Source of the DNA: Spirochaetia bacterium
GTDB lineage: Bacteria; Spirochaetota; Leptospiria; Turneriellales; JAOUOS01
Direction of reading: 5' to 3'
Length of the DNA: 41,383 nt
Assembly (NCBI GenBank): GCA_029880285.1
Contig: JAOUOS010000030.1
Location: 1 to 41,383 of the forward strand
Shown: one piece after another, positions 1 through 41,383 of the stretch
Layout of the letters: every line of letters begins with the position of its first letter
How positions within the stretch are numbered: the first letter of the stretch is position 1
Made by a program: the position numbers and the translations under genes
The notes under the pieces: model-generated
Database searches by the model: none
Told to the model about the DNA's origin: nothing
Seen by the model: only the letters and a program-made list of their open reading frames with translations

Positions 1-178
1 TAATTAATTCTTCAATAACCTCCAATAAGTTTTTTAAGTCTATAGGTAAAAATATTCCTAAATTGCCAAACTGTTTGTGACGTTTCAATCGCTTCAGGGG
101 GGTACCATCATCCCTATCTTTTCCATATACCATAAGCCTATTTCTTGACGGGGTGTCTTTTGATAAAAGCTTAGTCTT

Positions 179-2968
179 ATGGGAACAAACAATTCTGAAA
201 CCGAAAAAGATAATAATAACAAAAACGCATGGTCAAATTCTATCATGCTGCCGAAAACAAATTTTCCCATGAAGGCAGATTTGGCCAAACGAGAACCTGA
301 TATTATTAAATATTGGGTTGATAATAAAATATACAACAGGGCCCTGGAAAAAAGAAAAAAAGAAAACGCGAAAAAATACATACTGCATGACGGGCCGCCT
401 TACGCGAACGGAAATTTTCATCTGGGCCACGCGTTAAATAAAACATTAAAAGATATTCACGTAAAATACAAATTATTAGACGGATATTACGCGCCTTATA
501 TTCCCGGGTGGGACTGTCACGGTCTTCCCATTGAATTGGCCGTAATGAAGAAACTGGCAAATAAAAAAGATAAATCTGATAAAGATCCCATTAAAGTAAG
601 AAAAGCATGCCGCGAATATGCTACTGATTTTATTAGAATTCAAGCGGAAGATCAAACCAGATTTGGTGTTTTTTGGGATAACAGCGAAGTAAAAAATTTA
701 TCAATAGAAAATCAGTTTGAGCCTGAAACTTTTTATTATACCATGAGTCCTATGTATGAGGCAAACATACTAAAAGTATTTAGAGAAATTTTTAATAAAG
801 AATTAATTTATAAAGGTGAAAGACCCATTCAATGGTGTCCATCGTGTGCTACAGCTCTGGCCGAGGCCGAAGTTGAATATAACGAGCATACCTCGCCTTC
901 TATTTATACTGCGTTTAAGGTAACAAACAAAGAAAACACATTTGTGGTCATATGGACAACAACCCCCTGGACACTGCCGGCTAATTTGGCATTAAGCTTT
1001 CACCCTGAATATAAGTATAATATTTATGAAACCGAAAAAGGAAATTTAATAATAGCCGAAGGGCTTGAAGAATCTTTTTTCGCGCAGACTGAACTTAAGT
1101 TTACAAAAAAAGAAGAAATTAAAAAAGAAGAAATAGAAAAATTAAAAGTAATACATCCGTTTATTGAAAGAGAAAGTAAAATACTATTTGGCGATCATGT
1201 TACACTTGAGGCGGGCACCGGTATTGTTCACACTGCTCCCGGACACGGGCAGGAAGACTACCAAATAGGAATAAAATACGGATTAAAACCGTTTTCGCCG
1301 GTTGATAACAGGGGCAGATTTACTGCTGATTTTGAATTAATGCAGGGCGAAAAAGTATTTAACGCCAATGAAAAGATAATTGAGCTTTTAAAAGAAAAAA
1401 AGGCTCTTTTAGGCGTTTCAGAAATTAAACATTCATACCCGCACTGCTGGCGATGCAGAGGGCCTTTGATTTTTAGAACAACACCCCAATGGTTTTTTTC
1501 AATAGAGCCTCTTCGTAAAAAAGCGCTGGAGTATACAGAAAAAGTAAAATGGATACCCGAATGGGGTAAGGCCCGTTTTTCATCGATGGTAGAAAACAGG
1601 CCAGACTGGTGTCTTTCGAGACAGCGCCATTGGGGCGTTCCCATACCGGCTTTTATCTGCGAAAACTGCGGCGAAACACATATAAATGAAGAATCATTAG
1701 ATTTTATTATTTCTCTGGTAGAAAAAAACGGAATAGAAGTATGGTTTGATAAAGAAACCAGCGAATTATTACCGGCGGGAACCAAATGTAAAAAATGTTC
1801 CCATGATAAATTTGAAAAAGAAAGAGATATTTTAGATGTATGGTTTGACAGCGGAATAAGCTGGTATGCCGTGTTAGAGAAATATAAAAAACTAGAAGTT
1901 CCCTGTGACATGTATCTTGAAGGTTCTGATCAGCATAGAGGATGGTTTCAAAGTAGTATGTGGCCGGCATTAGCCGTAAAGGGAGAAGCCCCCTATGAAA
2001 CCGTATTAACGCATGGTTATGTTTTGGATGAAAATGGCAGGGCGATGAGTAAATCTCTTGGCAATGTTATATCACCCGTGGATGATATAATACCTAAATA
2101 CGGCGCGGATATGGTAAGACTTTGGGTTGCTTCTGAAGATTATAGAACAGATAATAAAATTAGTTTTGATATGCTGGTAAGACTTTCTGACAGTTATAGA
2201 AAAATTCGAAACACTTTTAGATATATGTTGGGTAACTTAAAAGATGGTGAGGCAGTTAAGAATCTAAAAGATTCAGATATAACAGATGATATTGATAAAT
2301 GGGTTTTACATGAACTTGCCGATCTGGGAGAAAAAATAAAAAAAGCCTATGACTTAAGCGAGTTTCATCAGGTATATCACAGAACTTTGCAGTTTTGCAC
2401 GGTAACCCTTTCAAATACTTATTTTGATATTATACGCGACAGGCTTTACTGTGATGACGCGCCCAATTTAATAAAAAGCGTAAAAAGAAAATCATCATTA
2501 AAAACTCTTCAGGTTTTATTAGAACATTTAACTGTTTGGCTGGCACCTGTTTTAAGTTTTACAATGGAAGAAATTCAAAAATTTGTTGATGATTCAATCA
2601 GTATTTTTGAAAAAAACTGGCCTGACGCGTCAAAATATAAAAATGAAAAGTTAAAAGAAAAATTTAATCCTGTGTGGGAACTAAAAGAAAGCGTAAATAT
2701 AAAACTTGAAGATGCCAGAAAATCTCAAAAAATTGGTTCTTCTGTTGATGCTGTTGTTGTTATACCAAATGAAAAACTAAAAAATATTTCAAATGAAGTT
2801 AAAGAAAGTTTAGATTTTTATCTTGTAGTTTCTGAAGCAAGGTTTGAAGATGTATCTGAAATACAAATAGAAAAATCTGCGAAAGAAAAATGTCCCAGAT
2901 GCTGGCTTTACCGCGACTTAACCCCCAAAGGCGTATGTGAAAGATGTCAAGATGTTACAGCTGAATAA
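179..2968 (+). CDS. ileS: isoleucine--tRNA ligase (class I aaRS)
   Basis: The ORF is 929 aa. It has the HIGH motif 'PPYANGNFHLGHALNK', a KMSKS motif 'AMSKSLGNV', the N-terminal 'LPKTNFPMKADLAKREPDIIKYW' typical of IleS, and a C-terminal Zn-finger 'CPRCW...CERC'. The start is not certain: ATG 179 gives a short N-terminal extension compared with E. coli IleS. Confidence 0.95.
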   Translation: MGTNNSETEKDNNNKNAWSNSIMLPKTNFPMKADLAKREPDIIKYWVDNKIYNRALEKRKKENAKKYILHDGPPYANGNFHLGHALNKTLKDIHVKYKLLDGYYAPYIPGWDCHGLPIELAVMKKLANKKDKSDKDPIKVRKACREYATDFIRIQAEDQTRFGVFWDNSEVKNLSIENQFEPETFYYTMSPMYEANILKVFREIFNKELIYKGERPIQWCPSCATALAEAEVEYNEHTSPSIYTAFKVTNKENTFVVIWTTTPWTLPANLALSFHPEYKYNIYETEKGNLIIAEGLEESFFAQTELKFTKKEEIKKEEIEKLKVIHPFIERESKILFGDHVTLEAGTGIVHTAPGHGQEDYQIGIKYGLKPFSPVDNRGRFTADFELMQGEKVFNANEKIIELLKEKKALLGVSEIKHSYPHCWRCRGPLIFRTTPQWFFSIEPLRKKALEYTEKVKWIPEWGKARFSSMVENRPDWCLSRQRHWGVPIPAFICENCGETHINEESLDFIISLVEKNGIEVWFDKETSELLPAGTKCKKCSHDKFEKERDILDVWFDSGISWYAVLEKYKKLEVPCDMYLEGSDQHRGWFQSSMWPALAVKGEAPYETVLTHGYVLDENGRAMSKSLGNVISPVDDIIPKYGADMVRLWVASEDYRTDNKISFDMLVRLSDSYRKIRNTFRYMLGNLKDGEAVKNLKDSDITDDIDKWVLHELADLGEKIKKAYDLSEFHQVYHRTLQFCTVTLSNTYFDIIRDRLYCDDAPNLIKSVKRKSSLKTLQVLLEHLTVWLAPVLSFTMEEIQKFVDDSISIFEKNWPDASKYKNEKLKEKFNPVWELKESVNIKLEDARKSQKIGSSVDAVVVIPNEKLKNISNEVKESLDFYLVVSEARFEDVSEIQIEKSAKEKCPRCWLYRDLTPKGVCERCQDVTAE

Positions 2969-2971
2969 AAT

Positions 2972-4408
2972 TTAATTTAAACTGCTGTAAGAAGAATAAG
3001 GTAAAATAATTTCTAAAGATTCTTTTTTATGGTCACTTGTTAGTTTAAGTGAGCCCTTAAAAACAAAAATGATTTCTTTTATTTCGTTTAAGTATAATTC
3101 CATTTCTTTTTTTTGAAGAATATGATTAATACTGGAATCTTTATTCATAAAGTTTATTAAAACCTGATTTCTTTCTGTAATAATAGAAATTTTTAATATT
3201 TTATTATTTAATAAATGAAATATGTTATTAAGAGCAATTTTAAGAATTTTAATAATTTCAGAAGCTAGAATATTTTCAATAAACAGCAAACTTGTGTTAA
3301 AAAATAAATCACATCTGTTCTTTGTATTTTTTTCATAATCAGCGGCTATATTTTCAATAAATGTTTTTAGACTAAAATTTTCAAGCTGGTTTAATTCCAG
3401 ATTTTTTGTTATTTTTCGAATGCTTTGAATGGCAGAATTTAATAAGTTTTTTGATTCAATTATATTTTCTGGATTTAAAGTATTTTCTACTTTTTGAATT
3501 TCATCGTTTAGTTTTTCAATATCAAAGTTAATTAAAGACATAATTTGATTTAAATCATCCTGAATATTAATGGCTATTTTTTTTCTTTCCTGCTGGCGCG
3601 CGGTTTGATAATTTCTTGCCATTTGTTTAAGTTCTCTTCTTCTTTGTATAAGTTCTTTTTGAGCGTTGTGACGGCGGCTAATATTTTGAATTAGTGAAGC
3701 GATTCCAATAATGTTATTTTTCTCATCAAATAAGGGCACATTGTACCATTCACATTGAATGAAGTTTTTGCTTTTTGTAATGTTTTTATCTGTGCTTCTT
3801 AATTCACATTTTTCTTTCAGTATTTTATTAAAAAATTTATTTATTAAACTTTCGTTTATATTTGAAATTTTTGACAATGCTTTTTGGTTTATCATTTCTT
3901 CTTGGGTATATTCAAAAATATTTTCAGCCGCTTTGTTCCACCGTGTTACCTCTAAATTCAAGTTCCACTCGATAATAGCCATGGGAATATTATCAACATG
4001 AAATTGAAGTTTTTGAGCATGTTCAATTAGTGCTTTTATCCCTTTTTTTTCTCTTGTTATATCGCGGCATATTTCAATTGAGCCCGCTAATTCATTATTG
4101 TTTATAATAAAGGGATAGCCTTTAATCTCCCATATATTATTATCAGATGTTATAATTTCGCCCTGTTTTTGAGAAAGATTCTCTTTTGCCTCAATAGCAG
4201 GGCAGAATAAGCAAAAGCTGTCTCTTTGAAAAAGTATCTTATAACACTTTTGACCTATTGCCGAATCACGGTTTACTTTAAAAGAATTTTGAGCGCCTTT
4301 GTTCATCCAAATAATATTCATCTTTAAATCATGGCAAATTATAGGATCAGAAATACTGTCAAGTATATGAAAATAATCTATTTTAATGTCATTTAAATGA
4401 TTATGCAT
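2972..4408 (-). CDS. PAS-domain sensor protein with a degenerate HisKA_3/HATPase-like C-terminus (probable pseudo-histidine kinase)
   Basis: The ORF is 478 aa. The N-terminal ~250 aa have two PAS-like segments ('ICHDLKMNIIWMNKGAQ', 'IPMAIIEWNLNLEVTRWNKAAENIFEYTQEEM'). The C-terminal ~220 aa follow the NarX/DesK-type (HisKA_3) layout, but the kinase motifs are altered. 'ERKKIAINIQDDLNQ' sits where 'ERxRIARELHDxxGQ' is expected, so the phospho-acceptor His is Gln. 'KIALNNIFHLL' resembles an N-box. No DxGxG (G1) or GxGL (G2) box is present. The C-terminal 'GSLKLTSDHKKESLEIILP' matches the end of an HATPase domain. Confidence 0.6.
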   Translation of the reverse strand: MHNHLNDIKIDYFHILDSISDPIICHDLKMNIIWMNKGAQNSFKVNRDSAIGQKCYKILFQRDSFCLFCPAIEAKENLSQKQGEIITSDNNIWEIKGYPFIINNNELAGSIEICRDITREKKGIKALIEHAQKLQFHVDNIPMAIIEWNLNLEVTRWNKAAENIFEYTQEEMINQKALSKISNINESLINKFFNKILKEKCELRSTDKNITKSKNFIQCEWYNVPLFDEKNNIIGIASLIQNISRRHNAQKELIQRRRELKQMARNYQTARQQERKKIAINIQDDLNQIMSLINFDIEKLNDEIQKVENTLNPENIIESKNLLNSAIQSIRKITKNLELNQLENFSLKTFIENIAADYEKNTKNRCDLFFNTSLLFIENILASEIIKILKIALNNIFHLLNNKILKISIITERNQVLINFMNKDSSINHILQKKEMELYLNEIKEIIFVFKGSLKLTSDHKKESLEIILPYSSYSSLN

Positions 4409-4507
4409 TGAATAGGTTTGCTTTTATTTATTTAATATAAAATGCTATTAATTTTTTAATTATATAGTTTTTTAATAAAAGCGTCAAATAATATTCAAGA
4501 TAACACT

Positions 4508-5542
4508 TTATTTCGTTTTTTTAATAATATCCGTTGTAGAATATCCTTTTCGAAAAGGCAGTATAACAACTTCTCCCTTATATTTTTTTATAACAGAATA
4601 TTCAGGCAGATCTTCTTTTTTATAGTCACCGCCTTTTACATGTATGTCAGGTTTTATTTTTTTTATTATCTCGATAGGCGTGTCTTCTGAAAATGAGGTA
4701 ATAACACTCGTAAAGGGAAGGGCAGAAAGCGATAAAAGCCTGTCTTTTAAGGTATTCACCGGTCTTGATTTGCCTTTCAGCCTTTTTACGCTATCATCAG
4801 AGTTTGCGGCGACAACCAGAGCATCCCCCAGTTTTGAGGCCTGCCATAAATACTGAAGATGACCTGAATGTAAAATGTCAAAACATCCGTTTGTAAAAAC
4901 AATCTTTTTCTTTTGTTTTCTTAAATTTTGAATTGTATTTTGAAATAGTTTTTCTTTATAGGAAGAATGAATTTTTAAATTTATATCTTTTTCAAACTCT
5001 ATTTGTAAAATAAATTGAGCGGCTTCTTTAAGATCTGTAGCTATGTATTTCAAATTTTTAGGTTCTTTTAATTTTTTTTCTGCGTCTGAGGGATATACTA
5101 AAATACCATCGATATTAAACGGTTCAGCTGCTTTTATATCCCTTAATTTATCACCAATTATGTAACTTCTCGAAAGACTAAATTTTAATTCTTTTTGAGC
5201 CTGTTTAATAAGCCCGGGTTTTGGCTTGCGGCATTCACAGTTATCTTCATCTGTATGCGGACAAAAATAAATCTTTTTTATTGTAATATTTTCTTTTTTT
5301 AAGAGTTCTAATAGTCTATTGTTAACAGCTTTAAGTTGTTTTAAAGTGATAAGTTTTCTGCTAATTCCAGACTGATTGGTTATTATAGCAAATTGAAAAT
5401 CGAATTTTTTTAGTAAATTTAATGCTTCTGTTACACCCGGTTTTAGTTTTAAATCTTTTGGATTATTTATATAACCCGGATCAAAATTTAATGTGTTGTC
5501 CCTATCTAATAGTACAAATCTAATTTTTTCATTAGCTGGCAT
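4508..5542 (-). CDS. bifunctional D-glycero-D-manno-heptose 1,7-bisphosphate phosphatase (GmhB-like HAD) / heptose-1-phosphate adenylyltransferase (HldE domain II / RfaE-II-like)
   Basis: The N-terminal half has 'VLLDRDNTLN' (HAD DxD), 'ITNQSGISR' and the Zn motif 'CPHxxxxxCxCRKP' typical of GmhB. The C-terminal ~135 aa, 'IVFTNGCFDILHSGHLQYL...SRPVNTLKDR...VKGGDY...STTDIIKK', align closely with the HldE adenylyltransferase domain (HxGH cytidylyltransferase fold). It overlaps the upstream kinase ORF by 11 nt. Confidence 0.8.
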   Translation of the reverse strand: MPANEKIRFVLLDRDNTLNFDPGYINNPKDLKLKPGVTEALNLLKKFDFQFAIITNQSGISRKLITLKQLKAVNNRLLELLKKENITIKKIYFCPHTDEDNCECRKPKPGLIKQAQKELKFSLSRSYIIGDKLRDIKAAEPFNIDGILVYPSDAEKKLKEPKNLKYIATDLKEAAQFILQIEFEKDINLKIHSSYKEKLFQNTIQNLRKQKKKIVFTNGCFDILHSGHLQYLWQASKLGDALVVAANSDDSVKRLKGKSRPVNTLKDRLLSLSALPFTSVITSFSEDTPIEIIKKIKPDIHVKGGDYKKEDLPEYSVIKKYKGEVVILPFRKGYSTTDIIKKTK

Positions 5543-6353
5543 AATATTTAGCGGAATTTAAAGCTGTATGATAGTAATTTATTCCAAATAAATTTGCATG
5601 TACCAAAAGGGGATATATCTGGTATAGCTTTTTTATATCTTTGTATATTTCGCAAATAGAATGAATTTCTTGGTAAGCCGAATAAAATGCAGAATCAAAT
5701 GCGCCAAATAATTCAGTAAAGGCTAATTCTATTAAAGCGTCACCATAATAAACAGCGGGATCTATAAATATAGGACCTTTATCGCTAAAATATAAGTTTC
5801 CGCTCCATAGATCACCATGCAGTAAAGAAGGTTTTGGTTTATGAGTTAATAAAACCGGCAGTTTTTCAAATAATTTAGACCAAATATTTAGTTCGTTATT
5901 GGTTAATTTATGGGATAAATTCCATAAATTTAGCTGATACTGCAGTCTATGTTTTTGATAAAATAGAATCCAGTCTTTTTCAAAATTATTAATTTGATTA
6001 AGAGAGCCAATATAGTTATTTTGAAAAAAACCAAAGTTTTCACTCGTTTTTTGGTGAAGTTTCGCTAAAAGAGTACCAGCTTCTTTATAACATGGTTTAC
6101 CAGCATTAAAATATTCTAAAAGTATTGCATCTTCATTAAATGATATGACTTTAGGCACGGGAAGATTATTTTCACGTAAATGGTTTAAACCAAAACATTC
6201 ATTTTCAAACATTTTAGTAAACCCTCCGTTGTTATTCTTTAAAAGAAATTCACCATTTAGACAGATAAGATGATAAACTTCATTTATATCACCTCCCGCT
6301 AAACGATTTTTTTTATAAATTTGACCAGTAAATTTTTCAAACGGATTTTTCAT
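5532..6353 (-). CDS. fructosamine/ketosamine-3-kinase family protein (protein-kinase-like fold)
   Basis: The ORF is 273 aa. It has the FN3K-family catalytic-loop motif 'LLHGDLWSGNLYF', 'IFIDPAVYYGD', and an N-terminal nucleotide-binding region. It overlaps the neighbouring ORF at both ends (17 nt upstream, 11 nt downstream), which suggests an operon. Confidence 0.7.
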   Translation of the reverse strand: MKNPFEKFTGQIYKKNRLAGGDINEVYHLICLNGEFLLKNNNGGFTKMFENECFGLNHLRENNLPVPKVISFNEDAILLEYFNAGKPCYKEAGTLLAKLHQKTSENFGFFQNNYIGSLNQINNFEKDWILFYQKHRLQYQLNLWNLSHKLTNNELNIWSKLFEKLPVLLTHKPKPSLLHGDLWSGNLYFSDKGPIFIDPAVYYGDALIELAFTELFGAFDSAFYSAYQEIHSICEIYKDIKKLYQIYPLLVHANLFGINYYHTALNSAKYYAS

Positions 6354-6564
6354 CCATATTTATTTGACCTAATGAATCAATTATCTTTTTTTTTATAGGG
6401 TGATTTTGTGAATTATAAGATGCATGACTTATACGCATTAAATTACGATATAAAGCTAAATGATCAGATATGCAATTTTTACAATATCCTTTTTGAAATA
6501 CCTGACTTACCATGTTATGGCATTTCTGGCACATATGAAATCGCGCCTGTTTTTTTGAGGGCAT
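6337..6564 (-). CDS. small zinc-ribbon protein (hypothetical)
   Basis: The ORF is 75 aa. It has two CxxC pairs 12 aa apart ('CQKC'...'CKNC'). Its stop overlaps the start of the kinase gene. The overlapping + strand ORF 6408..6629 looks non-coding. Confidence 0.4.
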   Translation of the reverse strand: MPSKKQARFHMCQKCHNMVSQVFQKGYCKNCISDHLALYRNLMRISHASYNSQNHPIKKKIIDSLGQINMDEKSV

Positions 6565-6890
6565 GTTATTTAATTAAGTCCACACAATTATATTTGTATA
6601 TATATCTAAAAATAAATACAATATTCTAATAAAATTATTAAAATATAGGTGGGATAAAATGTAAAGAAAAGTCTGTACGTCAAAAGAGTTAGAATATTTT
6701 TTGAAAAAATAATAAATTTTATTTAACGAAAACGGATGTCATGAGTTAATATACAAAGACATTAGTATTTATAAAATAATAACTTTGGCAGAATATAATG
6801 TATTTAAAGATTTTTTAATAAAATAATTTATCTTAAAAAAGAATTAATAATCTAAATAAATTATATAAAACCGCCAAAGTTATTTTAACA

Positions 6891-7247
6891 TCAAGCTGCT
6901 TCTTTTTGTCCTTCAAAATTAAGATCAGAAACAGCAAGGGTTTCAGCAGATATATGAAATCTTGATTTTTTGTTTTGATTTTTATCTACCCAGCGGCTTT
7001 GAACTAAAGCCCCGTTTATCACAACTTCAAGGCCTTTTTTTAATATGGAATGAAAAACTTCGGCAAGTTTTTCCCATACTTCTACATGAATAAAGTTGGC
7101 ATGCGAACCGTCTTTATCTGTTGTCTGCCTTGTGTAATACATCAAATTAAAGGTTAAAAACTTTTTACCTGTGGTTGTTTCTTTTACCTCAGGATCGGTA
7201 ACAATTCTGCCTTTTATTTGATTTATGTTCATACTATTTGGGGTCAT
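6891..7247 (-). CDS. ssb: single-stranded DNA-binding protein (short, OB-fold)
   Basis: The ORF is 118 aa. It starts 'MNINQIKGRIVTDPEVKETTTGKKFLTFNL...' like an SSB OB-fold and carries 'VINGALVQSRWVDKNQNKKSRFHISAETL'. A GAGGA Shine-Dalgarno lies 6 nt before ATG 7247. Confidence 0.8.
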   Translation of the reverse strand: MTPNSMNINQIKGRIVTDPEVKETTTGKKFLTFNLMYYTRQTTDKDGSHANFIHVEVWEKLAEVFHSILKKGLEVVINGALVQSRWVDKNQNKKSRFHISAETLAVSDLNFEGQKEAA

Positions 7248-7261
7248 ATTATCCTCATTTT

Positions 7262-7386
7262 CACTATTTAATTTTTTTAATAAGAAAAGTTTATTAACTT
7301 TACTTAATTTAGTAATACCCCCAAAAATTAATTATATACCGCTTTTTTTAATTTTTTTTTTAAATTACTAAAAAAATTAAATAGTG
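7262..7386. repeat. 18-bp near-perfect inverted repeat pair (cactatttaattttttta ... taaaaaaattaaatagtg) enclosing ~90 bp
   Basis: Read directly from the sequence. The left arm lies ~15 bp upstream of the ssb start codon. The right arm lies in the ssb/mazG divergent intergenic region. Confidence 0.5.
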
Positions 7387-7637
7387 AAAATGATTGAAAA
7401 CATTAAATATGTATAATGAGATACTTGAAATAGAAAAAGCTCAACTAATGTTAAAAAAAAATTATAGCAATTTAAATTATTGATAAACAGGATTTTTTAT
7501 GATTATTTTTTTCTAAATATCTTGTTATCTTGTTAAAAAATTTATCTTAAATGCCTGTCTCAATCTGGATTCACGTAAGATTGAATATTGATAATATAAA
7601 AATCTTGCCGCATTGTCTTTTAAATAAATGGTAACTG

Positions 7638-8525
7638 ATGAAAAAACCACCGTCTTTAGATAAACCAATAGAAAGTCTTAAAAAAATTGCCAGAGATTTA
7701 CGCGATAAAACACATGGTTGTCCCTGGGATATGAATCAGACCCATGATAGTGTAGTAAAAAATTTAATAGAAGAGACATATGAAGTTGTAGATGCGATTG
7801 AAAAATTAAATGAGAAAGACATAAATACTTATAATGATCTGAAAGAAGAGCTAGGTGACTTGTTTTTTCAAATAGTTTTTCATGCCCAGCTTGCTGAAGA
7901 AAGGGGAATGTTTAATCTTGAAGATACCGCCCTTTATGTTTCAGAAAAATTAATATTTAGGCATCCTCATGTATATGGCGAAAACGTGCAAGTAGAAGGT
8001 GAAAAGGATGTTCTGAAAAACTGGGAAAAGTTAAAGCGTGAAGAAAAAAATAAAAAAAATGAAGAATTTATACATATGCTTTCTGGAATTCCCGTTCACT
8101 TGCCCGCGCTATTAAAGTCTTATCGCATAGGCCAAAAAGTAAGCCGTGTAAATTTTGACTGGCCCTCTTCAAAAGAAGGTACAAAACTGCTTAAAGAAAA
8201 AGTAATTGAAGAGCTAAATGAGTTTCTTGTTGAAATTGACGAAAATCATGAAAAATACAATCCTGAAAATCTAATTACGGCAGATAAAATAAAAGAAAAA
8301 GAAAGAGTAGAAGAAGAATTAGGAGATTTATTATTTGCAATTTCACAGCTTGCGAGACGTTATTATATTGATCCCGAAGAGGCTTTGCAAAAAGCAAATA
8401 AAAAAGTAACCTCGCGGTTCGAAAAAATGGAAACTATTTTTCAGGATAAGTTAAATAAAGGCATACATCCCAGCATTGAAGAATGGGATGAGCTTTGGAA
8501 AAAAGTTAAGAAAGAAGAGAAGTAA
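7638..8525 (+). CDS. mazG: nucleoside triphosphate pyrophosphohydrolase MazG (tandem MazG domains)
   Basis: The ORF is 295 aa. It has 'HGCPWDMNQTHDSVVKNLIEETYEVVDAIE' and 'ELGDLFFQIVFHAQLAEE', with a second 'EEELGDLLFAISQLARRY' repeat. Confidence 0.85.
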   Translation: MKKPPSLDKPIESLKKIARDLRDKTHGCPWDMNQTHDSVVKNLIEETYEVVDAIEKLNEKDINTYNDLKEELGDLFFQIVFHAQLAEERGMFNLEDTALYVSEKLIFRHPHVYGENVQVEGEKDVLKNWEKLKREEKNKKNEEFIHMLSGIPVHLPALLKSYRIGQKVSRVNFDWPSSKEGTKLLKEKVIEELNEFLVEIDENHEKYNPENLITADKIKEKERVEEELGDLLFAISQLARRYYIDPEEALQKANKKVTSRFEKMETIFQDKLNKGIHPSIEEWDELWKKVKKEEK

Positions 8526-8606
8526 GAATTTTTAATTTTACTTTAAAATTCGCCGATATTAATTTATATTGACATATTGAAATAAAACCTGTTTCTGACA
8601 AAAATT

Positions 8607-9674
8607 ATGCAGAAAAAACATCATTTAACACGAAATGTAATTCAAAAACTGCGAAAAAAGGGACACGAGAAACTGACATTCATGATTGTTCCGCACAGTG
8701 AAAAACATATTATTCATCTTCAATTGAGTAAGTTTACAGTAGCGTTTATAATTTTTATTATATTAGCTGTATTTTCAGCATCTTTATTATCTATGAAACT
8801 TCAAAATAACATAAGAGGTGAAGTTAATCAATTATACGCTAATTCGAAAGTATATTTAAATGAAAAAAACCAGTATCTTTCAAAATTAGATGAGCTAATG
8901 GAAAATCAATATGAAATAAAAGAAAAACTGTATAATTATTTTGAAAAAGCAGAACTTGAAAAAACTGAACTAAAGGTTTTTTTTTCAGATGATGTTATCT
9001 ATAGACAGGCAGAAGAGCAAATATTAAAAGAAAGTAAAGACTTAATAGAAAGAGTAATTTTAATTGAGCAAAAACATAAAAACAATGAAACTAATTTACA
9101 AATAACGAGTATTGAAGAGGACCTTTTGTCTGGCTGGGAAAATAATCAAATAAATCGTAATTTTTCTTACAATGAAGATGTTTTAGCTTATAGAAAACTA
9201 AGCATCGAAATGAAACAAACCATACAAGCTTTAAAAACAATTCAAAATTTTTTAGATGAAAGAATAAACGTGCAAAATGGTCTTCCCTATTATTGGCCAG
9301 TCGCTGGGGGTCGATTTACTTCTTTTTATGGGCCCAGAATTTCTCCCTTTGGATATACAAACGAGTTTCATCTTGGTGTTGATTTAGCTGACGCCGTAGG
9401 TACACCAATTTTTGCCTCTGCAAATGGAGTTGTTATTAAGAGAGGTTATGGCGGCGGATATGGATTAAGGCTGGTTTTACAACATGAATATGGTTATCAG
9501 ACTTTATATGCACATCTAAACAAGGCAAAAGTAAAAGTAGGTGATAAAGTAAAAAAAGGACAAGTTATAGGATATATGGGAAAAACCGGTCAGGTTACAG
9601 GTCCTCATTTGCATTATGAAGTAAAAATGCAAAATAAACAGATAAATCCGTTGCCGTACTTATCTAATTTGTAA
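8607..9674 (+). CDS. M23 family metallopeptidase (LytM-like) with N-terminal TM helix and coiled coil
   Basis: The ORF is 355 aa. It has 'HLGVDLAD' (HxxxD) and 'GPHLHYEV' (HxH), both intact. There is one N-terminal TM helix and a long coiled-coil segment. Confidence 0.85.
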   Translation: MQKKHHLTRNVIQKLRKKGHEKLTFMIVPHSEKHIIHLQLSKFTVAFIIFIILAVFSASLLSMKLQNNIRGEVNQLYANSKVYLNEKNQYLSKLDELMENQYEIKEKLYNYFEKAELEKTELKVFFSDDVIYRQAEEQILKESKDLIERVILIEQKHKNNETNLQITSIEEDLLSGWENNQINRNFSYNEDVLAYRKLSIEMKQTIQALKTIQNFLDERINVQNGLPYYWPVAGGRFTSFYGPRISPFGYTNEFHLGVDLADAVGTPIFASANGVVIKRGYGGGYGLRLVLQHEYGYQTLYAHLNKAKVKVGDKVKKGQVIGYMGKTGQVTGPHLHYEVKMQNKQINPLPYLSNL

Positions 9675-9872
9675 TATCAAAATGCCTATAAAGGTAACTA
9701 TAATCAAAATACGCGGAAAAAATAAAACTGTGTGAAAAATAATTATAGTATATTTAACAAAAAATATAATTAAAAATTATAATAACAATAAATTCTTTTT
9801 GTTATAACAAAAAGGAAAAAATTCAATATAATTAAGGTATTAAGAATAAAAAGAATAAAAAACAAAAAATAA

Positions 9873-10484
9873 ATGGTAACAGAAAATAAAAATCGAAATG
9901 TTTGGAATTCACATTATACTAAACCAGAAGCTAAATTAAAAATTCCGGATGAAAATGTAGTAAGATATTTTATTAAATACTTACAAAATAAAAAAAACGA
10001 AAACTTAAAAGTATTAGATTTAGGCTGCGGTTCGGGCAGACATCTTTTCTATCTAAAAGAAATAGGTATAAGCGCGGTAGGTTTAGATTTTTCTTATGAA
10101 GCTTTGCTTTCTTTACCTTTTAAGAAAATACTTTCTTCTGTCGATTGTATACCTTTTGCCGATAACAGTTTTGATGTTGTTTTATCATGGGGGGTTTTAC
10201 ATTATCTTTCAGAAGAAAACGCGAAAAAATCAGTAATAGAAATCAATAGAATTTTAAAAAAAGAAGGAAGCTTCTTATTAACAATTAGATCAGATAAAGA
10301 CACGCATCTAAATAATGTTTTAAAAAAAGGGGCACTAAAAGACGGTAGTGCTTTATTATATTCTAAAGAAAAAGCTGAAGAACTTCTTTCTAATTTTTCT
10401 GATATTCGTTATGGCTTTATTTCACGCATACCTTTAGGTGAAAATAAACTTATTGCACATCATATTTTTGAAGCGCGAAAATAA
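9873..10484 (+). CDS. class I SAM-dependent methyltransferase
   Basis: The ORF is 203 aa. It has the motif-I sequence 'VLDLGCGSGRH' and a motif-II-like sequence 'VVLSWGVLHY'. Confidence 0.7.
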   Translation: MVTENKNRNVWNSHYTKPEAKLKIPDENVVRYFIKYLQNKKNENLKVLDLGCGSGRHLFYLKEIGISAVGLDFSYEALLSLPFKKILSSVDCIPFADNSFDVVLSWGVLHYLSEENAKKSVIEINRILKKEGSFLLTIRSDKDTHLNNVLKKGALKDGSALLYSKEKAEELLSNFSDIRYGFISRIPLGENKLIAHHIFEARK

Positions 10485-11380
10485 TGAAATGTAAAGTATG
10501 TCAAAGTTCAAACAATTATTTATGGTCAGTTATTGATAAATTTGAAAAAGATATTTTTATAAGAAAATGCGCGAACTGTCTTTCGTTATTTCAATATCCC
10601 CAATTAAATGCGAAAGAATTTTATAATCAGGGATATTATGAAGGCAGGGCAGATTATACATATTACGACGAAAGAAAGGTTCTTCAAGGCGCAAAAAAAG
10701 TTTGGGTTTCAAGATTAAAAACAATACAGCGTTATAAGAAATCAGGAAGGTTTTTAGATGTTGGATGTTCTTTTGGAGGTTTTGTTTATGTAGCCTCTCA
10801 AAATTTTGAGAGTTATGGATTAGATATATCTAATTTTGCCGTAAATGAAGGATTGAAGTGGGTTCAAAAATTAAAACTTGCGCCAAAATACAAAGGATTG
10901 TATCAAGGCAGTTTAATAAATCTGCCCGATAGAAAAATCTTTAAAAACGAAAGTTTTGATGTAATTACCATGATTGAAACAGCTGAACATTTAGATGAGC
11001 CCGTCTCGCATTTTCAATCGGCTTACCGTTTATTAAAGCCAGGAGGATTTTTAATTATACAAACAGCTAATTTTGACGCATGGCAGGCAATAAAAGAAAA
11101 AGATAAATATCATTATTTTTTACCCGGACATCTCGTTTATTTTACGGCTTCTGGCTTAAAAAATATGCTTCAACAAATAGGTTTTAATAAATTTAAAGAA
11201 TTTATACCTGTCGATTTTTCTCTTTTGGCAAAGTTACAAAAAGCTAAGTCGGGTTTTAATTCTATTAAAGACTATAAAAACTGGATGAAAATTATATTGT
11301 ATCATATTCACTCATTTAGAAAAAAGAAAGGAAAATATATAAATTCTTCGTATGTTTTATACGCATACAAACCGTTATAA
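10484..11380 (+). CDS. class I SAM-dependent methyltransferase with N-terminal CxxC...CxxC zinc ribbon
   Basis: The ORF is 298 aa. It has 'CKVCQS...CANC' at the N-terminus, motif I 'FLDVGCSFGG', and 'LLKPGGFLII'. Its start overlaps the stop of the upstream methyltransferase (TAATG). Confidence 0.65.
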   Translation: MKCKVCQSSNNYLWSVIDKFEKDIFIRKCANCLSLFQYPQLNAKEFYNQGYYEGRADYTYYDERKVLQGAKKVWVSRLKTIQRYKKSGRFLDVGCSFGGFVYVASQNFESYGLDISNFAVNEGLKWVQKLKLAPKYKGLYQGSLINLPDRKIFKNESFDVITMIETAEHLDEPVSHFQSAYRLLKPGGFLIIQTANFDAWQAIKEKDKYHYFLPGHLVYFTASGLKNMLQQIGFNKFKEFIPVDFSLLAKLQKAKSGFNSIKDYKNWMKIILYHIHSFRKKKGKYINSSYVLYAYKPL

Positions 11381-11424
11381 ATAAATCATTGTCTAATTAT
11401 TAAAGAAATTAAAGTTGAACTGAT

Positions 11425-12210
11425 ATGAAAATTTTTCAAAAAACAGGCGAAGGATTTCTAAATTTATTAGAAGAAATTGGTTCTTTTAGTATATTTGTGT
11501 TTGAAACTCTTAAGCTTATATTTGCGAGACCATTTGATATTAAAGCGCTTATTTTTCAAATGCATCAAATTGGCGTAAAATCAATACCTGTAGGCGTTAT
11601 TTCTTCTTTTTTTGTGGGAATGGTGATGGCATTACAGCTAGGTGGACCTATGGAAGAGCAAATTCAGGGTATAACCACATATATGGGCGGTGGTATTTCT
11701 ATGGCTATGGTTAGAGAGTTAGCTCCGGTTTTAACAGCGGTTTTATTAGCGGGCAGGGTGGGTTCTTCTATAGCCGCTGAGGTAGGTACCATGAAAGTTA
11801 CAGAACAAATTGACGCGTTAAGCACATTAGCCACAAATCCTGTTCAATATTTATCTGTTCCCCGTTTTTTGGCAGCTATTATTTCACTGCCTCTTGTGGC
11901 AACTATGGCTATTTTAGTAGGTGTTTTTGGCGGAGCTATAATTTCATATGTTAGTCTTGATATTCCCTTGGGAACTTATTTTGAAAGCGCGAGAAATATG
12001 CTTAGAGCGAAAGATTTAATTTCGGGAGTAGGTAAAACAATATTCTTTGGCGCAGAAATTGCTCTCATTTCTTGTTTTACCGGTTTCAGAGCAAAAGGCG
12101 GCGCCCAGGGGGTGGGCCAGGCGGCTATTCAGGCTGTAGTCTTTTCTTTTATGGCCATAATAGTTTCTGATTATTTTATTACATATATTTTTCAATTGTT
12201 TGGATTATAA
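11425..12210 (+). CDS. mlaE: MlaE/YrbE-family ABC transporter permease
   Basis: The ORF is 261 aa and polytopic. It has 'IGVKSIPVGVISSFFVGMVMALQ' and 'LSVPRFLAAIISLPL', which match the MlaE family. Confidence 0.8.
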   Translation: MKIFQKTGEGFLNLLEEIGSFSIFVFETLKLIFARPFDIKALIFQMHQIGVKSIPVGVISSFFVGMVMALQLGGPMEEQIQGITTYMGGGISMAMVRELAPVLTAVLLAGRVGSSIAAEVGTMKVTEQIDALSTLATNPVQYLSVPRFLAAIISLPLVATMAILVGVFGGAIISYVSLDIPLGTYFESARNMLRAKDLISGVGKTIFFGAEIALISCFTGFRAKGGAQGVGQAAIQAVVFSFMAIIVSDYFITYIFQLFGL

Positions 12211-12212
12211 GA

Positions 12213-12968
12213 ATGGGGCCGGTTATAGAAATAAAAAATTTAACGAAATCGTTTGGTGACAAAAAGATCTTAAACGGCATAAATCTTGATATTCATAAAG
12301 GTGAAATTATGTACATAATAGGAAAAAGCGGCGCCGGAAAATCTGTACTTCTAAAACATATATGCGCTTTAATGATGCCAGATTCTGGCAGTATTTATAT
12401 TGAGGGTAATGATATTTTTTCAATAAGTAAAAAAGAACTTGAAAAAATAAGAAAAAAAGTAGGCGTATTGTTTCAAATGGCGGCCCTTTTTGATTCGATG
12501 ACTGTATTTGAAAATGTAGCTTTTTCTCTCAGAAGATTTACTAAAAAATCAAATGAAGAAATTAAAACTATTGTTTCTGAAAAATTGGCCCTCGTTGGCT
12601 TAAAATCTGTTGAAGATAAGGCGCCTTCGTCATTATCAGGAGGTATGCAAAAAAGAGTAGGTTTAGCGCGCGCCATTGCTTTAGACCCAGAAATCGTTTT
12701 ATATGATGAACCCACAACCGGTGTAGATCCTATATTGGCTTCGGCAGTAGACGATTTAATCTTGACATTAAGCCGCGAATTAAAAGTAACTACCTTGGTA
12801 ATATCTCATGATATGAATTCAACTTTTAAAGTAGCCAGTAAAGCGGCTATGCTGTATGACGGTAAATTTATATTAACAGGAGAGCCAGAGGAATTTAAAG
12901 AATGCAAAGATCCTATTGTAAATCAGTTTATTCGAGGCGAAGCCAAAGGACCAATTCCTATTTTATAA
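12213..12968 (+). CDS. mlaF: MlaF-like ABC transporter ATP-binding protein
   Basis: It has Walker A 'GKSGAGKS', the ABC signature 'LSGGMQKRVGLARA', and Walker B 'VLYDEPTTGVD'. Confidence 0.85.
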   Translation: MGPVIEIKNLTKSFGDKKILNGINLDIHKGEIMYIIGKSGAGKSVLLKHICALMMPDSGSIYIEGNDIFSISKKELEKIRKKVGVLFQMAALFDSMTVFENVAFSLRRFTKKSNEEIKTIVSEKLALVGLKSVEDKAPSSLSGGMQKRVGLARAIALDPEIVLYDEPTTGVDPILASAVDDLILTLSRELKVTTLVISHDMNSTFKVASKAAMLYDGKFILTGEPEEFKECKDPIVNQFIRGEAKGPIPIL

Positions 12969-12984
12969 TAGGTGATAAATAAAA

Positions 12985-13872
12985 ATGGGTACGAGTAGAA
13001 ATACAGCAATTTACGTGGGATTAATGGTTGTTATAGGGGCCATTATTTTTATAACATCTTTGGCCATTCTTGCCAGATGGCGCGTCGCGGCCGAAGGTTT
13101 TAGCATAGATTTGCAATTTTCTTTCTTAAATAACTTATCAGAAGGAGCTTCTGTAAAAGTTTCAGGAGGTATTCCAGTAGGATACGTAAAATCGATTTAT
13201 CAAAAAGATATGCAGACATACGTGAAACTTTATTTAAATAACGATCTTAGAGACAAAATACCTAAAAGACCAGAAACACAATTTGGGATATACACAACAG
13301 GTCTAATGGGGCAAAAATTTATAAATATAACAATTCCTCCCGCGCAAGAAGGTGATGAATTTATTCAACCGGGAGACGTGTACAAAGGAATAGATCCCCC
13401 TTCTATTGATCAAATGTTGATGGTTTTTTCAAGCTGGTTTGACGGCAAAAGCGGCGGTCAGGTTCTAGCAGAAATTATGCAGGAAACTGAAAGATTTATA
13501 TCAAATTTAAACGCTATAGCCTCTGAAAACAGGCAGGATATAAGGCTTACTATAAAACAGGCAAGAGAATCTTTTAGTAATTTATCAGATCATCTTGATA
13601 TATTAATGAAAAAACTAAACATTTTATCTGAAAACTTTTCAGATATATCAACAAAAAACAAGCAGGATATTCAAATTATGCTTGAGAATATGTCTCAAAT
13701 ATCTAAAGATTTGAATTTAATTACCCAGAGAATTAATTCGGGACGCGGTTCTGTGGGTAAGTTTATTGCCGATGAAAATATTTATGAAAATACCAATGAA
13801 GCCATTGAAAATGCTAAAGAACTTTTTAAGCTTCTAAAAGAAAAACCATGGCTCATGCTTTATAAAGAATAA
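12985..13872 (+). CDS. mlaD: MlaD/MCE-domain protein with C-terminal coiled-coil extension
   Basis: The ORF is 295 aa. It has an N-terminal TM helix, then an MCE-like segment ('SVKVSGGIPVGYVKSI'), then a ~120-aa helical extension. Confidence 0.7.
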   Translation: MGTSRNTAIYVGLMVVIGAIIFITSLAILARWRVAAEGFSIDLQFSFLNNLSEGASVKVSGGIPVGYVKSIYQKDMQTYVKLYLNNDLRDKIPKRPETQFGIYTTGLMGQKFINITIPPAQEGDEFIQPGDVYKGIDPPSIDQMLMVFSSWFDGKSGGQVLAEIMQETERFISNLNAIASENRQDIRLTIKQARESFSNLSDHLDILMKKLNILSENFSDISTKNKQDIQIMLENMSQISKDLNLITQRINSGRGSVGKFIADENIYENTNEAIENAKELFKLLKEKPWLMLYKE

Positions 13873-13873
13873 A

Positions 13874-14446
13874 TTACTCTTCATCATAAAGTTTTTTAAA
13901 ATATTCTTCTTCTTTACCGGTCAGTTTTTCTGTATTTTTATCTGATTTTACGGTTTCTTTATTAATTTTTTTAAAATGATTTCTTATAAATAAACCTGCA
14001 ACACCCGTAAACAAAAGACCTGCTAAATAAATTAAAAGTTCATGTGATTTACTTTGGGGTTCAGTATAACCTTCTTCGCCGATACCTTCTCTGAATACAT
14101 CATGGGATCCTGTCGCACGCGCATGCGCGAACGCGGGATCAGTATCAACTATGTCGTGAAAACCGTTTATAAAACCGTTTATAATATATTCATCAGATTT
14201 ACCTGCCTGTAAAAACTTTTCAATGGCAGAACGCATTGGCCATGCAATGCAGTCGCTCATATTACAGGTGTCAAGAGGAAGTTTGCATCCGCATTGACAC
14301 ATTAATCTTTCAGATATATATTTAAATCTTTTTAATAGAGCCGTATCTTTTAAGCTGCTATGCGCGCTTTGGGCAAATAGGTGAATTGAAAAAATAGTAA
14401 TCGCGCTAATGAACAAAATAAGAACTGATTTTTTTTTGTTTATCAT
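13874..14446 (-). CDS. CcmH/NrfF-like periplasmic cysteine-motif protein (putative cytochrome c biogenesis / thiol-redox)
   Basis: The track ORF starts at 14500. An ATG at ~14446 ('MINKKKSVLILF...') has an AAGGAG Shine-Dalgarno 9 nt upstream and begins a signal peptide. 'LMCQCGC...SAIEKFLQAGKSDEYIINGFINGF' resembles the CcmH 'LRCxxC...GKSxxxI' region but reads CxCxC. There is a C-terminal TM helix. Confidence 0.35.
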   Translation of the reverse strand: MINKKKSVLILFISAITIFSIHLFAQSAHSSLKDTALLKRFKYISERLMCQCGCKLPLDTCNMSDCIAWPMRSAIEKFLQAGKSDEYIINGFINGFHDIVDTDPAFAHARATGSHDVFREGIGEEGYTEPQSKSHELLIYLAGLLFTGVAGLFIRNHFKKINKETVKSDKNTEKLTGKEEEYFKKLYDEE

Positions 14447-14727
14447 TATAAGTTTTCTCCTTAAGTTGAGTATACCAAAATAATGATTATTAGCGGCCAT
14501 GTCCAGAATTTTTTATTGGTAGTCTGAAGTACGGGTAAGAAATTACAAGTTTAGTGATGATTTACAAGATTATTTTTGTTTATTATTTATTTACAGTTAT
14601 CCATAATTAAATATTGAATCTTTCAATATCCTGAAAATCCTGTTAATCCTGTCTTTTTTATATTAAAAAAATAAAAATTTATATATACAATTTATATAAA
14701 ATTTTTATTATGTCCCCTGAAATAAAC

Positions 14728-14754
14728 TAAACTTTTTTTAAAATAAGACGATAT
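14728..14754 (+). promoter_or_regulatory. sigma-28 (FliA)-like promoter candidate upstream of flgB: TAAA-N15-GACGATAT
   Basis: Read from the sequence. It matches the TAAA-N15-GCCGATAA consensus at 4/4 plus 6/8 positions, and ends ~10 nt before the AGGT RBS and the flgB ATG (14765). Confidence 0.3.
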
Positions 14755-14764
14755 AGGTAAAGAT

Positions 14765-15199
14765 ATGATAGATTCAAATTTAAATTGGAACAAGGCTGTA
14801 TATTTTCTTGAAAAGGGACTAGATACGGCAGAGCTTAGAGGCAAGGTTGTTTCTGATAATATAGCTAATGTAGATACGCCGCATTTTAAAAGAAGCGAGG
14901 TAGCTTTTGAGGCTCAGTTGAGGCGTGCTCTTGATTCAGAAAAATATGTTAAAGAAAATGAAGTTCCCGCTAAGGTAACAGACTCAAGGCACTTTTCATT
15001 TTATAAGTCATTAGACTATAAAGATGTTTCTTCAAAGATAAATGTTGATTATTTATCTACCATGAGAAATGATGGTAATAACATAGATGTTGAACATGAA
15101 ATGAATCTCGCCTTAAAAAATCAAATGACTTATGAAATGATGACGGGGCAGATAAACAATCATTTTAGAATGTTAAGTATGGTTATGAGAACAGCATAA
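14765..15199 (+). CDS. flgB: flagellar basal-body rod protein FlgB
   Basis: It has 'RGKVVSDNIANVDTPHFKR' and the rod-protein C-terminus 'NQMTYEMMTGQINNHFRML'. Confidence 0.9.
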   Translation: MIDSNLNWNKAVYFLEKGLDTAELRGKVVSDNIANVDTPHFKRSEVAFEAQLRRALDSEKYVKENEVPAKVTDSRHFSFYKSLDYKDVSSKINVDYLSTMRNDGNNIDVEHEMNLALKNQMTYEMMTGQINNHFRMLSMVMRTA

Positions 15200-15215
15200 A
15201 AGAAGGTAAATAAAT

Positions 15216-15671
15216 ATGTTTAACACGATAAATATTGCTTCAACGGGTTTAAGCGCTCAGCGTCTTAAGATGGATGTTATTTCAAACAATATTGCAAACG
15301 CAGCAACCACAAGAACAACTGAGGGTGACGGACCGTACAAAAGAAGAAGAGTAGTTTTACAGCCTATTAATTTAAGAGCTAAATGGAATTCTCCGGTTTA
15401 TCCTTTTGGCATAAGGCCGGGTGAAGGCAAAGGGGTAAGGGTAGTAAAGGTCGAAAGAGATGACACAACGCCCGTTCGATTGGTATATGATCCCGGTCAT
15501 CCCGACGCCATAAAAATTGGACCTAAAAAGGGATATGTTGAATATCCAAATATCAATCCGGTTACAGAAATGGTCGACATGATTTCGGCCAGCCGTTCGT
15601 ATGAAGCTAACGCTCAGATGATAAACGGATTTAAAAGTATGTTTAGGGCCGCCATGCAGATAGGAAGATAA
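15216..15671 (+). CDS. flgC: flagellar basal-body rod protein FlgC
   Basis: It has 'INIASTGLSAQRLKMDVISNNIANAATT' and 'VEYPNINPVTEMVDMISASRSYEANAQ'. Confidence 0.9.
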   Translation: MFNTINIASTGLSAQRLKMDVISNNIANAATTRTTEGDGPYKRRRVVLQPINLRAKWNSPVYPFGIRPGEGKGVRVVKVERDDTTPVRLVYDPGHPDAIKIGPKKGYVEYPNINPVTEMVDMISASRSYEANAQMINGFKSMFRAAMQIGR

Positions 15672-15724
15672 AAGTATATAAAAATTAATTGACAGGATAT
15701 TGATTATATAGTAGGAGGAATAAT

Positions 15725-16066
15725 ATGGGTATAAGTAGCCAAATATTACCATTAGAGATGGCAAAAGGAGACATAATTCCTTTGAGTGTGTCTCAAAAAA
15801 ATCATTTTAACGAAATAAGGCCTAAAGAAGTTTCAGAATCACCGGCAGAAAATTTCGCGAGTCTTTTGTTTAAGACACTTCAAAAAGTAAACGATCAACA
15901 AGTAGATTCAGAGAAACTATCTCAGCAGTTAGTGTCTGATCCGGGTTCTGTTAGTCTGCATTCTGTATTGATTGCTGCAGAAAAAGCAAGGATGTCGCTA
16001 ACGTATACTAAAACACTGGCAGACTTAGCTGTAAAAACGTATAGAGAATTAATTAATTTGAGATAA
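15725..16066 (+). CDS. fliE: flagellar hook-basal body protein FliE
   Basis: The ORF is 113 aa. Its C-terminus 'LHSVLIAAEKARMSLTYTKTLADLAVKTYRELINL' is FliE-like. Its position between flgC and fliF fits. Confidence 0.8.
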   Translation: MGISSQILPLEMAKGDIIPLSVSQKNHFNEIRPKEVSESPAENFASLLFKTLQKVNDQQVDSEKLSQQLVSDPGSVSLHSVLIAAEKARMSLTYTKTLADLAVKTYRELINLR

Positions 16067-16071
16067 TGTTA

Positions 16072-16098
16072 AAAAAATATAAAAAATATAAAAAATAT
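16072..16098. repeat. tandem repeat (AAAAAATAT)x3 in the fliE-fliF spacer
   Basis: Read directly from the sequence. Confidence 0.6.
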
Positions 16099-16141
16099 AT
16101 TCATAGGGAACTTGGGGAAATTTTTATAAAAAGAGGCCCCC

Positions 16142-17824
16142 ATGCCAGATTTCAAAAATTTATTTGAAAGTATTAAAGAAACATTTAATAAGTTAGAGAC
16201 AACGCAAAAAATAATTGCTGGTGCCGTTTTAGGCACTGTTGTTGTGGCTTTGGTGTTAGTGGCGACTGTTTCATCAAAAGAAAGCAGGGTTGCCTTGTTT
16301 GAAGGCATCAGTACAAAAGAATTCGCAGAAGTAACCGCGAAACTTGAAGAATTGAACTATTCGTTTACAACTTCAGGTACAGAGGGAGTGTTTGTTTCAG
16401 CTGATAAACGTGATGAAATCATGATGAAGCTGGCGCAGGAAGGCATGATTCCCAAAGGTGTTGCCGGCTGGGAGCTTTTTGACATAGATAAGTGGTCAGA
16501 AACCCAGTTTGAAAAAGATATAAAAAAACAAAGAGCCCTAATGGGCGCTATCTCAAAAACATTATCTACTTTAAAATCTGTAAGTGAAGCGACAGTTAAT
16601 ATTGCTTTTCCCGAAGAAGCGTTGTTTGAAGAAAGATTAGAACCCGCAAGCGCTGCTGTTTTACTGAAATACACTCCGGGGGTAGATAAACTCACAAGAA
16701 GAGAAATAGAAGGGATTGTTACTTTAGTGAGCCGTTCTGTTCCGGGATTAAAAAAAGAAAATGTGTCTATCGCTGGCCCAGATGGTGAAATATTGAATGA
16801 TTATGACAATGAAATAGACAAAGAAAAGTGGGAGCTAAAAGCAATTTCAGAGAGACTGAAAATACAAGAAAAAGAAAGGGTTAAGCTATTAACTGATATA
16901 AAAAATTCATTAAATTCTTTTTATGGTAATGATAGAGCTGATATTGTAAGGCTTGAGATAAAAATGCGATGGGATAAAGAAGAAATTGAAAAAACAGAAG
17001 TTGAACCTGTTGTAATGATACCAGATGATCCGAAAACTCCCTATTCTGAACTTCAGGTCAAAGACTCTCTTGAAGTTTCTTCAAAAGTAACATCAGAAAA
17101 GTTTGAAGGTAATGGATTTACTCCAGAGGGTCCGGCCGGAACAGAGCCAAATATCCCTCCCGGTTATAAAGATAAAGATTATCAAAAAGCAAGATACGAA
17201 AAAACAGAAAATATAAAAAATAATGAATTTAATAAAACAAAAAGAAAAATTGATAAACAACCATGGGAAGTAGAGAAAGTAAATTTAGCGGTTATACTTG
17301 ACGGCAGGTGGGAAAATGCAGGTGAAAAGGAAGATGAATCTGGATATAAAAGAAAATATGTATCTGTGAGTGATGATGAGCTAAGAAATGTTCAAGATTC
17401 TCTAAAAAAAGCAATTGGGTTTGATTTGTCTAGAGGCGATCAAATTTCTGTAAAACATATTCAAAAAGATCGTTCGAAAGAGCATGAAAAAGAAGATGCG
17501 GCTCTTAGAAAAAGTAAGATGATAAGAAGACTTCTTTTGGTAGGCTTAATTTCATTTTTAGTAATATTTTTAGCGTTTGCTGTTTATCACGGCATAAAGC
17601 GTGAGATGGAAAAACGACGACGATTAAGAGAAGAGGAACTAGCCGCGCAGCAGCAAATGATGCGAGAAGCCGCGTTACGAGCTATTGAAGAAGAAGGTGT
17701 AGAGGTCGAAATGTCTCTTGAAGAAAGAGCAAGAAAAGAAATGCTTGAAAATGCGATTAATTTGGCCAAAGAAAGACCTGAAGACGTGGCCCAACTATTA
17801 AGAACATGGCTGGCAGAAGAATAA
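16142..17824 (+). CDS. fliF: flagellar M-ring protein FliF
   Basis: The ORF is 560 aa. It has N- and C-terminal TM helices, FliF ring-building motifs, and a charged C-terminal tail that would bind FliG. A GAGG RBS is present. Confidence 0.9.
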   Translation: MPDFKNLFESIKETFNKLETTQKIIAGAVLGTVVVALVLVATVSSKESRVALFEGISTKEFAEVTAKLEELNYSFTTSGTEGVFVSADKRDEIMMKLAQEGMIPKGVAGWELFDIDKWSETQFEKDIKKQRALMGAISKTLSTLKSVSEATVNIAFPEEALFEERLEPASAAVLLKYTPGVDKLTRREIEGIVTLVSRSVPGLKKENVSIAGPDGEILNDYDNEIDKEKWELKAISERLKIQEKERVKLLTDIKNSLNSFYGNDRADIVRLEIKMRWDKEEIEKTEVEPVVMIPDDPKTPYSELQVKDSLEVSSKVTSEKFEGNGFTPEGPAGTEPNIPPGYKDKDYQKARYEKTENIKNNEFNKTKRKIDKQPWEVEKVNLAVILDGRWENAGEKEDESGYKRKYVSVSDDELRNVQDSLKKAIGFDLSRGDQISVKHIQKDRSKEHEKEDAALRKSKMIRRLLLVGLISFLVIFLAFAVYHGIKREMEKRRRLREEELAAQQQMMREAALRAIEEEGVEVEMSLEERARKEMLENAINLAKERPEDVAQLLRTWLAEE

Positions 17825-17931
17825 ACTTTGACATGAAAAAGAGTATAATATATAATTATATTAGGCTGAATGATAATGATAGAAAAAAAAGATAAAAAAT
17901 TTAATATTATATTAAAAAAATGGAGTAATAT

Positions 17932-18945
17932 ATGGTAGGTAAACAATCAGATATGAGCGGCAAACAAAAGGCCGCTATATTTTTATTGGCTGTTGGAGCT
18001 GATGTATCATCGGAAGTTATGAAAAAATTAGCTGAAGCTGAAGTTGATACATTGACATATGAGATTGCTCGTTTAGAGAAAGTTACTCCTGATGATAAAG
18101 AACGAGTGCTTCAAGAATTTCAAGAGCTGATGATGGCCCAGGAATTCATTACAAAAGGTGGTATTGATTCTGCGCGTGGAATTCTTGAAAAAGCTTTGGG
18201 AACGCAAAAAGCTATTGATATTATTAACAGACTAACAAGCTCTCTTCAGGTGAGACCTTTTGATTTTGTCAGAAGGCAGGATCCCAGTCATTTATTAAAC
18301 TTCATACAAAATGAGCATCCACAAACCATAGCGCTTATAATTTCATATTTAGATCCACAAAAATCTTCTTTTATTATATCAAGTTTACCGCATCAGATTC
18401 AAGCTGATGTGGCTAGAAGAATTGCAAAAATGGATAGGACATCTCCTGAAGTTCTTCGAGAAGTAGAAAGAGTATTAGAAAGAAAGTTATCTACGTTATC
18501 TAATGAAGATTATGCTTCTGCGGGTGGTATTGATGCTGTTGTAGATATATTAAATAATGTAGATAGAGGAACAGAAAAAAGTATTATAGAAGCTCTTGAA
18601 GAGGAAGATCCAGAATTAGCTGAAGAAATAAAGAAAAAAATGTTTGTATTTGAAGATATAGTACTTCTTGATGATAAAGCTATTCAAAAAACTCTTCGTG
18701 AACTTGATAATCAAGATTTAGCTAAGGCCTTAAAAGCGGTAGATACTGAAGTTCAAGAGAAAATTTTTAGAAATATGTCTAAAAGAGCCGCGGCGTTATT
18801 AAGAGAAGATATGGAATTTATGGGACCGATACGATTAAAAGATGTTGAAGAAGCGCAACAGAAAATTGTAAATATTATACGAAAACTGGAAGAAGAAGGC
18901 GAGATTGTAGTAGCAAGAGCCGGTGAAGATGAGCTTGTTGTGTAA
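17932..18945 (+). CDS. fliG: flagellar motor switch protein FliG
   Basis: The ORF is 337 aa. It has 'GKQKAAIFLLAVGADVSSEVMKKL' and the C-terminal torque helix 'MSKRAAALLREDMEFMGPIRLKDVEEAQQKIVNIIRKLEEEGEI'. Confidence 0.9.
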   Translation: MVGKQSDMSGKQKAAIFLLAVGADVSSEVMKKLAEAEVDTLTYEIARLEKVTPDDKERVLQEFQELMMAQEFITKGGIDSARGILEKALGTQKAIDIINRLTSSLQVRPFDFVRRQDPSHLLNFIQNEHPQTIALIISYLDPQKSSFIISSLPHQIQADVARRIAKMDRTSPEVLREVERVLERKLSTLSNEDYASAGGIDAVVDILNNVDRGTEKSIIEALEEEDPELAEEIKKKMFVFEDIVLLDDKAIQKTLRELDNQDLAKALKAVDTEVQEKIFRNMSKRAAALLREDMEFMGPIRLKDVEEAQQKIVNIIRKLEEEGEIVVARAGEDELVV

Positions 18946-18962
18946 TTAAAAGGGAAATTTAT

Positions 18963-19886
18963 ATGGCAAAAATATTATTTAAATCAAAAGAAGCAGATAT
19001 ACAAAAAGAACCAATTATAATTGATCTTCCTGACAGATATAAAAAACACCAGCAGTTTGATGAACTTTCAGAATTTGAGTTAGACTCTGAGGGTAATGTT
19101 ATTGAACAGTATACCGGCCCGTCAATAGAAGAAATAGAGGCTGAACTTGAAAGATATAGGGACGAAACCGAGCAAAATATTAAAGACAGGCAAAAAAACG
19201 CCGAATCTAGGGTTAATGAAATTATTGAAAACGGTAAAGCTGAAGCCTTTAGATTAATTCAAGAAGCAAAAGAGAAAACAAAAAAAGAAGATGAATCTGC
19301 ACGTTCAAGATCAGACCAGATAATAGAAAGAGCTAAACTTGAAGTAGAAAAAATGATTAAAGAAGCAGAAATGCGGGTTTCAGATATTGAACATGAGGCC
19401 TATCAAAAAGGTTACAACGCGGGTAGAGAAATGGGTTACAGGGAAGGTCAGGGAGAAGTAAAAAGGCTAATTGATAGATTAGGTACAATATTAGGTCATG
19501 CCATTGATGTTAGAGAACAGGTGGTTAAAGAGTCAGAAAAACAAATGGTTGAGATGATCTTAATAATTGCACGAAAAGTAATTAAAGATGAAATAATTGA
19601 AAGAAAAGAAGTTGTTATTAATAATATCAGAGAGGCGTTAGCTAAAATAAAAGATCGTGACCGAATTGATATTAGGGTAAATTTTACAGATTTAGAACTA
19701 ACAACGGCGCATAAAGATGAAATAATTAAAATGATGGAATCATTAAGAAAAGTCAATATATATGAAGACTCAAGGGTAGATAGAGGCGGTGTAATTATAG
19801 AAACAGATGTTGGAGCGATTGACGCTAGAATTTCAACTCAGCTTAAAGAAATTGAAGAAGCAATAAGAAACGCTAAGCCATTATGA
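18963..19886 (+). CDS. fliH: flagellar assembly protein FliH
   Basis: The ORF is 307 aa and lies between fliG and fliI. It has an N-terminal charged coiled coil and a C-terminal FliH/YscL-like domain. Its stop overlaps the fliI start (ATGA). Confidence 0.7.
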   Translation: MAKILFKSKEADIQKEPIIIDLPDRYKKHQQFDELSEFELDSEGNVIEQYTGPSIEEIEAELERYRDETEQNIKDRQKNAESRVNEIIENGKAEAFRLIQEAKEKTKKEDESARSRSDQIIERAKLEVEKMIKEAEMRVSDIEHEAYQKGYNAGREMGYREGQGEVKRLIDRLGTILGHAIDVREQVVKESEKQMVEMILIIARKVIKDEIIERKEVVINNIREALAKIKDRDRIDIRVNFTDLELTTAHKDEIIKMMESLRKVNIYEDSRVDRGGVIIETDVGAIDARISTQLKEIEEAIRNAKPL

Positions 19887-21259
19887 TAGCAAAAAAAATT
19901 GTAAAACCTGTTAACTATCTTGAAAAATATCGAAATTTGGTTGAAAAAACCGAGACGATTAGATCGCTGGGAAGTGTTGTAGAGGTTACAGGTAAAATAA
20001 TTTTATCTAAAGGTCCTGAGGTTCAAATTGGAGAATTATGTCACATTGAAAAAATTGAAGACGAAGCATATATTTTATCAGAAGTAGTAGGATTTAGAGA
20101 TGATTTTGTCGTTTTATCGCCATTAGAAAATATAGCGGGAATATATCCGGGAAGCAGAGTTCTATCTACAGGGTCTCCCTTAAAAGCATTTGTTGGTGAT
20201 GAATTAATGGGACGTGTAATAGACGGTCTTGGAAGACCTCTGGATAACAAAGGCAGCCTAATTGCCAGTGAAAAAAGAAGTTTATATAATAATCCTCCCA
20301 ATCCTCTTGAAAGACCATTAATAAGAAAAGATCTGACTACAGGTATAAAATCAATTGATTCATTTTTAACTATGGGCAAAGGACAGCGTATTGGAATATT
20401 TTCTGGTTCTGGCGTGGGTAAAAGTACGCTTATGGGAATGATTGCACGTTATAGCAAGGCCGATATTAACGTAATAGGGTTAATAGGAGAGAGAGGAAGA
20501 GAAGTAAGAGAATTTATAGAAAATGAACTTGGCGAGCAGGGGATGAAAAAATCGGTAATTGTGGTTGCTTCATCTAATGACAGTCCCATGCATAGAATTA
20601 GAGGGGCCTATATGGTTATTACTATAGCTGAGTATTTTAGAGATAAAGGAAAAGATGTTCTTTTAATGATGGATTCTCTAACTCGTTTATCAATGGCACA
20701 AAGAGAAGTGGGTCTTGCTGCGGGAGAGCCTGCTACAACAAAAGGTTATCCGCCTTCTGTATTTAGTATGCTGCCTGAGCTTGTAGAGCGTGCGGGTAAT
20801 GCTAAAACAGGAAGTATAACAGGTATTTATACTGTGCTGGTAGAAGCCGATGACTTAAATGAACCAATTGCAGACGCGGCAAGAGGTATATTAGATGGTC
20901 ATATTGTTTTATCCAGAAAATTAGCGGGCAGGGGGCATTATCCAGCTGTAGAAATAGTAGAGTCTGTAAGCCGAAGTATGCCGTTTGTAACAGACGAAAA
21001 TCATTATAAAGAAGCTGCTAAATTAAGAGAATTATTAGCTGAATACCAGGAAAATGAAGAGATAATTAATCTTGGCGCATACGTAAGAGGGGCAAATTTA
21101 GTGTTAGATAAAGCAATACAGCTGAAATCTGATTTTGATAGTTTTTTAAAGCAGGGCATTAATGAACATTCTACAAAAGAAAATACATTAAATAATTTAA
21201 AGAGAATTTATGAAAAAACCATAACTGTTAAAGAGTCAGGCGCAAAAAGACTTAGATAA
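19883..21259 (+). CDS. fliI: flagellum-specific ATPase FliI
   Basis: It has Walker A 'GSGVGKST', Walker B 'VLLMMDSLTR', and an F1/T3SS ATPase fold. Confidence 0.95.
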   Translation: MIAKKIVKPVNYLEKYRNLVEKTETIRSLGSVVEVTGKIILSKGPEVQIGELCHIEKIEDEAYILSEVVGFRDDFVVLSPLENIAGIYPGSRVLSTGSPLKAFVGDELMGRVIDGLGRPLDNKGSLIASEKRSLYNNPPNPLERPLIRKDLTTGIKSIDSFLTMGKGQRIGIFSGSGVGKSTLMGMIARYSKADINVIGLIGERGREVREFIENELGEQGMKKSVIVVASSNDSPMHRIRGAYMVITIAEYFRDKGKDVLLMMDSLTRLSMAQREVGLAAGEPATTKGYPPSVFSMLPELVERAGNAKTGSITGIYTVLVEADDLNEPIADAARGILDGHIVLSRKLAGRGHYPAVEIVESVSRSMPFVTDENHYKEAAKLRELLAEYQENEEIINLGAYVRGANLVLDKAIQLKSDFDSFLKQGINEHSTKENTLNNLKRIYEKTITVKESGAKRLR

Positions 21260-21264
21260 AGAAA

Positions 21265-21711
21265 ATGAAAAAATTTAAATTTAAGCTGGAACCGTTTTTA
21301 AAACTTAAAAAATTAGAAGAAAAAAATAAAATGGTAGAACTTTCAAAAGTAGCTCAAGAAGCAGAAAACCAGCAGATAGAAATAAATAATTATTATGAAA
21401 AATCAGGAATATTGCTTTCTGAAGAAGCTATAAAAATGCGAGAGGGTATATTTGACTTATCATATCAAATTATAATGCAGAATTATTTTTATAATATGAA
21501 GAAAAGAAAAGAAATCGCAGAAAGAAAAATGTTAGAAATTGAAATGAGATTAAAAAAGAAACAAGATGAAATGATTATTGCAAGAAAAAATCGCAGAGTA
21601 ATAGAAATAATTAAAGAAAAAAAGTGGGAAAATTACTGTTATGAAACGGGTCGAGAAGAGATACAATTGTTGGATGAACAATATAATAGAAAGAAAGTAA
21701 GACTTTCATAA
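21265..21711 (+). CDS. fliJ: flagellar export chaperone FliJ
   Basis: The ORF is 148 aa and all coiled coil. It starts 'MKKFKFKLEPFLKLKKLEE' and lies immediately after fliI. Confidence 0.6.
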   Translation: MKKFKFKLEPFLKLKKLEEKNKMVELSKVAQEAENQQIEINNYYEKSGILLSEEAIKMREGIFDLSYQIIMQNYFYNMKKRKEIAERKMLEIEMRLKKKQDEMIIARKNRRVIEIIKEKKWENYCYETGREEIQLLDEQYNRKKVRLS

Positions 21712-21723
21712 TAGGAGAGAAAA

Positions 21724-21894
21724 ATGAAATTAGGGCTAATTCATGTAAAAAAAGAAAAATATGTTAATAAGTTAAGATATGTTAAAGAAAGTTTTAATAT
21801 ACTTAGAAAAAAAATATTTCGGCTTGAAAAAGAATTAGATAAAATGAGTTTAATATTAAATAGAATAAGAAGAGAAATGTTGGTTAGAGCATAA
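21724..21894 (+). CDS. small basic coiled-coil ORF (57 aa) not in ORF track; hypothetical flagellar-operon micro-protein
   Basis: It runs from the ATG at ~21724 to TAA ~21894 and reads 'MKLGLIHVKKEKYVNKLRYVKESFNILRKKIFRLEKELDKMSLILNRIRREMLVRA'. It fills the fliJ-flbB gap on the same strand. Confidence 0.3.
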   Translation: MKLGLIHVKKEKYVNKLRYVKESFNILRKKIFRLEKELDKMSLILNRIRREMLVRA

Positions 21895-21899
21895 AAATT

Positions 21900-22571
21900 A
21901 TGTCAGATAGAAAAATAGCCATATTGTTAATGCTTACAATCTTGTTTTTTTCAGGAGTGTTTGTATTTGTTCTTGATATGATGGGCATAATTCAAGCGGC
22001 TGATTATCTGACATTTTTAAGACCTAAAAATCCCCCCGTATCAAGTGACATGGAATTACCATCAGAAGTTGAAAAAGTTAGTTTTCAAAAATGGGAAGAA
22101 AAACTTATAGAAAAAGAAGAAAAACTTGTATCAATGGAAGAAAAAATTAAAGAAAAAACGGACAGTTTAGATCAAAAAGAAAAAGAAATAAAAGAATTTA
22201 TGAACAGTATGCAAAAAGAAAAAGAAAAGTTATATATGATCACAAAAGACTGGGAAGATAGAAAAAAGAAAATTGAAGATATGGCTGGCAAGGTAACCAG
22301 CATGCCGCCGGAAAAAGCAAGAGAAATGATGGAAAACTGGCGTGATTTTGATATAATTGAAGTTTTAAGACAAATTGATAGAACTGCAGAAGAAGAAGGG
22401 ATGGCATCTATCTCTCCTTATTTATTGACATTATTTAATCCCAAAAGAAGAGCAGAGATTACTAGAAAAATGCTTTTACCGCCTTTAGAACAAGAGATGC
22501 CATTAAAATCTGCAGTCAATGAATCAGAAGAAAAAGAAGAAGAAAATCAAGTAGAAGAACCCATACAATAA
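21900..22571 (+). CDS. FlbB/YlxF-like flagellar protein (MgtE_N/MotE-like C-terminal region)
   Basis: The ORF is 223 aa. It has an N-terminal TM helix, a Lys/Glu-rich coiled coil, and a C-terminal 'PPEKAREMMENWRDFDIIEVLRQIDRTAEEEGMASISPYLLTLFNPKRRAEITRKML' that resembles MgtE_N-type repeats. The gene holds the post-fliJ position that YlxF holds in Bacillus and FlbB holds in spirochaetes. Confidence 0.5.
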   Translation: MSDRKIAILLMLTILFFSGVFVFVLDMMGIIQAADYLTFLRPKNPPVSSDMELPSEVEKVSFQKWEEKLIEKEEKLVSMEEKIKEKTDSLDQKEKEIKEFMNSMQKEKEKLYMITKDWEDRKKKIEDMAGKVTSMPPEKAREMMENWRDFDIIEVLRQIDRTAEEEGMASISPYLLTLFNPKRRAEITRKMLLPPLEQEMPLKSAVNESEEKEEENQVEEPIQ

Positions 22572-22623
22572 TAAACAGAATAAATTAATAAAATAATTTA
22601 AAAAAAATATTTATAATTTTATA

Positions 22624-24501
22624 ATGAACAATGATTTTTTAAAAAAAGCATCTGCTAATTTAAATTATCTTGAAAAAGAAAATTGTTTGTATTATGACAC
22701 AAATTATGATATCAAAAATAAAATTATAAATATAAAATCATTTTCTGGGAATATTGAAAATGAAAATCATTTTACTTTTCAAAAAAATAATGTATGGTAT
22801 CACTCAAGAAAAGACCCCTATAGAGAAGCAAAGAGGCAGTTGCATGGTATAATTGATAAAAATAAAAATACAAAGCATTTAATATTAATAGGCGCTGGTG
22901 CCGGATATATAATACATGAGGCATTTTTAAATAATGATATAGAATCAATACTTTTAATAGAACCAGATTTAGAAGTGCTGGTATACTTATTAAATTTAGT
23001 AATTATTCAAGAAATAATTAAAGAAAAAAAATTATATATATATTTTCCTGAGAACATAAATATTATAAATTTAGAACCCATATTACCTTTTATTAAAGGC
23101 AAAAAAGTGGAAACTATATCAATTTTTACTCATCCAGCATCTTATCAGGCTTATTCAAGTTTATATACAAAAGTACAAGATAAGATGGCCAATTTAATTG
23201 AAAAAAGAGCCGTAAATCAGGCAACTTTAATTAAATTTCAAGATATATGGAACAAAAATATAAGTTTAAATATTAAAGAAATAATTTTAGGCGAAAAATT
23301 AATAAACATAACGAGTAAAATCAAAACAGAAAATATTGTAATCGCCGGGGCGGGTCCATCATTGTCTGAAAGTTATGAAGAGTTAAAAAAATATAGAAGT
23401 AATTTTTTATTAATAGCAGCAGATACGGCTTATATTCCATTAATTAAAAATAATATTATTCCTGATATTGTTATAGCCGCTGATCCTCAGTGGTTAAATC
23501 ATTATTATGTATTATCAAAAGAAGTAAAAAAGTCAATTTGGATATTAGATCCGGTTGTTTGTCATGTGATACCTCATTTTCTAATAGCCAATGGGTGTAC
23601 GATGATATGGTGGGATAATCCATTTTATATAGATCAAATAATAAGAAATCATTATGGCGATAGAGGTGAAATTGCACACGGAGGTTCAGTAACAACAAAT
23701 GCCTTTGATTTAGCGGTTAAATTTAAGGCAAGAAATATTATATTAACGGGACAAGATCTATCTTTTTCTAATAAAACCGCCCATGTAAAAGGATCCGTTC
23801 TTGAAAATATGATATATTATAAAATGAATAAATATAAAACAATAGAAAATCATAATTTAAAGCAGATGAAGGCCTTACCGGCATTAAAGGTAACATCAAT
23901 AAAAGATAATAATATTTTTACAAACGCTAAATTAAAGGTTTTTATTGAATGGTTTGAAAATCAAGCAAAAATATATAATAGCGGGGACAATATAATAAAT
24001 TTATATAACGCCACAAAAAATGGTGTTAAATTAAAGGGTTTTATTTATAAAGATATATCTGAGATATTTACAAATGATAATGAAAGATTAAAAGTAAATT
24101 TAGATATAAATAAAGAAAATGTAATACATGAAAATTTAGAATTGAAAATAAAAAATAAATTAGAATTAATATTATTTGATTTTAATATGCTTGAAAAATT
24201 ATATATTGAAAATATAAAAATGTTATTTGAAGCAAAAAGAAATCCTGTAAAAGAAAAGATAAAATCTTTAATTTCTAAAATAACAGCTAATGATGAAAAA
24301 ATAAAAAAATATAACGAGGCCAACCAGATACTTTCTATAGGGGCTCAGCATACAATTCTTGAAATTACAGAGGGATCCAATTCTGCTTTTAATGATGATG
24401 GCACCATTTTTTATAAGGCAATGCTTAAAACTTGTAAAAGAACAAGATATTTATTTAAAAAAATGATTCATATATTATCATTTATGCATGTTCCAGGTTA
24501 A
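22624..24501 (+). CDS. Maf-like motility accessory factor (DUF115 / MptE-like domain); putative flagellin nonulosonic-acid glycosyltransferase
   Basis: The ORF is 625 aa, which is the usual Maf size. Its central 'NIVIAGAGPSLSESYEELKKYRSNFLLIAADTAYIPLIKNNIIPDIVIAADPQ' matches the DUF115 G-x-GPSL...PD...D signature. It lies directly downstream of the flagellar block. Confidence 0.6.
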   Translation: MNNDFLKKASANLNYLEKENCLYYDTNYDIKNKIINIKSFSGNIENENHFTFQKNNVWYHSRKDPYREAKRQLHGIIDKNKNTKHLILIGAGAGYIIHEAFLNNDIESILLIEPDLEVLVYLLNLVIIQEIIKEKKLYIYFPENINIINLEPILPFIKGKKVETISIFTHPASYQAYSSLYTKVQDKMANLIEKRAVNQATLIKFQDIWNKNISLNIKEIILGEKLINITSKIKTENIVIAGAGPSLSESYEELKKYRSNFLLIAADTAYIPLIKNNIIPDIVIAADPQWLNHYYVLSKEVKKSIWILDPVVCHVIPHFLIANGCTMIWWDNPFYIDQIIRNHYGDRGEIAHGGSVTTNAFDLAVKFKARNIILTGQDLSFSNKTAHVKGSVLENMIYYKMNKYKTIENHNLKQMKALPALKVTSIKDNNIFTNAKLKVFIEWFENQAKIYNSGDNIINLYNATKNGVKLKGFIYKDISEIFTNDNERLKVNLDINKENVIHENLELKIKNKLELILFDFNMLEKLYIENIKMLFEAKRNPVKEKIKSLISKITANDEKIKKYNEANQILSIGAQHTILEITEGSNSAFNDDGTIFYKAMLKTCKRTRYLFKKMIHILSFMHVPG

Positions 24502-25941
24502 AATGGTTTCTCTGGCTGCTTTTACTTCGTCTAATTTTCTAACAAAAGTGTGACAAGGAGCGTTCTTTATATCATTAGGATTTTTTTCTATGGTTTCAAA
24601 AATATCTTTGACTGCTTCTACAAAAGCATCCATTTCTTGCTTTGTTTCAGTTTCAGTAGGTTCGACCATTATAGCGCCGGGAATATGAAGAGGGAAAAAT
24701 ACAGTGGGAGCGTAAAAACCCCGATCTAAAAGAGCTTTGGCAAAATGCATTGTAGTAAAATCTTTATTTTTTAAGGTATTATGATTAAAAACAGATTCAT
24801 GAAGTACCGGCAGATCAGATGAAATTTTTAAATATTTTTTAAGTTTTAATTTCAAATAACGGCTGTTTAGTACGGCTCTTTCTGTCATTTGATTTATATT
24901 GCTTCCAAGTGTTTTTACGTATGCCCATGCTCTTACAATAACCCCAAATTGACCATAAAAGGCTTTCATATATCCTATAGATTTTTCCGGAATATAAAAT
25001 TCATAGAATTCAAGATTGTCTTTGTAAATTTTTCGAACATGGGGCGCTGGTAAATAAGGTTTCATTCTTTCAGAGCAAACTAAAACTCCCTGTCCCGGTC
25101 CGCCGCCTCCATGAGGTGTAGAAAAAGTTTTATGCATATTTAGCTGACTTAAATCTACTCCCATTTTTTCAAATGAAACTTTGCCGGCCAAAGCGTTTAA
25201 GTTGGCTCCGTCTACAAAGAGAAGCGCTCCTTTTTTATTTAAAATTTCTTTTATTTTTATAATATTTGTTTCAAAAATACCCTGCGTATTAGGATTTGTT
25301 ATCATCAATGCCGCAGTGTCTTCAGTTGTTAAATTAGAAAGAGCGTCAAGATCAGTTAATCCATCTTCAGTAGAAGGAACTTTGGCAATATTATATCCTA
25401 CCATTGCCGCCGAAGCAGGATTTGTTCCATGAGCTGAATCGGGAATTAAAATAGTCTTTCGCTTTTCATTTTTATTATTAAAATAAGCATTAATCATATA
25501 AACACCGGCGAGTTCTCCGTGCGCACCTGCGGCTGGTAATAAAGTGGCAGCAGGTAAATCTACAATTTTTTCTATCATATTTTGTGTTTCATATAATAGT
25601 TTCAAAGCGCCCTGAGTATGTTTTTCGCTTAAACCGGGATGTAAGTTCACAAAAATTTCATTTGCAGATAATTTTTCGTTTATTATAGGATTATATTTCA
25701 TAGTACATGAACCAAGAGGATACAAACCGTCTTCCCAAGCGTAATTTTGTTTTGATAAACGCGTAAAGTGTCTTACCAGTTCAATTTCAGATAAATGAGG
25801 AAAAAGCTTAGCAGGTTTTCTTATTTTTTGAAGGGCAGGATGTTTCGATTGAGAATTTCTTTCATATTCAACTTGTTTTTTTTCACAAATCTCATTTAAT
25901 ATGGGTTCTTTTCGAATTGGTATAGATGATAAATTTAACAT
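24478..25941 (-). CDS. gcvPB: glycine dehydrogenase (decarboxylating) subunit 2, PLP-dependent
   Basis: The ORF is 487 aa. It has 'LYPLGSCTMKYNP' and 'LSQLNMHKTFSTPHGGGGPGQGV' (PLP lysine region). Its 3' end overlaps the Maf gene 3' end by 24 nt, with the two genes convergent. Confidence 0.9.
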   Translation of the reverse strand: MLNLSSIPIRKEPILNEICEKKQVEYERNSQSKHPALQKIRKPAKLFPHLSEIELVRHFTRLSKQNYAWEDGLYPLGSCTMKYNPIINEKLSANEIFVNLHPGLSEKHTQGALKLLYETQNMIEKIVDLPAATLLPAAGAHGELAGVYMINAYFNNKNEKRKTILIPDSAHGTNPASAAMVGYNIAKVPSTEDGLTDLDALSNLTTEDTAALMITNPNTQGIFETNIIKIKEILNKKGALLFVDGANLNALAGKVSFEKMGVDLSQLNMHKTFSTPHGGGGPGQGVLVCSERMKPYLPAPHVRKIYKDNLEFYEFYIPEKSIGYMKAFYGQFGVIVRAWAYVKTLGSNINQMTERAVLNSRYLKLKLKKYLKISSDLPVLHESVFNHNTLKNKDFTTMHFAKALLDRGFYAPTVFFPLHIPGAIMVEPTETETKQEMDAFVEAVKDIFETIEKNPNDIKNAPCHTFVRKLDEVKAARETILTWNMHK

Positions 25942-26058
25942 ATAAAGACGATTTTTTTATTTAAATTAGGTTGAAAAGTAAAATGTAAAAATAAAGATAA
26001 AATCAGGTTGACGGCTGATTTTATCTTTTTAAGTGCTATTCATTAAAATTAAATAAAT

Positions 26059-26823
26059 ATGAATATTGAAAAAGAAATTAAATTTGAAGGTGATAGTAAA
26101 GATTTAATCTGGCGGCATCCATCCGATATATTTGCCTTGGGGCATGAAATTAAAGTTAATGAAAGTCAAGAAGTGGTTTTCTCAAAAAATAATGAGGCAC
26201 TAGATGCTTTTAGGCAGGGTACACATGAATTAAGCATAAAATTATTTCCTATAATGAAAAAGACTTTGCCTGAAAAAGTTGAAAAAAATATGATATTTAC
26301 TGCAACGGCATGGTTTATAAATATAAAAATTTTTAATAGAAAAAGATGGGGCACTTTAAAAGATTTTGAAGTAATAGAACCAAAGTATGGAACAATGGTT
26401 CCCATAAAAGCATTTGGAGAATATACTATAACAGTAAATGACAGTAGAAAGTTTATTCAAAACTTTGTGTTAAAATATCACACGTATGATACATCTACGG
26501 TTGAAAAAAAAATACAGGAGATAATAATACAAAAAACACAAAAATCGATAGAAGAAACTTTAAATGCCGGAACAATAGATTTATTAAACTTATTAAATGA
26601 AAACGAAGAAATATCAAAATTAGTAAAACAAAATTTAATTTATGATTTTAATGAGTTAGGCATAGAGTTTAATAATTTTAGCCTAGAATCTATAACTATT
26701 GCTAATGAAAATAAAACAATTTTAAGATTAGAAAATAATTTAAAAGATAAAGAATTAATTGATAACATACGTTTTAATTACGTTAAAGAATATCTTAAAA
26801 ATATAATTGAAGAATATAATTAA
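26059..26823 (+). CDS. SPFH/Band-7 family protein (YdjI-like subfamily)
   Basis: The ORF is 254 aa. Its N-terminus 'IKFEGDSKDLIWRHPSDIFALGHEIKVNESQEVVFSKNNEALDAFRQGTHEL' matches the conserved start of this SPFH subfamily. Confidence 0.55.
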   Translation: MNIEKEIKFEGDSKDLIWRHPSDIFALGHEIKVNESQEVVFSKNNEALDAFRQGTHELSIKLFPIMKKTLPEKVEKNMIFTATAWFINIKIFNRKRWGTLKDFEVIEPKYGTMVPIKAFGEYTITVNDSRKFIQNFVLKYHTYDTSTVEKKIQEIIIQKTQKSIEETLNAGTIDLLNLLNENEEISKLVKQNLIYDFNELGIEFNNFSLESITIANENKTILRLENNLKDKELIDNIRFNYVKEYLKNIIEEYN

Positions 26824-26865
26824 GATTAGAGTATAAAAAAGTATATTATAGGGTAAAAAAATATC

Positions 26866-27837
26866 TTGTTAATGAAGAAAATACATATAAACGAAATAAT
26901 AAAATCAGTTAATAAAAGATTAGAAGAAATTATATTAGATGATCTTCCTGTTTTAAATGATATAAAAAAGTTTGTAATCGAAAGCGGTGGAAAAAGAGTA
27001 AGACCCATAATGCTTTGTTTATTAAATAATATATACAATGGAAATTCAAAAGGGGCATTAGTTTTAGCGGCAATTGTTGAGATTATTCATGCTGCCAGCC
27101 TTTTACATGATGATGTTTTAGATGAAGCCGATACAAGAAGAGGTAAACCCAGCGGGAAAGCTTTATTTGGTAGCAAAACAGTGGTTTTAGCTGGCGACTA
27201 TCTTTTGGCCTGTGGAATTAAAAAATTAAATGAATTTAATAATTCTCAATTGATGTCAATATTCACAAAAGTGATACATGATTTATCTACGGCAGAGCTT
27301 TATCAAATGGAATATGAAAAAAATTCAAACATAACTATTGAAATTTATAATAAAATTATATATGGTAAAACAGCTTCATTATTTCAAGCAGCTTGTGAAT
27401 CTGCCGCTTTATGGTGTAATTTAAAGAAAGAAGAAATAAATAAGCTAAGTATATTGGGTAAAGAAATAGGTATGTTTTTTCAAATTCGTGATGACTATCT
27501 TGATTATTTTAATCCTAAAATTTTAAAAAAAGATCCTTTTCAAGACTTTCAAAGAGGAATCTATACATATCCAATAATTAAAGTAAAAAATAATCAAAAA
27601 AACGGTATAAATAAAAAAATTCATAAATATTTCTTAATGTCTGATAAACTTAGAAAAAATAAAGAAATTCAAAAAGATTTTATGAATTTATTGCATGAAA
27701 ATAACTCGAAAGAAAAAACCCTAAAAGATCTTGAAAAATTAGGTGAGAGTATTTCTTTACGTTTGAAAAACCTTCCTAACGGTATATCAAAAGATTTAAT
27801 GGAAGAACAATTTAAACGCCTATTAAATATAAATTAA
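26866..27837 (+). CDS. polyprenyl diphosphate synthase (trans-IPPS)
   Basis: It has the first DDxxD 'LLHDDVLDEADTRRGKPS' and the second 'FQIRDDYLDYF'. Confidence 0.85.
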   Translation: MLMKKIHINEIIKSVNKRLEEIILDDLPVLNDIKKFVIESGGKRVRPIMLCLLNNIYNGNSKGALVLAAIVEIIHAASLLHDDVLDEADTRRGKPSGKALFGSKTVVLAGDYLLACGIKKLNEFNNSQLMSIFTKVIHDLSTAELYQMEYEKNSNITIEIYNKIIYGKTASLFQAACESAALWCNLKKEEINKLSILGKEIGMFFQIRDDYLDYFNPKILKKDPFQDFQRGIYTYPIIKVKNNQKNGINKKIHKYFLMSDKLRKNKEIQKDFMNLLHENNSKEKTLKDLEKLGESISLRLKNLPNGISKDLMEEQFKRLLNIN

Positions 27838-27842
27838 GAATA

Positions 27843-29501
27843 CTAAAAAAGAATATTTATACCGCCATAACCTTTTATACCAGATGTATGATAGGGAGGC
27901 ATTAGAATATAATTTTGGTTTAGCAAATTTTCGCCTTTTATAAAAAAATTAACAGTAGGATTAATTTCTTTTGTAATAATTAAATTTAATAATGTGTAAG
28001 GTTTAAGCCATGTTTCTGATGTAGTAAAGGCTTTTCTTTTTCCCATAAAAGTTAATTCTAAACTAAATTCCCATGTTCCCGGTCTGAAACTGGATTTTAA
28101 AAAAGAAGCTAAATTTGGTTTTAAATATAGGTTATCAAGATAATAAAATCCCGTAATACCTGTTGAATAAAAAAGATCAGAGCCTAAATTTTGCTCTAAT
28201 TCTAAAGTACCATAAACTTGGCGCAGTACTTTATCATTAAATAAATAAATGCCGTCTAACTGGTATGAAAACTCAAAAAAATGATAATAATATTCATATC
28301 CTGCTTCAATATTCAATGAAGCATTCTTAGAAACAGGAATTCTGTTTTTAAGAGATACTTTATACATATCTTCAGGATTTTCATAGGAAAATAGAGCGGA
28401 ATAAGGAGTGTTAAGAAAAGAATTATAAAACAAAGGAATTTTTGCCTCTCGCTCAAATAAAAGTTTAGAATGCCATTTTCCCCAAAAACTATCTAATACA
28501 AAATAAGGACCAAATACCGATTTCATATCTGCGGCAAAAAAAGATTTGAATCCGGCGGTTATGTTTATTTCCCAAAGAGTTTTATCTTCGCCTATATAAT
28601 TTCTATAAATAGGAAAAATATCCGATACAAAAATTTTCCCGCTACGATATATTTTTTTAGTGTCGCTATAATGAGAATTTAGCTCACCATACCAAAAATT
28701 ACTTAAAACGCTTAAAGAGTTTCTTCTGCCAAAAATATATTGCCAGGATGCCTGCAATTTGCCTTCAGTATAAGAAGAAGAAGATTTAGGCAGAGTTTTT
28801 TCTTCAAGATCAGAGCTGATATAAACTCCATAGAGAGAAATATTTAATTTTTGTGCCTCACTTGGGCGAAATTGATTTTGAACTTCAATATATCCGCCTC
28901 TTTTGAATTGTTTTGAGTATAAACTCGAATTTTGCAGTCCTCGAATATCGTCAATATAATTGGTTTTTAACATTAATTTATAAGCTGTATTTATATTAAA
29001 ATGGCTAACTAAATTTAAATTATCAATAGAAGTTTCAGAATCGCGGTATATAGTTTTCCCGCGGCCCTCAGAGTCTTTTTTTAATCTACCGTATTCTAAA
29101 AGATAAAGACCAAGGTCGTCTCTTTTCGTAACGTATATATCAATGCCTAAAGTAGAGTATAGTCCATATTCACTTTTTATCTGGGCTCTTTTTTCAATTT
29201 TTTTAACTCCCTGTTTTTCTTTTTTTGTAATTTGAGAAGCGTTTTCAGACCATTCGCTTATTTCAGTTTCTTCGGGATTAATAATTTTTGTGCTATCTTT
29301 AGCGGGTTGAAGAATCTTTTCATCTTCGCCTTCTACCACAATTTCTTCTTTTTCTATAACGGAATCTGAAGATTTTTCAATTTCATCATCAATTTCATCT
29401 TCAATTGTAATATTCTTTTTTTGTGGAAAAATATCGCTAGGTAATAAAAAATTAAAAAATAATAGGATTAAGAAAACATATAATGAATATGAATATTTCA
29501 T
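27843..29501 (-). CDS. putative outer-membrane beta-barrel protein with acidic N-terminal region
   Basis: The ORF is 552 aa. It has a signal peptide, then a ~90-aa Glu/Asp-rich low-complexity stretch, then a long region of alternating hydrophobic residues. It ends in '...GGINILF' with a C-terminal Phe, typical of OMPs. Confidence 0.5.
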   Translation of the reverse strand: MKYSYSLYVFLILLFFNFLLPSDIFPQKKNITIEDEIDDEIEKSSDSVIEKEEIVVEGEDEKILQPAKDSTKIINPEETEISEWSENASQITKKEKQGVKKIEKRAQIKSEYGLYSTLGIDIYVTKRDDLGLYLLEYGRLKKDSEGRGKTIYRDSETSIDNLNLVSHFNINTAYKLMLKTNYIDDIRGLQNSSLYSKQFKRGGYIEVQNQFRPSEAQKLNISLYGVYISSDLEEKTLPKSSSSYTEGKLQASWQYIFGRRNSLSVLSNFWYGELNSHYSDTKKIYRSGKIFVSDIFPIYRNYIGEDKTLWEINITAGFKSFFAADMKSVFGPYFVLDSFWGKWHSKLLFEREAKIPLFYNSFLNTPYSALFSYENPEDMYKVSLKNRIPVSKNASLNIEAGYEYYYHFFEFSYQLDGIYLFNDKVLRQVYGTLELEQNLGSDLFYSTGITGFYYLDNLYLKPNLASFLKSSFRPGTWEFSLELTFMGKRKAFTTSETWLKPYTLLNLIITKEINPTVNFFIKGENLLNQNYILMPPYHTSGIKGYGGINILF

Positions 29502-29719
29502 TGATTAATTACTGAAAAATAGATATTATAATAAGTTTTTATTTTTTTAAAATAAATTATATTGTCAATTATAATTATAAAAAAATAGAATTTAATCATG
29601 AATACATAAACCATGCACAAAGAGGCTATAATATCTTTATATTTTTACGAAGAATTATTTAATAAAAAATTTTAAATATAAATATTAATAGTTAAACTCT
29701 ATTATCATGTCAAAAATGT

Positions 29720-30013
29720 TTAAAAAACAGTATGGGTTACTTTTTTATTATATAAAACCCGATTTTTAATATTTTCCATTACCTGTACGGCTTTGTCATA
29801 ATCTCCAGTTTCCATATACTTCAACCCCAATTGAATTGCAACACTACTTGTTTCAATTGATTTCTTTTGTGGATTGTTTAAAACCGATTCATACTTTTTT
29901 TCAAGTTCTTCAATAGATTCTTTTAATAAATTTTCTTGATTAGAAATTGATTCTCCTGAAAAATCAATAATCTGGGTTAAACTATCTTTATTTTGTTGTG
30001 TAGATTCATACAT
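29720..30013 (-). CDS. hypothetical small protein (single TPR-like helix pair)
   Basis: The ORF is 97 aa and has no recognisable catalytic motif. 'AIQLGLKYMETGDYDKAVQVMENI' looks TPR-like. Confidence 0.35.
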   Translation of the reverse strand: MYESTQQNKDSLTQIIDFSGESISNQENLLKESIEELEKKYESVLNNPQKKSIETSSVAIQLGLKYMETGDYDKAVQVMENIKNRVLYNKKVTHTVF

Positions 30014-30211
30014 ATCATTTTCCTCACAATTTATTATTTTTCATATAATATTTTTTCGGCTTTTTTTGAAATTTATAAATAATAATTTTATGAATATTAA
30101 AGTAATTATATTTTAAATCATATCTAATCTTAAAAAATATAAAATCTTTAAAATTGAATACGCTTGACAAATAAGTTCTATTTTAGTACATTTTATAAAA
30201 GATATAATAAA

Positions 30212-30946
30212 ATGCTTAAAAATATAATTATAAAACAGGGTCTTTTAAAATCTATATTGTTTTTTACGTTAATTATTGTATTTTTATCAGTTTTAGGTAC
30301 AAGTATAATAACATTAATTTTAACAGGCGTACTACCCGATAAAATAGGTTTTTTTATTTCTACAATCATGCCAGCTATTTTAGTACCATCAGTTGGATTA
30401 TGGCATTTTAAATTAATAATTGAGTTGCATGCGACACAGCAAAAATTATATAAATATTCTTTTATAGATGAATTAACGAATACTTATAATAGACGTTATA
30501 TCTTAGAAATATTACAAAAAGAAATGAGCCGAGCAAAAAGATACAATACGAATCTTTCAATAATGATATTAGATATTGATAATTTCAAGAAAATTAATGA
30601 TAATTATGGGCATCTAGAAGGTGATAAAATGTTAAAGAGATTCGCAGATTCATGTAAAGCGAATATGAGAGATAATGATTATTTTGGAAGATACGGCGGT
30701 GAAGAATTTTTATACATACTAACAAATACTGAAAAAGAAAACGCTGTTTTATTCGCAGAACGACTGCGTGAAATGATAGTAAAGCTTTGTTTAATTTCAG
30801 AAGATAAGAAAATTAGTCTTACAACAAGTATTGGTGTATCAGAATATAAAATAGATACAGATGACTTAGATTCTTTTTTAGATAGAACAGATAAAGCATT
30901 ATATAAAGCAAAAGAAAAAGGAAAAAATTGTGTGTTTGAGTTATAG
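30212..30946 (+). CDS. membrane-anchored diguanylate cyclase (GGDEF, GGEEF active site)
   Basis: It has 'RYGGEEFLYIL' and 'ILDIDNFKKINDNYGHLEGD', with two N-terminal TM helices. The track ORF begins at a TTG (30164) that is itself a TTGACA hexamer. The first ATG, ~30212 ('MLKNIII'), is the more likely start. Confidence 0.85.
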   Translation: MLKNIIIKQGLLKSILFFTLIIVFLSVLGTSIITLILTGVLPDKIGFFISTIMPAILVPSVGLWHFKLIIELHATQQKLYKYSFIDELTNTYNRRYILEILQKEMSRAKRYNTNLSIMILDIDNFKKINDNYGHLEGDKMLKRFADSCKANMRDNDYFGRYGGEEFLYILTNTEKENAVLFAERLREMIVKLCLISEDKKISLTTSIGVSEYKIDTDDLDSFLDRTDKALYKAKEKGKNCVFEL

Positions 30947-31002
30947 AGTAAAAATAAATTATTAACTCTTTACAAAAAATCTAAAAAACCTTTTGTGGCG
31001 AT

Positions 31003-31485
31003 ATGAAAAAAGCAGTTTATCCGGGTAGTTTTGATCCTCTTACTAATGGACATTTAGATATTATTGAACGGTCATTAAAAATTGTAGATCATCTTGTAAT
31101 TTCAGTATTACATAATTCATCAAAAAAATCGTTATTAACACTGGAACAAAGAGTAAAATTAATAAAAGAAGTTACAAGAAATTACAAAAATGTGAGTGTT
31201 CAAACATTTTCCGGGCTTTTAGCCGATTTTTGCAGAGAAAATAAAATAAATATTGTTATGAGAGGCCTGAGGGCCGTTTCTGACTTTGATTTTGAATATG
31301 CGGTTTTTTTAATGAACAGAAACTTAAATTCTGAGCTTGAAACAATATTTTTAATGAGTAACAATGAGCATTCTTTTACTTCATCAACTATTATAAAAGA
31401 GGTTGCCTCTTATGGCGGGAATGTGGCAGACAGGGTACCCGAAGCCGTAAATAAAAAATTAAAAGAAATTTACAACAAAAAATAA
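31003..31485 (+). CDS. coaD: phosphopantetheine adenylyltransferase
   Basis: It starts 'MKKAVYPGSFDPLTNGHLDIIERS', which carries the HxGH motif. At 160 aa it is the right size. Confidence 0.9.
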   Translation: MKKAVYPGSFDPLTNGHLDIIERSLKIVDHLVISVLHNSSKKSLLTLEQRVKLIKEVTRNYKNVSVQTFSGLLADFCRENKINIVMRGLRAVSDFDFEYAVFLMNRNLNSELETIFLMSNNEHSFTSSTIIKEVASYGGNVADRVPEAVNKKLKEIYNKK

Positions 31486-31571
31486 AAAATTATATTAATT
31501 GACAATCATTATAACAATTAGGCTTTACAAATTGATAAAAAAAGAAAAAATATAAATAATCAGGAATATAA

Positions 31572-32957
31572 ATGCAATATAATAATGAGCATAAAATAGC
31601 TATTCTAGGTGCCGGTTTTACAGGGTTAACAACAGCGTATTATTTAAATAAATTTAACAAAGACATAAATATAAGTATATTTGAATCGAAAGAAATAGGC
31701 GGTCAGGTACAGACCGAAATTTATGAAGACTGCATTATTGAAAAAGGTCCTGAGACTTTTCAAATGAGAATTCCGCTATTGAATACATTATGCGAAGAAC
31801 TGGATATTAAAGATAAAATGATTATAGCAAAAAAAGATGCCGCGAAACGATATATTTTAAAAGAGGGCCAACTTATTAAAGTACCAATGAGTTTATTGTC
31901 ATTTCTTACGAGTTCAATATTACCATTTACAAATAAAGTTAAAATTGCTTTTGCTTTAAAGAAAAAGTTTTCATTATGGCCGGGTATGTCTTTTTACGAT
32001 GCCACAAAAAATATATTTGGTGAACCTTTCGCTCAATATCCCGCTTCTGCTGTGGCTCGCGGTGTATACGGAACAGAAGCGGAAGATTTAGAATTTTCTT
32101 CGGCTTTTCAAGATGTATACATTTCTATTCAAGAAACTGATAGTTTAATGAAAGCAATTAAAAAAATGGTAAGTGAAAAAAAGAATTTTTGGGTTTCGCA
32201 ATTAGGTGCAAATTCTTATAAAAACTTTCAAAAAGGAATGTATTCATTTGAAGGCGGATTAAAAACAATTATTGAAAAAATACGAGAAAATTTGAAAAAT
32301 AAGAATATAAAAATTGAAAACGCTAAAATTCAAAGAATAACTTGTAAAAAAAATGAATATTATGTGCACACTAAGCATAGTAAATTTGGACCTTTTAATG
32401 AAATTATTTCTACTGTTTCACCTTCTGAACTCTCTGAAATTATAAAAGAATTAGATAAAAAAATAAGTGTTCGTTTAAATGAAATGAAATATTCACCTAT
32501 GACAGTTGTAGTTCACGCGTGGGACAAGAAAAACTTTTATTATCCGGGCTTTGGATTTTTGGCCCCTCGAAAAGAAAAAACTTCGATGATGGGTACTCTT
32601 TTTTCCAGCAATATATTCAGTCACAAAGCTCCTGAACATTTGTTTTTAACTAAAACAATGGTTGCCGGTGATTCTGAAATTTTTTCAGATGAAGAAGTTT
32701 CTGCTATGCAGGTAGAAGGTTTAAAAAGATTATTTAAAATTGAAAAACCTCCTATTTGGACCAAAATATACAGATATAAGCAAGGGATGCCAAAATATTT
32801 CTTAGGATATCATGAATGGAAAGAAAGTATAATTTCAATGCTAAATGAATTCAAGGGTATTCATCTTACCGGATGGCATTTTTCGGGAATGGGACTTTCT
32901 GATGCGCTTTCAAGTTCATACCAATTTGCCTTAAAATATAGTGAAAAACAGAAATAA
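31572..32957 (+). CDS. FAD-dependent amine-oxidase-fold oxidoreductase, protoporphyrinogen oxidase (HemY)-like
   Basis: The N-terminal Rossmann sequence 'KIAILGAGFTGLTTAYYL' is present. The 461-aa length and overall layout are typical of HemY/PPO. The substrate cannot be assigned from the sequence alone. Confidence 0.55.
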   Translation: MQYNNEHKIAILGAGFTGLTTAYYLNKFNKDINISIFESKEIGGQVQTEIYEDCIIEKGPETFQMRIPLLNTLCEELDIKDKMIIAKKDAAKRYILKEGQLIKVPMSLLSFLTSSILPFTNKVKIAFALKKKFSLWPGMSFYDATKNIFGEPFAQYPASAVARGVYGTEAEDLEFSSAFQDVYISIQETDSLMKAIKKMVSEKKNFWVSQLGANSYKNFQKGMYSFEGGLKTIIEKIRENLKNKNIKIENAKIQRITCKKNEYYVHTKHSKFGPFNEIISTVSPSELSEIIKELDKKISVRLNEMKYSPMTVVVHAWDKKNFYYPGFGFLAPRKEKTSMMGTLFSSNIFSHKAPEHLFLTKTMVAGDSEIFSDEEVSAMQVEGLKRLFKIEKPPIWTKIYRYKQGMPKYFLGYHEWKESIISMLNEFKGIHLTGWHFSGMGLSDALSSSYQFALKYSEKQK

Positions 32958-32974
32958 AATATAAAATTTATTTT

Positions 32975-33832
32975 GTGAAACAATTATTAAAAAAAAAAAT
33001 AGTATGGGATTTTAAAAAAGAAAACCAACTGTTATTCTTTGAAAATACCCATACAGTTTGTGAAGAATCCCGATGTCCTAATCGTAAAGAATGTTCTGAT
33101 AATTATACGGTTACGTTTTTAATAGGCGGGGATAAATGTACCAGAAATTGCGGTTTTTGCCATGTAAAAACAGGAAAACCATTACCAATAAAAGAAATAA
33201 ATGAAAAAGAAACCGATATTATAATAAAAGCGGCTCAAAAACTGAATTCAAAATATGTTGTGCTCACTTCGGTAACAAGAGATGATGATGAAGAGGGCCT
33301 AGCGCTTTATTTTGCCGATTTAACAAGAAAATTAAAAGAAGAAGGATTTTTAGTAGAGGTTTTAATTCCCGATTTTCATGGTGATATGAAATATTTAAAT
33401 ATAATACTAGAGTCAAGGCCCAATGTTATTGCGCATAATATAGAAACTATAGAAAGTTTATCTAAAAAAATTCGTCCACAGGCATCTTATAACACTTCGC
33501 TACAAACCTTGAGTTATTTAAAAAATAATGAGTATAATTTAGTAATAAAATCTGGATTCATGATAGGCCTGGGAGAGAATATGAATCAAATAAAACAGGT
33601 TTTAAGAAATTTATCCGATACAAAAATTGATATATTAACCGTAGGACAATATCTACAACCGTCAAAAAATCAGCTTGAAGTGAAAAAATATTATACAGAT
33701 GAAGATTTTTTTTATATTAAAAATTCGGCAGAAATGATGTCTTTTAAAACGGTATATTGCGGATATTTTGTAAGAAGCAGTTATAATGCATTTAATGCAT
33801 ATAAAAATACAATAAATTATAAAAAGAATTAA
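32975..33832 (+). CDS. lipA: lipoyl synthase
   Basis: It has 'CEESRCPNRKEC' (auxiliary cluster) and the radical-SAM 'CTRNCGFC'. An A11 tract lies in codons 5-8. Confidence 0.9.
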   Translation: MKQLLKKKIVWDFKKENQLLFFENTHTVCEESRCPNRKECSDNYTVTFLIGGDKCTRNCGFCHVKTGKPLPIKEINEKETDIIIKAAQKLNSKYVVLTSVTRDDDEEGLALYFADLTRKLKEEGFLVEVLIPDFHGDMKYLNIILESRPNVIAHNIETIESLSKKIRPQASYNTSLQTLSYLKNNEYNLVIKSGFMIGLGENMNQIKQVLRNLSDTKIDILTVGQYLQPSKNQLEVKKYYTDEDFFYIKNSAEMMSFKTVYCGYFVRSSYNAFNAYKNTINYKKN

Positions 33833-33833
33833 G

Positions 33834-34736
33834 ATGCAGTTACATTCTAATTTTCATAATATAGATTTATCAAACATAAAAAAATTGTTATTAGAAAAAC
33901 AAATTACTGTTGAAACTACTAATGATTTAATAAATTACTGGGAAGAGCAAATTTCTAATAAGAAAAATCTTATATTTCACAATTACTTTGATTCTTATCT
34001 TTTTTTTGAATTGATGAAGTATTCTGTAATAAAAGTAATTTTTTATGACTTTAAAAATGATAAGATTTTGTATAAATACGGTATCTTAAATGATGCCGAT
34101 GGTGAGATATTAAGTTCAGTTAAAAATGATGGTAAAAGAGATGAAAAACTTGAGAAAATGTTTTTATTTGAACATCAAAATGAGGCTTTTGGATTATGGA
34201 GAAGAAAAATAACCTCACACAATTTCGATTATTACTTTTTAGCTTTATTCCCGCAAGAACTGAATATTATCGTAAACTTAAGAGAAATTTCTCAAATATT
34301 CTTACGTTATTTTCTGCCAAGTATTTACAAGCCTGATAATCGTTTTATGCCTTTATTTGAAGATGTTAATAAAGCTATTATAGAAAAAATAAATCCTTAT
34401 TTAGAAAGTGAAAGCCCGGTTACTTTTTCTTTTTTTAAATTTGAAACATTTGATAGATATTTAGAATTTGGGGGGGAGTTCTTCGCAAAAGAAGTAATTG
34501 ATGATATTTTAAATGAGTTTTCAACAAAAATAAAAGCAACTGATAATTTTTTTGTATTATCTCCACAAAAATATCTTATCGTCTCTGTAGATTGTGAAAG
34601 TGATGTGATAAAAGACAGATTTAAAAAACTATCGTTTAAAATTAAAAGCTTAATTTTAAATTTTAATGTAAAATACTCGACATTTTACAAGCCAATCAAT
34701 CATTTGTCAGAAAAATGGAAAGAAATTTCAACATAA
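33834..34736 (+). CDS. hypothetical protein with degenerate GGDEF-like (nucleotidyl-cyclase-fold) C-terminal domain
   Basis: The ORF is 300 aa. 'FSFFKFETFDRYLEFGGEFFAKEV' aligns with 'LDIDNFKKINDNYGHLEGD' of the GGDEF protein at 30212. 'FFVLSPQKYLIVSV' sits where 'RYGGEEFLYIL' is expected, so the GG(D/E)EF motif is lost. Confidence 0.4.
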   Translation: MQLHSNFHNIDLSNIKKLLLEKQITVETTNDLINYWEEQISNKKNLIFHNYFDSYLFFELMKYSVIKVIFYDFKNDKILYKYGILNDADGEILSSVKNDGKRDEKLEKMFLFEHQNEAFGLWRRKITSHNFDYYFLALFPQELNIIVNLREISQIFLRYFLPSIYKPDNRFMPLFEDVNKAIIEKINPYLESESPVTFSFFKFETFDRYLEFGGEFFAKEVIDDILNEFSTKIKATDNFFVLSPQKYLIVSVDCESDVIKDRFKKLSFKIKSLILNFNVKYSTFYKPINHLSEKWKEIST

Positions 34737-34757
34737 AATAAGAAAAAGGAATTTAAT

Positions 34758-35288
34758 ATGGAACACGCGATAAAAAGTCTTATTAGAAACATACCTGATT
34801 TTCCTAAGCCGGGAATTCAGTTTAAAGATATTACGCCGGTACTTTCAGATTCTACCGCGCTAAAAAATTTAATAGAATGGTTTAAATTAAGTATAGAAGC
34901 CGCGGGAGAAGTAGAGTTAATTGTTGGTATAGAATCAAGGGGATTTATTATTGGTTCAGCGTTAGCGCATGAAATGGGAATTGGTTTTGTACCAATACGA
35001 AAACCCGGCAAGCTTCCTTATGAAACAGAAAGCGCTTCTTATGAATTAGAGTATGGTAAAGATTCAGTTGAAATACATGTAGATGCGGTACACCAGGGAC
35101 AGCGTGTCGCTTTAGTAGATGATCTCTTGGCAACGGGAGGTACGGCCGAGGCCGCGTGCAGATTATTAAAAAATCTAGGTGCCGAAATTGTAGCAGTAGC
35201 TTTTTTAATTGAATTAGATGCCTTAAAAGGCAGAAAGAAATTAAAAAACACAATATCAGAAAATATATTCTCACTTATTCATTATTAA
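34758..35288 (+). CDS. apt: adenine phosphoribosyltransferase
   Basis: It has the PRPP-binding motif 'VALVDDLLATGGTA' and at 176 aa it is the right size. Confidence 0.9.
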   Translation: MEHAIKSLIRNIPDFPKPGIQFKDITPVLSDSTALKNLIEWFKLSIEAAGEVELIVGIESRGFIIGSALAHEMGIGFVPIRKPGKLPYETESASYELEYGKDSVEIHVDAVHQGQRVALVDDLLATGGTAEAACRLLKNLGAEIVAVAFLIELDALKGRKKLKNTISENIFSLIHY

Positions 35289-35296
35289 ATAAAAAA

Positions 35297-36460
35297 TTGA
35301 ATTCTCAAAAATCGGGATTGTATGTTCATATTCCTTTTTGTGAAAAAAAATGTAATTACTGCGATTTCTATTCTATAGAAAAATATGAATTGTCCAAAAA
35401 TTTTCAGCAAACTTATTTAAACGCATTAATTCAAGATTTAAAAGAAAAAAAAGAAAAGTATTTTATTAATACTGAATTATCAAGTATATTTTTTGGCGGG
35501 GGTACGCCATCTATATTTGATCCCGACTTTTATTTTAAGTTTTTATATGAAATTAAAAATATATTTACAAATACTAATTTTAATAATATTGAAATATCAA
35601 TGGAAGCTAACCCAGAATCATTATGCGAAAGAAAAATAAATGAGTATAAAAGAGCTGGCATAAATCGCCTGAATATTGGTATACAAAGCCGAAAAAAAGA
35701 ATTTCTAAATTATTTAGGTAGAAAAAGTACCATAGACGAGGTTGATCTATTAAAAGCCTTACATCAAAGTGAATTTGAAAATTATGGGATTGATTTAATT
35801 TATTCTTTACCTATGCAAAACTGGAACGATATTAAACAAGATATTGATTGGGCCATTGATAATAATGTAAAACATATATCACTTTATTCTCTAACAATTG
35901 AAAAAAAAACAAAATTAGAAAAAGAGATTTTCTTAAAAAAGAAAAAAAAACCATCAGAAAAAAGATCATTTATTTATCAAAAAATAATTACAGAGTATTT
36001 AAAAAAAAATAGTTATAATCATTATGAAGTTTCTAATTTCGCGAAAAATAAATTTGAATGTGAACATAATTTAAATTATTGGAGGTATAGGCCCTACATA
36101 GGATTGGGAGCTTCTGCTCATTCTTTTAATGGAAAAGTTCGAATTATAAATACTACAAATATTAAAAACTATATAAAGCAAAATAAATATAAATTAGTAA
36201 GCAGTCAATTAAATCCAGATTTATTTATAGGTATATTTAGAATCACAGAATTTCAACCGTTAAGTAAATTTAAAAAGATTATGAAGTTTCATGAATTTTT
36301 ACTTTTCCAAAAAAAAATAATTGAATTCGCGAATAAAAACTGGATTAATATTAAAAAAACGGGTTTTAATATAACCGAAAATGGTTTGCTACAATCAGAT
36401 ACAATGCTCATTGAGATGTCGAATATTTTATCTCGTGAAGATGAAAAACTTTTTGCGTAA
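35297..36460 (+). CDS. hemW: radical SAM HemW/HemN-like protein (heme chaperone / oxygen-independent coproporphyrinogen oxidase family)
   Basis: It has 'LYVHIPFCEKKCNYCDFYS' (CxxxCxxC) and 'FFGGGTPS', with a HemN_C-like tail. Confidence 0.8.
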   Translation: MNSQKSGLYVHIPFCEKKCNYCDFYSIEKYELSKNFQQTYLNALIQDLKEKKEKYFINTELSSIFFGGGTPSIFDPDFYFKFLYEIKNIFTNTNFNNIEISMEANPESLCERKINEYKRAGINRLNIGIQSRKKEFLNYLGRKSTIDEVDLLKALHQSEFENYGIDLIYSLPMQNWNDIKQDIDWAIDNNVKHISLYSLTIEKKTKLEKEIFLKKKKKPSEKRSFIYQKIITEYLKKNSYNHYEVSNFAKNKFECEHNLNYWRYRPYIGLGASAHSFNGKVRIINTTNIKNYIKQNKYKLVSSQLNPDLFIGIFRITEFQPLSKFKKIMKFHEFLLFQKKIIEFANKNWINIKKTGFNITENGLLQSDTMLIEMSNILSREDEKLFA

Positions 36461-36468
36461 ATAATATT

Positions 36469-36729
36469 ATGTTTTATGTATATATTTTAGAATGTAAAGA
36501 CGGAACCTATTACACAGGCGCCGCTAAAAATCTTGAAGATAGAATAAACAAGCATAAACAGGGCAAAGGTGCAAAATATACAGCGGGAAGAACTCCGTTA
36601 AAATTAGTTTATTATGAAGAGTGCGAAAATATAAGCGAAGCATACAAAAGAGAAAAAAATATTCAAAAAATGACAAGAGAAGAAAAAAAGAATTTAATTA
36701 GAAGCATTCCAACTAAAGGTAAATCATAA
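36469..36729 (+). CDS. GIY-YIG domain protein (UPF0213/YhbQ-like)
   Basis: The ORF is 86 aa. It starts 'MFYVYILECKDGTYYTGAAKNLEDRINKHKQGKGAKYT', which is a GIY-YIG N-terminus. Confidence 0.8.
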   Translation: MFYVYILECKDGTYYTGAAKNLEDRINKHKQGKGAKYTAGRTPLKLVYYEECENISEAYKREKNIQKMTREEKKNLIRSIPTKGKS

Positions 36730-36807
36730 AAATATGAATATATGAATAGACAGGATTAACAAGATTATACATGATTGATTTTATAATTATAACGAATGAA
36801 CTTTTAA

Positions 36808-36895
36808 GTCGTCGAAAAGCGTTTTTGTAAGCTGGACAAGCGAAGCTGGTCGAAGGCGGCGCGAATTAACCTCAATGGTTATGCGAAATGGCGTT
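36808..36895. repeat. GC-rich island with 14-nt tandem near-duplication (aagctggacaagcg / aagctggtcgaagg)
   Basis: Read from the sequence. It lies between the convergent GIY-YIG and DUF4236 genes. Its composition is sharply different from the AT-rich flanks. Confidence 0.5.
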
Positions 36896-38175
36896 TAAGA
36901 TAATTTCTGACCTATAACTTTATTCAATACTGTAAAGGTTTCAATTATATTTGGTGTTGACAAATAAATAGGTTTGGTTTTATTAAAAATTATTAATTCG
37001 ATTATACCATCTTCTTCCTCAAGATAATTATTTTCTAAAATACTTTCAATCTTTATAGTTGAATGACCCGTAGTGACAAGCTGTATTGTATTTGCAGTAA
37101 TAAAAAAATTACCTTCTTTGTCTAATGATAATTGTCTGAATTTATTTTTTATACCATTTTGTGTAAATGACTTTATAATTTTACTTTTAAGTATTCGAAC
37201 TTTATTTTCATAATAACATTTATCAGATTCTTTAATATTATTCATACTTGGACTAATCGATTTTAATGGTGAGGTAGCGATTTTTCTAATAGAACTATAT
37301 TGTTCAATAATGTGATAATATTTTGTCTGATCTGATTTTGGAATATCAAAAATATTTAAGCATGTTTTAAGAAAATGTTCTTCACTTTCATCGAGATATT
37401 TATCATCGATAAAAATTGATAATAAATTATTAATATATACAATATTAATAGATTCCCAAGTTTCTTTTGGTAAATTGTTTTTTATTTGACTAATTAAAGC
37501 TTTTTCAGAGTCATCAATAATCATGTCCTCAATAATATTAGGTATTAGTTTTGAGTATATTATTGAATAGATATATGATTTAAGCGATTTATCTTTTTTA
37601 GATTTATTATTGAGTTGCTCAATTAAATTTAAAAATTCATTATGTTTATTTTCTATAATTACGTTTTCCATTTTTTGAATGTATCTTTTTGCCTGATATT
37701 TCCTAATATATTTTGTGGGTAAATTGATGATAAAAATTAAAAAAAATATAAAACTCAATTCTGGAATATTACCTATTGCTGAAAAAATAAAAAAACCAAG
37801 AGAAAACCAAAAAGTAAATATATAGCGATAGGTGCTATTTAATTCAAATTTACCTAATTCTATGTTTTTCAACGTTAAATGATGATCATATTTATCTGTT
37901 GATTCAACGTTATGTTCTAAGCTTTGTTTAACTGAAAATGTGTCTACAGAATTAGAATTGAGGTTTGATGATAAACTTTCATTAAAATATAAACCATGTC
38001 TGCCACCTGCCACATAACTTTTACCACGACTGTCCATACCTAGCTTGAGACCTTTTATGCCAGCCGAAATGCCTATACCACTCTTAGAAAGATTGAATCT
38101 AACTGGACCCATTTTAAGAGATTTTCTCAAAAACTTACTCATTTTATAAAACCTTGAACATGTTGCATAAAACAT
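36895..38175 (-). CDS. DUF4236-domain membrane protein with TerB-like and PH-like C-terminal regions (hypothetical)
   Basis: The ORF is 426 aa. 'KSLKMGPVRFNLSKSGIGISAGIKGLKLG' matches the DUF4236 N-terminal signature. It has two TM helices (~aa 118-155). Two acidic repeats, 'IIEDMIIDDSEKALISQI' and 'IDDKYLDESEEHFLKTCL', are TerB-like. The C-terminal ~90 aa is a beta-rich segment. Confidence 0.5.
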   Translation of the reverse strand: MFYATCSRFYKMSKFLRKSLKMGPVRFNLSKSGIGISAGIKGLKLGMDSRGKSYVAGGRHGLYFNESLSSNLNSNSVDTFSVKQSLEHNVESTDKYDHHLTLKNIELGKFELNSTYRYIFTFWFSLGFFIFSAIGNIPELSFIFFLIFIINLPTKYIRKYQAKRYIQKMENVIIENKHNEFLNLIEQLNNKSKKDKSLKSYIYSIIYSKLIPNIIEDMIIDDSEKALISQIKNNLPKETWESINIVYINNLLSIFIDDKYLDESEEHFLKTCLNIFDIPKSDQTKYYHIIEQYSSIRKIATSPLKSISPSMNNIKESDKCYYENKVRILKSKIIKSFTQNGIKNKFRQLSLDKEGNFFITANTIQLVTTGHSTIKIESILENNYLEEEDGIIELIIFNKTKPIYLSTPNIIETFTVLNKVIGQKLS

Positions 38176-38357
38176 ATATATAGTAAAGAGAAATATGTAA
38201 AAAAAATTGTTATTTTTTAAGAATATAATTTTTTTTAAACAAAAAGTGCATAATGTATAGTAAAATTATTGACAATTAACCTAAAATTAAGAAAAGGCCT
38301 TATTGTATTAATAAATTTTAATAGTTGAAAAGGTTAAAATAAAAAAGAATTTATATT

Positions 38358-39782
38358 ATGAGAAAATTCTTATCTGATTTATTTGAAAATAATAATTCAA
38401 AAAGGAAAATATTTTTTGACATATTTATTAATATTTTAATTTTAATATCAGTCTATACTATTATACAAGAATATATTTATGAAAATGAAAATGAATTATT
38501 CATAATTGCAAATGATGTTTTTTTCTATATATTTGTTTTAGAATATTTTATCAGGTTATGGCTGTGTACAACGTTTATAAAAGATTATAAAGATGAAGGA
38601 TTGTCGTATGCAATAATTAATAAAATAAAATGGATTTTAAAACCGAATAGTATAATAGATTTACTTGCAATTTTACCGGATATACGCTATTTAAGATTAT
38701 TCAGAATATTTCGATTAATAAGAATTCTTCGTATCGTTCGATTATTTCGGTCTGTTCATGTCCAATCTGCAGTTGAAAGAGGCTTTTTAATATTGAGAAG
38801 TTTTCGAGAAACTACAATGCTATTTTTTTTACTATTTTTTTTCGTCTTTAGTGCACTAATTATAATTTCACTTTTCATTTATGCTTCTGAAACGAAAATT
38901 AATAAAGAGTTTTCAACTTTTTTGGATTCCATATTATACTCTTTTCAATTGGTAGATATAGTTGACGATTTACCAAAAACAGGTTGGGGAAAGCTCGGAA
39001 GTTCTTTATTGTTATTAGTTAATATGGTATTTTTTGGTATTTTTATTTCATTAATCACAACAAATGTCGAGGAGGTATTAGATAGGATGAAAAAAGGAAA
39101 ACTAGGAAAGGTAAATTATAAAAATCATATTATTCTCTGTGGATTTACTAAGTCAACAGAGGCAGTAATTAAAGAACTTTTATGTAATAAAAAGAAAAAA
39201 CCAAAAATTATTCTTATTAGTAGAAAACAAAATCCTGATATTACGGGAGTGATTTATATGAATGGTGATTTTAGCAAAATGGAGACATTGAAAAAAGCTA
39301 ATATATCTCAAGCAGCTATGGTTGTCGTTTTTACGGAAAAATTAGATGATGAAACTTATGAAGTCGTTGATATGAGAACGATGCTAACTATTTTTAATGT
39401 AGAGAAAGAAGTTCCAGAGGTACATACTGTAGCAGAAATTATTGAAACTGAAAATGGTGATATCATAAGAGAAAAAATTAAAGGCGATGAATTAATATTT
39501 AAAGAAACATTGGATGGTAATTTAATTGCTAGTTGCGTTAAACATCCTTATATCTCATCAATGATATATGATTTATTAGATACAAAAGGAAATTCAATTA
39601 AAGAATACAAAGCGATTGAATTATTAAATGCTAAAATAAAAACGGTTAAAGACATAAAAATGTATGCAATTGAAAATAATATTACATTCTTGGGATTTAT
39701 TGATGAATATAAAAAATCAAATATTAATCCTGACAATAATTTAATATTTTCTGGAAATGAAAGATTGATATTTATATGTTAA
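38358..39782 (+). CDS. voltage-sensor (6TM) ion channel with C-terminal RCK/TrkA-N domain and non-canonical selectivity filter
   Basis: The S4 helix reads 'RYLRLFRIFRLIRILRIVRLFR', with Arg at every third position. The pore loop is 'YSFQLVDIVDDLPKTGWGKLGSS', where K+ channels have 'TVGYGDMVPVTIGGKIVGS'. The RCK Rossmann sequence is 'HIILCGFTKSTEAVIKEL...ILIS...GDFSKMETLKKANISQAAMVVV'. Confidence 0.65.
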   Translation: MRKFLSDLFENNNSKRKIFFDIFINILILISVYTIIQEYIYENENELFIIANDVFFYIFVLEYFIRLWLCTTFIKDYKDEGLSYAIINKIKWILKPNSIIDLLAILPDIRYLRLFRIFRLIRILRIVRLFRSVHVQSAVERGFLILRSFRETTMLFFLLFFFVFSALIIISLFIYASETKINKEFSTFLDSILYSFQLVDIVDDLPKTGWGKLGSSLLLLVNMVFFGIFISLITTNVEEVLDRMKKGKLGKVNYKNHIILCGFTKSTEAVIKELLCNKKKKPKIILISRKQNPDITGVIYMNGDFSKMETLKKANISQAAMVVVFTEKLDDETYEVVDMRTMLTIFNVEKEVPEVHTVAEIIETENGDIIREKIKGDELIFKETLDGNLIASCVKHPYISSMIYDLLDTKGNSIKEYKAIELLNAKIKTVKDIKMYAIENNITFLGFIDEYKKSNINPDNNLIFSGNERLIFIC

Positions 39783-39958
39783 AATATATTTATAGAAAAT
39801 AATATAATATCTTTTTAGCAAAATATAATATTTTAGAAAACAGAAAACGCTATTTTGCACAACGGACGACATTTTACGATGAGTTTTGCGTTTCGCCTTA
39901 AAAACAACTTTACATTTTATCTATAGAAAGTAAATCATTTTTAGCATATAAAAAAGCG

Positions 39959-40033
39959 CAAAACCGCTAACGAAGGTTGCCGCAGGCATGCAACCCGAAA
40001 GGGAGTTCAGCTTAAAAGATTAGTTAGCAGATG
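39959..40033. repeat. GC-rich ~75-bp repeat copy A with internal palindrome GGTTGC-N9-GCAACC and flanking GCTAAC/GTTAGC inverted hexamers
   Basis: It is near-identical to copy B at ~40718-40794. The only difference is a 6-nt patch (ggagtt vs agcgcg) plus 2 extra A in copy B. It lies upstream of the toxin-antitoxin cassette. Confidence 0.7.
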
Positions 40034-40096
40034 AAACCGGCCTTTTTAAGATGTATTAACCATAAAAAAATTGCTTTCAATATTGAAATTTACACC

Positions 40097-40129
40097 TTGA
40101 CATCTTGTAAAATAAATATATATTATAAT
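40097..40129 (+). promoter_or_regulatory. sigma-70-like promoter candidate for the TA operon (TTGACA, A/T-rich -10)
   Basis: A TTGACA hexamer is followed ~16-17 nt later by TATATT/TATAAT, ~30 nt upstream of the AAGGAAG RBS and the antitoxin ATG. Confidence 0.35.
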
Positions 40130-40156
40130 CAAAGATGATATAATAAGGAAGAATTT

Positions 40157-40372
40157 ATGAGTGTAGCAGCACAGAAAATTATAGAAGAATTAGACGAATT
40201 ATCTACAGAAGATAAAGAATATGTGAAAGAAGTCTTTGATAAAATGCTAATTGAAGCAAGGCGCGAAGAAATCTATCAGAATATTCAATTAAGCGAACAA
40301 GAATACAAAGAAAGAAAAACAAAAAGTTTTGATAACGCAAATGACTTAATGAGTTCTCTAAATGAAGATTGA
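40157..40372 (+). CDS. type II antitoxin (small acidic helical protein, 'addiction module component'-like)
   Basis: The ORF is 71 aa. It overlaps the downstream RelE/ParE ORF by 11 nt. 'IIEELDELSTEDKEYVKEVFDKML' resembles the short antitoxins that pair with RelE/ParE toxins. Confidence 0.6.
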   Translation: MSVAAQKIIEELDELSTEDKEYVKEVFDKMLIEARREEIYQNIQLSEQEYKERKTKSFDNANDLMSSLNED

Positions 40373-40628
40373 TTATAGCAGCACCTTTAAAAAAGCATAT
40401 AAAAAAAGAACATCTAATCATCCTCAGCTAAAAAATCGTTTTAAAGAAAAAATGGCTCTATTTTATTCTAACCCATGGCACCCTGCTCTAAAAACACATA
40501 AGTTAGTGGGCAAACTAAAAAACTCTTACAGTTTTTCTGTCGATTATGATTGTAGGATTGTTTTTAAATTTATTTCAGATGACCATATTCTTTTAATTGA
40601 TATTGGCAAGCACGACGAAGTATATTAA
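40362..40628 (+). CDS. RelE/ParE-family type II toxin (mRNA interferase fold)
   Basis: The ORF is 88 aa. 'FKKAYKKRTSNHPQLKNRFKEKMALFYSNPWHPALKTHKLVGKLKNSYSFSVDYDCRIVFKFISDDHILLIDIGKHDEVY' matches the RelE/ParE consensus (...LxGxLxgxxsxRvGdYRiif...lxigHRkdvY). Confidence 0.85.
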   Translation: MKIDYSSTFKKAYKKRTSNHPQLKNRFKEKMALFYSNPWHPALKTHKLVGKLKNSYSFSVDYDCRIVFKFISDDHILLIDIGKHDEVY

Positions 40629-40691
40629 TTTTATCAAAGCCACAAATTAGAAAATAAAATATTAAAATGCACTTATACGAGGTGCTTCAGG

Positions 40692-40708
40692 CTCAGGGTC
40701 TGAGTTTT
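40692..40708 (+). terminator. weak intrinsic-terminator-like hairpin (CTCAG-GGT-CTGAG + TTTT)
   Basis: It sits ~65 nt after the toxin stop, at the 5' edge of repeat copy B. The stem is short (5 bp), so the call is tentative. Confidence 0.3.
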
Positions 40709-40717
40709 GCGGCAAGG

Positions 40718-40794
40718 CAAAAAACCGCTACCGAAGGTTGCCGCAGGCATGCAACCCGAAAGAGCGCGCAGCTTAAAAGATTAGTTAGCAGATG
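40718..40794. repeat. GC-rich ~77-bp repeat copy B (direct repeat of copy A)
   Basis: See copy A. It shares an upstream 'gagttttgcg' block with the 39881-39890 region. The two copies bracket the TA cassette in direct orientation. Confidence 0.7.
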
Positions 40795-40948
40795 TGACAG
40801 CCGCGAACAATCATAGAAACAATTATTGTATATTTTAAATAAAATGGAAAAATATTGATTATTTCTTCAAAAAAGGCGAAAAAATAGGTAATTTTACCTA
40901 TGAAATTATGAAATTATAAAATTTTAATAAAAAGTTATTGCATTTTTC

Positions 40949-40963
40949 AAAAAAAAAAAAAAA
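40949..40963. repeat. homopolymeric A15 tract in the promoter region of the downstream lipoprotein gene
   Basis: Read from the sequence. It lies ~35 nt upstream of the lipoprotein ATG, between a TTGCAT -35-like hexamer and the AGGAG RBS. Confidence 0.8.
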
Positions 40964-40997
40964 TAGTGTCTCTAAAATAATTAAACAGGAGATATTC

Positions 40998-41383
40998 ATG
41001 ACAAAAAAACTAATTTCAATGATTTTTCTTATTGGTGCGCTTTCATTTATAAATTGCGCTTCAGAAGAAGCGCCAGTAGACGAAACACCGGGAAAAACAG
41101 ACGCACAGTCTGTTACAGATGATAAAGCGGCCCTTGACTTTGCCGATTTCACATTTGGAACAGGTGACAGCGAAACTTCGGTAACGCAAAATATTGGCTT
41201 ACCGGCTGCGGGTTCAAGCGGCACAACGATCACTTGGGCGGCGGCATATACTTCAGGGGGTGCAGATGCCTCTGGCGTAATAGCTTCTGACGGTACAGTG
41301 ACAAGACCTGCCTTTGGCGCAGGCGACGCTGTTATTACGCTTACTGCGACGATAGAGAAAAACGGCGTATCAGAGACAAAAAC
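40998..41383 (+). CDS. lipoprotein, partial (runs off 3' end of window); repeat-domain surface protein-like
   Basis: An AGGAG RBS lies 8 nt upstream. The signal peptide plus lipobox reads 'MTKKLISMIFLIGALSFINC|AS'. The frame stays open to the window end and is not in the ORF track because it has no stop. 'TTITW...GVIASDGTVTRPAFGAGDAVITLTATI' resembles Ig-like surface-protein repeats. G+C is markedly higher than the rest of the window. Confidence 0.6.
   Translation, partial: MTKKLISMIFLIGALSFINCASEEAPVDETPGKTDAQSVTDDKAALDFADFTFGTGDSETSVTQNIGLPAAGSSGTTITWAAAYTSGGADASGVIASDGTVTRPAFGAGDAVITLTATIEKNGVSETK

Follow-up and report, generated by a model that had tools for sequence, protein, structure and literature searches.

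Whether a protein that carries two PAS domains ahead of a NarX/DesK-type core can still act as a histidine kinase once its catalytic residues have been replaced, and what it might do otherwise, is the question raised by a gene from an uncultured Spirochaetia MAG. The stretch of DNA analysed here (hereafter the window) is 41,383 nucleotides long, and the list of its open reading frames contains a single frame that occupies exactly positions 2972-4408 on the minus strand and encodes 478 aa. The product, P0001, has an exact match in the protein collection, GenBank MDH5718272.1, which is annotated as a 'PAS domain-containing protein'. The initial annotation had read it as a PAS-PAS sensor joined to a HisKA_3/HATPase-like core, and column alignment, the absence of a HATPase_c match and the predicted fold all uphold that reading. 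The gene and the features of its input side are as follows.

2972..4408, minus strand: whole gene, encoding the soluble PAS-PAS-DHp-CA-like protein P0001 (open reading frame list, exact protein-collection match, AF2)
4043..4366, minus strand: PAS1 (aa 15-122), with Pfam PAS_9 at aa 21-118 and 49% identity to the relative P0007
4199..4255, minus strand: Cys-triad loop in PAS1 (aa 52-70), G-Q-K-C55-Y-x9-C66-x2-C69-P, a candidate metal or cofactor site
3668..4003, minus strand: PAS2 (aa 136-247), Pfam PAS and PAS_4, 38% identity to P0007
4459..4487, minus strand: candidate sigma-70-like promoter, TTGACG-17 nt-TATAAT, with 11/12 matches and lying some 50 nt ahead of the ATG

Both PAS domains (aa 21-118 and 136-247 in Pfam) score well over the cut-off, with two copies found, 64.5 bits for PAS_9 and 54.6 bits for PAS, and the NCBIfam model TIGR00229 reaches 57.4 bits. 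PAS2 is 41% identical to a PAS domain of the kinase P0002. A phmmer comparison of full-length P0001 with PDB sequences matched one PAS domain and nothing more; the PAS domain of PDB 3lyx is matched with E=1.4e-6. The AF2 models of both domains have pLDDT above 90 except in the Cys loop, the confidence dropping to 59-66 over aa 61-80. The three cysteines of this loop are invariant between P0001 and P0007, and the motif occurs in 12 of the 159 collected proteins, whose output domains differ. Judging by these residues, the triad may hold a metal or cofactor. Assignment of PAS1 to the NreB-type Fe-S domains was rejected: its CX10CX2C arrangement (C55-x10-C66-x2-C69) differs in order and spacing from the CX2CX11C (or CX2CX11CX2C) motif of NreB-type Fe-S PAS sensors. 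The promoter candidate is the top-scoring site of a 5-kb scan, by consensus match only, and shuffled versions of this AT-rich region contain no fewer sigma-70-like sites in total; a strong promoter-like site directly upstream of the gene would nevertheless be in keeping with ongoing selection. Scans of the window for tRNA and Rfam families returned nothing.

The features of the output half are listed below.

3374..3667, minus strand: signalling helix and DHp-like hairpin (aa 248-345), from AF2, a weak HisKA_3 match and the DesK alignment
3545..3577, minus strand: degenerate H-box 'IAINIQDDLNQ' (aa 278-288), with Gln283 in place of the acceptor His and with Asp284 and Gln288 kept
2996..3373, minus strand: CA-like domain (aa 346-471) with a Bergerat fold and no ATP-binding motifs, from the absent HATPase_c match, AF2 and Foldseek
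3209..3253, minus strand: N-box remnant 'IKILKIALNNIFHLL' (aa 386-400), from the columns of the 149-kinase alignment
3128..3151, minus strand: G1-box remnant 'FMNKDSSI' (aa 420-427), from the same columns
3071..3100, minus strand: G2-box remnant 'ELYLNEIKEI' (aa 437-446), from the same columns

The C-terminal 220 aa had been described as following the NarX/DesK-type layout, which is borne out by homology to HisKA_3 cores over the full 220-230 aa. An exhaustive phmmer search with aa 245-478 returned 6,648 matches at E<=1e-3, far beyond chance. The top matches to this core are ordinary PAS-PAS-HisKA_3 kinases of 486-494 aa, and the best ordinary kinases align over nearly the entire query with E values of 1e-19 to 1e-11. 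Among the NCBIfam models, MctS places aa 258-475 on its positions 234-452 of 457 (E=6e-15), with a score far under the 700-bit equivalog cut-off, and UhpB aligns aa 241-471. The comparison with the HisKA_3 and HATPase_c HMMs that had been proposed as a check gave a HisKA_3 match at aa 274-338 of 13.6-14.9 bits (E=0.04-0.1), which stays under the gathering cut-off of 24, and no Pfam match to HATPase_c even at E<=10. P0007 reaches 16.7 bits with the HisKA_3 model and the intact kinase P0003 reaches 43.1 bits.

The predicted structure retains the kinase architecture. The full-length AF2 model of P0001 has a mean pLDDT of 86.6 (84-87 overall in the models, about 90 in the CA-like domain) and contains a Bergerat fold and a two-helix DHp hairpin, the input alignment consisting mostly of real kinases and so biasing the prediction towards a kinase fold. 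Helix 1 runs without interruption from the end of PAS2 (aa 244-306) and helix 2 comprises aa 313-344. Since the fold search with the full-length model returned mostly multi-PAS proteins and little on the kinase core, the C-terminal half was modelled apart; in Foldseek searches with this model the DesK chains rank first, and the CA-like domain superposes on the CA domains of VraS, DosS and DesK with TM 0.78-0.80 and rmsd 2.7-3.2 A. The AlphaFold prediction suggested earlier as a check thus still resembles DesK, VraS and DosS.

The replacement of the phospho-acceptor His by Gln, the central claim of the initial annotation, was re-examined in three independent alignments. In the MAFFT alignment with the 149 real HisKA_3 kinases that served as our reference set, the acceptor column holds His in 148 sequences (99%) and Gln283 in P0001; BLASTP against P0003 and the DesK profile alignment agree on Gln283, and none of the three places a His at the acceptor position, the outcome that the initial annotation had named as a refutation. 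No His at all was found in a scan of the DHp region of P0001 (aa 248-345). The H-box of the reference kinases has His in 99%, Asp in 98% and Gln in 93% of sequences. A profile of the two C-terminal halves, P0001 and P0007, found just two sensor kinases, DesK being one of them, at E values of about 0.7-0.85, individually non-significant matches that serve to give the register. The weak DesK alignment (E about 0.7) pairs Gln283 with H188, Asp284 with D189, Gln288 with Q193 and Arg331 with R235. Other landmarks of the DHp are eroded in P0001: 'LRP' has become 'LEL', the Gly at H+4 has become Asn, and 'LDdlGL' is worn too.

The codon for Gln283 is CAG (window positions 3560-3562), one base off a His codon. 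A sequencing error at this codon was considered and appears unlikely, the identical protein having been called on several contigs or assemblies. As an observation in its own right, the CA domain of P0001 would be dead independently of residue 283.

The absence of the G1 and G2 boxes was confirmed, both being replaced in P0001. In the G1 box 'DnGxG' reads 'NKDSS', the adenine-binding Asp having become Asn422 and the two Gly Asp424 and Ser426; in the G2 box 'GlxGmxER' reads 'YLNEIKEI', with Tyr439 and Glu442 for the two Gly and Ile446 for the Arg. The N-box 'QE..N..RH' reads 'KI..N..HL' (Gln390 to Lys, Glu391 to Ile, Arg398 to His and His399 to Leu), Asn395 being its sole survivor, and 'GT' of the G3 box is represented by a gap and Glu. 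Asn395 and Glu445 alone are retained among the catalytic columns of the N, G1, G2 and G3 boxes. The terminal block is kept, as had been noted, with the Gly that follows G2 (G452) and the terminal Pro (P470) both present. Over the kinase columns that are conserved at 90% or more, P0001 keeps 12 of 34 residues; the real kinases keep 33 at the median and never fewer than 25. The view that the core is catalytically dead is therefore supported by the replaced motif columns and the missing HATPase_c match, in a fold that is still DesK/VraS/DosS-like. With the catalytic residues of the CA domain and the acceptor His both lost, P0001 would neither bind ATP productively nor autophosphorylate; we infer this kinase inactivity from the residues of the protein.

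The only relative of P0001 in the collections searched (about 15 billion proteins, covered by about 1.8 billion cluster representatives) is P0007 (GenBank MDH5721362.1), a 477-aa protein from another Spirochaetia MAG that is 37% identical. Word-index searches, whether started from the full protein or from the alignment of the two members, gave just P0001, P0007 and PAS-level matches, and the family was not enlarged. Among the GTDB species representatives a scan picked up a single locus, the P0007 contig of MAG JAOUOT01; it revealed no additional members, and no gene resembling P0001 was found in this MAG. The contigs of P0001 and P0007 share the ENA record ERZ27296366, and their GenBank accessions lie about 3,090 apart, which raised the question whether the two proteins are paralogs within one genome. 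The GC contents of the contigs are 29.9% and 34.5%, and their tetranucleotide profiles correlate at 0.78, a value between the 0.93 reached inside the window and the 0.14 obtained with an unrelated contig; GC and tetranucleotides suggest, not decisively, that the two proteins come from related but different organisms.

P0007 has the acceptor His and an equally degenerate CA domain. In its H-box the Asp of DxxxQ is replaced by Leu and the Gln is kept, Gln288 being one of just four near-universal kinase residues that survive in both proteins. Neither protein retains any of the adenine-binding Asp, the four lid Gly, the Glu, Arg and His of the N-box or the Arg of G2, and the residues that stand in their place differ between the two. 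To judge from this pair, the loss of His in P0001 is not a family trait. Since P0007 keeps its His beside a dead CA domain, decay of the ATP-binding domain most likely came first, after which the His was no longer needed and was lost in P0001.

The conservation arguments that follow come from one pairwise comparison within a two-member family. P0001 and P0007 share the same layout with single-residue gaps only, and the CA-like domain is nearly free of indels. The DHp regions are 46-49% identical, and PAS1 and DHp are conserved to the level seen among working kinases. The CA-like domain has drifted: its identity is 19-21%, under all 5,269 pairs of real kinases matched for DHp identity, in which the CA identity averages 42% and is never below 27%. 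Because P0007 has the same length and layout as P0001, and PAS1 and DHp are conserved while the CA-like domain drifted, P0001 is not simply decaying. Motif loss combined with an equal-length homologue in which PAS1 and DHp are conserved places P0001 beside DivL, PsmA and RocA among the pseudo-histidine kinases, a class defined by function and not one homologous family.

The absence of an adjacent response regulator also stands, and extends to the whole window: no REC domain, GerE gene or other kinase gene was found in its 41 kb, the source contig stopping just beyond ileS on the other side. On one side of the gene the contig runs out after 3 kb. Neither a REC or GerE gene nor a partner kinase was found near P0007, and no synteny is shared by the two loci, so that neighbourhood offers no partner. 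The intact relative P0003, in contrast, has a NarL-type regulator immediately downstream.

We regard it as highly probable that P0001 is a kinase-dead HisKA_3 derivative kept by selection. The ancestor would have been a soluble PAS-PAS-HisKA_3 histidine kinase and the present protein a cytoplasmic sensor, in which the ATP-binding CA domain would persist as a folded module after its catalytic residues had gone. Selection would retain the input side, that is, PAS1 with its Cys triad, PAS2 and the continuous signalling helix, together with the four-helix-bundle surface of the DHp, which is the normal docking site of a receiver domain. A signal sensed by the PAS domains could then be passed along the helix and alter the engagement by the DHp of a NarL/LuxR-type response regulator encoded elsewhere and phosphorylated by another kinase or by acetyl phosphate. 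Asp284 and Gln288 of the DxxxQ motif, together with Arg331, might allow this regulator to be dephosphorylated, or at least bound, and the result would be a kinase-less 'sensor phosphatase', similar to BumS and built on a HisKA_3 core.

The protein thus probably signals by docking to a partner encoded elsewhere and possibly dephosphorylates it. When DesK forms its phosphatase complex with DesR (PDB 7SSJ), Q193 sets the catalytic water in place, D189 and R235 touch DesR, and H188 lies buried without taking part (PMC5231405); NarX and other HisKA_3 kinases have DxxxQ as their phosphatase motif, of which both Asp and Gln are reportedly required in NarX (PMC3510030). The initial annotation had concluded on a scaffold or pseudo-kinase rather than an enzyme. 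The pseudo-kinase part holds, given the loss of motifs, but 'rather than an enzyme' does not follow, Asp284 and Gln288 of DxxxQ being kept. Because this motif is kept and the acceptor His takes no part in the DesK phosphatase reaction, P0001 is no less likely to be a sensor phosphatase devoid of kinase activity than an inert scaffold. Against docking and phosphatase activity, no regulator lies near P0001 or P0007, unlike the situation of BumS and P0003; the DxxxQ pair is not family-wide, P0007 having Leu, and both residues are reportedly required in NarX; and the other DHp landmarks are lost in P0001. Receiver docking, phosphatase chemistry and the identity of partner and signal are what we infer here, and the statement as a whole, a kinase-dead HisKA_3-derived sensor that works by receiver docking or as a phosphatase, has in our judgement about even chances of being right. 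Its most specific form is a good deal more speculative and in our view unlikely: P0001 would be a HisKA_3 counterpart of BumS, without any kinase activity, that senses a metal or Fe-S cluster through Cys55, Cys66 and Cys69 and serves solely as signal-gated phosphatase or sequestering partner of an orphan NarL-type regulator, itself charged by acetyl phosphate or another kinase, and it would define a small spirochaetal family of natural HisKA_3 sensor phosphatases.

The strongest competing explanation, which we hold to be unlikely, is a non-enzymatic modulator whose DHp forms hetero-oligomers with a real HisKA_3 kinase in an allosteric relay, as in RetS/GacS, DivL/CckA and ChrS/HrrS. The DHp, the dimerisation interface, is the best-conserved part of the output half of P0001, RetS kinase-region structures are among its fold matches, the orphan position of the gene suits an accessory factor, and the Asp of DxxxQ is missing in P0007. 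Native ChrS heterodimerises with HrrS and a laboratory-evolved, CA-dead ChrS still contributes to signalling, but no HrrS interaction was detected for this truncated ChrS pseudokinase variant (PMC9491836). Neither the window nor the P0007 locus offers a candidate partner kinase, and a modulator needs neither Gln288, which both proteins keep, nor the receiver-contacting Arg331.

We consider improbable an adaptor resembling NifL or PsmA, in which the PAS domains would control the binding of a partner outside two-component signalling, such as an activator, a cytoskeletal protein or a metabolic enzyme. The full-length model of P0001 does match NifL of the NifL-NifA complex at rank 3, but this match stems from the common domain order and the superposition is poor (TM 0.40, rmsd 18 A). 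PsmA is a tandem-PAS pseudokinase with a variable His position and degenerate ATP motifs that binds DivIVA (PMC12963549), and the His position varies here too, being Gln in P0001 and His in P0007; PsmA, however, is without the phosphatase motif of its family, unlike P0001, and no conserved neighbour gene hints at a partner, the P0001 and P0007 loci being without synteny.

Still less probable is a relic, in which a one-time kinase gene would be turning into a pseudogene with no current function. The family is tiny, with two proteins among about 1.8 billion cluster representatives, the divergence between its CA-like domains nearly equals their divergence from any kinase, and the DHp landmarks 'LRP' and 'LDdlGL' are worn away. 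Yet neither gene is broken or truncated (478 and 477 aa), the gaps between them are of single residues only, PAS1 and DHp are conserved as among working kinases, the fold is predicted with confidence, and a near-consensus promoter stands ahead of the gene. An active kinase with non-canonical chemistry (another acceptor residue or an unusual nucleotide pocket) is very improbable indeed, for although P0001 retains the Mg-binding N-box Asn395 and P0007 the acceptor His, both proteins have other residues at the positions of the adenine-binding Asp, the four lid Gly, the Glu, Arg and His of the N-box and the Arg of G2, the DHp of P0001 (aa 248-345) contains no His, and the HATPase_c signal is absent.

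If the preferred reading of P0001 as a kinase-dead sensor is true, the protein is a natural case of a NarX/DesK-type kinase turned into a kinase-dead signalling protein and adds to what BumS and PsmA have recently indicated, namely that the label 'histidine kinase' conceals signallers that do not phosphorylate. Annotation as a mere 'PAS domain-containing protein' means that counts of two-component genes in genomes miss or misclassify such genes. The significance is limited by a family of two members from uncultured Spirochaetia, by a class that is already established and by the lack of a known partner or phenotype.

P0001 is a real case and not an unprecedented one, since there are earlier examples both of pseudo-kinases (PsmA, DivL and NifL) and of sensor phosphatases without kinase activity (BumS). 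NifL has a PAS-PAS arrangement with a kinase-like core and carries out no phosphotransfer; its GHKL domain still binds nucleotide, and its target is NifA, the product of a neighbouring gene. P0001 shares with NifL the domain order and, in all likelihood, a non-kinase role, but has neither nucleotide motifs nor a NifA-like neighbour. DivL is HisKA-type and membrane-anchored, with Tyr for His. In Caulobacter DivL and in the laboratory-evolved ChrS pseudokinase the ATPase domain and the acceptor residue are dispensable, and both proteins act via contacts with a kinase or regulator. ChrS is of the HisKA_3 type and its pseudokinase, which arose by a laboratory frameshift, is the only comparable HisKA_3 example that we found in the literature, natural ChrS pseudokinases being unknown according to its authors (PMC9491836).

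The absence of autokinase activity was shown experimentally for Streptomyces PsmA (PMC12963549), which resembles P0001 in the PAS-PAS-DHp-CA order, the variable residue at the acceptor-His position and the degenerate ATP motifs. PsmA is a HisKA-like protein of about 150 kDa that contains a long stretch of disordered linker and carries a receiver at its C-terminus (PMC12963549), whereas the 478-aa P0001 derives from a HisKA_3 kinase, lacks a receiver and still has DxxxQ. With the DesK/NarX-type HisKA_3 kinases P0001 shares the DHp and CA layout, significant homology, DxxxQ and the receiver-contacting Arg; it departs from them in its Gln at the acceptor position, in the destroyed N, G1, G2 and G3 boxes and in the absence of an adjoining NarL-type regulator. 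BumS of the Campylobacter jejuni BumSR system is, like P0001, a cytoplasmic PAS-containing kinase-like sensor without the residues for autophosphorylation, and it signals solely by dephosphorylating its regulator, which receives its phosphate from acetyl phosphate or carbamoyl phosphate (PMC11796366, PMC12469816). It has one PAS domain and is encoded with its cognate BumR, P0001 has two and is an orphan, and the comparison between them is one of proposed mechanism and not of sequence.

The open reading frame 2972..4408 on the minus strand, which reproduces the coordinates of the initial annotation exactly, encodes a protein of 478 aa (P0001) that public collections list as MDH5718272.1 under the title 'MAG: PAS domain-containing protein [Spirochaetia bacterium]'; its gene sits 3 kb short of one end of a 266-kb contig. 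Pfam and NCBIfam both place two PAS domains in the protein, PAS1 at aa 21-118 and PAS2 at aa 136-247. The Pfam HisKA_3 match at aa 274-338 is sub-threshold (13.6 bits against a cut-off of 24), and HATPase_c gives no match in P0001 even at E<=10. Positions 234-452 of the 457 in the NCBIfam MctS model align with aa 258-475 (E=6e-15), and NCBIfam UhpB aligns with aa 241-471. An exhaustive phmmer search with aa 245-478 against 1.84 billion representatives yielded 6,648 matches at E<=1e-3, the top ordinary ones being soluble PAS-PAS-HisKA_3 kinases of nearly equal size (P0008, 486 aa; P0010, 494 aa). Judged by sequence, there is no doubt that the C-terminal half is homologous to HisKA_3 kinases.

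The region aa 245-478 was aligned with its counterparts in 149 real kinases and in P0007, the sole close relative of P0001.

Catalytic columns: residue in the real kinases (conservation) and its counterpart in P0001
Acceptor His (99%): Gln283, codon CAG, window 3560-3562
Gly at H+4 (97%): Asn
X-box LRP (98-99%): LEL
N-box Gln (99%), Glu (99%), Arg (89%), His (97%): Lys, Ile, His, Leu
G1 Asp, Gly, Gly (99% each): Asn, Asp, Ser
G2 Gly (99%), Gly (93%), Arg (97%): Tyr, Glu, Ile
G3 Gly-Thr: gap-Glu

The Mg-binding N-box Asn395 is retained, and 12 of the 34 columns conserved in at least 90% of real kinases are kept in P0001 (real kinases: median 33, minimum 25). The replacement of the acceptor His by Gln, proposed in the initial annotation, is borne out by the position of Gln283 in the His column, the H-box register being identical by BLASTP against the intact HisKA_3 kinase P0003 and by profile alignment to DesK; not a single His occurs in the DHp region of P0001 (aa 248-345). 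The ATP-binding G1 and G2 boxes are indeed gone, the Asp, Gly and Arg columns of 'DnGxG' and 'GlxGmxER' all being replaced, and the terminal block described as kept is present, with G452 as the Gly after G2 and P470 as the terminal Pro. The interpretation of P0001 as a pseudo-kinase was essentially right.

The AlphaFold2 model of full-length P0001 (mean pLDDT 86.6) comprises two PAS domains, a helix (aa 244-306) that joins the PAS2 end to DHp helix 1 without a break, DHp helix 2 (aa 313-344) and a C-terminal alpha/beta domain modelled at pLDDT about 90. The best PDB matches of a separate model of aa 245-478 (mean pLDDT 84.3) are DesK chains, and the isolated CA domains of the HisKA_3 kinases DosS, VraS and DesK superimpose on the P0001 model with TM 0.80, 0.79 and 0.78 (rmsd 2.7-3.2 A). 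In the alignment, the CA-like domain has no large deletion relative to real kinases. Its fold is predicted to be kept and its chemistry lost, with the reservation that real kinases made up most of the model input, a bias towards a kinase-like fold.

The PAS1 domain contains a Cys triad of the form G-x-x-C-[YFH]-x9-10-C-x-x-C-P (aa 52-70; window 4199-4255, minus strand), which occurs in 12 of the 159 collected proteins on HisKA_3, HisKA and LuxR-HTH outputs, with P0003, P0005, P0006, P0027, P0048, P0087, P0149 and P0156-158 among the carriers. AlphaFold2 confidence falls to 59-66 across this loop in P0001, and P0001 and P0007 share a further invariant Cys, C114, the fourth. The domain looks like a recurrent PAS subtype, a candidate for metal or cofactor binding, the spacing of which differs from the Fe-S motif CX2CX11C of NreB. 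In P0006 and P0156-P0158 (303 aa each, outside the window), which are one-component regulators, the Cys-triad PAS is joined directly to a GerE/LuxR helix-turn-helix; this sensor module thus also feeds NarL/LuxR-type DNA-binding outputs with no phosphorelay in between.

Two word-index searches and the exhaustive search returned a single relative of P0001. This protein, P0007 (identical to P0160 and MDH5721362.1; 477 aa, 37% identity overall), comes from another Spirochaetia MAG and shares the PAS-PAS layout and the Cys residues of PAS1. Its CA-like domain has degenerated to the same extent (10 of the 34 columns kept; N-box Asn changed to Asp, G1 'YKGAA', G2 'CVKIVKQI'). The derived residues common to both proteins (N-box Glu to Ile, G2 Arg to Ile, Arg387 to Lys) point to a degeneration of the CA domain that predates the split of the two lineages. 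The H-box of P0007, 'NIHLDLVQ', retains the acceptor His and has lost the adjacent Asp; since this His persists beside a dead CA domain, the latter most likely lost its function first, the His becoming dispensable afterwards. Identity between the two proteins is 49% in PAS1, 38% in PAS2, 49% in the DHp (46% in the kinase alignment) and 21% in the CA-like domain (19% in the kinase alignment). Where two real kinases have a DHp identity no more than 5 points away from 46% (5,269 pairs), their CA identity is 42% on average (sd 5) and 27% at the lowest. The 19% of the P0001-P0007 pair therefore indicates strongly relaxed constraint on the CA-like domain relative to the DHp, with sensor and DHp evolving like those of working kinases.

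The contigs of both genes belong to ENA record ERZ27296366 (P0160 gene: locus L005, k141_1229059, 7378-8811), and the GenBank accessions of P0160 and P0001 are about 3,090 apart. The GC contents of the P0001 and P0007 contigs (29.9% vs 34.5%), their tetranucleotide correlation (0.78, compared with 0.93 between the window halves and 0.14 for an unrelated contig) and the absence of a P0001-like locus from the P0007-carrying MAG JAOUOT01 in a GTDB scan make two related organisms more likely than paralogues within one genome.

Among the top 149 matches, P0144 (389 aa, on an ENA contig of 2.5 kb, outside the window) is another HisKA_3 protein that has degenerated independently; it has Asn for the acceptor His ('SQEINEELGQ') and 'VEGMRTIS' in place of G1, keeps 25 of the 34 columns and also retains Gln at H+5. 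Kinase-dead HisKA_3 derivatives may have emerged repeatedly.

As the initial annotation had stated, no response regulator adjoins the gene: neither a receiver domain nor a second kinase is encoded in the 41-kb window.

Features of the window
Ends at 2968, plus strand: ileS, converging on the P0001 gene (minus strand, stop codon 2972-2974), 3 bp between stop codons
4459-4487, minus strand: sigma-70-type promoter candidate TTGACG-17 nt-TATAAT (11/12 consensus), about 50 nt 5' of the P0001 ATG in the 99-bp upstream gap
4508-5542, minus strand: HAD phosphatase (N-terminal) fused to a cytidylyltransferase-like domain (C-terminal), similar to GmhB and RfaE domain II of the heptose pathway
5532-6353, minus strand: fructosamine-kinase-family gene, upstream on the same strand, its end overlapping the fusion by 11 bp
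14765-21711, plus strand: flagellar basal-body/export operon (flgB, flgC, fliE, fliF, fliG, fliH, fliI), then a 148-aa ORF that lacks a Pfam match and may be fliJ
27843-29501, minus strand: 552-aa ORF with no significant Pfam match
30164-30946, plus strand: GGDEF diguanylate-cyclase protein (260 aa), 26 kb from the P0001 gene, the window's sole signalling protein besides P0001; 99-aa N-terminal region without domain assignment
33834-34736, plus strand: 300-aa ORF with no significant Pfam match

Further neighbours are ssb, mazG and an Mla transporter. No terminator-like hairpin lies between ileS and the P0001 gene, and no obvious Shine-Dalgarno sequence precedes its ATG. The P0007 locus differs, with rplM-rpsI downstream and PorV and QueF upstream, and contains no regulator gene either, which makes orphans of both pseudo-kinase genes. 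A REC-GerE regulator, by contrast, comes directly after the intact relative P0003.

In HisKA_3 kinases, dephosphorylation of the regulator needs the DxxxQ that follows the His (NarX work, PMC3510030). The phosphatase complex of DesK with DesR has Gln193 placing the attacking water, Asp189 and Arg235 in contact with DesR, and His188 buried and uninvolved (PMC5231405). The DesK alignment, individually weak (E about 0.7), pairs Gln283, Asp284, Gln288 and Arg331 of P0001 with H188, D189, Q193 and R235, and no more than four of the near-universal kinase residues survive in both P0001 and P0007: Gln288, Glu274, Gly452 and Pro470. A precedent exists in Campylobacter BumS, a cytoplasmic PAS sensor lacking autokinase residues that acts as a purely signal-gated phosphatase on a regulator charged by acetyl phosphate or carbamoyl phosphate (PMC11796366, PMC12469816). 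Because of the DxxxQ/Arg331 pairing, the kept Gln288 and this precedent, we favour a reading by analogy in which P0001 is a kinase-less sensor, the DHp of which would dock, and probably dephosphorylate, a NarL-type regulator encoded elsewhere. Its weak points are the missing partner, the change of Asp to Leu in P0007 and the erosion of other DHp landmarks.

The main alternative is that P0001 allosterically modulates a real kinase through hetero-oligomers, in the manner of RetS-GacS, DivL-CckA and ChrS-HrrS (PMC9491836). A NifL- or PsmA-like adaptor is less likely than such modulation, and a decaying pseudogene or functionless relic is less likely still, as the ORFs of P0001 and P0007 are both intact, differ in length by single-residue gaps only and, in P0001, stand behind a near-consensus promoter candidate. 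A cryptic active kinase is the least likely of all.

P0001 groups with the HisKA_3 kinases by descent and fold but lacks features that define the family functionally, namely the acceptor His, the HATPase_c motifs and a paired regulator, and it falls below the profile cut-offs. To classify it as a histidine kinase would be wrong; its place is in the functional class of pseudo-histidine kinases, already established by experiment for DivL, PsmA and RocA, NifL and BumS being related cases; in PsmA, a pseudokinase verified by experiment (PMC12963549), the residue at the acceptor-His position also varies, as it does between P0001 and P0007. The idea itself is not new, and P0001 is a new, small, spirochaetal addition to this class, of interest for its HisKA_3 derivation combined with a retained phosphatase motif.

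Follow-up and report, generated by a model that had tools for sequence, protein, structure and literature searches.

The locus described here raises the question of whether a protein of the fructosamine-3-kinase (FN3K) family, encoded beside a bifunctional heptose enzyme, could have replaced the heptose-7-phosphate kinase of ADP-heptose biosynthesis, as proposed in the original prediction made from this DNA. ADP-heptose is a precursor of the LPS core and is recognized by ALPK1 as a potent agonist of innate immunity, and the range of enzymes involved in its formation is therefore of current interest.

Organization of the locus

An ORF check recovered all four predicted open reading frames at their predicted positions in the window (the whole stretch of 41,383 nucleotides that was analysed), all on the minus strand. 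The features of the locus are the following:

6860-6888, minus strand: promoter-like sequence ahead of the three genes (matched by consensus alone)
6337-6564, minus strand: predicted Zn-binding micro-protein, 75 aa, CxxC-x12-CxxC, first gene of the unit (ORF)
5532-6353, minus strand: FN3K-family (fructosamine/ketosamine-3-kinase) protein, 273 aa (Pfam PF03881)
4508-5542, minus strand: bifunctional GmhB-HldC fusion, 344 aa (domain models and alignment with homologs)
5003-5524, minus strand: GmhB-type HAD-IIIA phosphatase domain, residues 7-180 of the fusion (NF006506, TIGR00213, TIGR01662 and motifs)
4514-4933, minus strand: HldC (RfaE domain II) heptose-1-phosphate adenylyltransferase domain, residues 204-343 of the fusion (TIGR02199 and motifs)
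2972-4408, minus strand: PAS-PAS pseudo-histidine-kinase, 478 aa, adjacent to but outside the conserved unit (Pfam)

The micro-protein and kinase genes overlap by 17 nt and the kinase and fusion genes by 11 nt, and translation is probably coupled within the unit. The overlapping arrangement first proposed, with an FN3K-family protein bearing an HGDLWSGN motif as its only kinase, was thus recovered from the ORFs and the Pfam matches. The promoter-like site upstream (TTAAAA-17-TATAAT, 10/12 consensus matches) is weak evidence, because such sites are no commoner across the region than in shuffled sequence. A scan of positions 2900-7700 against Rfam returned no RNA family. Pfam scans of most ORFs in the 41-kb window revealed no PfkB, GHMP or SIS (GmhA) gene, and tblastn searches of its full length with HldA and GmhA queries likewise returned no PfkB kinase or GmhA gene.

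A predicted bifunctional GmhB-HldC enzyme

Domain models confirmed that a GmhB-type phosphatase domain and an adenylyltransferase domain are fused in one 344-aa protein, with the motifs of both kept. For the N-terminal domain, the best-scoring specific models are NF006506 (E = 1.2e-48, 165.1 bits, just below the 178-bit cutoff) and TIGR00213 (128.9 bits, below the cutoff of 149.6). The domain passes the general HAD-IIIA model TIGR01662 (108 bits, cutoff 44.6) as well as TIGR01656 (133 bits, cutoff 84), while the HisB-N model scores lower (96 bits, cutoff 140). GmhB enzymes are characterized by HAD motifs I-IV (DxDxT, S/T, K, DD) and by a Zn-binding loop, CxH...CxC. The window protein contains DRDNT (D13, D15, T17), NQSG (N56, S58), RKP (R105, K106), a GDxxxD motif IV (G130, D131, D135) and a Zn loop, C94-P-H...C-E-C, and most of these catalytic and Zn-loop motifs are invariant in an alignment of 16 homologs. 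Regarding genomic association, the domain is fused to HldC, and an orthologous fusion from a Micrarchaeota MAG (locus L006) lies in a gmhA-hldA operon.

The C-terminal domain passes the curated equivalog-domain model TIGR02199 (rfaE_dom_II) with 187.8 bits (cutoff 181.5), the match running from residue 204 to 343 and from position 3 to 142 of the 144-position model. It carries the nucleotidyltransferase HxGH motif (TNGCFDILHSGH) and a C-terminal FRKGYSTT, and T217, N218, G219, F221, D222, H225, G227 and H228 are invariant across the same set of 16 homologs. Judging from these motifs, the fusion looks catalytically competent: the HAD-IIIA domain would remove the 7-phosphate of heptose 1,7-bisphosphate, and the HldC domain would then adenylylate heptose 1-phosphate. 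As the didomain joins consecutive steps, it might channel heptose 1-phosphate between its active sites, and the fusion may ease hand-over of this intermediate.

This architecture is common in databases, almost all of the best 120 homologs having about 330-350 aa and the same two domains. A literature search returned nothing relevant on fused GmhB and HldC. When the GmhB domain alone was used to query metagenome contigs, seven distant stand-alone GmhB-like genes were retrieved, with no HldC, FN3K or Zn-ribbon gene nearby.

The fusion resembles HldE (RfaE) of E. coli, another didomain enzyme of the same pathway with a C-terminal cytidylyltransferase-fold adenylyltransferase, and in an alignment to the HldE model its residues 193-343 fall on positions 321-471. 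As anticipated, it is nevertheless unlike the kinase-adenylyltransferase HldE, the full-length HldE model giving 180 bits against a cutoff of 521. While the N-terminal partner in HldE is a PfkB kinase (step 2), it is here the GmhB phosphatase (step 3); the activities joined in the window protein therefore follow each other in the pathway (steps 3 and 4), unlike those joined in HldE (steps 2 and 4).

With the heptose nucleotidyltransferases (HENases) of Tang et al. 2024 (Science 385:678), the fusion shares the enzyme class and the (F/L)XXGxSTT motif (as defined in PMC11573728). Two commentaries (PMC11461863; PMC11573728) describe these HENases as monodomain, kinase/NT and isomerase/kinase/NT enzymes. 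The phosphatase/NT didomain falls outside these three types and represents a fourth architecture beside those named in the commentaries. The Arg of FRKGYSTT was considered as the STTR5 promiscuity residue and rejected, as the relevant position of (F/L)XXGRSTT is occupied here by Tyr. The fifth motif residue being Tyr and not Arg, the STTR5 hallmark is absent, from which a preference of the fusion for ATP is predicted. According to one of these commentaries, however, promiscuity does not strictly depend on the motif.

The FN3K-family kinase

The 273-aa kinase matches the Pfam model Fructosamin_kin (PF03881) with E = 4.6e-67 and 226.7 bits (gathering score 22.4). The match spans residues 11-265 of the protein and positions 18-279 of the 288-position model, and the HGDLWSGN motif occupies residues 179-186. 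In scans with Pfam and NCBIfam models it matched only Fructosamin_kin, APH and RIO1, all of the protein-kinase-like fold, with no PfkB or GHMP match. It is 100% identical to P0121, a 'fructosamine kinase family protein' of Spirochaetia bacterium, and its closest solved relatives are Arabidopsis ribulosamine 3-kinase (6oid, 2e-34) and human FN3K (9cx8, 1e-30). The family match is strong to FN3K and FN3K-RP and to the bacterial ribulosamine/erythrulosamine 3-kinases, which include T. fusca 3f7w and E. coli YniA.

The ketosamine-pocket and catalytic residues of the family have been defined from structures of human FN3K with substrate (PMC11754801). Human K41, G152, D217, W219 and D234 correspond to K39, G116, D181, W183 and D198 of the window kinase, and F252, H288, F292 and Y296 to F216, H252, F256 and Y260, all of which are conserved. 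The window kinase is identical to known FN3Ks at the catalytic Asp, the catalytic-loop Trp, the Asp that binds Mg, the His that binds the amine and the aromatic residues of the pocket. Eight of these positions (K39, D181, W183, D198, F216, H252, F256 and Y260), the amine-binding His and the aromatic pocket lining among them, are invariant in 14/14 kinases linked to a fusion, and the mapped pocket and catalytic residues are those of generic bacterial FN3Ks. Unlike 6oid, the window kinase lacks the redox-active P-loop Cys (AGGDIN here, GGGCIN in 6oid) and, unlike known FN3Ks, its gene lies in the window's clade within an operon containing a heptose enzyme.

Phylogenetic analysis gave the clade of linked kinases a stem branch of 0.001, versus a median internal branch of 0.02, and this clade also takes in the unlinked FN3Ks of Turneriella-type genomes. 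Only seven positions are clade-specific, none of them basic, and five of the seven are common to both unlinked FN3Ks. Mean identity of the linked kinases to generic FN3Ks, a set including Listeria and Halobacillus, is about 37.5%; to our knowledge, these two Gram-positive genera have no ADP-heptose pathway. The best reading is that the window kinase is an ordinary FN3K-family ketosamine-3-kinase with a predicted deglycation activity, and its sequence bears no apparent sign of a new substrate.

Conservation of the gene neighborhood

A profile search of genome contigs with the fusion alignment, among whose listed matches stand-alone HldC and HldE from unrelated phyla predominated, supplied locus L006, a Leptospiraceae MAG locus (L013) and a background set of HldC loci. 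The FN3K gene followed by the fusion gene is kept in seven distinct spirochaete loci with mostly different flanking genes, and the lengths of contigs bearing homologs of the two proteins agree in a way that suggests about 13 further contigs with the pair. In most loci the two genes overlap or lie less than 15 nt apart; in L090 they remain adjacent with a 138-nt spacer. A survey for a conserved neighborhood, suggested with the original prediction, thus found the FN3K and Zn-ribbon genes beside the fusion in related genomes, and the cluster is therefore no chance juxtaposition. None of 80 HldC loci from other bacteria has an adjoining FN3K gene, and the association is therefore clade-specific and not random. 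Neither a PfkB kinase nor a GmhA gene was found within 6-10 kb of the fusion in nine spirochaete loci.

In Turneriella-type genomes, the micro-protein and fusion genes are together and the FN3K gene lies elsewhere, far apart. The context of unlinked FN3K genes is a housekeeping one, IspH-TPR-GyrA-x-FN3K-GDPD-PGI. In the linked locus L088, IspH-TPR is likewise found upstream of FN3K, which suggests one ancestral relocation. A 3,473-bp contig considered as a candidate for linkage of hldA to the fusion (fusion homolog P0034 and HldA homolog P0344 being on contigs of this length) was rejected, as it carries the FN3K-fusion pair instead, the apparent link to hldA being coincidental.

Two loci are particularly informative for comparison. 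The Micrarchaeota fusion of L006 has the same two domains (38% identity over residues 8-344) and, as in the window, an overlapping upstream kinase gene. Unlike the window unit, its kinase is of the PfkB type (TIGR02198, E = 7.5e-81), gmhA is present (TIGR00441, 215.6 bits, above cutoff) and there is neither an FN3K gene nor a Zn-ribbon ORF. The order in this operon is gmhA, PfkB kinase, fusion, with overlapping genes, and the FN3K gene of the window unit occupies exactly the position of this PfkB kinase. Closer to the window in taxonomy, L013 encodes stand-alone HldA and HldC, the latter 54% identical to the HldC domain of the fusion. There and in Leptospira, hldA (PfkB) directly precedes and overlaps hldC, whereas an FN3K-family gene precedes the GmhB-HldC fusion in the window.

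Judging from the best 120 relatives of a Leptospiraceae HldA, every Leptospira has a stand-alone HldA and many Leptospiraceae MAGs do, and the canonical kinase of the lineage is therefore of the PfkB type. None of these 120 relatives, all from Leptospira or Leptospiraceae with at least 49% identity, is on a contig with the length of a fusion-bearing one, the 4.84-, 3.90- and 2.13-Mb contigs included; as the relatives compared end at 49% identity, this is a weak negative. Of 74 unrelated HldC loci, 41 have no PfkB kinase gene closer than 200 nt to HldC, and in 37 none was detected in the locus; an unlinked kinase is therefore normal.

Functional interpretation

The explanation that we favor, with moderate confidence in it as a whole, is that the three genes form one operon of an uncultured Leptospirales-related spirochaete, in which a deglycation FN3K would be co-transcribed with a bifunctional ADP-heptose enzyme, HldA and GmhA presumably being encoded elsewhere. 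The 273-aa kinase would act in protein or metabolite deglycation and not as the anomeric kinase of the pathway. Genes for GmhA and for a heptose-7-phosphate kinase of the PfkB type (HldA) are predicted at other sites of the genome, as in many bacteria. The conservation of the pair hints at a functional link for which this explanation does not account, and a literature search joining fructosamine kinase with heptose returned nothing relevant.

Such a link would be provided if the FN3K-family kinase had displaced the PfkB HldA in the anomeric phosphorylation of heptose 7-phosphate, forming with the fusion and the zinc micro-protein a compact alternative ADP-heptose module. Sugar kinases of the protein-kinase-like fold acting at the anomeric position exist elsewhere (MtnK, NahK, AmgK and maltokinase), and the tight coupling of the pair in seven loci with mostly different flanks, its absence from the 80 HldC loci of other bacteria, the location of the kinase gene at the place of hldA in L006 and the lack of PfkB or GmhA genes within 6-10 kb of any spirochaete fusion locus are all in line with this proposal. 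The active site argues otherwise: the mapped ketosamine-pocket residues, including the amine-binding His and the aromatic lining, are invariant, no clade-specific Arg or Lys is available to bind the 7-phosphate, and a sugar phosphate would be a poor fit for the FN3K substrate pocket, whose charge is described as negative (PMC11754801). Furthermore, the stem branch shows no acceleration, the few clade-specific residues are common to FN3Ks unlinked to the fusion, the two genes are separate in Turneriella-type genomes, the cluster contains no gmhA, and in L006 the fusion stands beside a canonical PfkB kinase and GmhA. The kinase-replacement proposal of the original prediction is thus disfavored on the available sequences, and we regard it as quite improbable.

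Another possible link is a two-step deglycation, in which the HAD domain of the fusion would strip ketosamine phosphates of their terminal phosphate and thereby produce the substrate of the ketosamine-3-kinase. The ketosamine phosphates in question would stem from glycation of amines by sugar phosphates. Conservation of the pair and the intact ketosamine pocket are compatible with this proposal, and the active site of GmhB-type HAD-IIIA enzymes is open, with a minimal cap. It also has an analogy in the pairing of FN3K homologs with low-molecular-weight phosphatases in other bacteria: Gemayel and co-workers reportedly noted in 2007 that such a phosphatase, with ribulosamine-5-phosphatase activity, often precedes bacterial FN3K homologs. 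Both PMC5270733 and PMC13223202 refer to their article (Gemayel et al., 2007; FEBS J 274:4360). Against it, the phosphatase scores best on GmhB models and is fused to an equivalog-level HldC, which already explains its presence, and no phosphatase gene adjoins the generic FN3K gene of Listeria grayi. In E. coli, yniA and the HAD phosphatase gene hxpB are near each other with an opposite-strand gene between them; they are not co-oriented neighbors and therefore provide no real support for an FN3K-HAD link. In addition, bacterial FN3K homologs reportedly prefer a ribulosamine-type C-3 stereochemistry, which heptose-derived Amadori products would lack. We likewise give this coupling little chance.

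A third view denies any functional link, the adjacency reflecting common descent in one clade where a shared promoter and overlapping genes would make rearrangement deleterious. It overlaps with the co-transcription of a deglycation kinase favored above and differs only by denying a selective reason for the linkage. The pair is restricted to one spirochaete clade (0/80 HldC loci elsewhere), its members are apart in Turneriella-type relatives, and the IspH-TPR genes of L088 suggest a single relocation, all as expected from descent. The flanks have nonetheless been shuffled in most loci with the pair intact, and the genes of L090 are adjacent despite their 138-nt spacer. We consider this view unlikely. 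A functional FN3K-fusion link would tie glycation repair to the synthesis of sugar nucleotides or, with lower probability, point to a heptose kinase of a new kind. Without such a function, the locus is a useful warning that conserved adjacency and equivalence of position to a pathway kinase do not amount to non-orthologous displacement where the active site has stayed the same.

The micro-protein and the downstream PAS protein

The first gene of the unit encodes a protein with four Cys and a conserved His, the invariant positions of its family being C12, C15, V19, Q24, C28, C31 and H47. Homologous small ORFs are found upstream of the fusion, or of the FN3K-fusion pair, in five loci (L001, L003, L005, L087 and L090). 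No Pfam or NCBIfam family was matched above threshold, the only hit being a sub-threshold one to DUF2797. An AF2 model predicts zinc knuckles and a helix in the core (residues 10-46, block-mean pLDDT 88-93), and a fold search with this model gave no match at E<1. A search of 1.84 billion proteins gave just 11 representative clusters for the family, with lengths of 52-80 aa, and this micro-protein of a conserved operon is thus found almost nowhere else. It is best explained as a zinc-binding, lineage-specific partner of the fusion.

A PAS pseudo-kinase had been noted immediately downstream on the same strand. As to its nature, this assignment holds. Only the PAS domains of the 478-aa protein reach Pfam thresholds, and its C-terminus is degenerate and kinase-like. 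There, HisKA_3 gives a sub-threshold match (E = 0.038, 15 bits versus a cutoff of 24) whose register puts Gln at the position of the phospho-accepting His (ERKKIAINIQDD), and HATPase_c gave no match even with the threshold relaxed to E<=10. This C-terminus has no homolog among solved structures, no solved histidine kinase being matched at E<=1, and it does not resemble a fragment of a genuine HisKA_3 kinase encoded in L001. The protein thus looks like a pseudo-kinase by its sequence, falling short of a sensor histidine kinase. Its association with the unit did not hold: the gene is missing downstream of the fusion in L001, L088, L089, L090 and L092, and in the window it has a promoter-like site of its own, TTGACG-17-TATAAT (11/12 consensus matches), at 4487-4459.

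Organization of the locus

The locus comprises four consecutive minus-strand ORFs, of which the first three form the unit, and the original prediction of a phosphatase-adenylyltransferase fusion was borne out by ORF positions, domain scores and conserved motifs:

6337-6564, minus strand: zinc micro-protein (Znr), 75 aa; ORF
5532-6353, minus strand: FN3K-family kinase, 273 aa; ORF and Fructosamin_kin match
4508-5542, minus strand: GmhB-HldC fusion, 344 aa; ORF and two domain matches
2972-4408, minus strand: PAS protein, 478 aa; ORF and PAS domains

From the ORF coordinates, Znr and FN3K overlap by 17 nt and FN3K and the fusion by 11 nt, and 99 nt separate the fusion from the PAS gene. The best-supported reading is that of an operon composed of a lineage-specific zinc micro-protein, an FN3K predicted to be an ordinary deglycation kinase and a fusion predicted to act as a bifunctional enzyme catalyzing steps 3 and 4 of the ADP-heptose pathway, while GmhA and a PfkB-type HldA would be expected elsewhere in the genome. 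No PfkB, GHMP or SIS-type gene was found in the 41-kb window.

The GmhB-HldC fusion

The N-terminal HAD-IIIA domain of the fusion scores best against GmhB models (NF006506, 165 bits for a cutoff of 178), and the C-terminal domain reaches 187.8 bits against TIGR02199, the heptose-1-phosphate adenylyltransferase domain of HldE, above the equivalog cutoff of 181.5. Alignment of the window fusion with 15 homologs revealed that the phosphatase motifs (DxDxT, NQSG, RKP, GDxxxD and the zinc loop C-P-H...C-x-C) and the transferase motifs (HxGH and G-x-S-T-T) are kept. This didomain is not rare but abundant in databases: a search at E<=1e-10 gave 5,713 homologs, and of the 120 best almost every one has 330-350 aa and the same two domains. 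Their sources are Leptospiraceae, Turneriella, other spirochaete MAGs, Hydrogenedentota and Patescibacteria, and the entries are automatically named, for instance 'HAD-IIIA family hydrolase' or 'heptose 1-phosphate adenylyltransferase'. In a Micrarchaeota MAG, the fusion closes an operon of overlapping genes, in which it follows gmhA and then a PfkB kinase gene; the score of this gmhA exceeds the equivalog cutoff, and the kinase aligns to rfaE_dom_I with E=7.5e-81. This operon provides direct contextual evidence that proteins of the fusion architecture act in the canonical ADP-heptose pathway and are able to work with a PfkB kinase.

Two commentaries (PMC11461863; PMC11573728) on the cross-kingdom survey of Tang et al. 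(2024) name only three architectures for the nucleotidyltransferases: alone, with a kinase, or with an isomerase and a kinase. The phosphatase fusion of the window is not among the three named in these commentaries, and no description of a phosphatase-nucleotidyltransferase fusion was found in the literature that could be reached, within which the architecture thus looks undescribed. Regarding the product, one commentary gives (F/L)XXGRSTT as the hallmark of CTP/UTP-promiscuous enzymes (PMC11573728), whereas the window motif, FRKGYSTT, is devoid of the hallmark arginine; ADP-heptose is therefore the predicted product.

In Nitrosospira and cyanobacterial loci, a GmhA-like domain forms the C-terminal end of ORFs of 560-656 aa located near HldC (L007, 5641-7593; L025, 5681-7363; L045, 5245-7215), which could represent multi-domain heptose enzymes such as those listed by Tang et al. 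(2024).

Conservation of the FN3K-fusion neighborhood

FN3K as a conserved neighbor of the fusion was confirmed within one spirochaete clade. The kinase gene immediately precedes the fusion, in the same orientation, in seven loci: the window, L001 (Leptospiraceae MAG GCA_025055765.1), L087, L088 (on a 2.13-Mb contig), L089, L090 and L092 (on an 861-kb contig). In most of them the two genes overlap or have fewer than 15 nt between them. The surroundings mostly vary from locus to locus, except that L090 and the window both have MazG-SSB upstream and that L089 has its upstream gene in common with L092. About 13 further cases are suggested by contigs of equal length in the kinase and fusion homolog lists. 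Among 80 HldC-containing loci from other bacteria, none has FN3K nearby, and in 33 a PfkB kinase is either fused to HldC or encoded no more than 200 nt away.

In the 4.84-Mb contig L005 and a second Turneriella MAG, the unlinked FN3K resides in a housekeeping context, IspH-TPR-GyrA-x-FN3K-GDPD-PGI. Since IspH-TPR is still found upstream of FN3K in the pair-bearing L088, a single relocation event of the kinase gene is suggested. In Turneriella L003 and in L005, the genes ahead of the fusion are instead the small zinc ORF and, before it, one for a DegT aminotransferase.

The aminotransferase belongs to the DegT/DnrJ/EryC1 sugar aminotransferases (L003, 8477-9601; L005, 8441-9610) and lies just upstream of the micro-protein and the fusion, which hints that nucleotide-heptose may feed a modified glycan in Turneriella-type genomes. 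L090 (metagenome ERZ27296366, k141_1268058, 4031-8019) represents a second organism in the metagenome of the window, with the order MazG-SSB-small ORF-FN3K-fusion found at window 4508-8525; its kinase is 57% identical to that of the window and is separated from the fusion by 138 nt.

Function of the FN3K-family kinase

The kinase matches Fructosamin_kin with E=4.6e-67. In human FN3K with a substrate analogue, Asp217 is catalytic, Trp219 belongs to the catalytic loop, Asp234 binds Mg, His288 hydrogen-bonds the amine nitrogen marking the ketosamine, and Phe252, Phe292 and Tyr296 form an aromatic lining (PMC11754801). The equivalent residues of the window kinase are D181, W183, D198, H252, F216, F256 and Y260, respectively, and all seven are invariant in the 14 pair-linked kinases compared and identical in generic bacterial FN3Ks. 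The mean identity between the pair-linked kinases and this generic set, which includes Listeria and Halobacillus, is ~37.5%. These Gram-positive genera are not known to have an ADP-heptose pathway. In a neighbor-joining tree of 117 kinase homologs, the pair-linked kinases belong to a spirochaete clade of 44 members that also contains the unlinked Turneriella-type FN3Ks, with a stem branch of 0.001 versus a median internal branch of 0.02. This clade has seven specific positions, none of them basic and five common to both unlinked kinases.

The original prediction proposed that this kinase could replace the heptose kinase, an idea that is attractive on position alone. No canonical heptose kinase was found in the 6-10 kb around the fusion in nine spirochaete loci. 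However, had the enzyme moved from neutral or cationic ketosamines to sugar phosphates, its pocket should bear traces of the change, and none is seen in the pair-linked kinases, so that the evidence says, at the level of sequence, that the kinase kept its function. With an unchanged active site, a short stem branch and no clade-specific basic residue, the replacement is disfavored. Another, unlikely possibility is a joint role of the kinase and the phosphatase domain in clearing adducts formed when sugar phosphates cause glycation, similar to the FN3K/LMW-phosphatase pairing reportedly described by Gemayel in 2007. As for the HldA expected elsewhere if the kinase is an ordinary deglycation enzyme, among the matches listed to Leptospiraceae HldA, the stand-alone form is present throughout Leptospira and frequent in Leptospiraceae MAGs, and one Leptospiraceae MAG carries hldA-hldC.

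In E. coli K-12 (NC_000913.3, 1807796-1810048), the FN3K homolog yniA and the HAD sugar phosphatase gene hxpB lie 0.7 kb apart, with yniB on the opposite strand between them and pfkB two genes upstream; this proximity is probably coincidental.

The zinc micro-protein and the PAS protein

The small ORFs share the core F-x-x-C-x-x-C-x3-V-x4-Q-x-G-Y-C-x-x-C. Homologs of the window ORF occur in five other loci, upstream of FN3K-fusion (L001, L087 and L090, as in the window) or directly upstream of the fusion (L003 and L005), and among the loci compared the ORF is absent from L088, L089 and L092. Its distribution thus follows that of the fusion, not that of the kinase. Only 11 representative clusters were found among 1.84 billion proteins, all of 52-80 aa, with four cysteines and one histidine invariant. 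The AlphaFold model, confident for residues 10-46, predicts zinc knuckles and a helix, and the fold search returned no significant structural neighbor. Gene callers start the ORF at Met11, giving 65 aa (L086, P0361). Homologs conserve [KE]-Q-x-x-F-[HY]-x-C upstream of this residue (window 6535-6564), which makes the 75-aa start at 6564 more likely.

A fusion sub-clade (P0020, P0042 and P0055) lacks the GmhB zinc-loop ligands, C-P-D...S-x-C/N replacing C-P-H...C-x-C. P0042 (L088, 10001-11026), the only one with a locus examined, also lacks the upstream Zn-ribbon ORF, as do L089 and L092, whose fusions are outside the zinc-loop alignment; a link between both losses is possible.

Only PAS domains of the PAS protein pass Pfam thresholds. 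Its C-terminal half has a sub-threshold HisKA_3 match, with glutamine at the phospho-accepting histidine position, and no HATPase_c was found there, making its earlier designation as a pseudo-kinase plausible. The gene is not part of the unit: it was not found beside the fusion in any relative examined, and the 99-nt gap contains a near-consensus sigma-70-like site (4459-4487, minus strand; TTGACG-17-TATAAT, 11/12), no terminator-like hairpin being found in this gap.

Other genes of the window

Beyond this locus, the window consists of ordinary spirochaete-like chromosomal DNA, with ileS, ssb, mazG, mlaEFD and flgB-fliI flagellar genes. Downstream of the flgB-fliI cluster, a Maf/MptE-like protein (22624-24501), from a family associated with flagellin glycosylation, represents another possible glycan-related function. 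Three ORFs have no Pfam match: 27843-29501 (minus strand, 552 aa), 21265-21711 (plus strand, 148 aa) and 33834-34736 (plus strand, 300 aa), the latter flanked by two radical-SAM genes. A second cytidylyltransferase-fold gene (31003-31485, 160 aa; PF01467, E=2.3e-22), probably CoaD judging by its size, is unrelated to the heptose unit.

What the first reader, a model, noticed from the sequence alone, without database searches (positions are those of the whole stretch)
22624..24501. Full-length Maf-like (DUF115) protein immediately downstream of the flagellar export/basal-body operon
Maf (motility accessory factor) proteins of ~600-650 aa with a central G-x-GPSL/PD/D DUF115 domain are the candidate transferases that attach pseudaminic or legionaminic acid to flagellins in Campylobacter and Helicobacter. 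Finding one here, after an flgB-to-flbB block, predicts nonulosonic-acid flagellin glycosylation in this organism. The sugar-biosynthesis genes (pse/leg) are not in the window and should be elsewhere.
Basis: partly seen in the sequence, partly recalled or inferred. Interest (0 to 1): 0.6.

Follow-up and report, generated by a model that had tools for sequence, protein, structure and literature searches.

The report
Maf-type flagellin glycosyltransferase gene in a spirochete
The gene is a genuine full-length member of the known Maf family of flagellin sugar-transferases in an uncultured Leptospira-like spirochete, but its position next to the flagellar operon is peculiar to this genome and does not show which sugar it uses.

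Summary

- **Context.** In 85 related loci from other Leptospirales genomes, none has these flagellar genes within 10 kb. The closest relative (52% identity) keeps the downstream neighbours but has a nos cluster upstream. Leptospiraceae orthologues follow a class B PBP instead. The adjacency is therefore not conserved evidence.
- **Pathway.** No pse/leg/neu genes are in the window or recur near relatives.
- **Donor.** The family is present in all the Leptospira species the search returned, including L. biflexa, where no nonulosonic acid was detected. Yet L. biflexa FlaB is O-glycosylated in cryo-EM maps, and no transferase is named in the papers I read.

Most likely this is the cytoplasmic FlaB O-glycosyltransferase, with the donor sugar unresolved. 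It is a new member of a known kind, of modest interest.

The parts
22624..24501 (+). maf-like gene, 625 aa, predicted cytoplasmic Maf-family glycosyltransferase
22657..23022 (+). N-terminal Rossmann-like domain (Maf_flag10_N-like), aa 12-133, with invariant G92, G94 and E113
   Evidence: PF20157 scores 20.1 bits, below the 23.5 cut-off. The family profile aligns this region to 5MU5 residues 106-170. Invariant columns are listed.
23257..23772 (+). Central DUF115/MptE-like (MAF_flag10) catalytic domain, aa 212-383
23347..23364 (+). G242-A-G-P-S-L247 motif. G242 is invariant among the closer homologues only, and A243 is Gly in the TPR-Maf P0091.
23482..23484 (+). D287 codon (AADPQW). It aligns with E324 of M. 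magneticum Maf, a residue reported as critical for activity.
   Evidence: HMMER alignment to 5mu5. Mutagenesis summarised in 10.1101/2020.06.03.131540. Conserved in Leptospira and C. jejuni Mafs. Codon checked.
23686..23688 (+). S355 codon (HGGSV), the probable equivalent of the conserved Ser required in CbMaf/GkMaf
   Evidence: The equivalence is inferred from motif position. It was not checked against the CbMaf sequence.
23755..23757 (+). D378 codon (GQDLSF). It aligns with D415 of M. magneticum Maf.
   Evidence: Invariant in both alignments.
24130..24480 (+). C-terminal helical bundle, aa 503-619; presumed acceptor-binding domain
22572..22623 (+). 52-nt flbB-maf spacer, 4% G+C, with no predicted terminator and no obvious Shine-Dalgarno sequence
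14765..22571 (+). flgB-flgC-fliE-fliF-fliG-fliH-fliI-fliJ-(56-aa ORF)-flbB operon upstream. Adjacent here, but not a conserved partner of maf.
   Evidence: NCBIfam hits. Absent from the related loci.
24478..25941 (-). gcvPB, convergent, with its 3' end overlapping maf by 24 nt. This is the neighbour that is conserved in the closest relative.
   Evidence: NCBIfam NF003346, 583 bits. The same tail-to-tail arrangement occurs in L002/L007.

Best explanation
The gene encodes a cytoplasmic, three-domain Maf-family glycosyltransferase. It is the single-copy orthologue of a protein found throughout the Leptospirales.

Most likely it O-glycosylates Ser/Thr residues on the surface loops of the D1 domain of the FlaB core flagellins. 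This would happen before FlaB is exported by the flagellar type III system.

The sialyltransferase-like central domain would bind a CMP-activated ulosonic acid. D287 and D378, together with S355, would be the essential active-site residues. The N-terminal Rossmann-like domain and the C-terminal helical bundle would position the flagellin.

In Leptospira and Treponema such FlaB glycans form most of the contacts between filament core and sheath, so the enzyme would be needed for sheath attachment and motility.

What is shown: family membership, fold, conserved catalytic residues, and distribution across the order. What is inferred: the acceptor (FlaB), the donor class, and the timing. The donor (Pse/Leg-type nonulosonic acid, Kdo or another sugar) is unresolved.

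The position behind flbB is a lineage-specific juxtaposition. It may allow read-through transcription, but it is not a conserved operon.
For: **Sequence and fold**
- PF01973 at E 4.4e-32 over the full profile. NCBIfam PseD model aligned over aa 63-571 at E 3.4e-24, as a remote family-level match.
- The family profile hits M. magneticum Maf 5MU5 at E 3.3e-20 in both the N-terminal and central regions.

**Active site**
- Equivalents of 5MU5 E324 and D415 and of the conserved Ser are present and invariant across the family. Their functional importance is reported in 10.1101/2020.06.03.131540.

**Distribution and literature**
- Relatives are named 'motility associated factor glycosyltransferase family protein' and occur in saprophytic and pathogenic Leptospira. 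Each of the 80 genomes listed appears once.
- Leptospira FlaB carries O-glycans on Ser/Thr that mediate core-sheath contacts (10.1101/2022.03.03.482903, PMC13518957, PMC13144727).
- T. denticola FlaB carries a nonulosonic-acid derivative (PMC13439194), and T. denticola is listed among Maf-encoding species (10.1101/2023.12.03.569772).

**Localisation**
- No signal peptide or membrane segment, which fits cytoplasmic action.
Against: - No biochemical or genetic data exist for any member of this Leptospirales clade in the library searched.
- The gene is not linked to flagellin, flagellar or nonulosonic-acid genes in 85 related loci. In Leptospiraceae it directly follows a class B PBP and signal peptidase I.
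- Identity to characterised Mafs is only about 20%. The PseD model scores far below its cut-off, 85 against 670 bits.
- No GlfM-like partner and no TPR domain is present, although these provide flagellin recognition in the Shewanella Mafs.
- L. biflexa has the orthologue but no detectable nonulosonic acid.
Confidence: 0.6

Rival explanations
1. It is a Maf-fold glycosyltransferase, but its acceptor is not flagellin. It would add a terminal ulosonic acid to another protein or to a glycan, for example a general O-glycosylation glycan, LPS or another envelope polymer. The conserved lepB-PBP-maf arrangement in Leptospiraceae would then reflect an envelope-related role.
For: - In 43 of 85 related loci the gene sits about 200 nt or less downstream of a class B PBP with a PASTA domain. 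Signal peptidase I, an SLT transglycosylase and a MurA-like (EPSP synthase family) enzyme are also nearby.
- In L. biflexa the PBP stop codon and the maf start codon abut.
- No flagellar linkage exists outside this window.
- Maf-like enzymes that transfer Pse/Leg onto an oligosaccharide rather than flagellin are reported in Tannerella forsythia (PMC5420450; title and abstract).
Against: - The PBP linkage is confined to the Leptospiraceae group. It is absent from the window's own clade and from the Turneriella group, which has a HAD hydrolase and an 889/903-aa Omp85/POTRA (BamA-like) outer-membrane protein upstream. It may therefore be inherited gene order rather than functional coupling.
- The full three-domain architecture matches the flagellin-specific Maf 5MU5.
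- Leptospira FlaB is known to be O-glycosylated, and no alternative transferase is named in the papers read.
Confidence: 0.2
2. It is the FlaB glycosyltransferase exactly. It uses CMP-pseudaminic or CMP-legionaminic acid made by pse/leg genes elsewhere in the genome, and it belongs functionally to the flgB operon.
For: - Same family evidence as the best explanation.
- A 52-nt spacer on the same strand with no predicted terminator.
- T. denticola FlaB glycan is a nonulosonic-acid derivative.
- L. interrogans encodes a legionaminic-acid pathway.
Against: - The adjacency is not conserved in any relative.
- Nonulosonic-acid synthesis is patchy in Leptospira whereas this gene is present in every species returned.
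- No pse/leg/neu gene lies in the 41-kb window, in the roughly 10 kb beyond its downstream end, or recurrently near relatives.
- The rest of the genome could not be searched.
Confidence: 0.3
3. It is not a glycosyltransferase. It would be an MptE-like pyrophosphokinase or a SteA-like regulator that merely shares the DUF115 fold.
For: - The Pfam family name is MptE-like.
- PBP neighbourhood in Leptospiraceae.
Against: - The HPPK match covers only the 190-residue central domain of a 625-aa protein, and the sequence match covers only profile positions 209-281.
- The best match by a wide margin is Maf over 502 residues.
- The Maf catalytic acidic residues and the GQDLSF motif are conserved with C. 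jejuni Maf.
Confidence: 0.04

Closest known systems
Maf glycosyltransferase of Magnetospirillum magneticum AMB-1 (PDB 5MU5)
   Same: - Same three-domain architecture: an N-terminal Rossmann-like domain, a central MAF_flag10/DUF115 domain and a C-terminal helical domain.
- The acidic residues equivalent to E324 and D415 are conserved.
   Different: - Only 12-13% identity in the structural alignments.
- Domain orientations differ (TM 0.54, rmsd 4.8-11 A).
- The host has external flagella and a maf gene linked to flagellin glycosylation genes. Here the flagella are periplasmic and sheathed, and no sugar-pathway genes are linked.
Campylobacter/Helicobacter/Aeromonas Maf proteins (PseD, PseE, Maf1, Maf4)
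   Same: - Similar length.
- Shared motifs: GPSL, PD...D and GQDLSF...H.
- Matched by the PseD model over aa 63-571.
   Different: - About 21% identity, and 85 bits against the 670-bit PseD cut-off, so it is not an orthologue of PseD.
- Single copy rather than a paralogous family.
- No phase-variable homopolymeric tract beyond the background rate.
- Not embedded in a flagellin glycosylation island.
Leptospira orthologues (for example L. biflexa Patoc P0117, L. interrogans P0178), annotated 'motility associated factor glycosyltransferase family protein' or DUF115
   Same: - Same family, same length class and same invariant residues, at 28-30% identity.
- The organisms have O-glycosylated FlaB.
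   Different: The genomic context differs. In Leptospiraceae the order is lepB-PBP-maf. In the window it is flbB-maf-gcvPB(convergent). None has been characterised experimentally in the literature searched.
Shewanella Maf-1 (TPR-fused) and Maf-2/GlfM tripartite systems
   Same: Same catalytic domain family, and a cytoplasmic protein O-glycosylation logic.
   Different: There is no C-terminal TPR domain and no adjacent small four-helix-bundle GlfM-like gene, either in the window or conserved in relatives. How flagellin would be recognised is therefore unknown.
Archaeal MptE (6-hydroxymethylpterin diphosphokinase, PDB 8SD5)
   Different: MptE is a single-domain protein of about 215-240 aa. Sequence similarity is limited to the N-terminal nucleotide-binding part of the domain (profile positions 209-281).

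Membership tests
Maf (motility accessory/associated factor) flagellin glycosyltransferases | Central MAF_flag10/DUF115 (PF01973) domain | tested here: met
   111.6 bits against a cut-off of 34.6, E 4.4e-32, profile positions 2-170 of 171.
Maf (motility accessory/associated factor) flagellin glycosyltransferases | N-terminal Maf_flag10_N domain (PF20157) | tested here: inconclusive
   [not shown]
Maf (motility accessory/associated factor) flagellin glycosyltransferases | Three-domain fold of the solved Maf (5MU5) | tested here: met
   [not shown]
Maf (motility accessory/associated factor) flagellin glycosyltransferases | Residues required for activity: equivalents of MmMaf E324 and D415, and the conserved Ser | tested here: met
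   D287, D378 and S355 are invariant in the family alignments. D287 and D378 align to the 5MU5 residues, and the S355 equivalence is inferred from motif position. Their functional role is taken from 10.1101/2020.06.03.131540.
Maf (motility accessory/associated factor) flagellin glycosyltransferases | Genomic linkage to flagellin and/or nonulosonic-acid biosynthesis genes | tested here: not met
   In the window the gene follows a basal-body/export operon, not flagellin or sugar genes. No such linkage appears in the other 85 related loci or in the window. This feature is typical of the family rather than strictly defining.
Maf (motility accessory/associated factor) flagellin glycosyltransferases | Transfers a CMP-activated nonulosonic acid to flagellin Ser/Thr | not testable with these tools
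   This needs biochemistry or genetics. Only indirect literature support exists, from glycosylated FlaB in Leptospira and Treponema.
PseD (NCBIfam NF050051, flagellin modification protein PseD) | Score at or above the curated cut-off | tested here: not met
   85.4 bits against a cut-off of 670.
MptE archaeal 6-hydroxymethylpterin diphosphokinase | Single-domain protein of about 220 aa matching over the whole enzyme | tested here: not met
   The protein is 625 aa with three domains. The sequence match to 8sd5 is limited to profile positions 209-281. The fold match covers the central domain only.
Tripartite Maf-2/GlfM or bipartite TPR-Maf-1 systems | An adjacent GlfM four-helix-bundle gene, or a C-terminal TPR domain | tested here: not met
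   No TPR hit in Pfam. The neighbours are flbB upstream and convergent gcvPB downstream. No conserved small neighbour was found in relatives. GlfM itself was not searched with a profile.

The most novel reading that the evidence does not exclude
The Leptospirales Maf clade, including this gene, is the long-unnamed enzyme that installs the FlaB O-glycans holding the spirochete flagellar sheath on the core. It would do so with a donor other than pseudaminic or legionaminic acid, for example CMP-Kdo or another ulosonic acid made by housekeeping pathways. That would explain why the gene is universal and unlinked to pse/leg clusters, and why it is present in L. biflexa, where no nonulosonic acid was detected.
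Probability: 0.2. Interest if true: 0.6.

Novelty: new member of a known kind. Interest (0 to 1): 0.3.

Why it matters
Recent cryo-EM work shows that O-glycans on FlaB make most of the contacts between the core and the sheath of Leptospira and Treponema periplasmic flagella. The glycan chemistry in Leptospira is unknown, and the papers I read name no transferase.

This gene belongs to a single-copy Maf clade present in every Leptospira species the search returned. That clade is the obvious candidate enzyme and offers a concrete knockout target, the L. biflexa orthologue.

For this window itself, the result is a correct but routine annotation: a DUF115 protein refined to a Maf-family glycosyltransferase. 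The caution is that neither its flagellar neighbourhood nor its family name establishes nonulosonic-acid use.

Tried and rejected
- **Direct PDB sequence search.** Searching with the single protein found nothing. A profile was needed.
- **First genome-collection scan.** As a result, NeuB/PseI/LegI genes could not be sought in related genomes.
- **Searching the same genome for sugar genes.** The window lies at one end of a 266-kb contig. Only about 10 kb beyond the window's downstream end could be read, and it held LpxK, a heptosyltransferase, ThiC and a sulfatase-maturase-like gene, with no sugar-acid genes.
- **Conserved operon with flagellar genes.** Rejected.
- **Promoter and terminator scan.** Uninformative in this AT-rich DNA: 61 promoter-like sites against 60.5 expected. 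The promoter-like match next to the gene overlaps its start codon.
- **Phase-variable homopolymer tract, as in Campylobacter maf genes.** One A8 run in 1.9 kb, equal to the window background of about 1 per kb. Rejected.
- **Kurniyati et al. 2017 (T. denticola glycan paper).** Not held in the library.
- **Literature on the Leptospira gene.** Searches for a characterised Leptospira Maf/DUF115 protein found nothing functional.

Full report
**Observation**

The ORF reported at 22624..24501 (+) exists. It starts with ATG, the first start codon after the upstream stop, and encodes 625 aa.

It carries a full-length PF01973 MptE-like/DUF115 domain: aa 212-383, E 4.4e-32, 111.6 bits against a cut-off of 34.6. 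It also has a sub-threshold Maf_flag10_N match at aa 12-133 (20.1 against 23.5 bits). The NCBIfam PseD model aligns over aa 63-571 but scores far below its cut-off, 85 against 670 bits.

The nine upstream genes on the same strand are flgB, flgC, fliE, fliF, fliG, fliH, fliI, fliJ and the spirochete collar gene flbB. A 56-aa ORF sits between fliJ and flbB.

The flbB-maf spacer is 52 nt at 4% G+C, with no predicted terminator and no obvious ribosome-binding site. The 3' end of maf overlaps the 3' end of a convergent gcvPB by 24 nt.

The remaining genes of the window are housekeeping. No non-nested ORF of 100 aa or more matches a nonulosonic-acid pathway family.

**Source organism**

An identical protein is deposited as a DUF115 protein of a 'Spirochaetia bacterium' MAG. 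The window is the terminal 41 kb of a 266-kb metagenomic contig.

All 80 related genomic loci retrieved come from Leptospirales-type genomes, apart from one contig labelled Caldithrix. They include Turneriella, Leptospiraceae and 'Leptospiria' MAGs. The best match is only 52% identical.

**Family membership**

- A profile of 36 homologues hits the only solved Maf (M. magneticum, 5MU5) at E 3.3e-20. The hit has separate matches in the N-terminal and central regions.
- The AlphaFold2 model is confident, with pLDDT 86.4 and pTM 0.81. It shows an N-terminal alpha/beta domain, a long connecting helix, a central alpha/beta domain and a C-terminal helical bundle.
- Foldseek agrees, with E 2.3e-15 to 5MU5.

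In the printed HMMER alignment, 5MU5 E324 and D415 correspond to D287 and D378 of this protein. These residues, plus a conserved Ser, are reported as essential in MmMaf, CbMaf and GkMaf (10.1101/2020.06.03.131540). The HGGSV serine S355 is the probable counterpart of that Ser. All three are invariant in the family, and the acidic residues are shared with C. jejuni Maf.

The protein has no signal peptide or membrane segment.

I therefore file it as a Maf-family member. It is not an orthologue of PseD, and it is not an MptE kinase.

**Genomic context**

The adjacency to the flagellar operon does not survive comparison.

- The closest relative (52% identity, from the same metagenome assembly) keeps the downstream block of convergent gcvPB, Band-7, polyprenyl synthase and a 552-aa unknown. 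Upstream it has a nosZ-D-F-Y-L cluster instead.
- Other close relatives sit in unrelated contexts.
- I ran tblastn with every window protein against 86 loci (1.44 Mb; 62 loci have at least 5 kb of upstream flank). Apart from the same-genome contig L001, no locus contains a homologue of flgB, fliE, fliF, fliG, fliH, fliJ or flbB. There is one short FlgC-like match in L065, and one match of fliI to a Rho ATPase.
- De novo clustering of neighbours found a different conserved context in the more distant Leptospiraceae group. A class B PBP with a PASTA domain lies directly upstream in 43 loci, preceded by signal peptidase I. An SLT transglycosylase, a MurA-like (EPSP synthase family) enzyme, homoserine dehydrogenase and threonine synthase are nearby.
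- In L. biflexa Patoc the PBP stop codon and the maf start codon abut.
- The Turneriella group has a HAD hydrolase and an 889/903-aa Omp85/POTRA (BamA-like) outer-membrane protein upstream.
- No sugar-acid biosynthesis gene recurs near maf.

Position behind flbB is thus a feature of this genome only. Co-transcription remains possible but untested.

**What it probably does**

According to the literature, Mafs are cytoplasmic flagellin O-glycosyltransferases that use CMP-activated nonulosonic acids. They act before flagellin export (10.1101/2023.12.03.569772; PMC4065374, abstract).

In spirochetes:
- T. denticola FlaB carries a nonulosonic-acid derivative on five Ser/Thr residues of D1 (PMC13439194).
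- Leptospira FlaB shows O-linked glycan densities that make most core-sheath contacts (10.1101/2022.03.03.482903, PMC13518957, PMC13144727).
- None of these Leptospira papers names a transferase; 'Maf' occurs zero times in each. Searches for a characterised Leptospira Maf or DUF115 protein found nothing functional.

The clade found here is present in every Leptospira species the search returned, including L. biflexa Patoc, L. interrogans, L. santarosai and L. kirschneri. It appears once per genome in the scan. It is therefore the natural candidate for the FlaB glycosyltransferase, and I assign the window's gene that role with confidence of about 0.6.

**Donor sugar**

- Ricaldi et al. detected Kdo but no nonulosonic acid in L. 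biflexa Patoc, and none in L. santarosai. They also concluded that several leptospires lack CMP-NulO synthetase homologues (PMC3438082).
- Both of those species nevertheless have the Maf orthologue.
- L. biflexa FlaB is glycosylated.
- CbMaf and GkMaf can transfer Kdo as well as Neu5Ac.

Either a flagellin-specific nonulosonic acid escaped detection, or this clade uses another donor. I could not test which, because the rest of this genome and the related genomes could not be searched for NeuB/PseI/LegI.

**Rival explanations**

- A Maf-fold enzyme with a non-flagellin acceptor is the main rival (confidence 0.2). The PBP-linked context in Leptospiraceae supports it, as do the Maf-like Pse/Leg transferases of Tannerella that act on an oligosaccharide (PMC5420450).
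- A non-glycosyltransferase role, MptE-like or SteA-like, is unlikely given the full-length Maf match and the conserved catalytic residues.

**Verdict**

The annotation as Maf-like is correct, and the protein is already deposited as DUF115, with relatives named Maf family. The inference of nonulosonic-acid flagellin glycosylation is plausible but not established, and the flagellar neighbourhood adds little.

This is a new member of a known kind, of modest interest. Its main value is to point to a concrete candidate for the unnamed FlaB glycosyltransferase of the Leptospirales.

Noticed in passing
window 21724..21894 (+): A 56-aa ORF lies between fliJ and flbB, with a strong Shine-Dalgarno sequence (aggagag) upstream. 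It is called as a gene on the independent Logan contig L001 (2971..3141). It has no Pfam hit and may be a small unannotated flagellar operon member.
   Followed up: partly
L087 8189..11887 (L. biflexa Patoc CP000786.1) and 43 of 85 related loci: In Leptospiraceae the maf orthologue lies directly downstream of a class B penicillin-binding protein with a PASTA domain. In L. biflexa the stop and start codons abut. Signal peptidase I precedes the PBP, and an SLT transglycosylase and a MurA-like (EPSP synthase family) enzyme are nearby. This order is conserved, its meaning is unexplained, and it is absent from the window's clade.
   Followed up: partly
window 24478..24501; L002 11897..11917: maf and the convergent gcvPB overlap tail-to-tail by 24 nt. 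The closest relative shows the same arrangement with a 21-nt overlap, so the maf-gcvPB pair is the conserved unit in this clade rather than flbB-maf.
   Followed up: yes
window 1..41383; contigs ERZ27296366:k141_209609 and k141_1354829: The window starts about 15 nt from one end of a 266,099-bp metagenomic contig. The 52%-identical homologue lies on a 201-kb contig of the same assembly, so two related low-G+C spirochetes coexist in that sample.
   Followed up: partly
window 4508..5542 (-) and 5532..6353 (-): This is a fusion of a GmhB-type heptose 1,7-bisphosphate phosphatase domain with an HldE domain II heptose 1-phosphate adenylyltransferase domain. It overlaps a fructosamine-kinase-like gene by 11 nt. 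It belongs to an ADP-heptose (LPS core) pathway and is not a nonulosonic-acid gene.
   Followed up: partly
window 27843..29501 (-) and 33834..34736 (+): A 552-aa ORF and a 300-aa ORF have no Pfam or NCBIfam match. The 552-aa ORF is conserved next to the polyprenyl synthase gene in the closest relative (L002/L007).
   Followed up: no
[not shown]
   Followed up: no
window 22897..22965 (maf aa 92-114): The N-terminal domain has an invariant GxG...E pattern (G92, G94, E113). It shows weak sequence and fold similarity to class I SAM-dependent methyltransferases and spermidine synthase, which suggests a nucleotide-binding Rossmann ancestry for Maf_flag10_N.
   Followed up: no

Follow-up and report, generated by a model that had tools for sequence, protein, structure and literature searches.

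A spirochaetal voltage-sensor/RCK channel gene from a subfamily of K+-channel descent without the canonical selectivity filter

The channel gene and its domains

The window analysed here is a stretch of 41,383 nucleotides of AT-rich DNA. An open reading frame on its plus strand (38358..39782) begins with ATG and encodes a protein of 474 amino acids, identical to MDH5718310.1, which is recorded as 'MAG: ion transporter [Spirochaetia bacterium]'. The reading frame is far beyond chance, since it runs for 474 codons in DNA of 25% GC and has database homologues down to E ~1e-210 (best E 6e-210). The following features were assigned:

38358..39782, plus strand: complete ORF of a channel subunit with voltage sensor, pore and RCK domain (474 aa and stop)
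38406..38753, plus strand: voltage-sensor domain S1-S4 (aa 17-132), from predicted helices and conserved charge-transfer residues
38685..38750, plus strand: S4 gating-charge array of eight Arg, from the sequence
38763..38810, plus strand: predicted helical S4-S5 linker (aa 136-151), a DSSP helix in the AlphaFold2 model
38814..38891, plus strand: S5 (aa 153-178), from the sequence and the AlphaFold2 model
38919..38948, plus strand: pore helix (aa 188-197), three residues shorter than in canonical relatives, from alignments and the AlphaFold2 helix 188-197
38949..38969, plus strand: filter-equivalent segment L198-V199-D200-I201-V202-D203-D204, lying on T-V-G-Y-G-D-x in the alignment register
38970..38993, plus strand: post-filter scaffold L-P206-K-T208-G-W-G211-K212, kept from K+ channels, from alignments
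38982..39095, plus strand: S6 inner helix (aa 209-246), from alignments
39117..39779, plus strand: single RCK domain of MthK/Slo type (aa 254-474), from Pfam and Foldseek

The S4 segment (aa 108-134) has arginine at every third position (110, 113, 116, 119, 122, 125, 128 and 131), eight in all rather than the seven counted in the first-pass annotation. The charge-transfer-centre residues, F59-x-x-E62 in S2 and D101 in S3, show no variation in 18 relatives, and phmmer lines up F59 and E62 with the S2 motif F-G-V-E of KCNQ2. The protein thus has both the S4 and the S2/S3 features of the 6TM voltage-gated superfamily. Neither Ion_trans (PF00520) in Pfam nor Ion_trans_2 in Pfam and NCBIfam matched it at E≤1; relatives carry precomputed PF00520 matches. 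For this reason, homology to channels was established by phmmer against PDB chains and by profiles. In the phmmer search, aa 24-232 matched KCNQ2 (E 1.6e-10), with further matches to Shaker and MthK, and the profile of the subfamily described below matched KCNQ2 at E 4.7e-19. Among the best 60 of 262 PDB profile matches at E≤10, those covering the pore are K+ channels only.

The RCK domain scored above the Pfam cut-offs for both Slo-like_RCK (PF22614; 42.6 bits, cut-off 24) and TrkA_N (PF02254; 34.4 bits, cut-off 23.8), so that, of the two models named for checking in the first-pass annotation, TrkA_N gave a match and Ion_trans did not. Its fold matches the gating-ring chains of MthK and Slo in Foldseek. 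The dinucleotide-binding motif GxGxxG is absent: the segment L-C261-G262-F-T-K-S has at most one of the three glycines and resembles C-G-W-S-E-S of MthK. Residues F325, E360 and I362 lie opposite D184, E210 and E212, the ligands of Ca2+ site 1 in MthK; with E360 alone kept, the site is not conserved. The linker ahead of the RCK domain contains a conserved Met (M244 in the window protein). The Pfam search identified no further output domain. The S4 array, the KCNQ2 match and the RCK scores together bear out the voltage sensor, pore and RCK architecture that had been read from the DNA at first, and by its predicted product the gene is an intact voltage-sensor/RCK ion channel gene.

A promoter and terminator scan of the window gave 19 matches against 18.5 expected, i.e., background level, and no tRNA or Rfam elements were found in it. 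A role in a defence system was considered on account of TIR and caspase-like genes beside one homologue and of a DUF4236 neighbour in two loci. It was rejected because PADLOC left the channel unmatched, tblastn for the DUF4236 neighbour found none in the other 20 loci (best E 0.25) and the neighbourhoods of the homologues are unrelated to each other. No partner gene is conserved beside the channel across four or more loci.

A subfamily with an altered pore

An exhaustive search of representative sequences brought to light a clade of 6TM-RCK proteins with a short pore helix, comprising about 21 clusters at 50% identity. Its members share a pore helix shorter by three residues, an Asn at the S6 hinge, a Ser in lower S6 and the lack of a strict TxGYG, all four of which are seen in the window protein. 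The first three signatures are found together in 21 representatives and in no other sequence of the best 150 relatives; the full set also occurs in 13 orthologues derived from genomes. By these signatures the window protein belongs to a coherent, uncharacterised subfamily present in Spirochaetota and Bacteroidota. We found no description of the clade and no functional data on any member in open-access papers and bioRxiv. The pore-helix deletion, the hinge Asn and the lower-S6 Ser, which set the clade apart, had been missed by the first-pass annotation.

The alignment register of the filter is the same by two methods. In the phmmer match, QLVDIVD of the query lies opposite TTIGYGD of KCNQ2 with a three-residue gap in the pore helix, and alignments place this gap after S195. 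An hhalign comparison of the clade profile with that of canonical sister channels gave an identical filter register over 484 collinear columns (probability 100%). The original reading, that GYG is replaced at LVDIVDD (aa 198-204), thus holds: opposite the K+-channel signature T-x-G-[YFL]-G stands L-V-D-I-V. The protein has no Gly between aa 142 and 209, and a scan of its whole length for G[YFLM]G, T.G.G and T.[ED].W found none, so that the canonical GYG or TxExW filter elsewhere in the protein that might have overturned this reading does not exist. The AlphaFold2 monomer model has its lowest confidence at the filter, with pLDDT <50 at 200-202.

Three carboxylates per subunit (D200, D203 and D204) fall within five residues of the P-loop. 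One of them, D203, is by alignment the ordinary aspartate of the canonical GYG-D motif; its position holds D or E in 17 of the 21 clade representatives. Beyond it, the scaffold of P206, T208, G211 and K212, recognised at the outset as a P-T--GK pattern retained from K+ channels, is indeed conserved in the clade and in the canonical sisters, where its P and G are invariant. In S6, N222 (nt 39021-39023) occupies the column of the gating-hinge glycine, about 20 residues past the filter in K+ channels. Of 92 canonical pore domains, 75 have Gly in this column; all 21 clade members have Asn. Further down, S231 (nt 39048-39050) sits at the lower S6 Gly position, which is Ser in 20 of 21 representatives. 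S6 is strongly conserved within the clade, with I230 and G211 nearly invariant.

Position 200 varies widely in the clade: Gly in 11 representatives, Lys and Asn in three each, Asp and Glu in two each. The nearest relative of the window protein, P0002 (67% identity, bootstrap 100), has Lys there in the sequence LIKVVEN, as do P0088 and P0091 at the same position. Aquimarina includes a Glu-type orthologue, and the Treponema orthologue WP_020964812.1 is of the Gly type. The first filter glycine is kept in about half of the clade (xIG[FL]x), and P0085, P0104, P0086 and P0126 retain GFG, GLG or GYG. At least three other lineages gained an acidic residue separately, as Glu in Flavobacteriaceae and in P0082 and as Asp in P0084. 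The count of separate origins is from a bootstrapped tree with a custom distance, in which independent losses of Gly were scored from well-supported sister pairs only. The acidic D-I-V-D-D filter put forward as a design principle in the first-pass annotation is not supported by this comparison, D203 being an ordinary GYG-D residue and the D200 position also holding G, K, N or E in the clade. Its view of the pore as unusual stands with respect to characterised channels but not with respect to relatives: among the best 150, GxG is likewise missing from 42 pore domains whose pore helix is of full length, most of them of an 'AGEP' type.

The filter has an entropy of 1.98 in the clade versus 0.93 in the canonical sisters, although over the whole alignment the clade is the less diverse group (1.79 versus 2.17). 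This pattern indicates that the K+-type constraint on the filter is relaxed in the clade. Within lineages, selection is strong. Over the whole gene, dN/dS values are 0.08-0.16. In the P-loop they are 0.04-0.09 for four of five Flavobacteriaceae pairs and 0.07 for one Treponema pair; in Flavobacteriaceae the filter segment is kept as [TI][IV]EL-x-D[DT] under strong purifying selection.

Relation to characterised channels

The best structural matches in Foldseek are MthK (E 1.6e-14), Slo1 (E 4e-13) and Slo2.2, and the best sequence match of the RCK domain is also in the MthK/Slo group. MthK, Slo1/BK and Slo2.2 likewise have a pore of K-channel fold with RCK directly after it. The MthK RCK, like that of the window protein, lacks GxGxxG (CG[WF]xxS), and BK, too, joins a voltage sensor to RCK gating. 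On the other hand, a voltage sensor is missing from MthK, each BK subunit carries two RCK domains, and TVGYG and the hinge Gly are present in both. The domain order is that of Kch-type 6TM-RCK K+ channels, i.e., E. coli Kch and the canonical sisters P0007, P0008, P0096 and P0100, the latter collinear with the clade as described above. Charge-transfer residues in S2 and S3 are common to the sisters and the window protein, as are the RCK core motifs H257, C261-G262 and D304. The sisters differ in their T[VI]GYGD filter, their pore helix of full length, the hinge Gly and the lower Gly, all four of which are missing from the clade. With the NCBIfam equivalog model for Kch (NF007828), whose cut-off is 425 bits, the window protein scores 31.7 bits, the match covering aa 195-413 only. 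For S1-S6, the best sequence matches are KCNQ/Kv7 and Kv1/Shaker, which have the S2 F-x-x-E and the S4 Arg repeat in common with the window protein and a long helical S4-S5 linker like that of its AlphaFold2 model; they differ in being eukaryotic, in lacking RCK and in having TIGYG filters and a PAG/PVP hinge. By this alignment and profile evidence, the clade descends from K+ channels and is without their selectivity filter.

Channels that have departed from the K+ filter offer partial parallels. In NaK and CNG channels (TVGDG/TIGET), an acidic residue in part of GYG gives a shorter filter with non-selective cation or Ca2+ permeation. These channels differ in that their pore helix is of full length and their Thr and first Gly are kept; the window protein has lost all three. 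The NaK filter sequence TVGDG is given in PMC9822992. BacNav, CavAb and CavMr form voltage-gated 6TM homotetramers in which a ring of carboxylates governs selectivity; they differ by their TxExW filter, which the window protein lacks, and in BacNavs by the lack of RCK. Among the best 60 of 262 PDB profile matches, BacNav chains are absent and Cav/Cav3 matches span the voltage sensor only (aa 17-170). Kinship with BacNav and Cav was rejected on this motif and profile evidence, and the T-[IV]-E of Flavobacteriaceae is taken as analogy alone. Another parallel is CASTOR, an RCK-gated channel with a K-channel-like pore without TVGYG that was measured to be Ca2+-selective and whose current is abolished by D265N (PMC6697748). 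CASTOR, POLLUX and DMI1 share with the window protein RCK gating, a K-channel-like pore and a filter Asp in place of TVGYG, with weak sequence similarity in the RCK (E 4.7e-4). They are eukaryotic (plant nuclear) proteins with four TM segments and no S4 sensor, a tandem RCK-like soluble domain and the filter ADS(A)GNHA; the likeness is one of function and does not extend to shared family membership.

Selectivity of the pore

The reading we favour, and consider fairly probable, is that the gene product is one subunit of a tetrameric, voltage- and RCK-gated cation channel of K+-channel descent that is not K+-selective. Four subunits would assemble into a conducting pore, gated by membrane voltage through the eight-Arg S4 and the canonical charge-transfer centre and by the cytoplasmic RCK domain. 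The pore would have been rebuilt in the clade, its helix one turn shorter, its TxGYG lost and both S6 glycines replaced. With two filter glycines and the Thr gone, a four-site K+ filter cannot form, and the channel is therefore very probably not K+-selective. The three carboxylates in a short P-loop point to depolarisation- and ligand-controlled cation flux with little preference for K+ as the most likely outcome. A preference of the window channel for Na+ or a divalent ion (Ca2+) is plausible. Since D203 is an ordinary residue and D200 is unconserved, Ca2+ or Na+ selectivity can be called possible for the window protein and for the Glu-type proteins of Flavobacteriaceae.

A stronger proposal, which we regard as unlikely though the best of the alternatives, is that the four D200 side chains, above all, backed by D203 and D204, constitute a site of high field strength and thereby confer selectivity for Ca2+ or Na+, as in CavAb, BacNav or CASTOR. 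The clustering of three carboxylates at the filter, the independent gain of Glu or Asp at position 200 in at least three other lineages and the purifying selection that holds the Glu type in Flavobacteriaceae would all fit such a site. The T-[IV]-E of the latter formally resembles the T-L-E of BacNav (as in NavAb), and CASTOR provides a precedent for an essential filter Asp in a Ca2+-selective RCK channel (PMC6697748). However, the Lys of the closest relative and the G/E/D/N/K variation in the clade, with Gly in half of it, argue against a conserved ion-coordinating role of position 200. Moreover, D203 has its counterpart in every GYG-D motif, the pore is homologous to those of K+ channels rather than of BacNav or Cav, neither the Trp of TxExW nor a second pore helix signature is present, and D200 itself lies in the low-confidence stretch of the model.

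The relaxed filter could also signify a pore that no longer conducts, serving as a tetramerisation scaffold for a sensor or belonging to a 'silent' subunit, active solely in heteromers formed with another channel subunit. We judge this improbable. The clade filter is conserved no better than the protein average, the opposite of the canonical sisters; a ring of Lys (P0002, P0088, P0091) would be odd in a cation pore, and both gating glycines of S6 are missing. Yet within lineages purifying selection on the P-loop and S6 equals or exceeds that on the rest of the gene, and the invariant N222 and near-invariant S231, I230 and G211 fit a working permeation and gating pathway. The protein also lacks any other domain that could serve as an output, and no conserved partner gene adjoins it in four or more loci.

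It is very improbable that the protein is a channel or uptake path still K+-selective through a minimal filter, in the manner of KtrB/TrkH with their single Gly per P-loop. The first Gly persists in about half of the clade, a few members have GFG, GLG or GYG, and KtrAB is described as K+-selective despite a non-canonical filter (PMC6888753); but L-V-D-I-V of the window protein has neither glycine nor Thr, no Gly lies nearby in the P-loop (none from 142 to 209), and the helix deletion alters P-loop geometry.

Finally, gene decay with a drifting filter can practically be dismissed for the window gene, which is full length with all domains present, even though its P-loop dN against P0002 exceeds the gene-wide value (0.33 versus 0.25, with dS saturated) and several assemblies of Treponema pedis carry a broken copy (a nonsense change, CAA to TAA, at codon 198 in L023, a frameshift, A8 to A7, in L022 and more breaks at further sites): 13 genome-derived orthologues are intact, with intact copies in Aquimarina spp., Treponema spp. 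and Bacteroidales, dN/dS is about 0.1, and 16 full-length clade members, with identities to the window protein as low as 27%, have 21 invariant residues in common. The suspicion that relatives might carry a pseudogene is thus borne out for T. pedis, while the window gene is intact, and in most relatives the gene is intact and under purifying selection. Given the inactivating mutations in several assemblies, T. pedis at any rate can do without the channel.

Bacterial 6TM-RCK channels are usually taken to be K+ channels, and the clade puts pores that are probably not K+-selective on the same chassis. Its members circulate under names such as 'ion transporter' and even 'BK channel'; the filter should be checked before an RCK-containing 6TM protein is named 'potassium channel'. 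Position 200 is a hot spot that accepts Gly, acidic, basic and amide residues on an otherwise fixed scaffold. The clade thereby offers a natural experiment on how selectivity is encoded and evolves on the K-channel fold and on how gating proceeds without either S6 glycine, and it supplies small homotetrameric candidates for prokaryotic Ca2+- or Na+-permeable channels under voltage and ligand control.

More speculatively, and with low confidence, the clade might represent a natural radiation of filters on a fixed voltage-sensor/RCK scaffold, its states held by purifying selection and possibly differing in selectivity. Repeated, separate switches at the first-Gly position may have led to Glu or Asp (at least three to four times), to Lys (two to three times) or to Asn. 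If the states do differ in selectivity, bacteria would possess voltage-gated channels of hitherto undescribed kinds: Ca2+ or Na+ channels with a carboxylate ring, derived from a K+ pore by a route separate from that of BacNav, and possibly channels with a ring of Lys that select for anions or in some other way. Living intermediates, from GYG through GFG/GLG and G-only to E/D, would then show how carboxylate rings can arise from K+ filters. In the 1980s Goulbourne and Greenberg reportedly proposed that changes in membrane potential carry chemotactic signals along the spirochaete cell; a spirochaetal channel of this kind could bear on that proposal.

A potassium-channel scaffold with a replaced filter

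The channel gene is intact and under selection, and encodes a voltage sensor, a pore of the K+-channel fold and an RCK domain. The first-pass annotation had placed the ORF at exactly the right coordinates.

38358..39782, + strand: channel ORF, 474 aa, ATG start
38949..38969, + strand: filter-equivalent 'LVDIVDD', aa 198-204, from alignment to T-V-G-Y-G-D

An identical protein, MDH5718310.1 ("MAG: ion transporter [Spirochaetia bacterium]"), is encoded on a 266-kb contig; in the databases it carries automatic annotation only. S4 (aa 108-134) shows the every-third-position Arg spacing noticed earlier, with eight residues (110, 113, 116, 119, 122, 125, 128 and 131) rather than the seven initially counted. 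The charge-transfer residues of the voltage sensor are canonical (F59-x-x-E62 in S2, D101 in S3) and invariant in 18 relatives. Alignment to the Pfam models Ion_trans and TrkA_N had been proposed as a check. The latter matches at aa 254-372 (34.4 bits), as does Slo-like_RCK (42.6 bits), whereas neither Ion_trans nor Ion_trans_2 gives a match even at E≤1. The score against the Kch equivalog NF007828 is 31.7 bits, the cut-off being 425. The RCK domain lacks a GxGxxG motif and keeps one of the three MthK site-1 Ca2+ ligands (D184/E210/E212, corresponding to F325/E360/I362).

A phmmer search of all PDB chains matched the protein to KCNQ2 (E 1.6e-10), Shaker, Kv1.2 and MthK. In the KCNQ2 alignment, T-T-I-G-Y-G-D pairs with Q-L-V-D-I-V-D, and a gap of 3 residues falls within the pore helix. 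Profile-profile alignment of 16 members of the protein's clade with 16 canonical sisters (related 6TM-RCK channels with a T[VI]GYGD filter) was collinear across 484 columns (probability 100%) and produced the identical filter register, l-T-T-V-G-Y-G-D-i pairing with F196-Q197-L198-V199-D200-I201-V202-D203-D204 and the gap following S195. Because G[YFLM]G, T.G.G and T.[ED].W are absent from the whole protein, no canonical filter lies elsewhere in it; no Gly occurs between residues 142 and 209. These results bear out the filter placement and loss of GYG proposed on first reading, and the post-filter scaffold P206/T208/G211/K212 is indeed kept from K+ channels. The P-loop lacks the Thr and both Gly that build the K+ filter, and S6 lacks both glycines. 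Among the PDB matches listed for the clade profile, those covering the pore are K+ channels in every case, T-type Ca2+ channels match over the voltage sensor only, and BacNav does not occur among the 60 listed.

An AlphaFold2 monomer model (mean pLDDT 77) predicts S1-S6 and the RCK fold, with a helical S4-S5 linker (136-151) and a pore helix of 10 residues (188-197). The filter region (198-208) is modelled as coil, pLDDT falling below 50 at 200-202. The top structural matches of the model are MthK, Slo1 and Slo2.2.

The subfamily and its variable filter

An initial database search returned only five close relatives (P0002-P0006, 37-67% identity), all without GYG and all sharing the 3-residue pore-helix gap. 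Searching 1.84 billion representatives exhaustively with a profile yielded 155 proteins at E≤1e-30; the 150 best, aligned over the pore, separated into three groups.

Groups of aligned relatives
Group 1: canonical T[VI]GYGD channels, 92 pore domains
Group 2: the window protein's clade, 21 representatives at 50% identity
Group 3: non-GxG, full-length pore helix, mostly 'AGEP' type, 42 pore domains

Three changes define the clade, always co-occurring and seen nowhere else among these best 150 relatives: the pore helix is shortened by 3 residues, the S6 gating-hinge Gly is replaced by Asn (N222, 21/21; 75 of 92 canonical domains have Gly there), and a lower S6 Gly by Ser (S231, 20/21).

Most group-3 pore domains come from 6TM-RCK channels whose filter is of an 'A-G-E-P' type (e.g. 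TLMAGEPIYGEP), recalling the CNG motif T-I-G-E-T-P; group members include P0129, P0144, P0153, P0155, P0159, P0163, P0166, P0186 and P0210. The 'AGEP' type keeps a full-length pore helix and both S6 glycines, and appears likewise uncharacterised. In some long relatives the 6TM unit is repeated in tandem three or four times (P0117, 1493 aa; P0141, 1748 aa; P0142; P0229, 1491 aa): all four repeats of P0117 and of P0141 carry a GYG-type filter, and P0229 has four differing non-GYG P-loops (G-EYPLI, LLNLTGE, GDFPL, LGGEWGV). Nearly all clade members carry a Met in the S6-RCK linker (I-M-[DE]-x-I/M), the window protein having L241 in that column and M244 (39087..39089). The clade Met lies within a few residues of MthK M107, the internal start yielding soluble RCK for the eight-RCK gating ring.

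The filter had first been read as acidic. Acidic residues are present in the window protein, but D203 is no new feature: it occupies the GYG-D aspartate column and is thus a K+-channel inheritance. Nor, on the sequences compared, is D200 a family property.

Residues at filter positions in the 21 clade representatives
Position 200 (first Gly of GYGD): G 11, K 3, N 3, D 2, E 2
Position 202 (second Gly of GYGD): G 6, V 6, A 5, others
Position 203 (D of GYG-D): D 14, E 3
Position 204 (residue after GYGD): D 11, E 3

A neighbour-joining tree built without the P-loop columns does not resolve its deep nodes but contains strongly supported sister pairs with different residues at position 200, indicating at least three or four replacements of its Gly by an acidic residue and two or three by Lys.

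Sister pairs differing at the filter
Window protein and P0002 (nearest relative, 67% identity): VDIVDD and IKVVEN, bootstrap 100
P0085/L010 and Flavobacteriaceae: IGFG and ELx, bootstrap 100
P0004 and P0082: IGLAED and VELADD, bootstrap 97
P0084 and P0006: LDFATD and LNFATD, bootstrap 100

Among the canonical sisters no segment is better conserved than the filter (mean column entropy 0.93 vs 2.17 across the protein as a whole). The clade's filter does not exceed average conservation (1.98 vs 1.79), the best-conserved segments there being S3, S4, S6 and the RCK N-lobe.

When one genome per species was scanned, intact orthologues turned up in 7 Aquimarina genomes, 2 Flavobacteriaceae MAGs, 1 Bacteroidales MAG and 3 Treponema genomes (two with a GTG start); another Bacteroidales MAG and a Spirochaetota MAG gave partial matches. 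Nei-Gojobori dN/dS between orthologues was 0.08-0.16 gene-wide; in the P-loop (aa 186-212) it was 0.04-0.09 in four of five Flavobacteriaceae pairs and 0.07 in a Treponema pair. For the window gene, dS against its nearest relative is saturated. The low values among orthologues argue that the filter's variability is not decay. Flavobacteriaceae orthologues keep [TI][IV]-E-L-(V/L/M/I)-D-[DT]-T-P throughout, and I-G-[LF]-x-D persists in the Treponema genes. A P-loop that is functional yet does different things in each lineage would be expected to show this pattern, conserved inside lineages and divergent across them.

The Treponema pedis orthologue (proteins P0231, P0233, P0238-P0244; loci L022, L023) is intact in several strains (e.g. 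AGT43512.1/WP_020964812.1, UniRef name 'BK channel') and broken at differing sites in other assemblies.

Lesions in T. pedis assemblies
L023 2501-3979: CAA-to-TAA nonsense, codon 198
L022 1667-3144: A8-to-A7 frameshift at nt 882
Other assemblies: frameshifts near aa 107 and 258; N-terminus replaced

A homopolymer artefact cannot account for the nonsense change. The lesions imply that the channel is dispensable in T. pedis, and, being independent, suggest that the gene has been lost repeatedly or possibly undergoes phase variation at poly-A tracts. The early concern that the ORF might be a pseudogene in related genomes thus applies to some T. pedis assemblies, not to the window gene or the 13 other orthologues examined.

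Genomic setting

The channel gene stands alone, with a DUF4236 protein upstream on the opposite strand and a YafQ-type toxin pair directly downstream. The window is very AT-rich (25-37% GC), with steadily rising cumulative GC skew.

16142..17824: FliF (flagellar)
22624..24501: Maf/MptE-like gene
36895..38175, - strand: DUF4236 protein, 426 aa, N-terminal DUF4236 domain E 2e-12
40157..40628, + strand: small ORFs of 71 aa and 88 aa that overlap, the second a YafQ-family type II toxin (E 6e-9)

With the second ORF a toxin, the 71-aa ORF is presumably its antitoxin. FliF and the Maf/MptE-like gene are consistent with a spirochaete chromosome; together with tRNA synthetase, glycine-cleavage and radical-SAM genes, FliF places the window on that of a flagellated spirochaete. 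Positions 1..41383 hold no tRNA genes and no Rfam matches at gathering threshold, and promoter-like matches are at chance level. PADLOC does not recognise the channel, and the neighbourhoods of four homologues share no neighbour genes. The DUF4236 protein shows weak similarity (E 4.5e-5) to BnzA, a candidate defence protein in PADLOC. L004 has a small DUF4236-like ORF 2 kb away from its channel homologue; the remaining 20 loci show no such neighbour, and the association is not general. Directly upstream of the L004 homologue (L004 1175-3688, the P0005 locus) are Peptidase_C14 (caspase-like), TIR_2 and DUF6804 genes, an arrangement typical of defence islands and not seen at other loci.

Proposed conduction through the altered pore

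Likely, the window protein is a functional cation channel that is not K+-selective. It would tetramerise, and depolarisation would shift the eight-Arg S4 and, with ligand on the RCK ring, open the S6 bundle. The shortened, Gly-free P-loop would form a shorter or wider filter unable to select K+, and the pore, with D200, D203 and D204 near its outer mouth, would pass cations, perhaps favouring Na+ or divalents. NaK and CNG channels offer analogies for such a pore. The experimental precedent is CASTOR, an RCK-gated pore without TVGYG that is Ca2+-selective and requires a filter Asp (PMC6697748).

That an acidic ring makes the window channel Ca2+/Na+-selective, a possibility that the first-pass annotation drew from the acid-rich filter, is doubtful. 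It is improbable that the protein is non-conducting or an obligate heteromer, and very improbable that it retains K+ selectivity. Decay of the window gene is scarcely credible against the low dN/dS among orthologues.

Non-GYG filters on the K+-channel fold are already familiar (NaK, CNG, HCN, KtrB, CASTOR), so one more is no great surprise. No description of 6TM-RCK channels with this pore was found in the open-access and bioRxiv literature. What is new is the coherent signature of a subfamily, combining pore-helix deletion, Asn hinge and Ser, and the way in which a key filter residue, under purifying selection, has switched repeatedly between G, E/D, K and N.

Follow-up and report, generated by a model that had tools for sequence, protein, structure and literature searches.

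In the DNA analyzed here (a stretch of 41,383 nt, hereafter the window), a toxin–antitoxin (TA) gene pair lies between two near-identical GC-rich direct repeats, and the pair is part of a discrete unit with repeat-defined ends; indirect evidence suggests that these ends recombine. As the best explanation, held tentatively and rated as quite possible rather than probable, we propose a repeat-bounded TA islet that was inserted by a Campbell-type crossover. The case is built on a single locus of an uncultured lineage, together with a single short contig that carries the junction, and it is presented as a lead rather than a finding. The coordinates of all features are collected in Table 1.

The two GC-rich direct repeats that an earlier note on this DNA had described around the TA pair were recovered at the same place. 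Each copy measures 81 nt, the copies agree at 73 of 81 positions (90%), and their starts lie 761 nt apart. The GC content of these units is 48–51%, compared with 29% for the cassette interior and 30% for the window, and their 21-nt core, GGTTGCCGCAGGCATGCAACC, is found at two places in the window and in none of 100 shuffles. The eight mismatches between the copies spare two perfect blocks of 31 nt (39971–40001) and 26 nt (40008–40033). Four of the eight fall within a 6-nt patch, GGAGTT in the left copy and AGCGCG in the right; under random placement, at least four mismatches inside some 6-nt window would be expected with P ~0.026, which is of marginal significance. Identity between the copies stops sharply on the 3' side, at GATG, and is lost gradually on the 5' side. 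This combination of a sharp 3' edge and 5' decay is the pattern expected of a crossover at the 3' edge.

The palindrome GGTTGC-N9-GCAACC, with its 9-nt loop, is present in both copies as the earlier note had claimed; the outer inverted hexamers GCTAAC/GTTAGC, also attributed to each copy, are confined to the left one, and the right copy reads GCTACC instead. The description of an additional shared block, split off in the left copy by an AT-rich insert, was accurate. This block, the 10-mer GAGTTTTGCG, precedes both copies, with 66–68 AT-rich nt between it and the left unit and 6 nt between it and the right one; by our own estimate from base composition, the chance of such a match in both upstream flanks is ~2e-3. 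The last 8 nt of the left 10-mer can pair perfectly with CGCAAAAC at 39957–39964, and the loop enclosed by the stem GTTTTGCG/CGCAAAAC measures 66 nt in the left copy and 6 nt in the right one. Each unit follows a gene in the same orientation, the left one 170 nt past the stop codon of a channel gene and the right one 85 nt past that of the toxin gene. The units have no terminal inverted repeats, as the inverted 8-mers CYGCTAAC/GTTAGCAG are internal and identity runs past both sides of them, and a comparison of the bordering sequences revealed no target-site duplication around either copy.

Table 1. Features of the repeat-bounded TA locus (positions in the window).
Feature	Position	Strand	Basis or remark
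Left 10-mer GAGTTTTGCG	39881..39890	+	Sequence reading, alignment
AT-rich stretch, 66 nt, 21% GC	39891..39956	+	Counterpart in the right copy is only GCAAGG
Left copy of the 81-nt GC-rich direct repeat	39953..40033	+	Repeat search
Left palindrome GGTTGC-N9-GCAACC	39975..39995	+	Only helix common to all predicted folds
Left variable patch GGAGTT	40002..40007	+	Copy-to-copy comparison
761-nt unit: cassette-specific leader, promoter, antitoxin, toxin, right repeat	40034..40794	+	L004 junction
Sigma-70-type promoter match TTGACA-16/18 nt-TATATT/TATTAT, 11/12	40097..40126	+	Consensus match only
Putative antitoxin, 71 aa, MDH5718311.1	40157..40372	+	Position, 11-nt overlap with toxin gene
YafQ/RelE-family toxin, 88 aa, MDH5718312.1	40362..40628	+	Pfam PF15738, TIGR02385
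Terminator-like hairpin TTCAGGCT/GGTCTGAG followed by TTTT, 3' of toxin gene, overlapping right 10-mer	40686..40708	+	RNA fold, inferred
Right 10-mer GAGTTTTGCG	40702..40711	+	Sequence reading, alignment
Right copy of the 81-nt direct repeat	40714..40794	+	Repeat search
Right palindrome GGTTGC-N9-GCAACC	40736..40756	+	Sequence reading
Right variable patch AGCGCG	40763..40768	+	Left coordinates plus 761

The content of the cassette likewise agrees with the proposed RelE/ParE-type pair, with the toxin assigned by family and the antitoxin by position. The toxin exceeds the curated cut-offs of both Pfam PF15738 (YafQ_toxin, 36.5 bits, cut-off 30) and NCBIfam TIGR02385 (RelE_StbE, 34.0 bits, cut-off 27.9). 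The ORF directly upstream, which overlaps the toxin gene by 11 nt, encodes a 71-aa protein that NCBI names a DUF2321 domain protein and that matches no curated family above cut-off in Pfam or NCBIfam; its position and the overlap suggest it as the putative antitoxin. The partners encoded upstream of homologous toxins are 70–74 aa long. The promoter of its own that had been ascribed to the module is represented by a near-consensus sequence, recognized by consensus match only, that falls inside the 761-nt unit. The predicted terminator-like hairpin 3' of the toxin gene was not called by a strict terminator scan.

The genes around the cassette are housekeeping genes, including those for IleRS, a flagellar operon, Mla, ThiC and LpxK; the immediate flanks are a K+ channel gene, upstream of the left repeat, and a lipoprotein gene. 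Pfam searches covering the substantial ORFs of the window and 8.4 kb downstream of it, 49.8 kb in total, identified no integrase, transposase or resolvase, and the earlier observation that no recombinase is nearby holds across this whole distance. No mobile-element gene occurs among the surrounding genes in the same 49.8 kb, so the insert is best described as a small islet and not as part of a larger island. The window contains no tRNA or tmRNA integration target. Searches with Rfam 15 returned nothing at gathering thresholds for the window and nothing over the units at E ≤ 10 (39780–40900).

Sequence from a second sample (ERZ27296367) bears on whether the unit moves. Contig L004, of 1129 bp, differs from the window by two SNPs and carries, in order, the left flank, the left repeat, the TA pair, the right repeat with the right-type patch AGCGCG, and then the sequence that follows the left repeat in the window. 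Past the ...GATG of the right repeat, it continues with AAACCGGCCTTTTTAAGATGTATTAACC, which is identical over 28 nt to window positions 40034–40061. Such a junction is expected of a 761-bp circle or of a tandem duplication, and it suggests that the unit is able to loop out or to duplicate. The contig reaches only 28 nt beyond the junction, which rests on this one contig, and it may instead stem from a read chimera or from a tandem duplication that has become fixed in that strain. A Logan contig (L002) stops at 39902, in the AT-rich stretch short of the left repeat. No empty site, in which a lone unit would stand between the channel gene and the lipoprotein gene, was found, and the sole retrievable channel orthologue (L026, 67% identity, from a genome with 50% GC) is not syntenic. 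The claim that the cassette is mobile can be upheld in part: the repeat-defined ends and the junction, in a single short contig, speak for it. No empty site was found, and no third copy of the unit in the 49.8 kb or in the collections searched.

In the Campbell-type explanation that we favor, the TA operon and one copy of a ~90-nt GC-rich sequence would together make up the 761-bp unit. One reciprocal crossover between the unit and a copy already present downstream of the K+ channel gene would have brought the unit into the chromosome, so that the sequence would come to flank the insert at both ends, as attL and attR do. The reverse exchange between the two copies would loop the unit out as a 761-bp circle, and an exchange between sister chromosomes would produce a tandem duplication of it. 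We infer that the events ran in the direction of insertion, where the crossover took place and which enzyme could be responsible: the exchange point would fall within the 26-nt identical block CAGCTTAAAAGATTAGTTAGCAGATG on the 3' side of the variable patch, or at the end of that block, and the candidates for the enzyme are a trans-acting recombinase with its gene elsewhere, or else RecA or replication slippage at the 26–31-nt identical blocks. With its own promoter, the TA pair would be expressed wherever the unit lands, and it would penalize loss of the unit by post-segregational killing.

Base composition counts in favor of this islet, as the GC content of the cassette interior (29%) is host-like and that of the units is ~50%. 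Three homologous TA operons in unrelated genomes are also located between local direct repeats, of 107 nt (L028), 39 nt plus heptamers (L027) and 230 nt (L031). The duplicated segment in L028 takes in the first 45 nt of the downstream gene and, judged from this arrangement, looks like the scar of a Campbell-type event. A donor site or a family of such sites received no support, with a third copy of the unit absent from all collections searched.

That result also bears on a reading we consider rather unlikely, in which the units belong to a lineage-specific family of dispersed intergenic repeats (REP/BIME-like, MITE-like or a small multicopy RNA gene) and flank the TA pair by chance, with any recombination being incidental. 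The unit has the appearance of such an element: it alternates conserved blocks with variable patches, includes a 21-nt palindrome and forms a GC-rich island in an AT-rich spacer, and many bacterial interspersed repeats are mosaics of this kind, with palindromes in AT-rich spacers. The stem that encloses 66 nt in one copy and 6 nt in the other suggests a structure tolerant of loop insertions, and homologous TA operons elsewhere are found among local repeats of quite different sequence. Against this reading, the 49.8 kb hold only two copies, adjacent to each other. Patterns built on the conserved blocks found no related match in one genome for each of 185,579 species, in JGI metagenomes or in IMG/VR, collections that do not include the host metagenome-assembled genome (MAG). 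BLASTN with each repeat region and its flanks retrieved nothing from plasmids or phages, and the open plus-strand frame that spans the right copy had no words in common with any ORF in 5.8 billion protein clusters. The lack of terminal inverted repeats and target-site duplications, folding no better than that of shuffles, and the lack of an Rfam match weigh against this reading as well.

The exact 21-nt palindrome had no match in the 185,579-species genome collection, in which a protein-guided search also found no relative of the neighboring channel gene, and the 3' block of the repeat had none in IMG/VR. Matches to a degenerate form of the palindrome plus CGAAAG (17 in JGI metagenomes, 1 in IMG/VR) were all unrelated chance matches on inspection. 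A minus-strand frame had a sole match (P0031) against 1.84 billion representatives, which was rejected as a spurious ORF over an unrelated tandem repeat, with most of the match outside the unit. With the repeat itself as query, no copy appeared near the homologous toxins in L024 and L025; L027–L036, screened for internal direct repeats only, contained unrelated local repeats or none.

We judge it improbable that the units work at the RNA or DNA-binding level instead of in recombination, whether as a 3'-UTR or insulator element or as an operator for a dimeric DNA-binding protein. Both units are downstream of and co-oriented with a gene (channel, toxin), GGTTGC-N9-GCAACC has a 6-N9-6 operator geometry, and islands of high GC content within an AT-rich genome frequently represent structured RNAs. 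Nevertheless, Rfam offers no family for the units even at E ≤ 10, neither strand gives a thermodynamic signal, and the L004 junction would be left unexplained. An equally slim chance is given to a broader version of the recombination reading, in which the ~90-nt unit would be the site of an undescribed, integron-independent cassette system in Spirochaetia, with a recombinase encoded elsewhere in the genome moving small promoter-bearing cassettes, this TA pair among them, into and out of chromosomal sites as 0.7-kb circles. The site of such a system would consist of the palindrome, the 6-nt variable patch and the 26-nt crossover block.

The resemblance to attC sites that the earlier note had drawn was not sustained, and we regard integron-type attC sites as a highly improbable identity for the units. 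Some points are in its favor: Treponema, the genus of the closest cultured relatives that database matches name for the host, is described as the only spirochete clade in which integrons have been found (PMC3607928), and promoter-bearing TA cassettes typify chromosomal integrons (PMC13108822). The left unit, CGCTAAC ... GTTAGCA, contains AAC/GTT triplets, the 3' block TCAGCTTAAAAGATTAGTTAG has a spacing equal to that of the L'-R' half of the Treponema denticola attC 'denti2', TCAGCTTGAAGTGCTTGTTAG, and the L004 junction fits a crossover between the G and the first T of GTTAGC. Compared with the core sites R'' (RYYYAAC) and R' (GTTRRRY), the left copy has both triplets, with two positions in each 7-mer off consensus; the two same-orientation sites, 761 nt apart around one two-gene unit, agree with the attC arrangement of two or more co-oriented sites within a few kb around short cassettes.

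Structure argues in the opposite direction. Folded as RNA and as DNA on both strands, in search of the hairpin that the attC proposal called for, each copy was no more stable than shuffles: the units reach −7.2 to −8.2 kcal/mol (z −0.83 to +0.07, both strands), whereas the T. denticola attC sites denti1 and denti2 reach −23.4 and −24.4 kcal/mol (z −8.6 and −8.5). The predicted unit folds are branched or partial, and the single long bulged hairpin of attC is absent. The spacing is markedly asymmetric, with 3 nt between GCTAAC and the inner stem on one side and 27 nt on the other. With filters disabled, a covariance model (R1) of five canonical T. denticola attC sites, searched over the window plus L001, matched the repeats on neither strand at E ≤ 10. 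The right copy, CGCTACC, has lost the AAC triplet through mutation of its R''-like hexamer, and no intI lies within 49.8 kb.

Four further candidates were rejected: a Xer/dif-like site, as the arms to the two sides of the variable patch form no inverted repeat; the template and variable repeats of a DGR, as the mismatches are not adenine-specific and no reverse transcriptase is present; IS200/IS605-like ends, as the junction holds one repeat and not both; and a small peptide gene, as the left copy has no start codon.

If the repeats are indeed recombination substrates, the locus would represent a minimal mobile unit that resides in a core region of the chromosome and consists of two genes, one promoter and one site, with no recombinase included. 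Such a unit would be informative about the ways in which TA modules are disseminated and retained where no integron, plasmid or prophage carries them, and it would imply that cassettes can follow an integron-like logic with sites invisible to attC-based tools such as IntegronFinder.

Compared with known systems, the locus combines features of several. With REP/BIME, ERIC and MITE elements, it shares a GC-rich, palindrome-containing intergenic element of ~80–130 nt; it differs in that no dispersed copies were seen (49.8 kb plus collections without the host MAG), in that terminal inverted repeats and target-site duplications are absent, and in that the copies are direct and bracket a gene pair. 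Integron cassettes and CALINs, as in Vibrio and Treponema, are similarly short one- or two-gene units between similar direct sites, with the 3' site belonging to the cassette, a TA pair with its own promoter and no recombinase inside the unit, and the L004 junction is compatible with a small non-replicative circle. Unlike attC sites, the units here lack the hairpin, are asymmetric, include one copy without the AAC triplet and failed the Treponema attC model, and only two sites occur, with no integrase or attI in 49.8 kb.

The pdif modules of Acinetobacter plasmids are small, often consist of TA pairs and are bounded by XerC/D sites on which a host-encoded recombinase acts in trans; these sites are 28 bp long, are placed in inverted orientation around the modules and have recognizable XerC/XerD arms. 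Small TA-carrying modules and short recombination sites with a ~6-nt variable central patch are common to pdif modules and the present locus; here, however, the sites are direct repeats of 81–93 nt, and the sequence on one side of the patch is no inverted repeat of that on the other. Campbell-type islets with attL and attR, for example at the 3' ends of tRNA or tmRNA genes, differ from the present element, which has no integrase, measures only 761 bp and is bounded by a repeat that is not a tRNA, a tmRNA or an Rfam family. Like them, it has flanking direct repeats of tens of nucleotides, one sharp and one decaying edge of identity, and a TA module as retained cargo.

The window forms the terminal 41 kb of metagenomic contig ena:ERZ27296366:k141_209609 (266 kb); the analysis covered 49.8 kb of this sequence, comprising the window and 8.4 kb downstream. 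GC content is ~30% across the window, and a repeat search revealed one outstanding direct repeat, 81 nt long and 90% identical between two copies with a spacing of 761. Repeat, ORF and promoter searches together confirmed the proposal of the earlier note that two near-identical GC-rich copies surround a toxin–antitoxin (TA) pair with its own promoter.

Table. Features of the repeat-flanked TA locus and its surroundings (window coordinates unless marked L001, the contig extending the window downstream; accessions from NCBI, MAG Spirochaetia bacterium)
Feature	Coordinates	Strand	Identification
GIY-YIG gene	36469-36729		stand-alone nuclease-domain protein, 86 aa
GC-rich intergenic island	36808-36890
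DUF4236 gene	36895-38175	minus
K+ channel gene			MDH5718310
Upstream 10-mer, left	39881-39890		GAGTTTTGCG
Left repeat copy	39953-40033		81 nt
761-bp segment	40034-40794		proposed inserted unit
TA promoter	40097-40126		near-consensus match, between repeats
Imperfect inverted repeat	40102-40141		ATCTTG ... CAAAGAT, across the -10 region
Putative antitoxin ORF	40157-40372	plus	MDH5718311; 71 aa, between repeats; no match to any curated family
Toxin	40362-40628	plus	MDH5718312; 88 aa, 11-nt overlap with the 71-aa ORF; scores above the curated cut-offs for both Pfam YafQ_toxin and NCBIfam RelE_StbE
Upstream 10-mer, right	40702-40711		GAGTTTTGCG
Right repeat copy	40714-40794		81 nt
Lipoprotein gene	40999-41383; L001 12641-14581		646 aa, spirochaete-type lipobox
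Spacer 5' of ThiC	L001 14582-15106		526 nt

The window contains exactly two copies of the repeat's 21-nt palindrome, GGTTGCCGCAGGCATGCAACC, and none arose in 100 shuffles. Its 6-bp stem, described previously, was recovered, and structure is limited to that stem; the outer inverted hexamers are complementary only in the left copy, the right one having GCTACC. Eight mismatches separate the copies and leave the perfect blocks CGAAGGTTGCCGCAGGCATGCAACCCGAAAG (31 nt) and CAGCTTAAAAGATTAGTTAGCAGATG (26 nt). Of these mismatches, four fall inside a 6-nt patch (GGAGTT left, AGCGCG right), a clustering that is suggestive but not strong (P ~0.03 under random placement). Identity ends abruptly on the 3' side, after GATG, and declines on the 5' side. 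The additional upstream 10-mer reported earlier is present in both copies, lying 66-68 nt from the repeat on the left, across an AT-rich insert (21% GC), versus 6 nt on the right. In both copies, base-pairing is possible between the 10-mer and the A-rich repeat start (on the left as GTTTTGCG/CGCAAAAC), so that the left insert would lie within the loop of a putative hairpin.

Antitoxin autoregulation may act through the inverted repeat across the promoter's -10 region, a candidate operator. Apart from copies of this locus itself, the toxin's next-best match is 65% identical. For the channel protein, the closest named relative comes from Treponema pedis (39% identity).

Pfam analysis of all substantial ORFs, combined with precomputed calls for the 8.4 kb downstream, placed chromosomal housekeeping genes alone around the locus, among them IleRS, a PAS sensor, SSB, MazG, MlaE/F/D, flgB/C-fliE-F-G-H-I, GcvP, polyprenyl synthase, radical SAM enzymes, ThiC, LpxK and a heptosyltransferase-family gene. 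Neither integrase, transposase nor resolvase was detected over the same extent, in agreement with the earlier remark that no recombinase lies nearby. The one nuclease-like gene in the vicinity, that of the GIY-YIG protein, lies ~3.2 kb 5' of the left repeat, and nothing ties it to the repeats. It converges with the DUF4236 gene, and between them lies the sole other GC-rich intergenic island in the window, which shows no significant similarity to the repeat. Downstream of the locus, the lipoprotein gene encodes three aBig_2 domains and an FGE-sulfatase domain and carries internal tandem repeats of ~318 nt; window 41095-41383 recurs at L001 13056-13344 (94%) and 13481-13638 (85.5%), and these repeats probably explain why the 41-kb record ends at 41383. 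Two GC-rich hairpins stand at the start of the ThiC spacer, the second being a canonical terminator (ATCGGGGT-GCA-ACCCCGAT followed by T6). Despite the length of this spacer, no TPP riboswitch was matched 5' of thiC at the Rfam gathering threshold.

The exact toxin and antitoxin proteins were found on one other contig, L004 (1129 bp, sample ERZ27296367). Compared with window 39694-40794, it carries two substitutions (39754 and 40412) and therefore derives from a slightly different strain. Its right repeat has the right-type patch AGCGCG and right-type upstream sequence; past the repeat, however, the contig continues not into the chromosomal flank TGACAGCCGCG but into AAACCGGCCTTTTTAAGATGTATTAACC, the 28-nt sequence found immediately 3' of the left repeat. 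This is exactly the junction predicted if the copies recombined 3' of the patch, and would correspond to a 761-bp circle or a tandem duplication. The copies share no exact match longer than 31 nt, so assembly at k=141 should not create such a join by itself, although a library chimera may account for it. The suggestion that the cassette is mobile is indirectly supported by this junction, on a single 1129-bp contig that stops 28 nt past it. A Logan contig from a third sample, SRR7132593 (L002), is 100% identical to window 36800-39902; it begins at the edge of the GC-rich island, and its end (39873-39902) lies in the AT-rich stretch of the left copy, 50 nt short of the left repeat. No record of the TA proteins exists for that sample, and the break could reflect variation at the locus or merely low coverage.

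Homologous TA loci were also compared. Searching with the repeat itself yielded no copy at L024 or L025, two contigs with homologous toxins, and at the remaining loci the screen was confined to direct repeats within the locus. Such repeats bracket three of the homologous operons. In L028 (toxin 55% identical), a 107-nt repeat (94%) at 254-360 and 1373-1479 comprises 14-nt tandem repeats and the initial 45 nt of the bAvd/23S-rRNA-IVP gene that follows, so that a truncated gene start lies 5' of the TA pair. A third, partial 14-mer array follows the bAvd gene, and the contig looks like an array of small genes with repeats between them. In L027 (333 kb), the TA pair is flanked by copies of a 39-nt repeat (87%) and by TTCATTC-type heptamer arrays (2564-2622 and 3946-4091). 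In L031, from activated sludge, a 230-nt repeat (91%; 2269-2498 and 3715-3944) represents a second antitoxin gene copy 1446 nt downstream of the first; a matching Logan contig (L032) has identical 30-nt ends (1-30 and 1447-1476) again 1446 nt apart, a sign that the assembly graph contains a cycle. No such repeats surround the TA pair in L025, L034 or the short L024.

The arrangement in L028 resembles what would be left behind when a circle with a homologous segment inserts by a single crossover, which by analogy, rather than proof, makes a Campbell-type origin plausible here. We tentatively favor such an insertion as a possible mechanism. The 761-bp segment (leader, promoter, antitoxin, toxin and right repeat) would have entered by one reciprocal crossover between its own GC-rich copy and another already present 3' of the channel gene, with exchange within the 26-nt identical block or at its end. 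The flanking copies could then recombine anew, excising or amplifying the segment, while a self-promoted TA pair would be expressed anywhere and penalize loss. Exchange might be driven by a site-specific recombinase acting in trans; alternatively, RecA or slippage could exploit the 26-31 nt of identity. The anatomy, the TA identity, the junction contig and the lack of recombinases nearby are observed, whereas the direction of events, the crossover position and the enzyme are inferred.

It is rather unlikely that the copies are an unrelated interspersed repeat merely bracketing the TA pair. Permissive BLASTN found only these two copies within 49.8 kb, and BLASTN against plasmids and phages returned none. 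The exact palindrome was absent from a set of 185,579 genomes, one per species, a degenerate palindrome+CGAAAG pattern gave only chance, unrelated matches in exact-match scans of JGI metagenomes and IMG/VR, and the 3' block had none in IMG/VR. These negatives are weaker than they look, since the genome collection does not include the host lineage and the pattern scans detect exact matches only. Translated searches across the repeat gave nothing credible; a peptide gene was rejected because the lone frame open through both copies has no start codon on the left, and a MITE because terminal inverted repeats and target-site duplication are lacking.

An RNA or operator element is improbable: Rfam gave no match at gathering thresholds (whole window) or at E<=10 (locus), and longer versions of the repeats, as RNA or DNA, fold no better than shuffles. 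No tRNA or tmRNA gene occurs in the window. We consider it comparably improbable that the repeat is the site of a cassette system overlooked by attC-based tools.

A true attC/CALIN identity is more doubtful still. This idea, the most specific proposal, received a real test because Treponema is reported as the sole spirochete clade in which integrons have been found (PMC3607928). Five canonical Treponema denticola attC sites align as one long bulged hairpin with compensatory changes, and denti1 and denti2 fold as single-stranded DNA at -23.4 and -24.4 kcal/mol (z -8.6 and -8.5 versus shuffles). In contrast, the repeats, from the R''-like to the R'-like hexamer, reach only -7.2 to -8.2 kcal/mol on either strand (z -0.8 to +0.07), with the outer hexamers of the right copy unpaired. 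A covariance model built from the five sites and applied, without filters, to the window and downstream extension found no match at the repeats even at E<=10. The geometry is also asymmetric, the inner stem being 3 nt from GCTAAC but 27 nt from GTTAGC. On fold, Treponema model and geometry, the repeats are accordingly not classed as attC sites, to which the earlier note likened them; the 3' block TCAGCTTAAAAGATTAGTTAG is spaced as the L'-R' half of denti2 (TCAGCTTGAAGTGCTTGTTAG), a likeness too weak for the model. A repeat without database match in an uncultured lineage is unsurprising in itself, and the locus would be of wider interest only as the site of a cassette system missed by attC-based tools; as it stands, it belongs to a known kind of object, the TA islet with flanking direct repeats.
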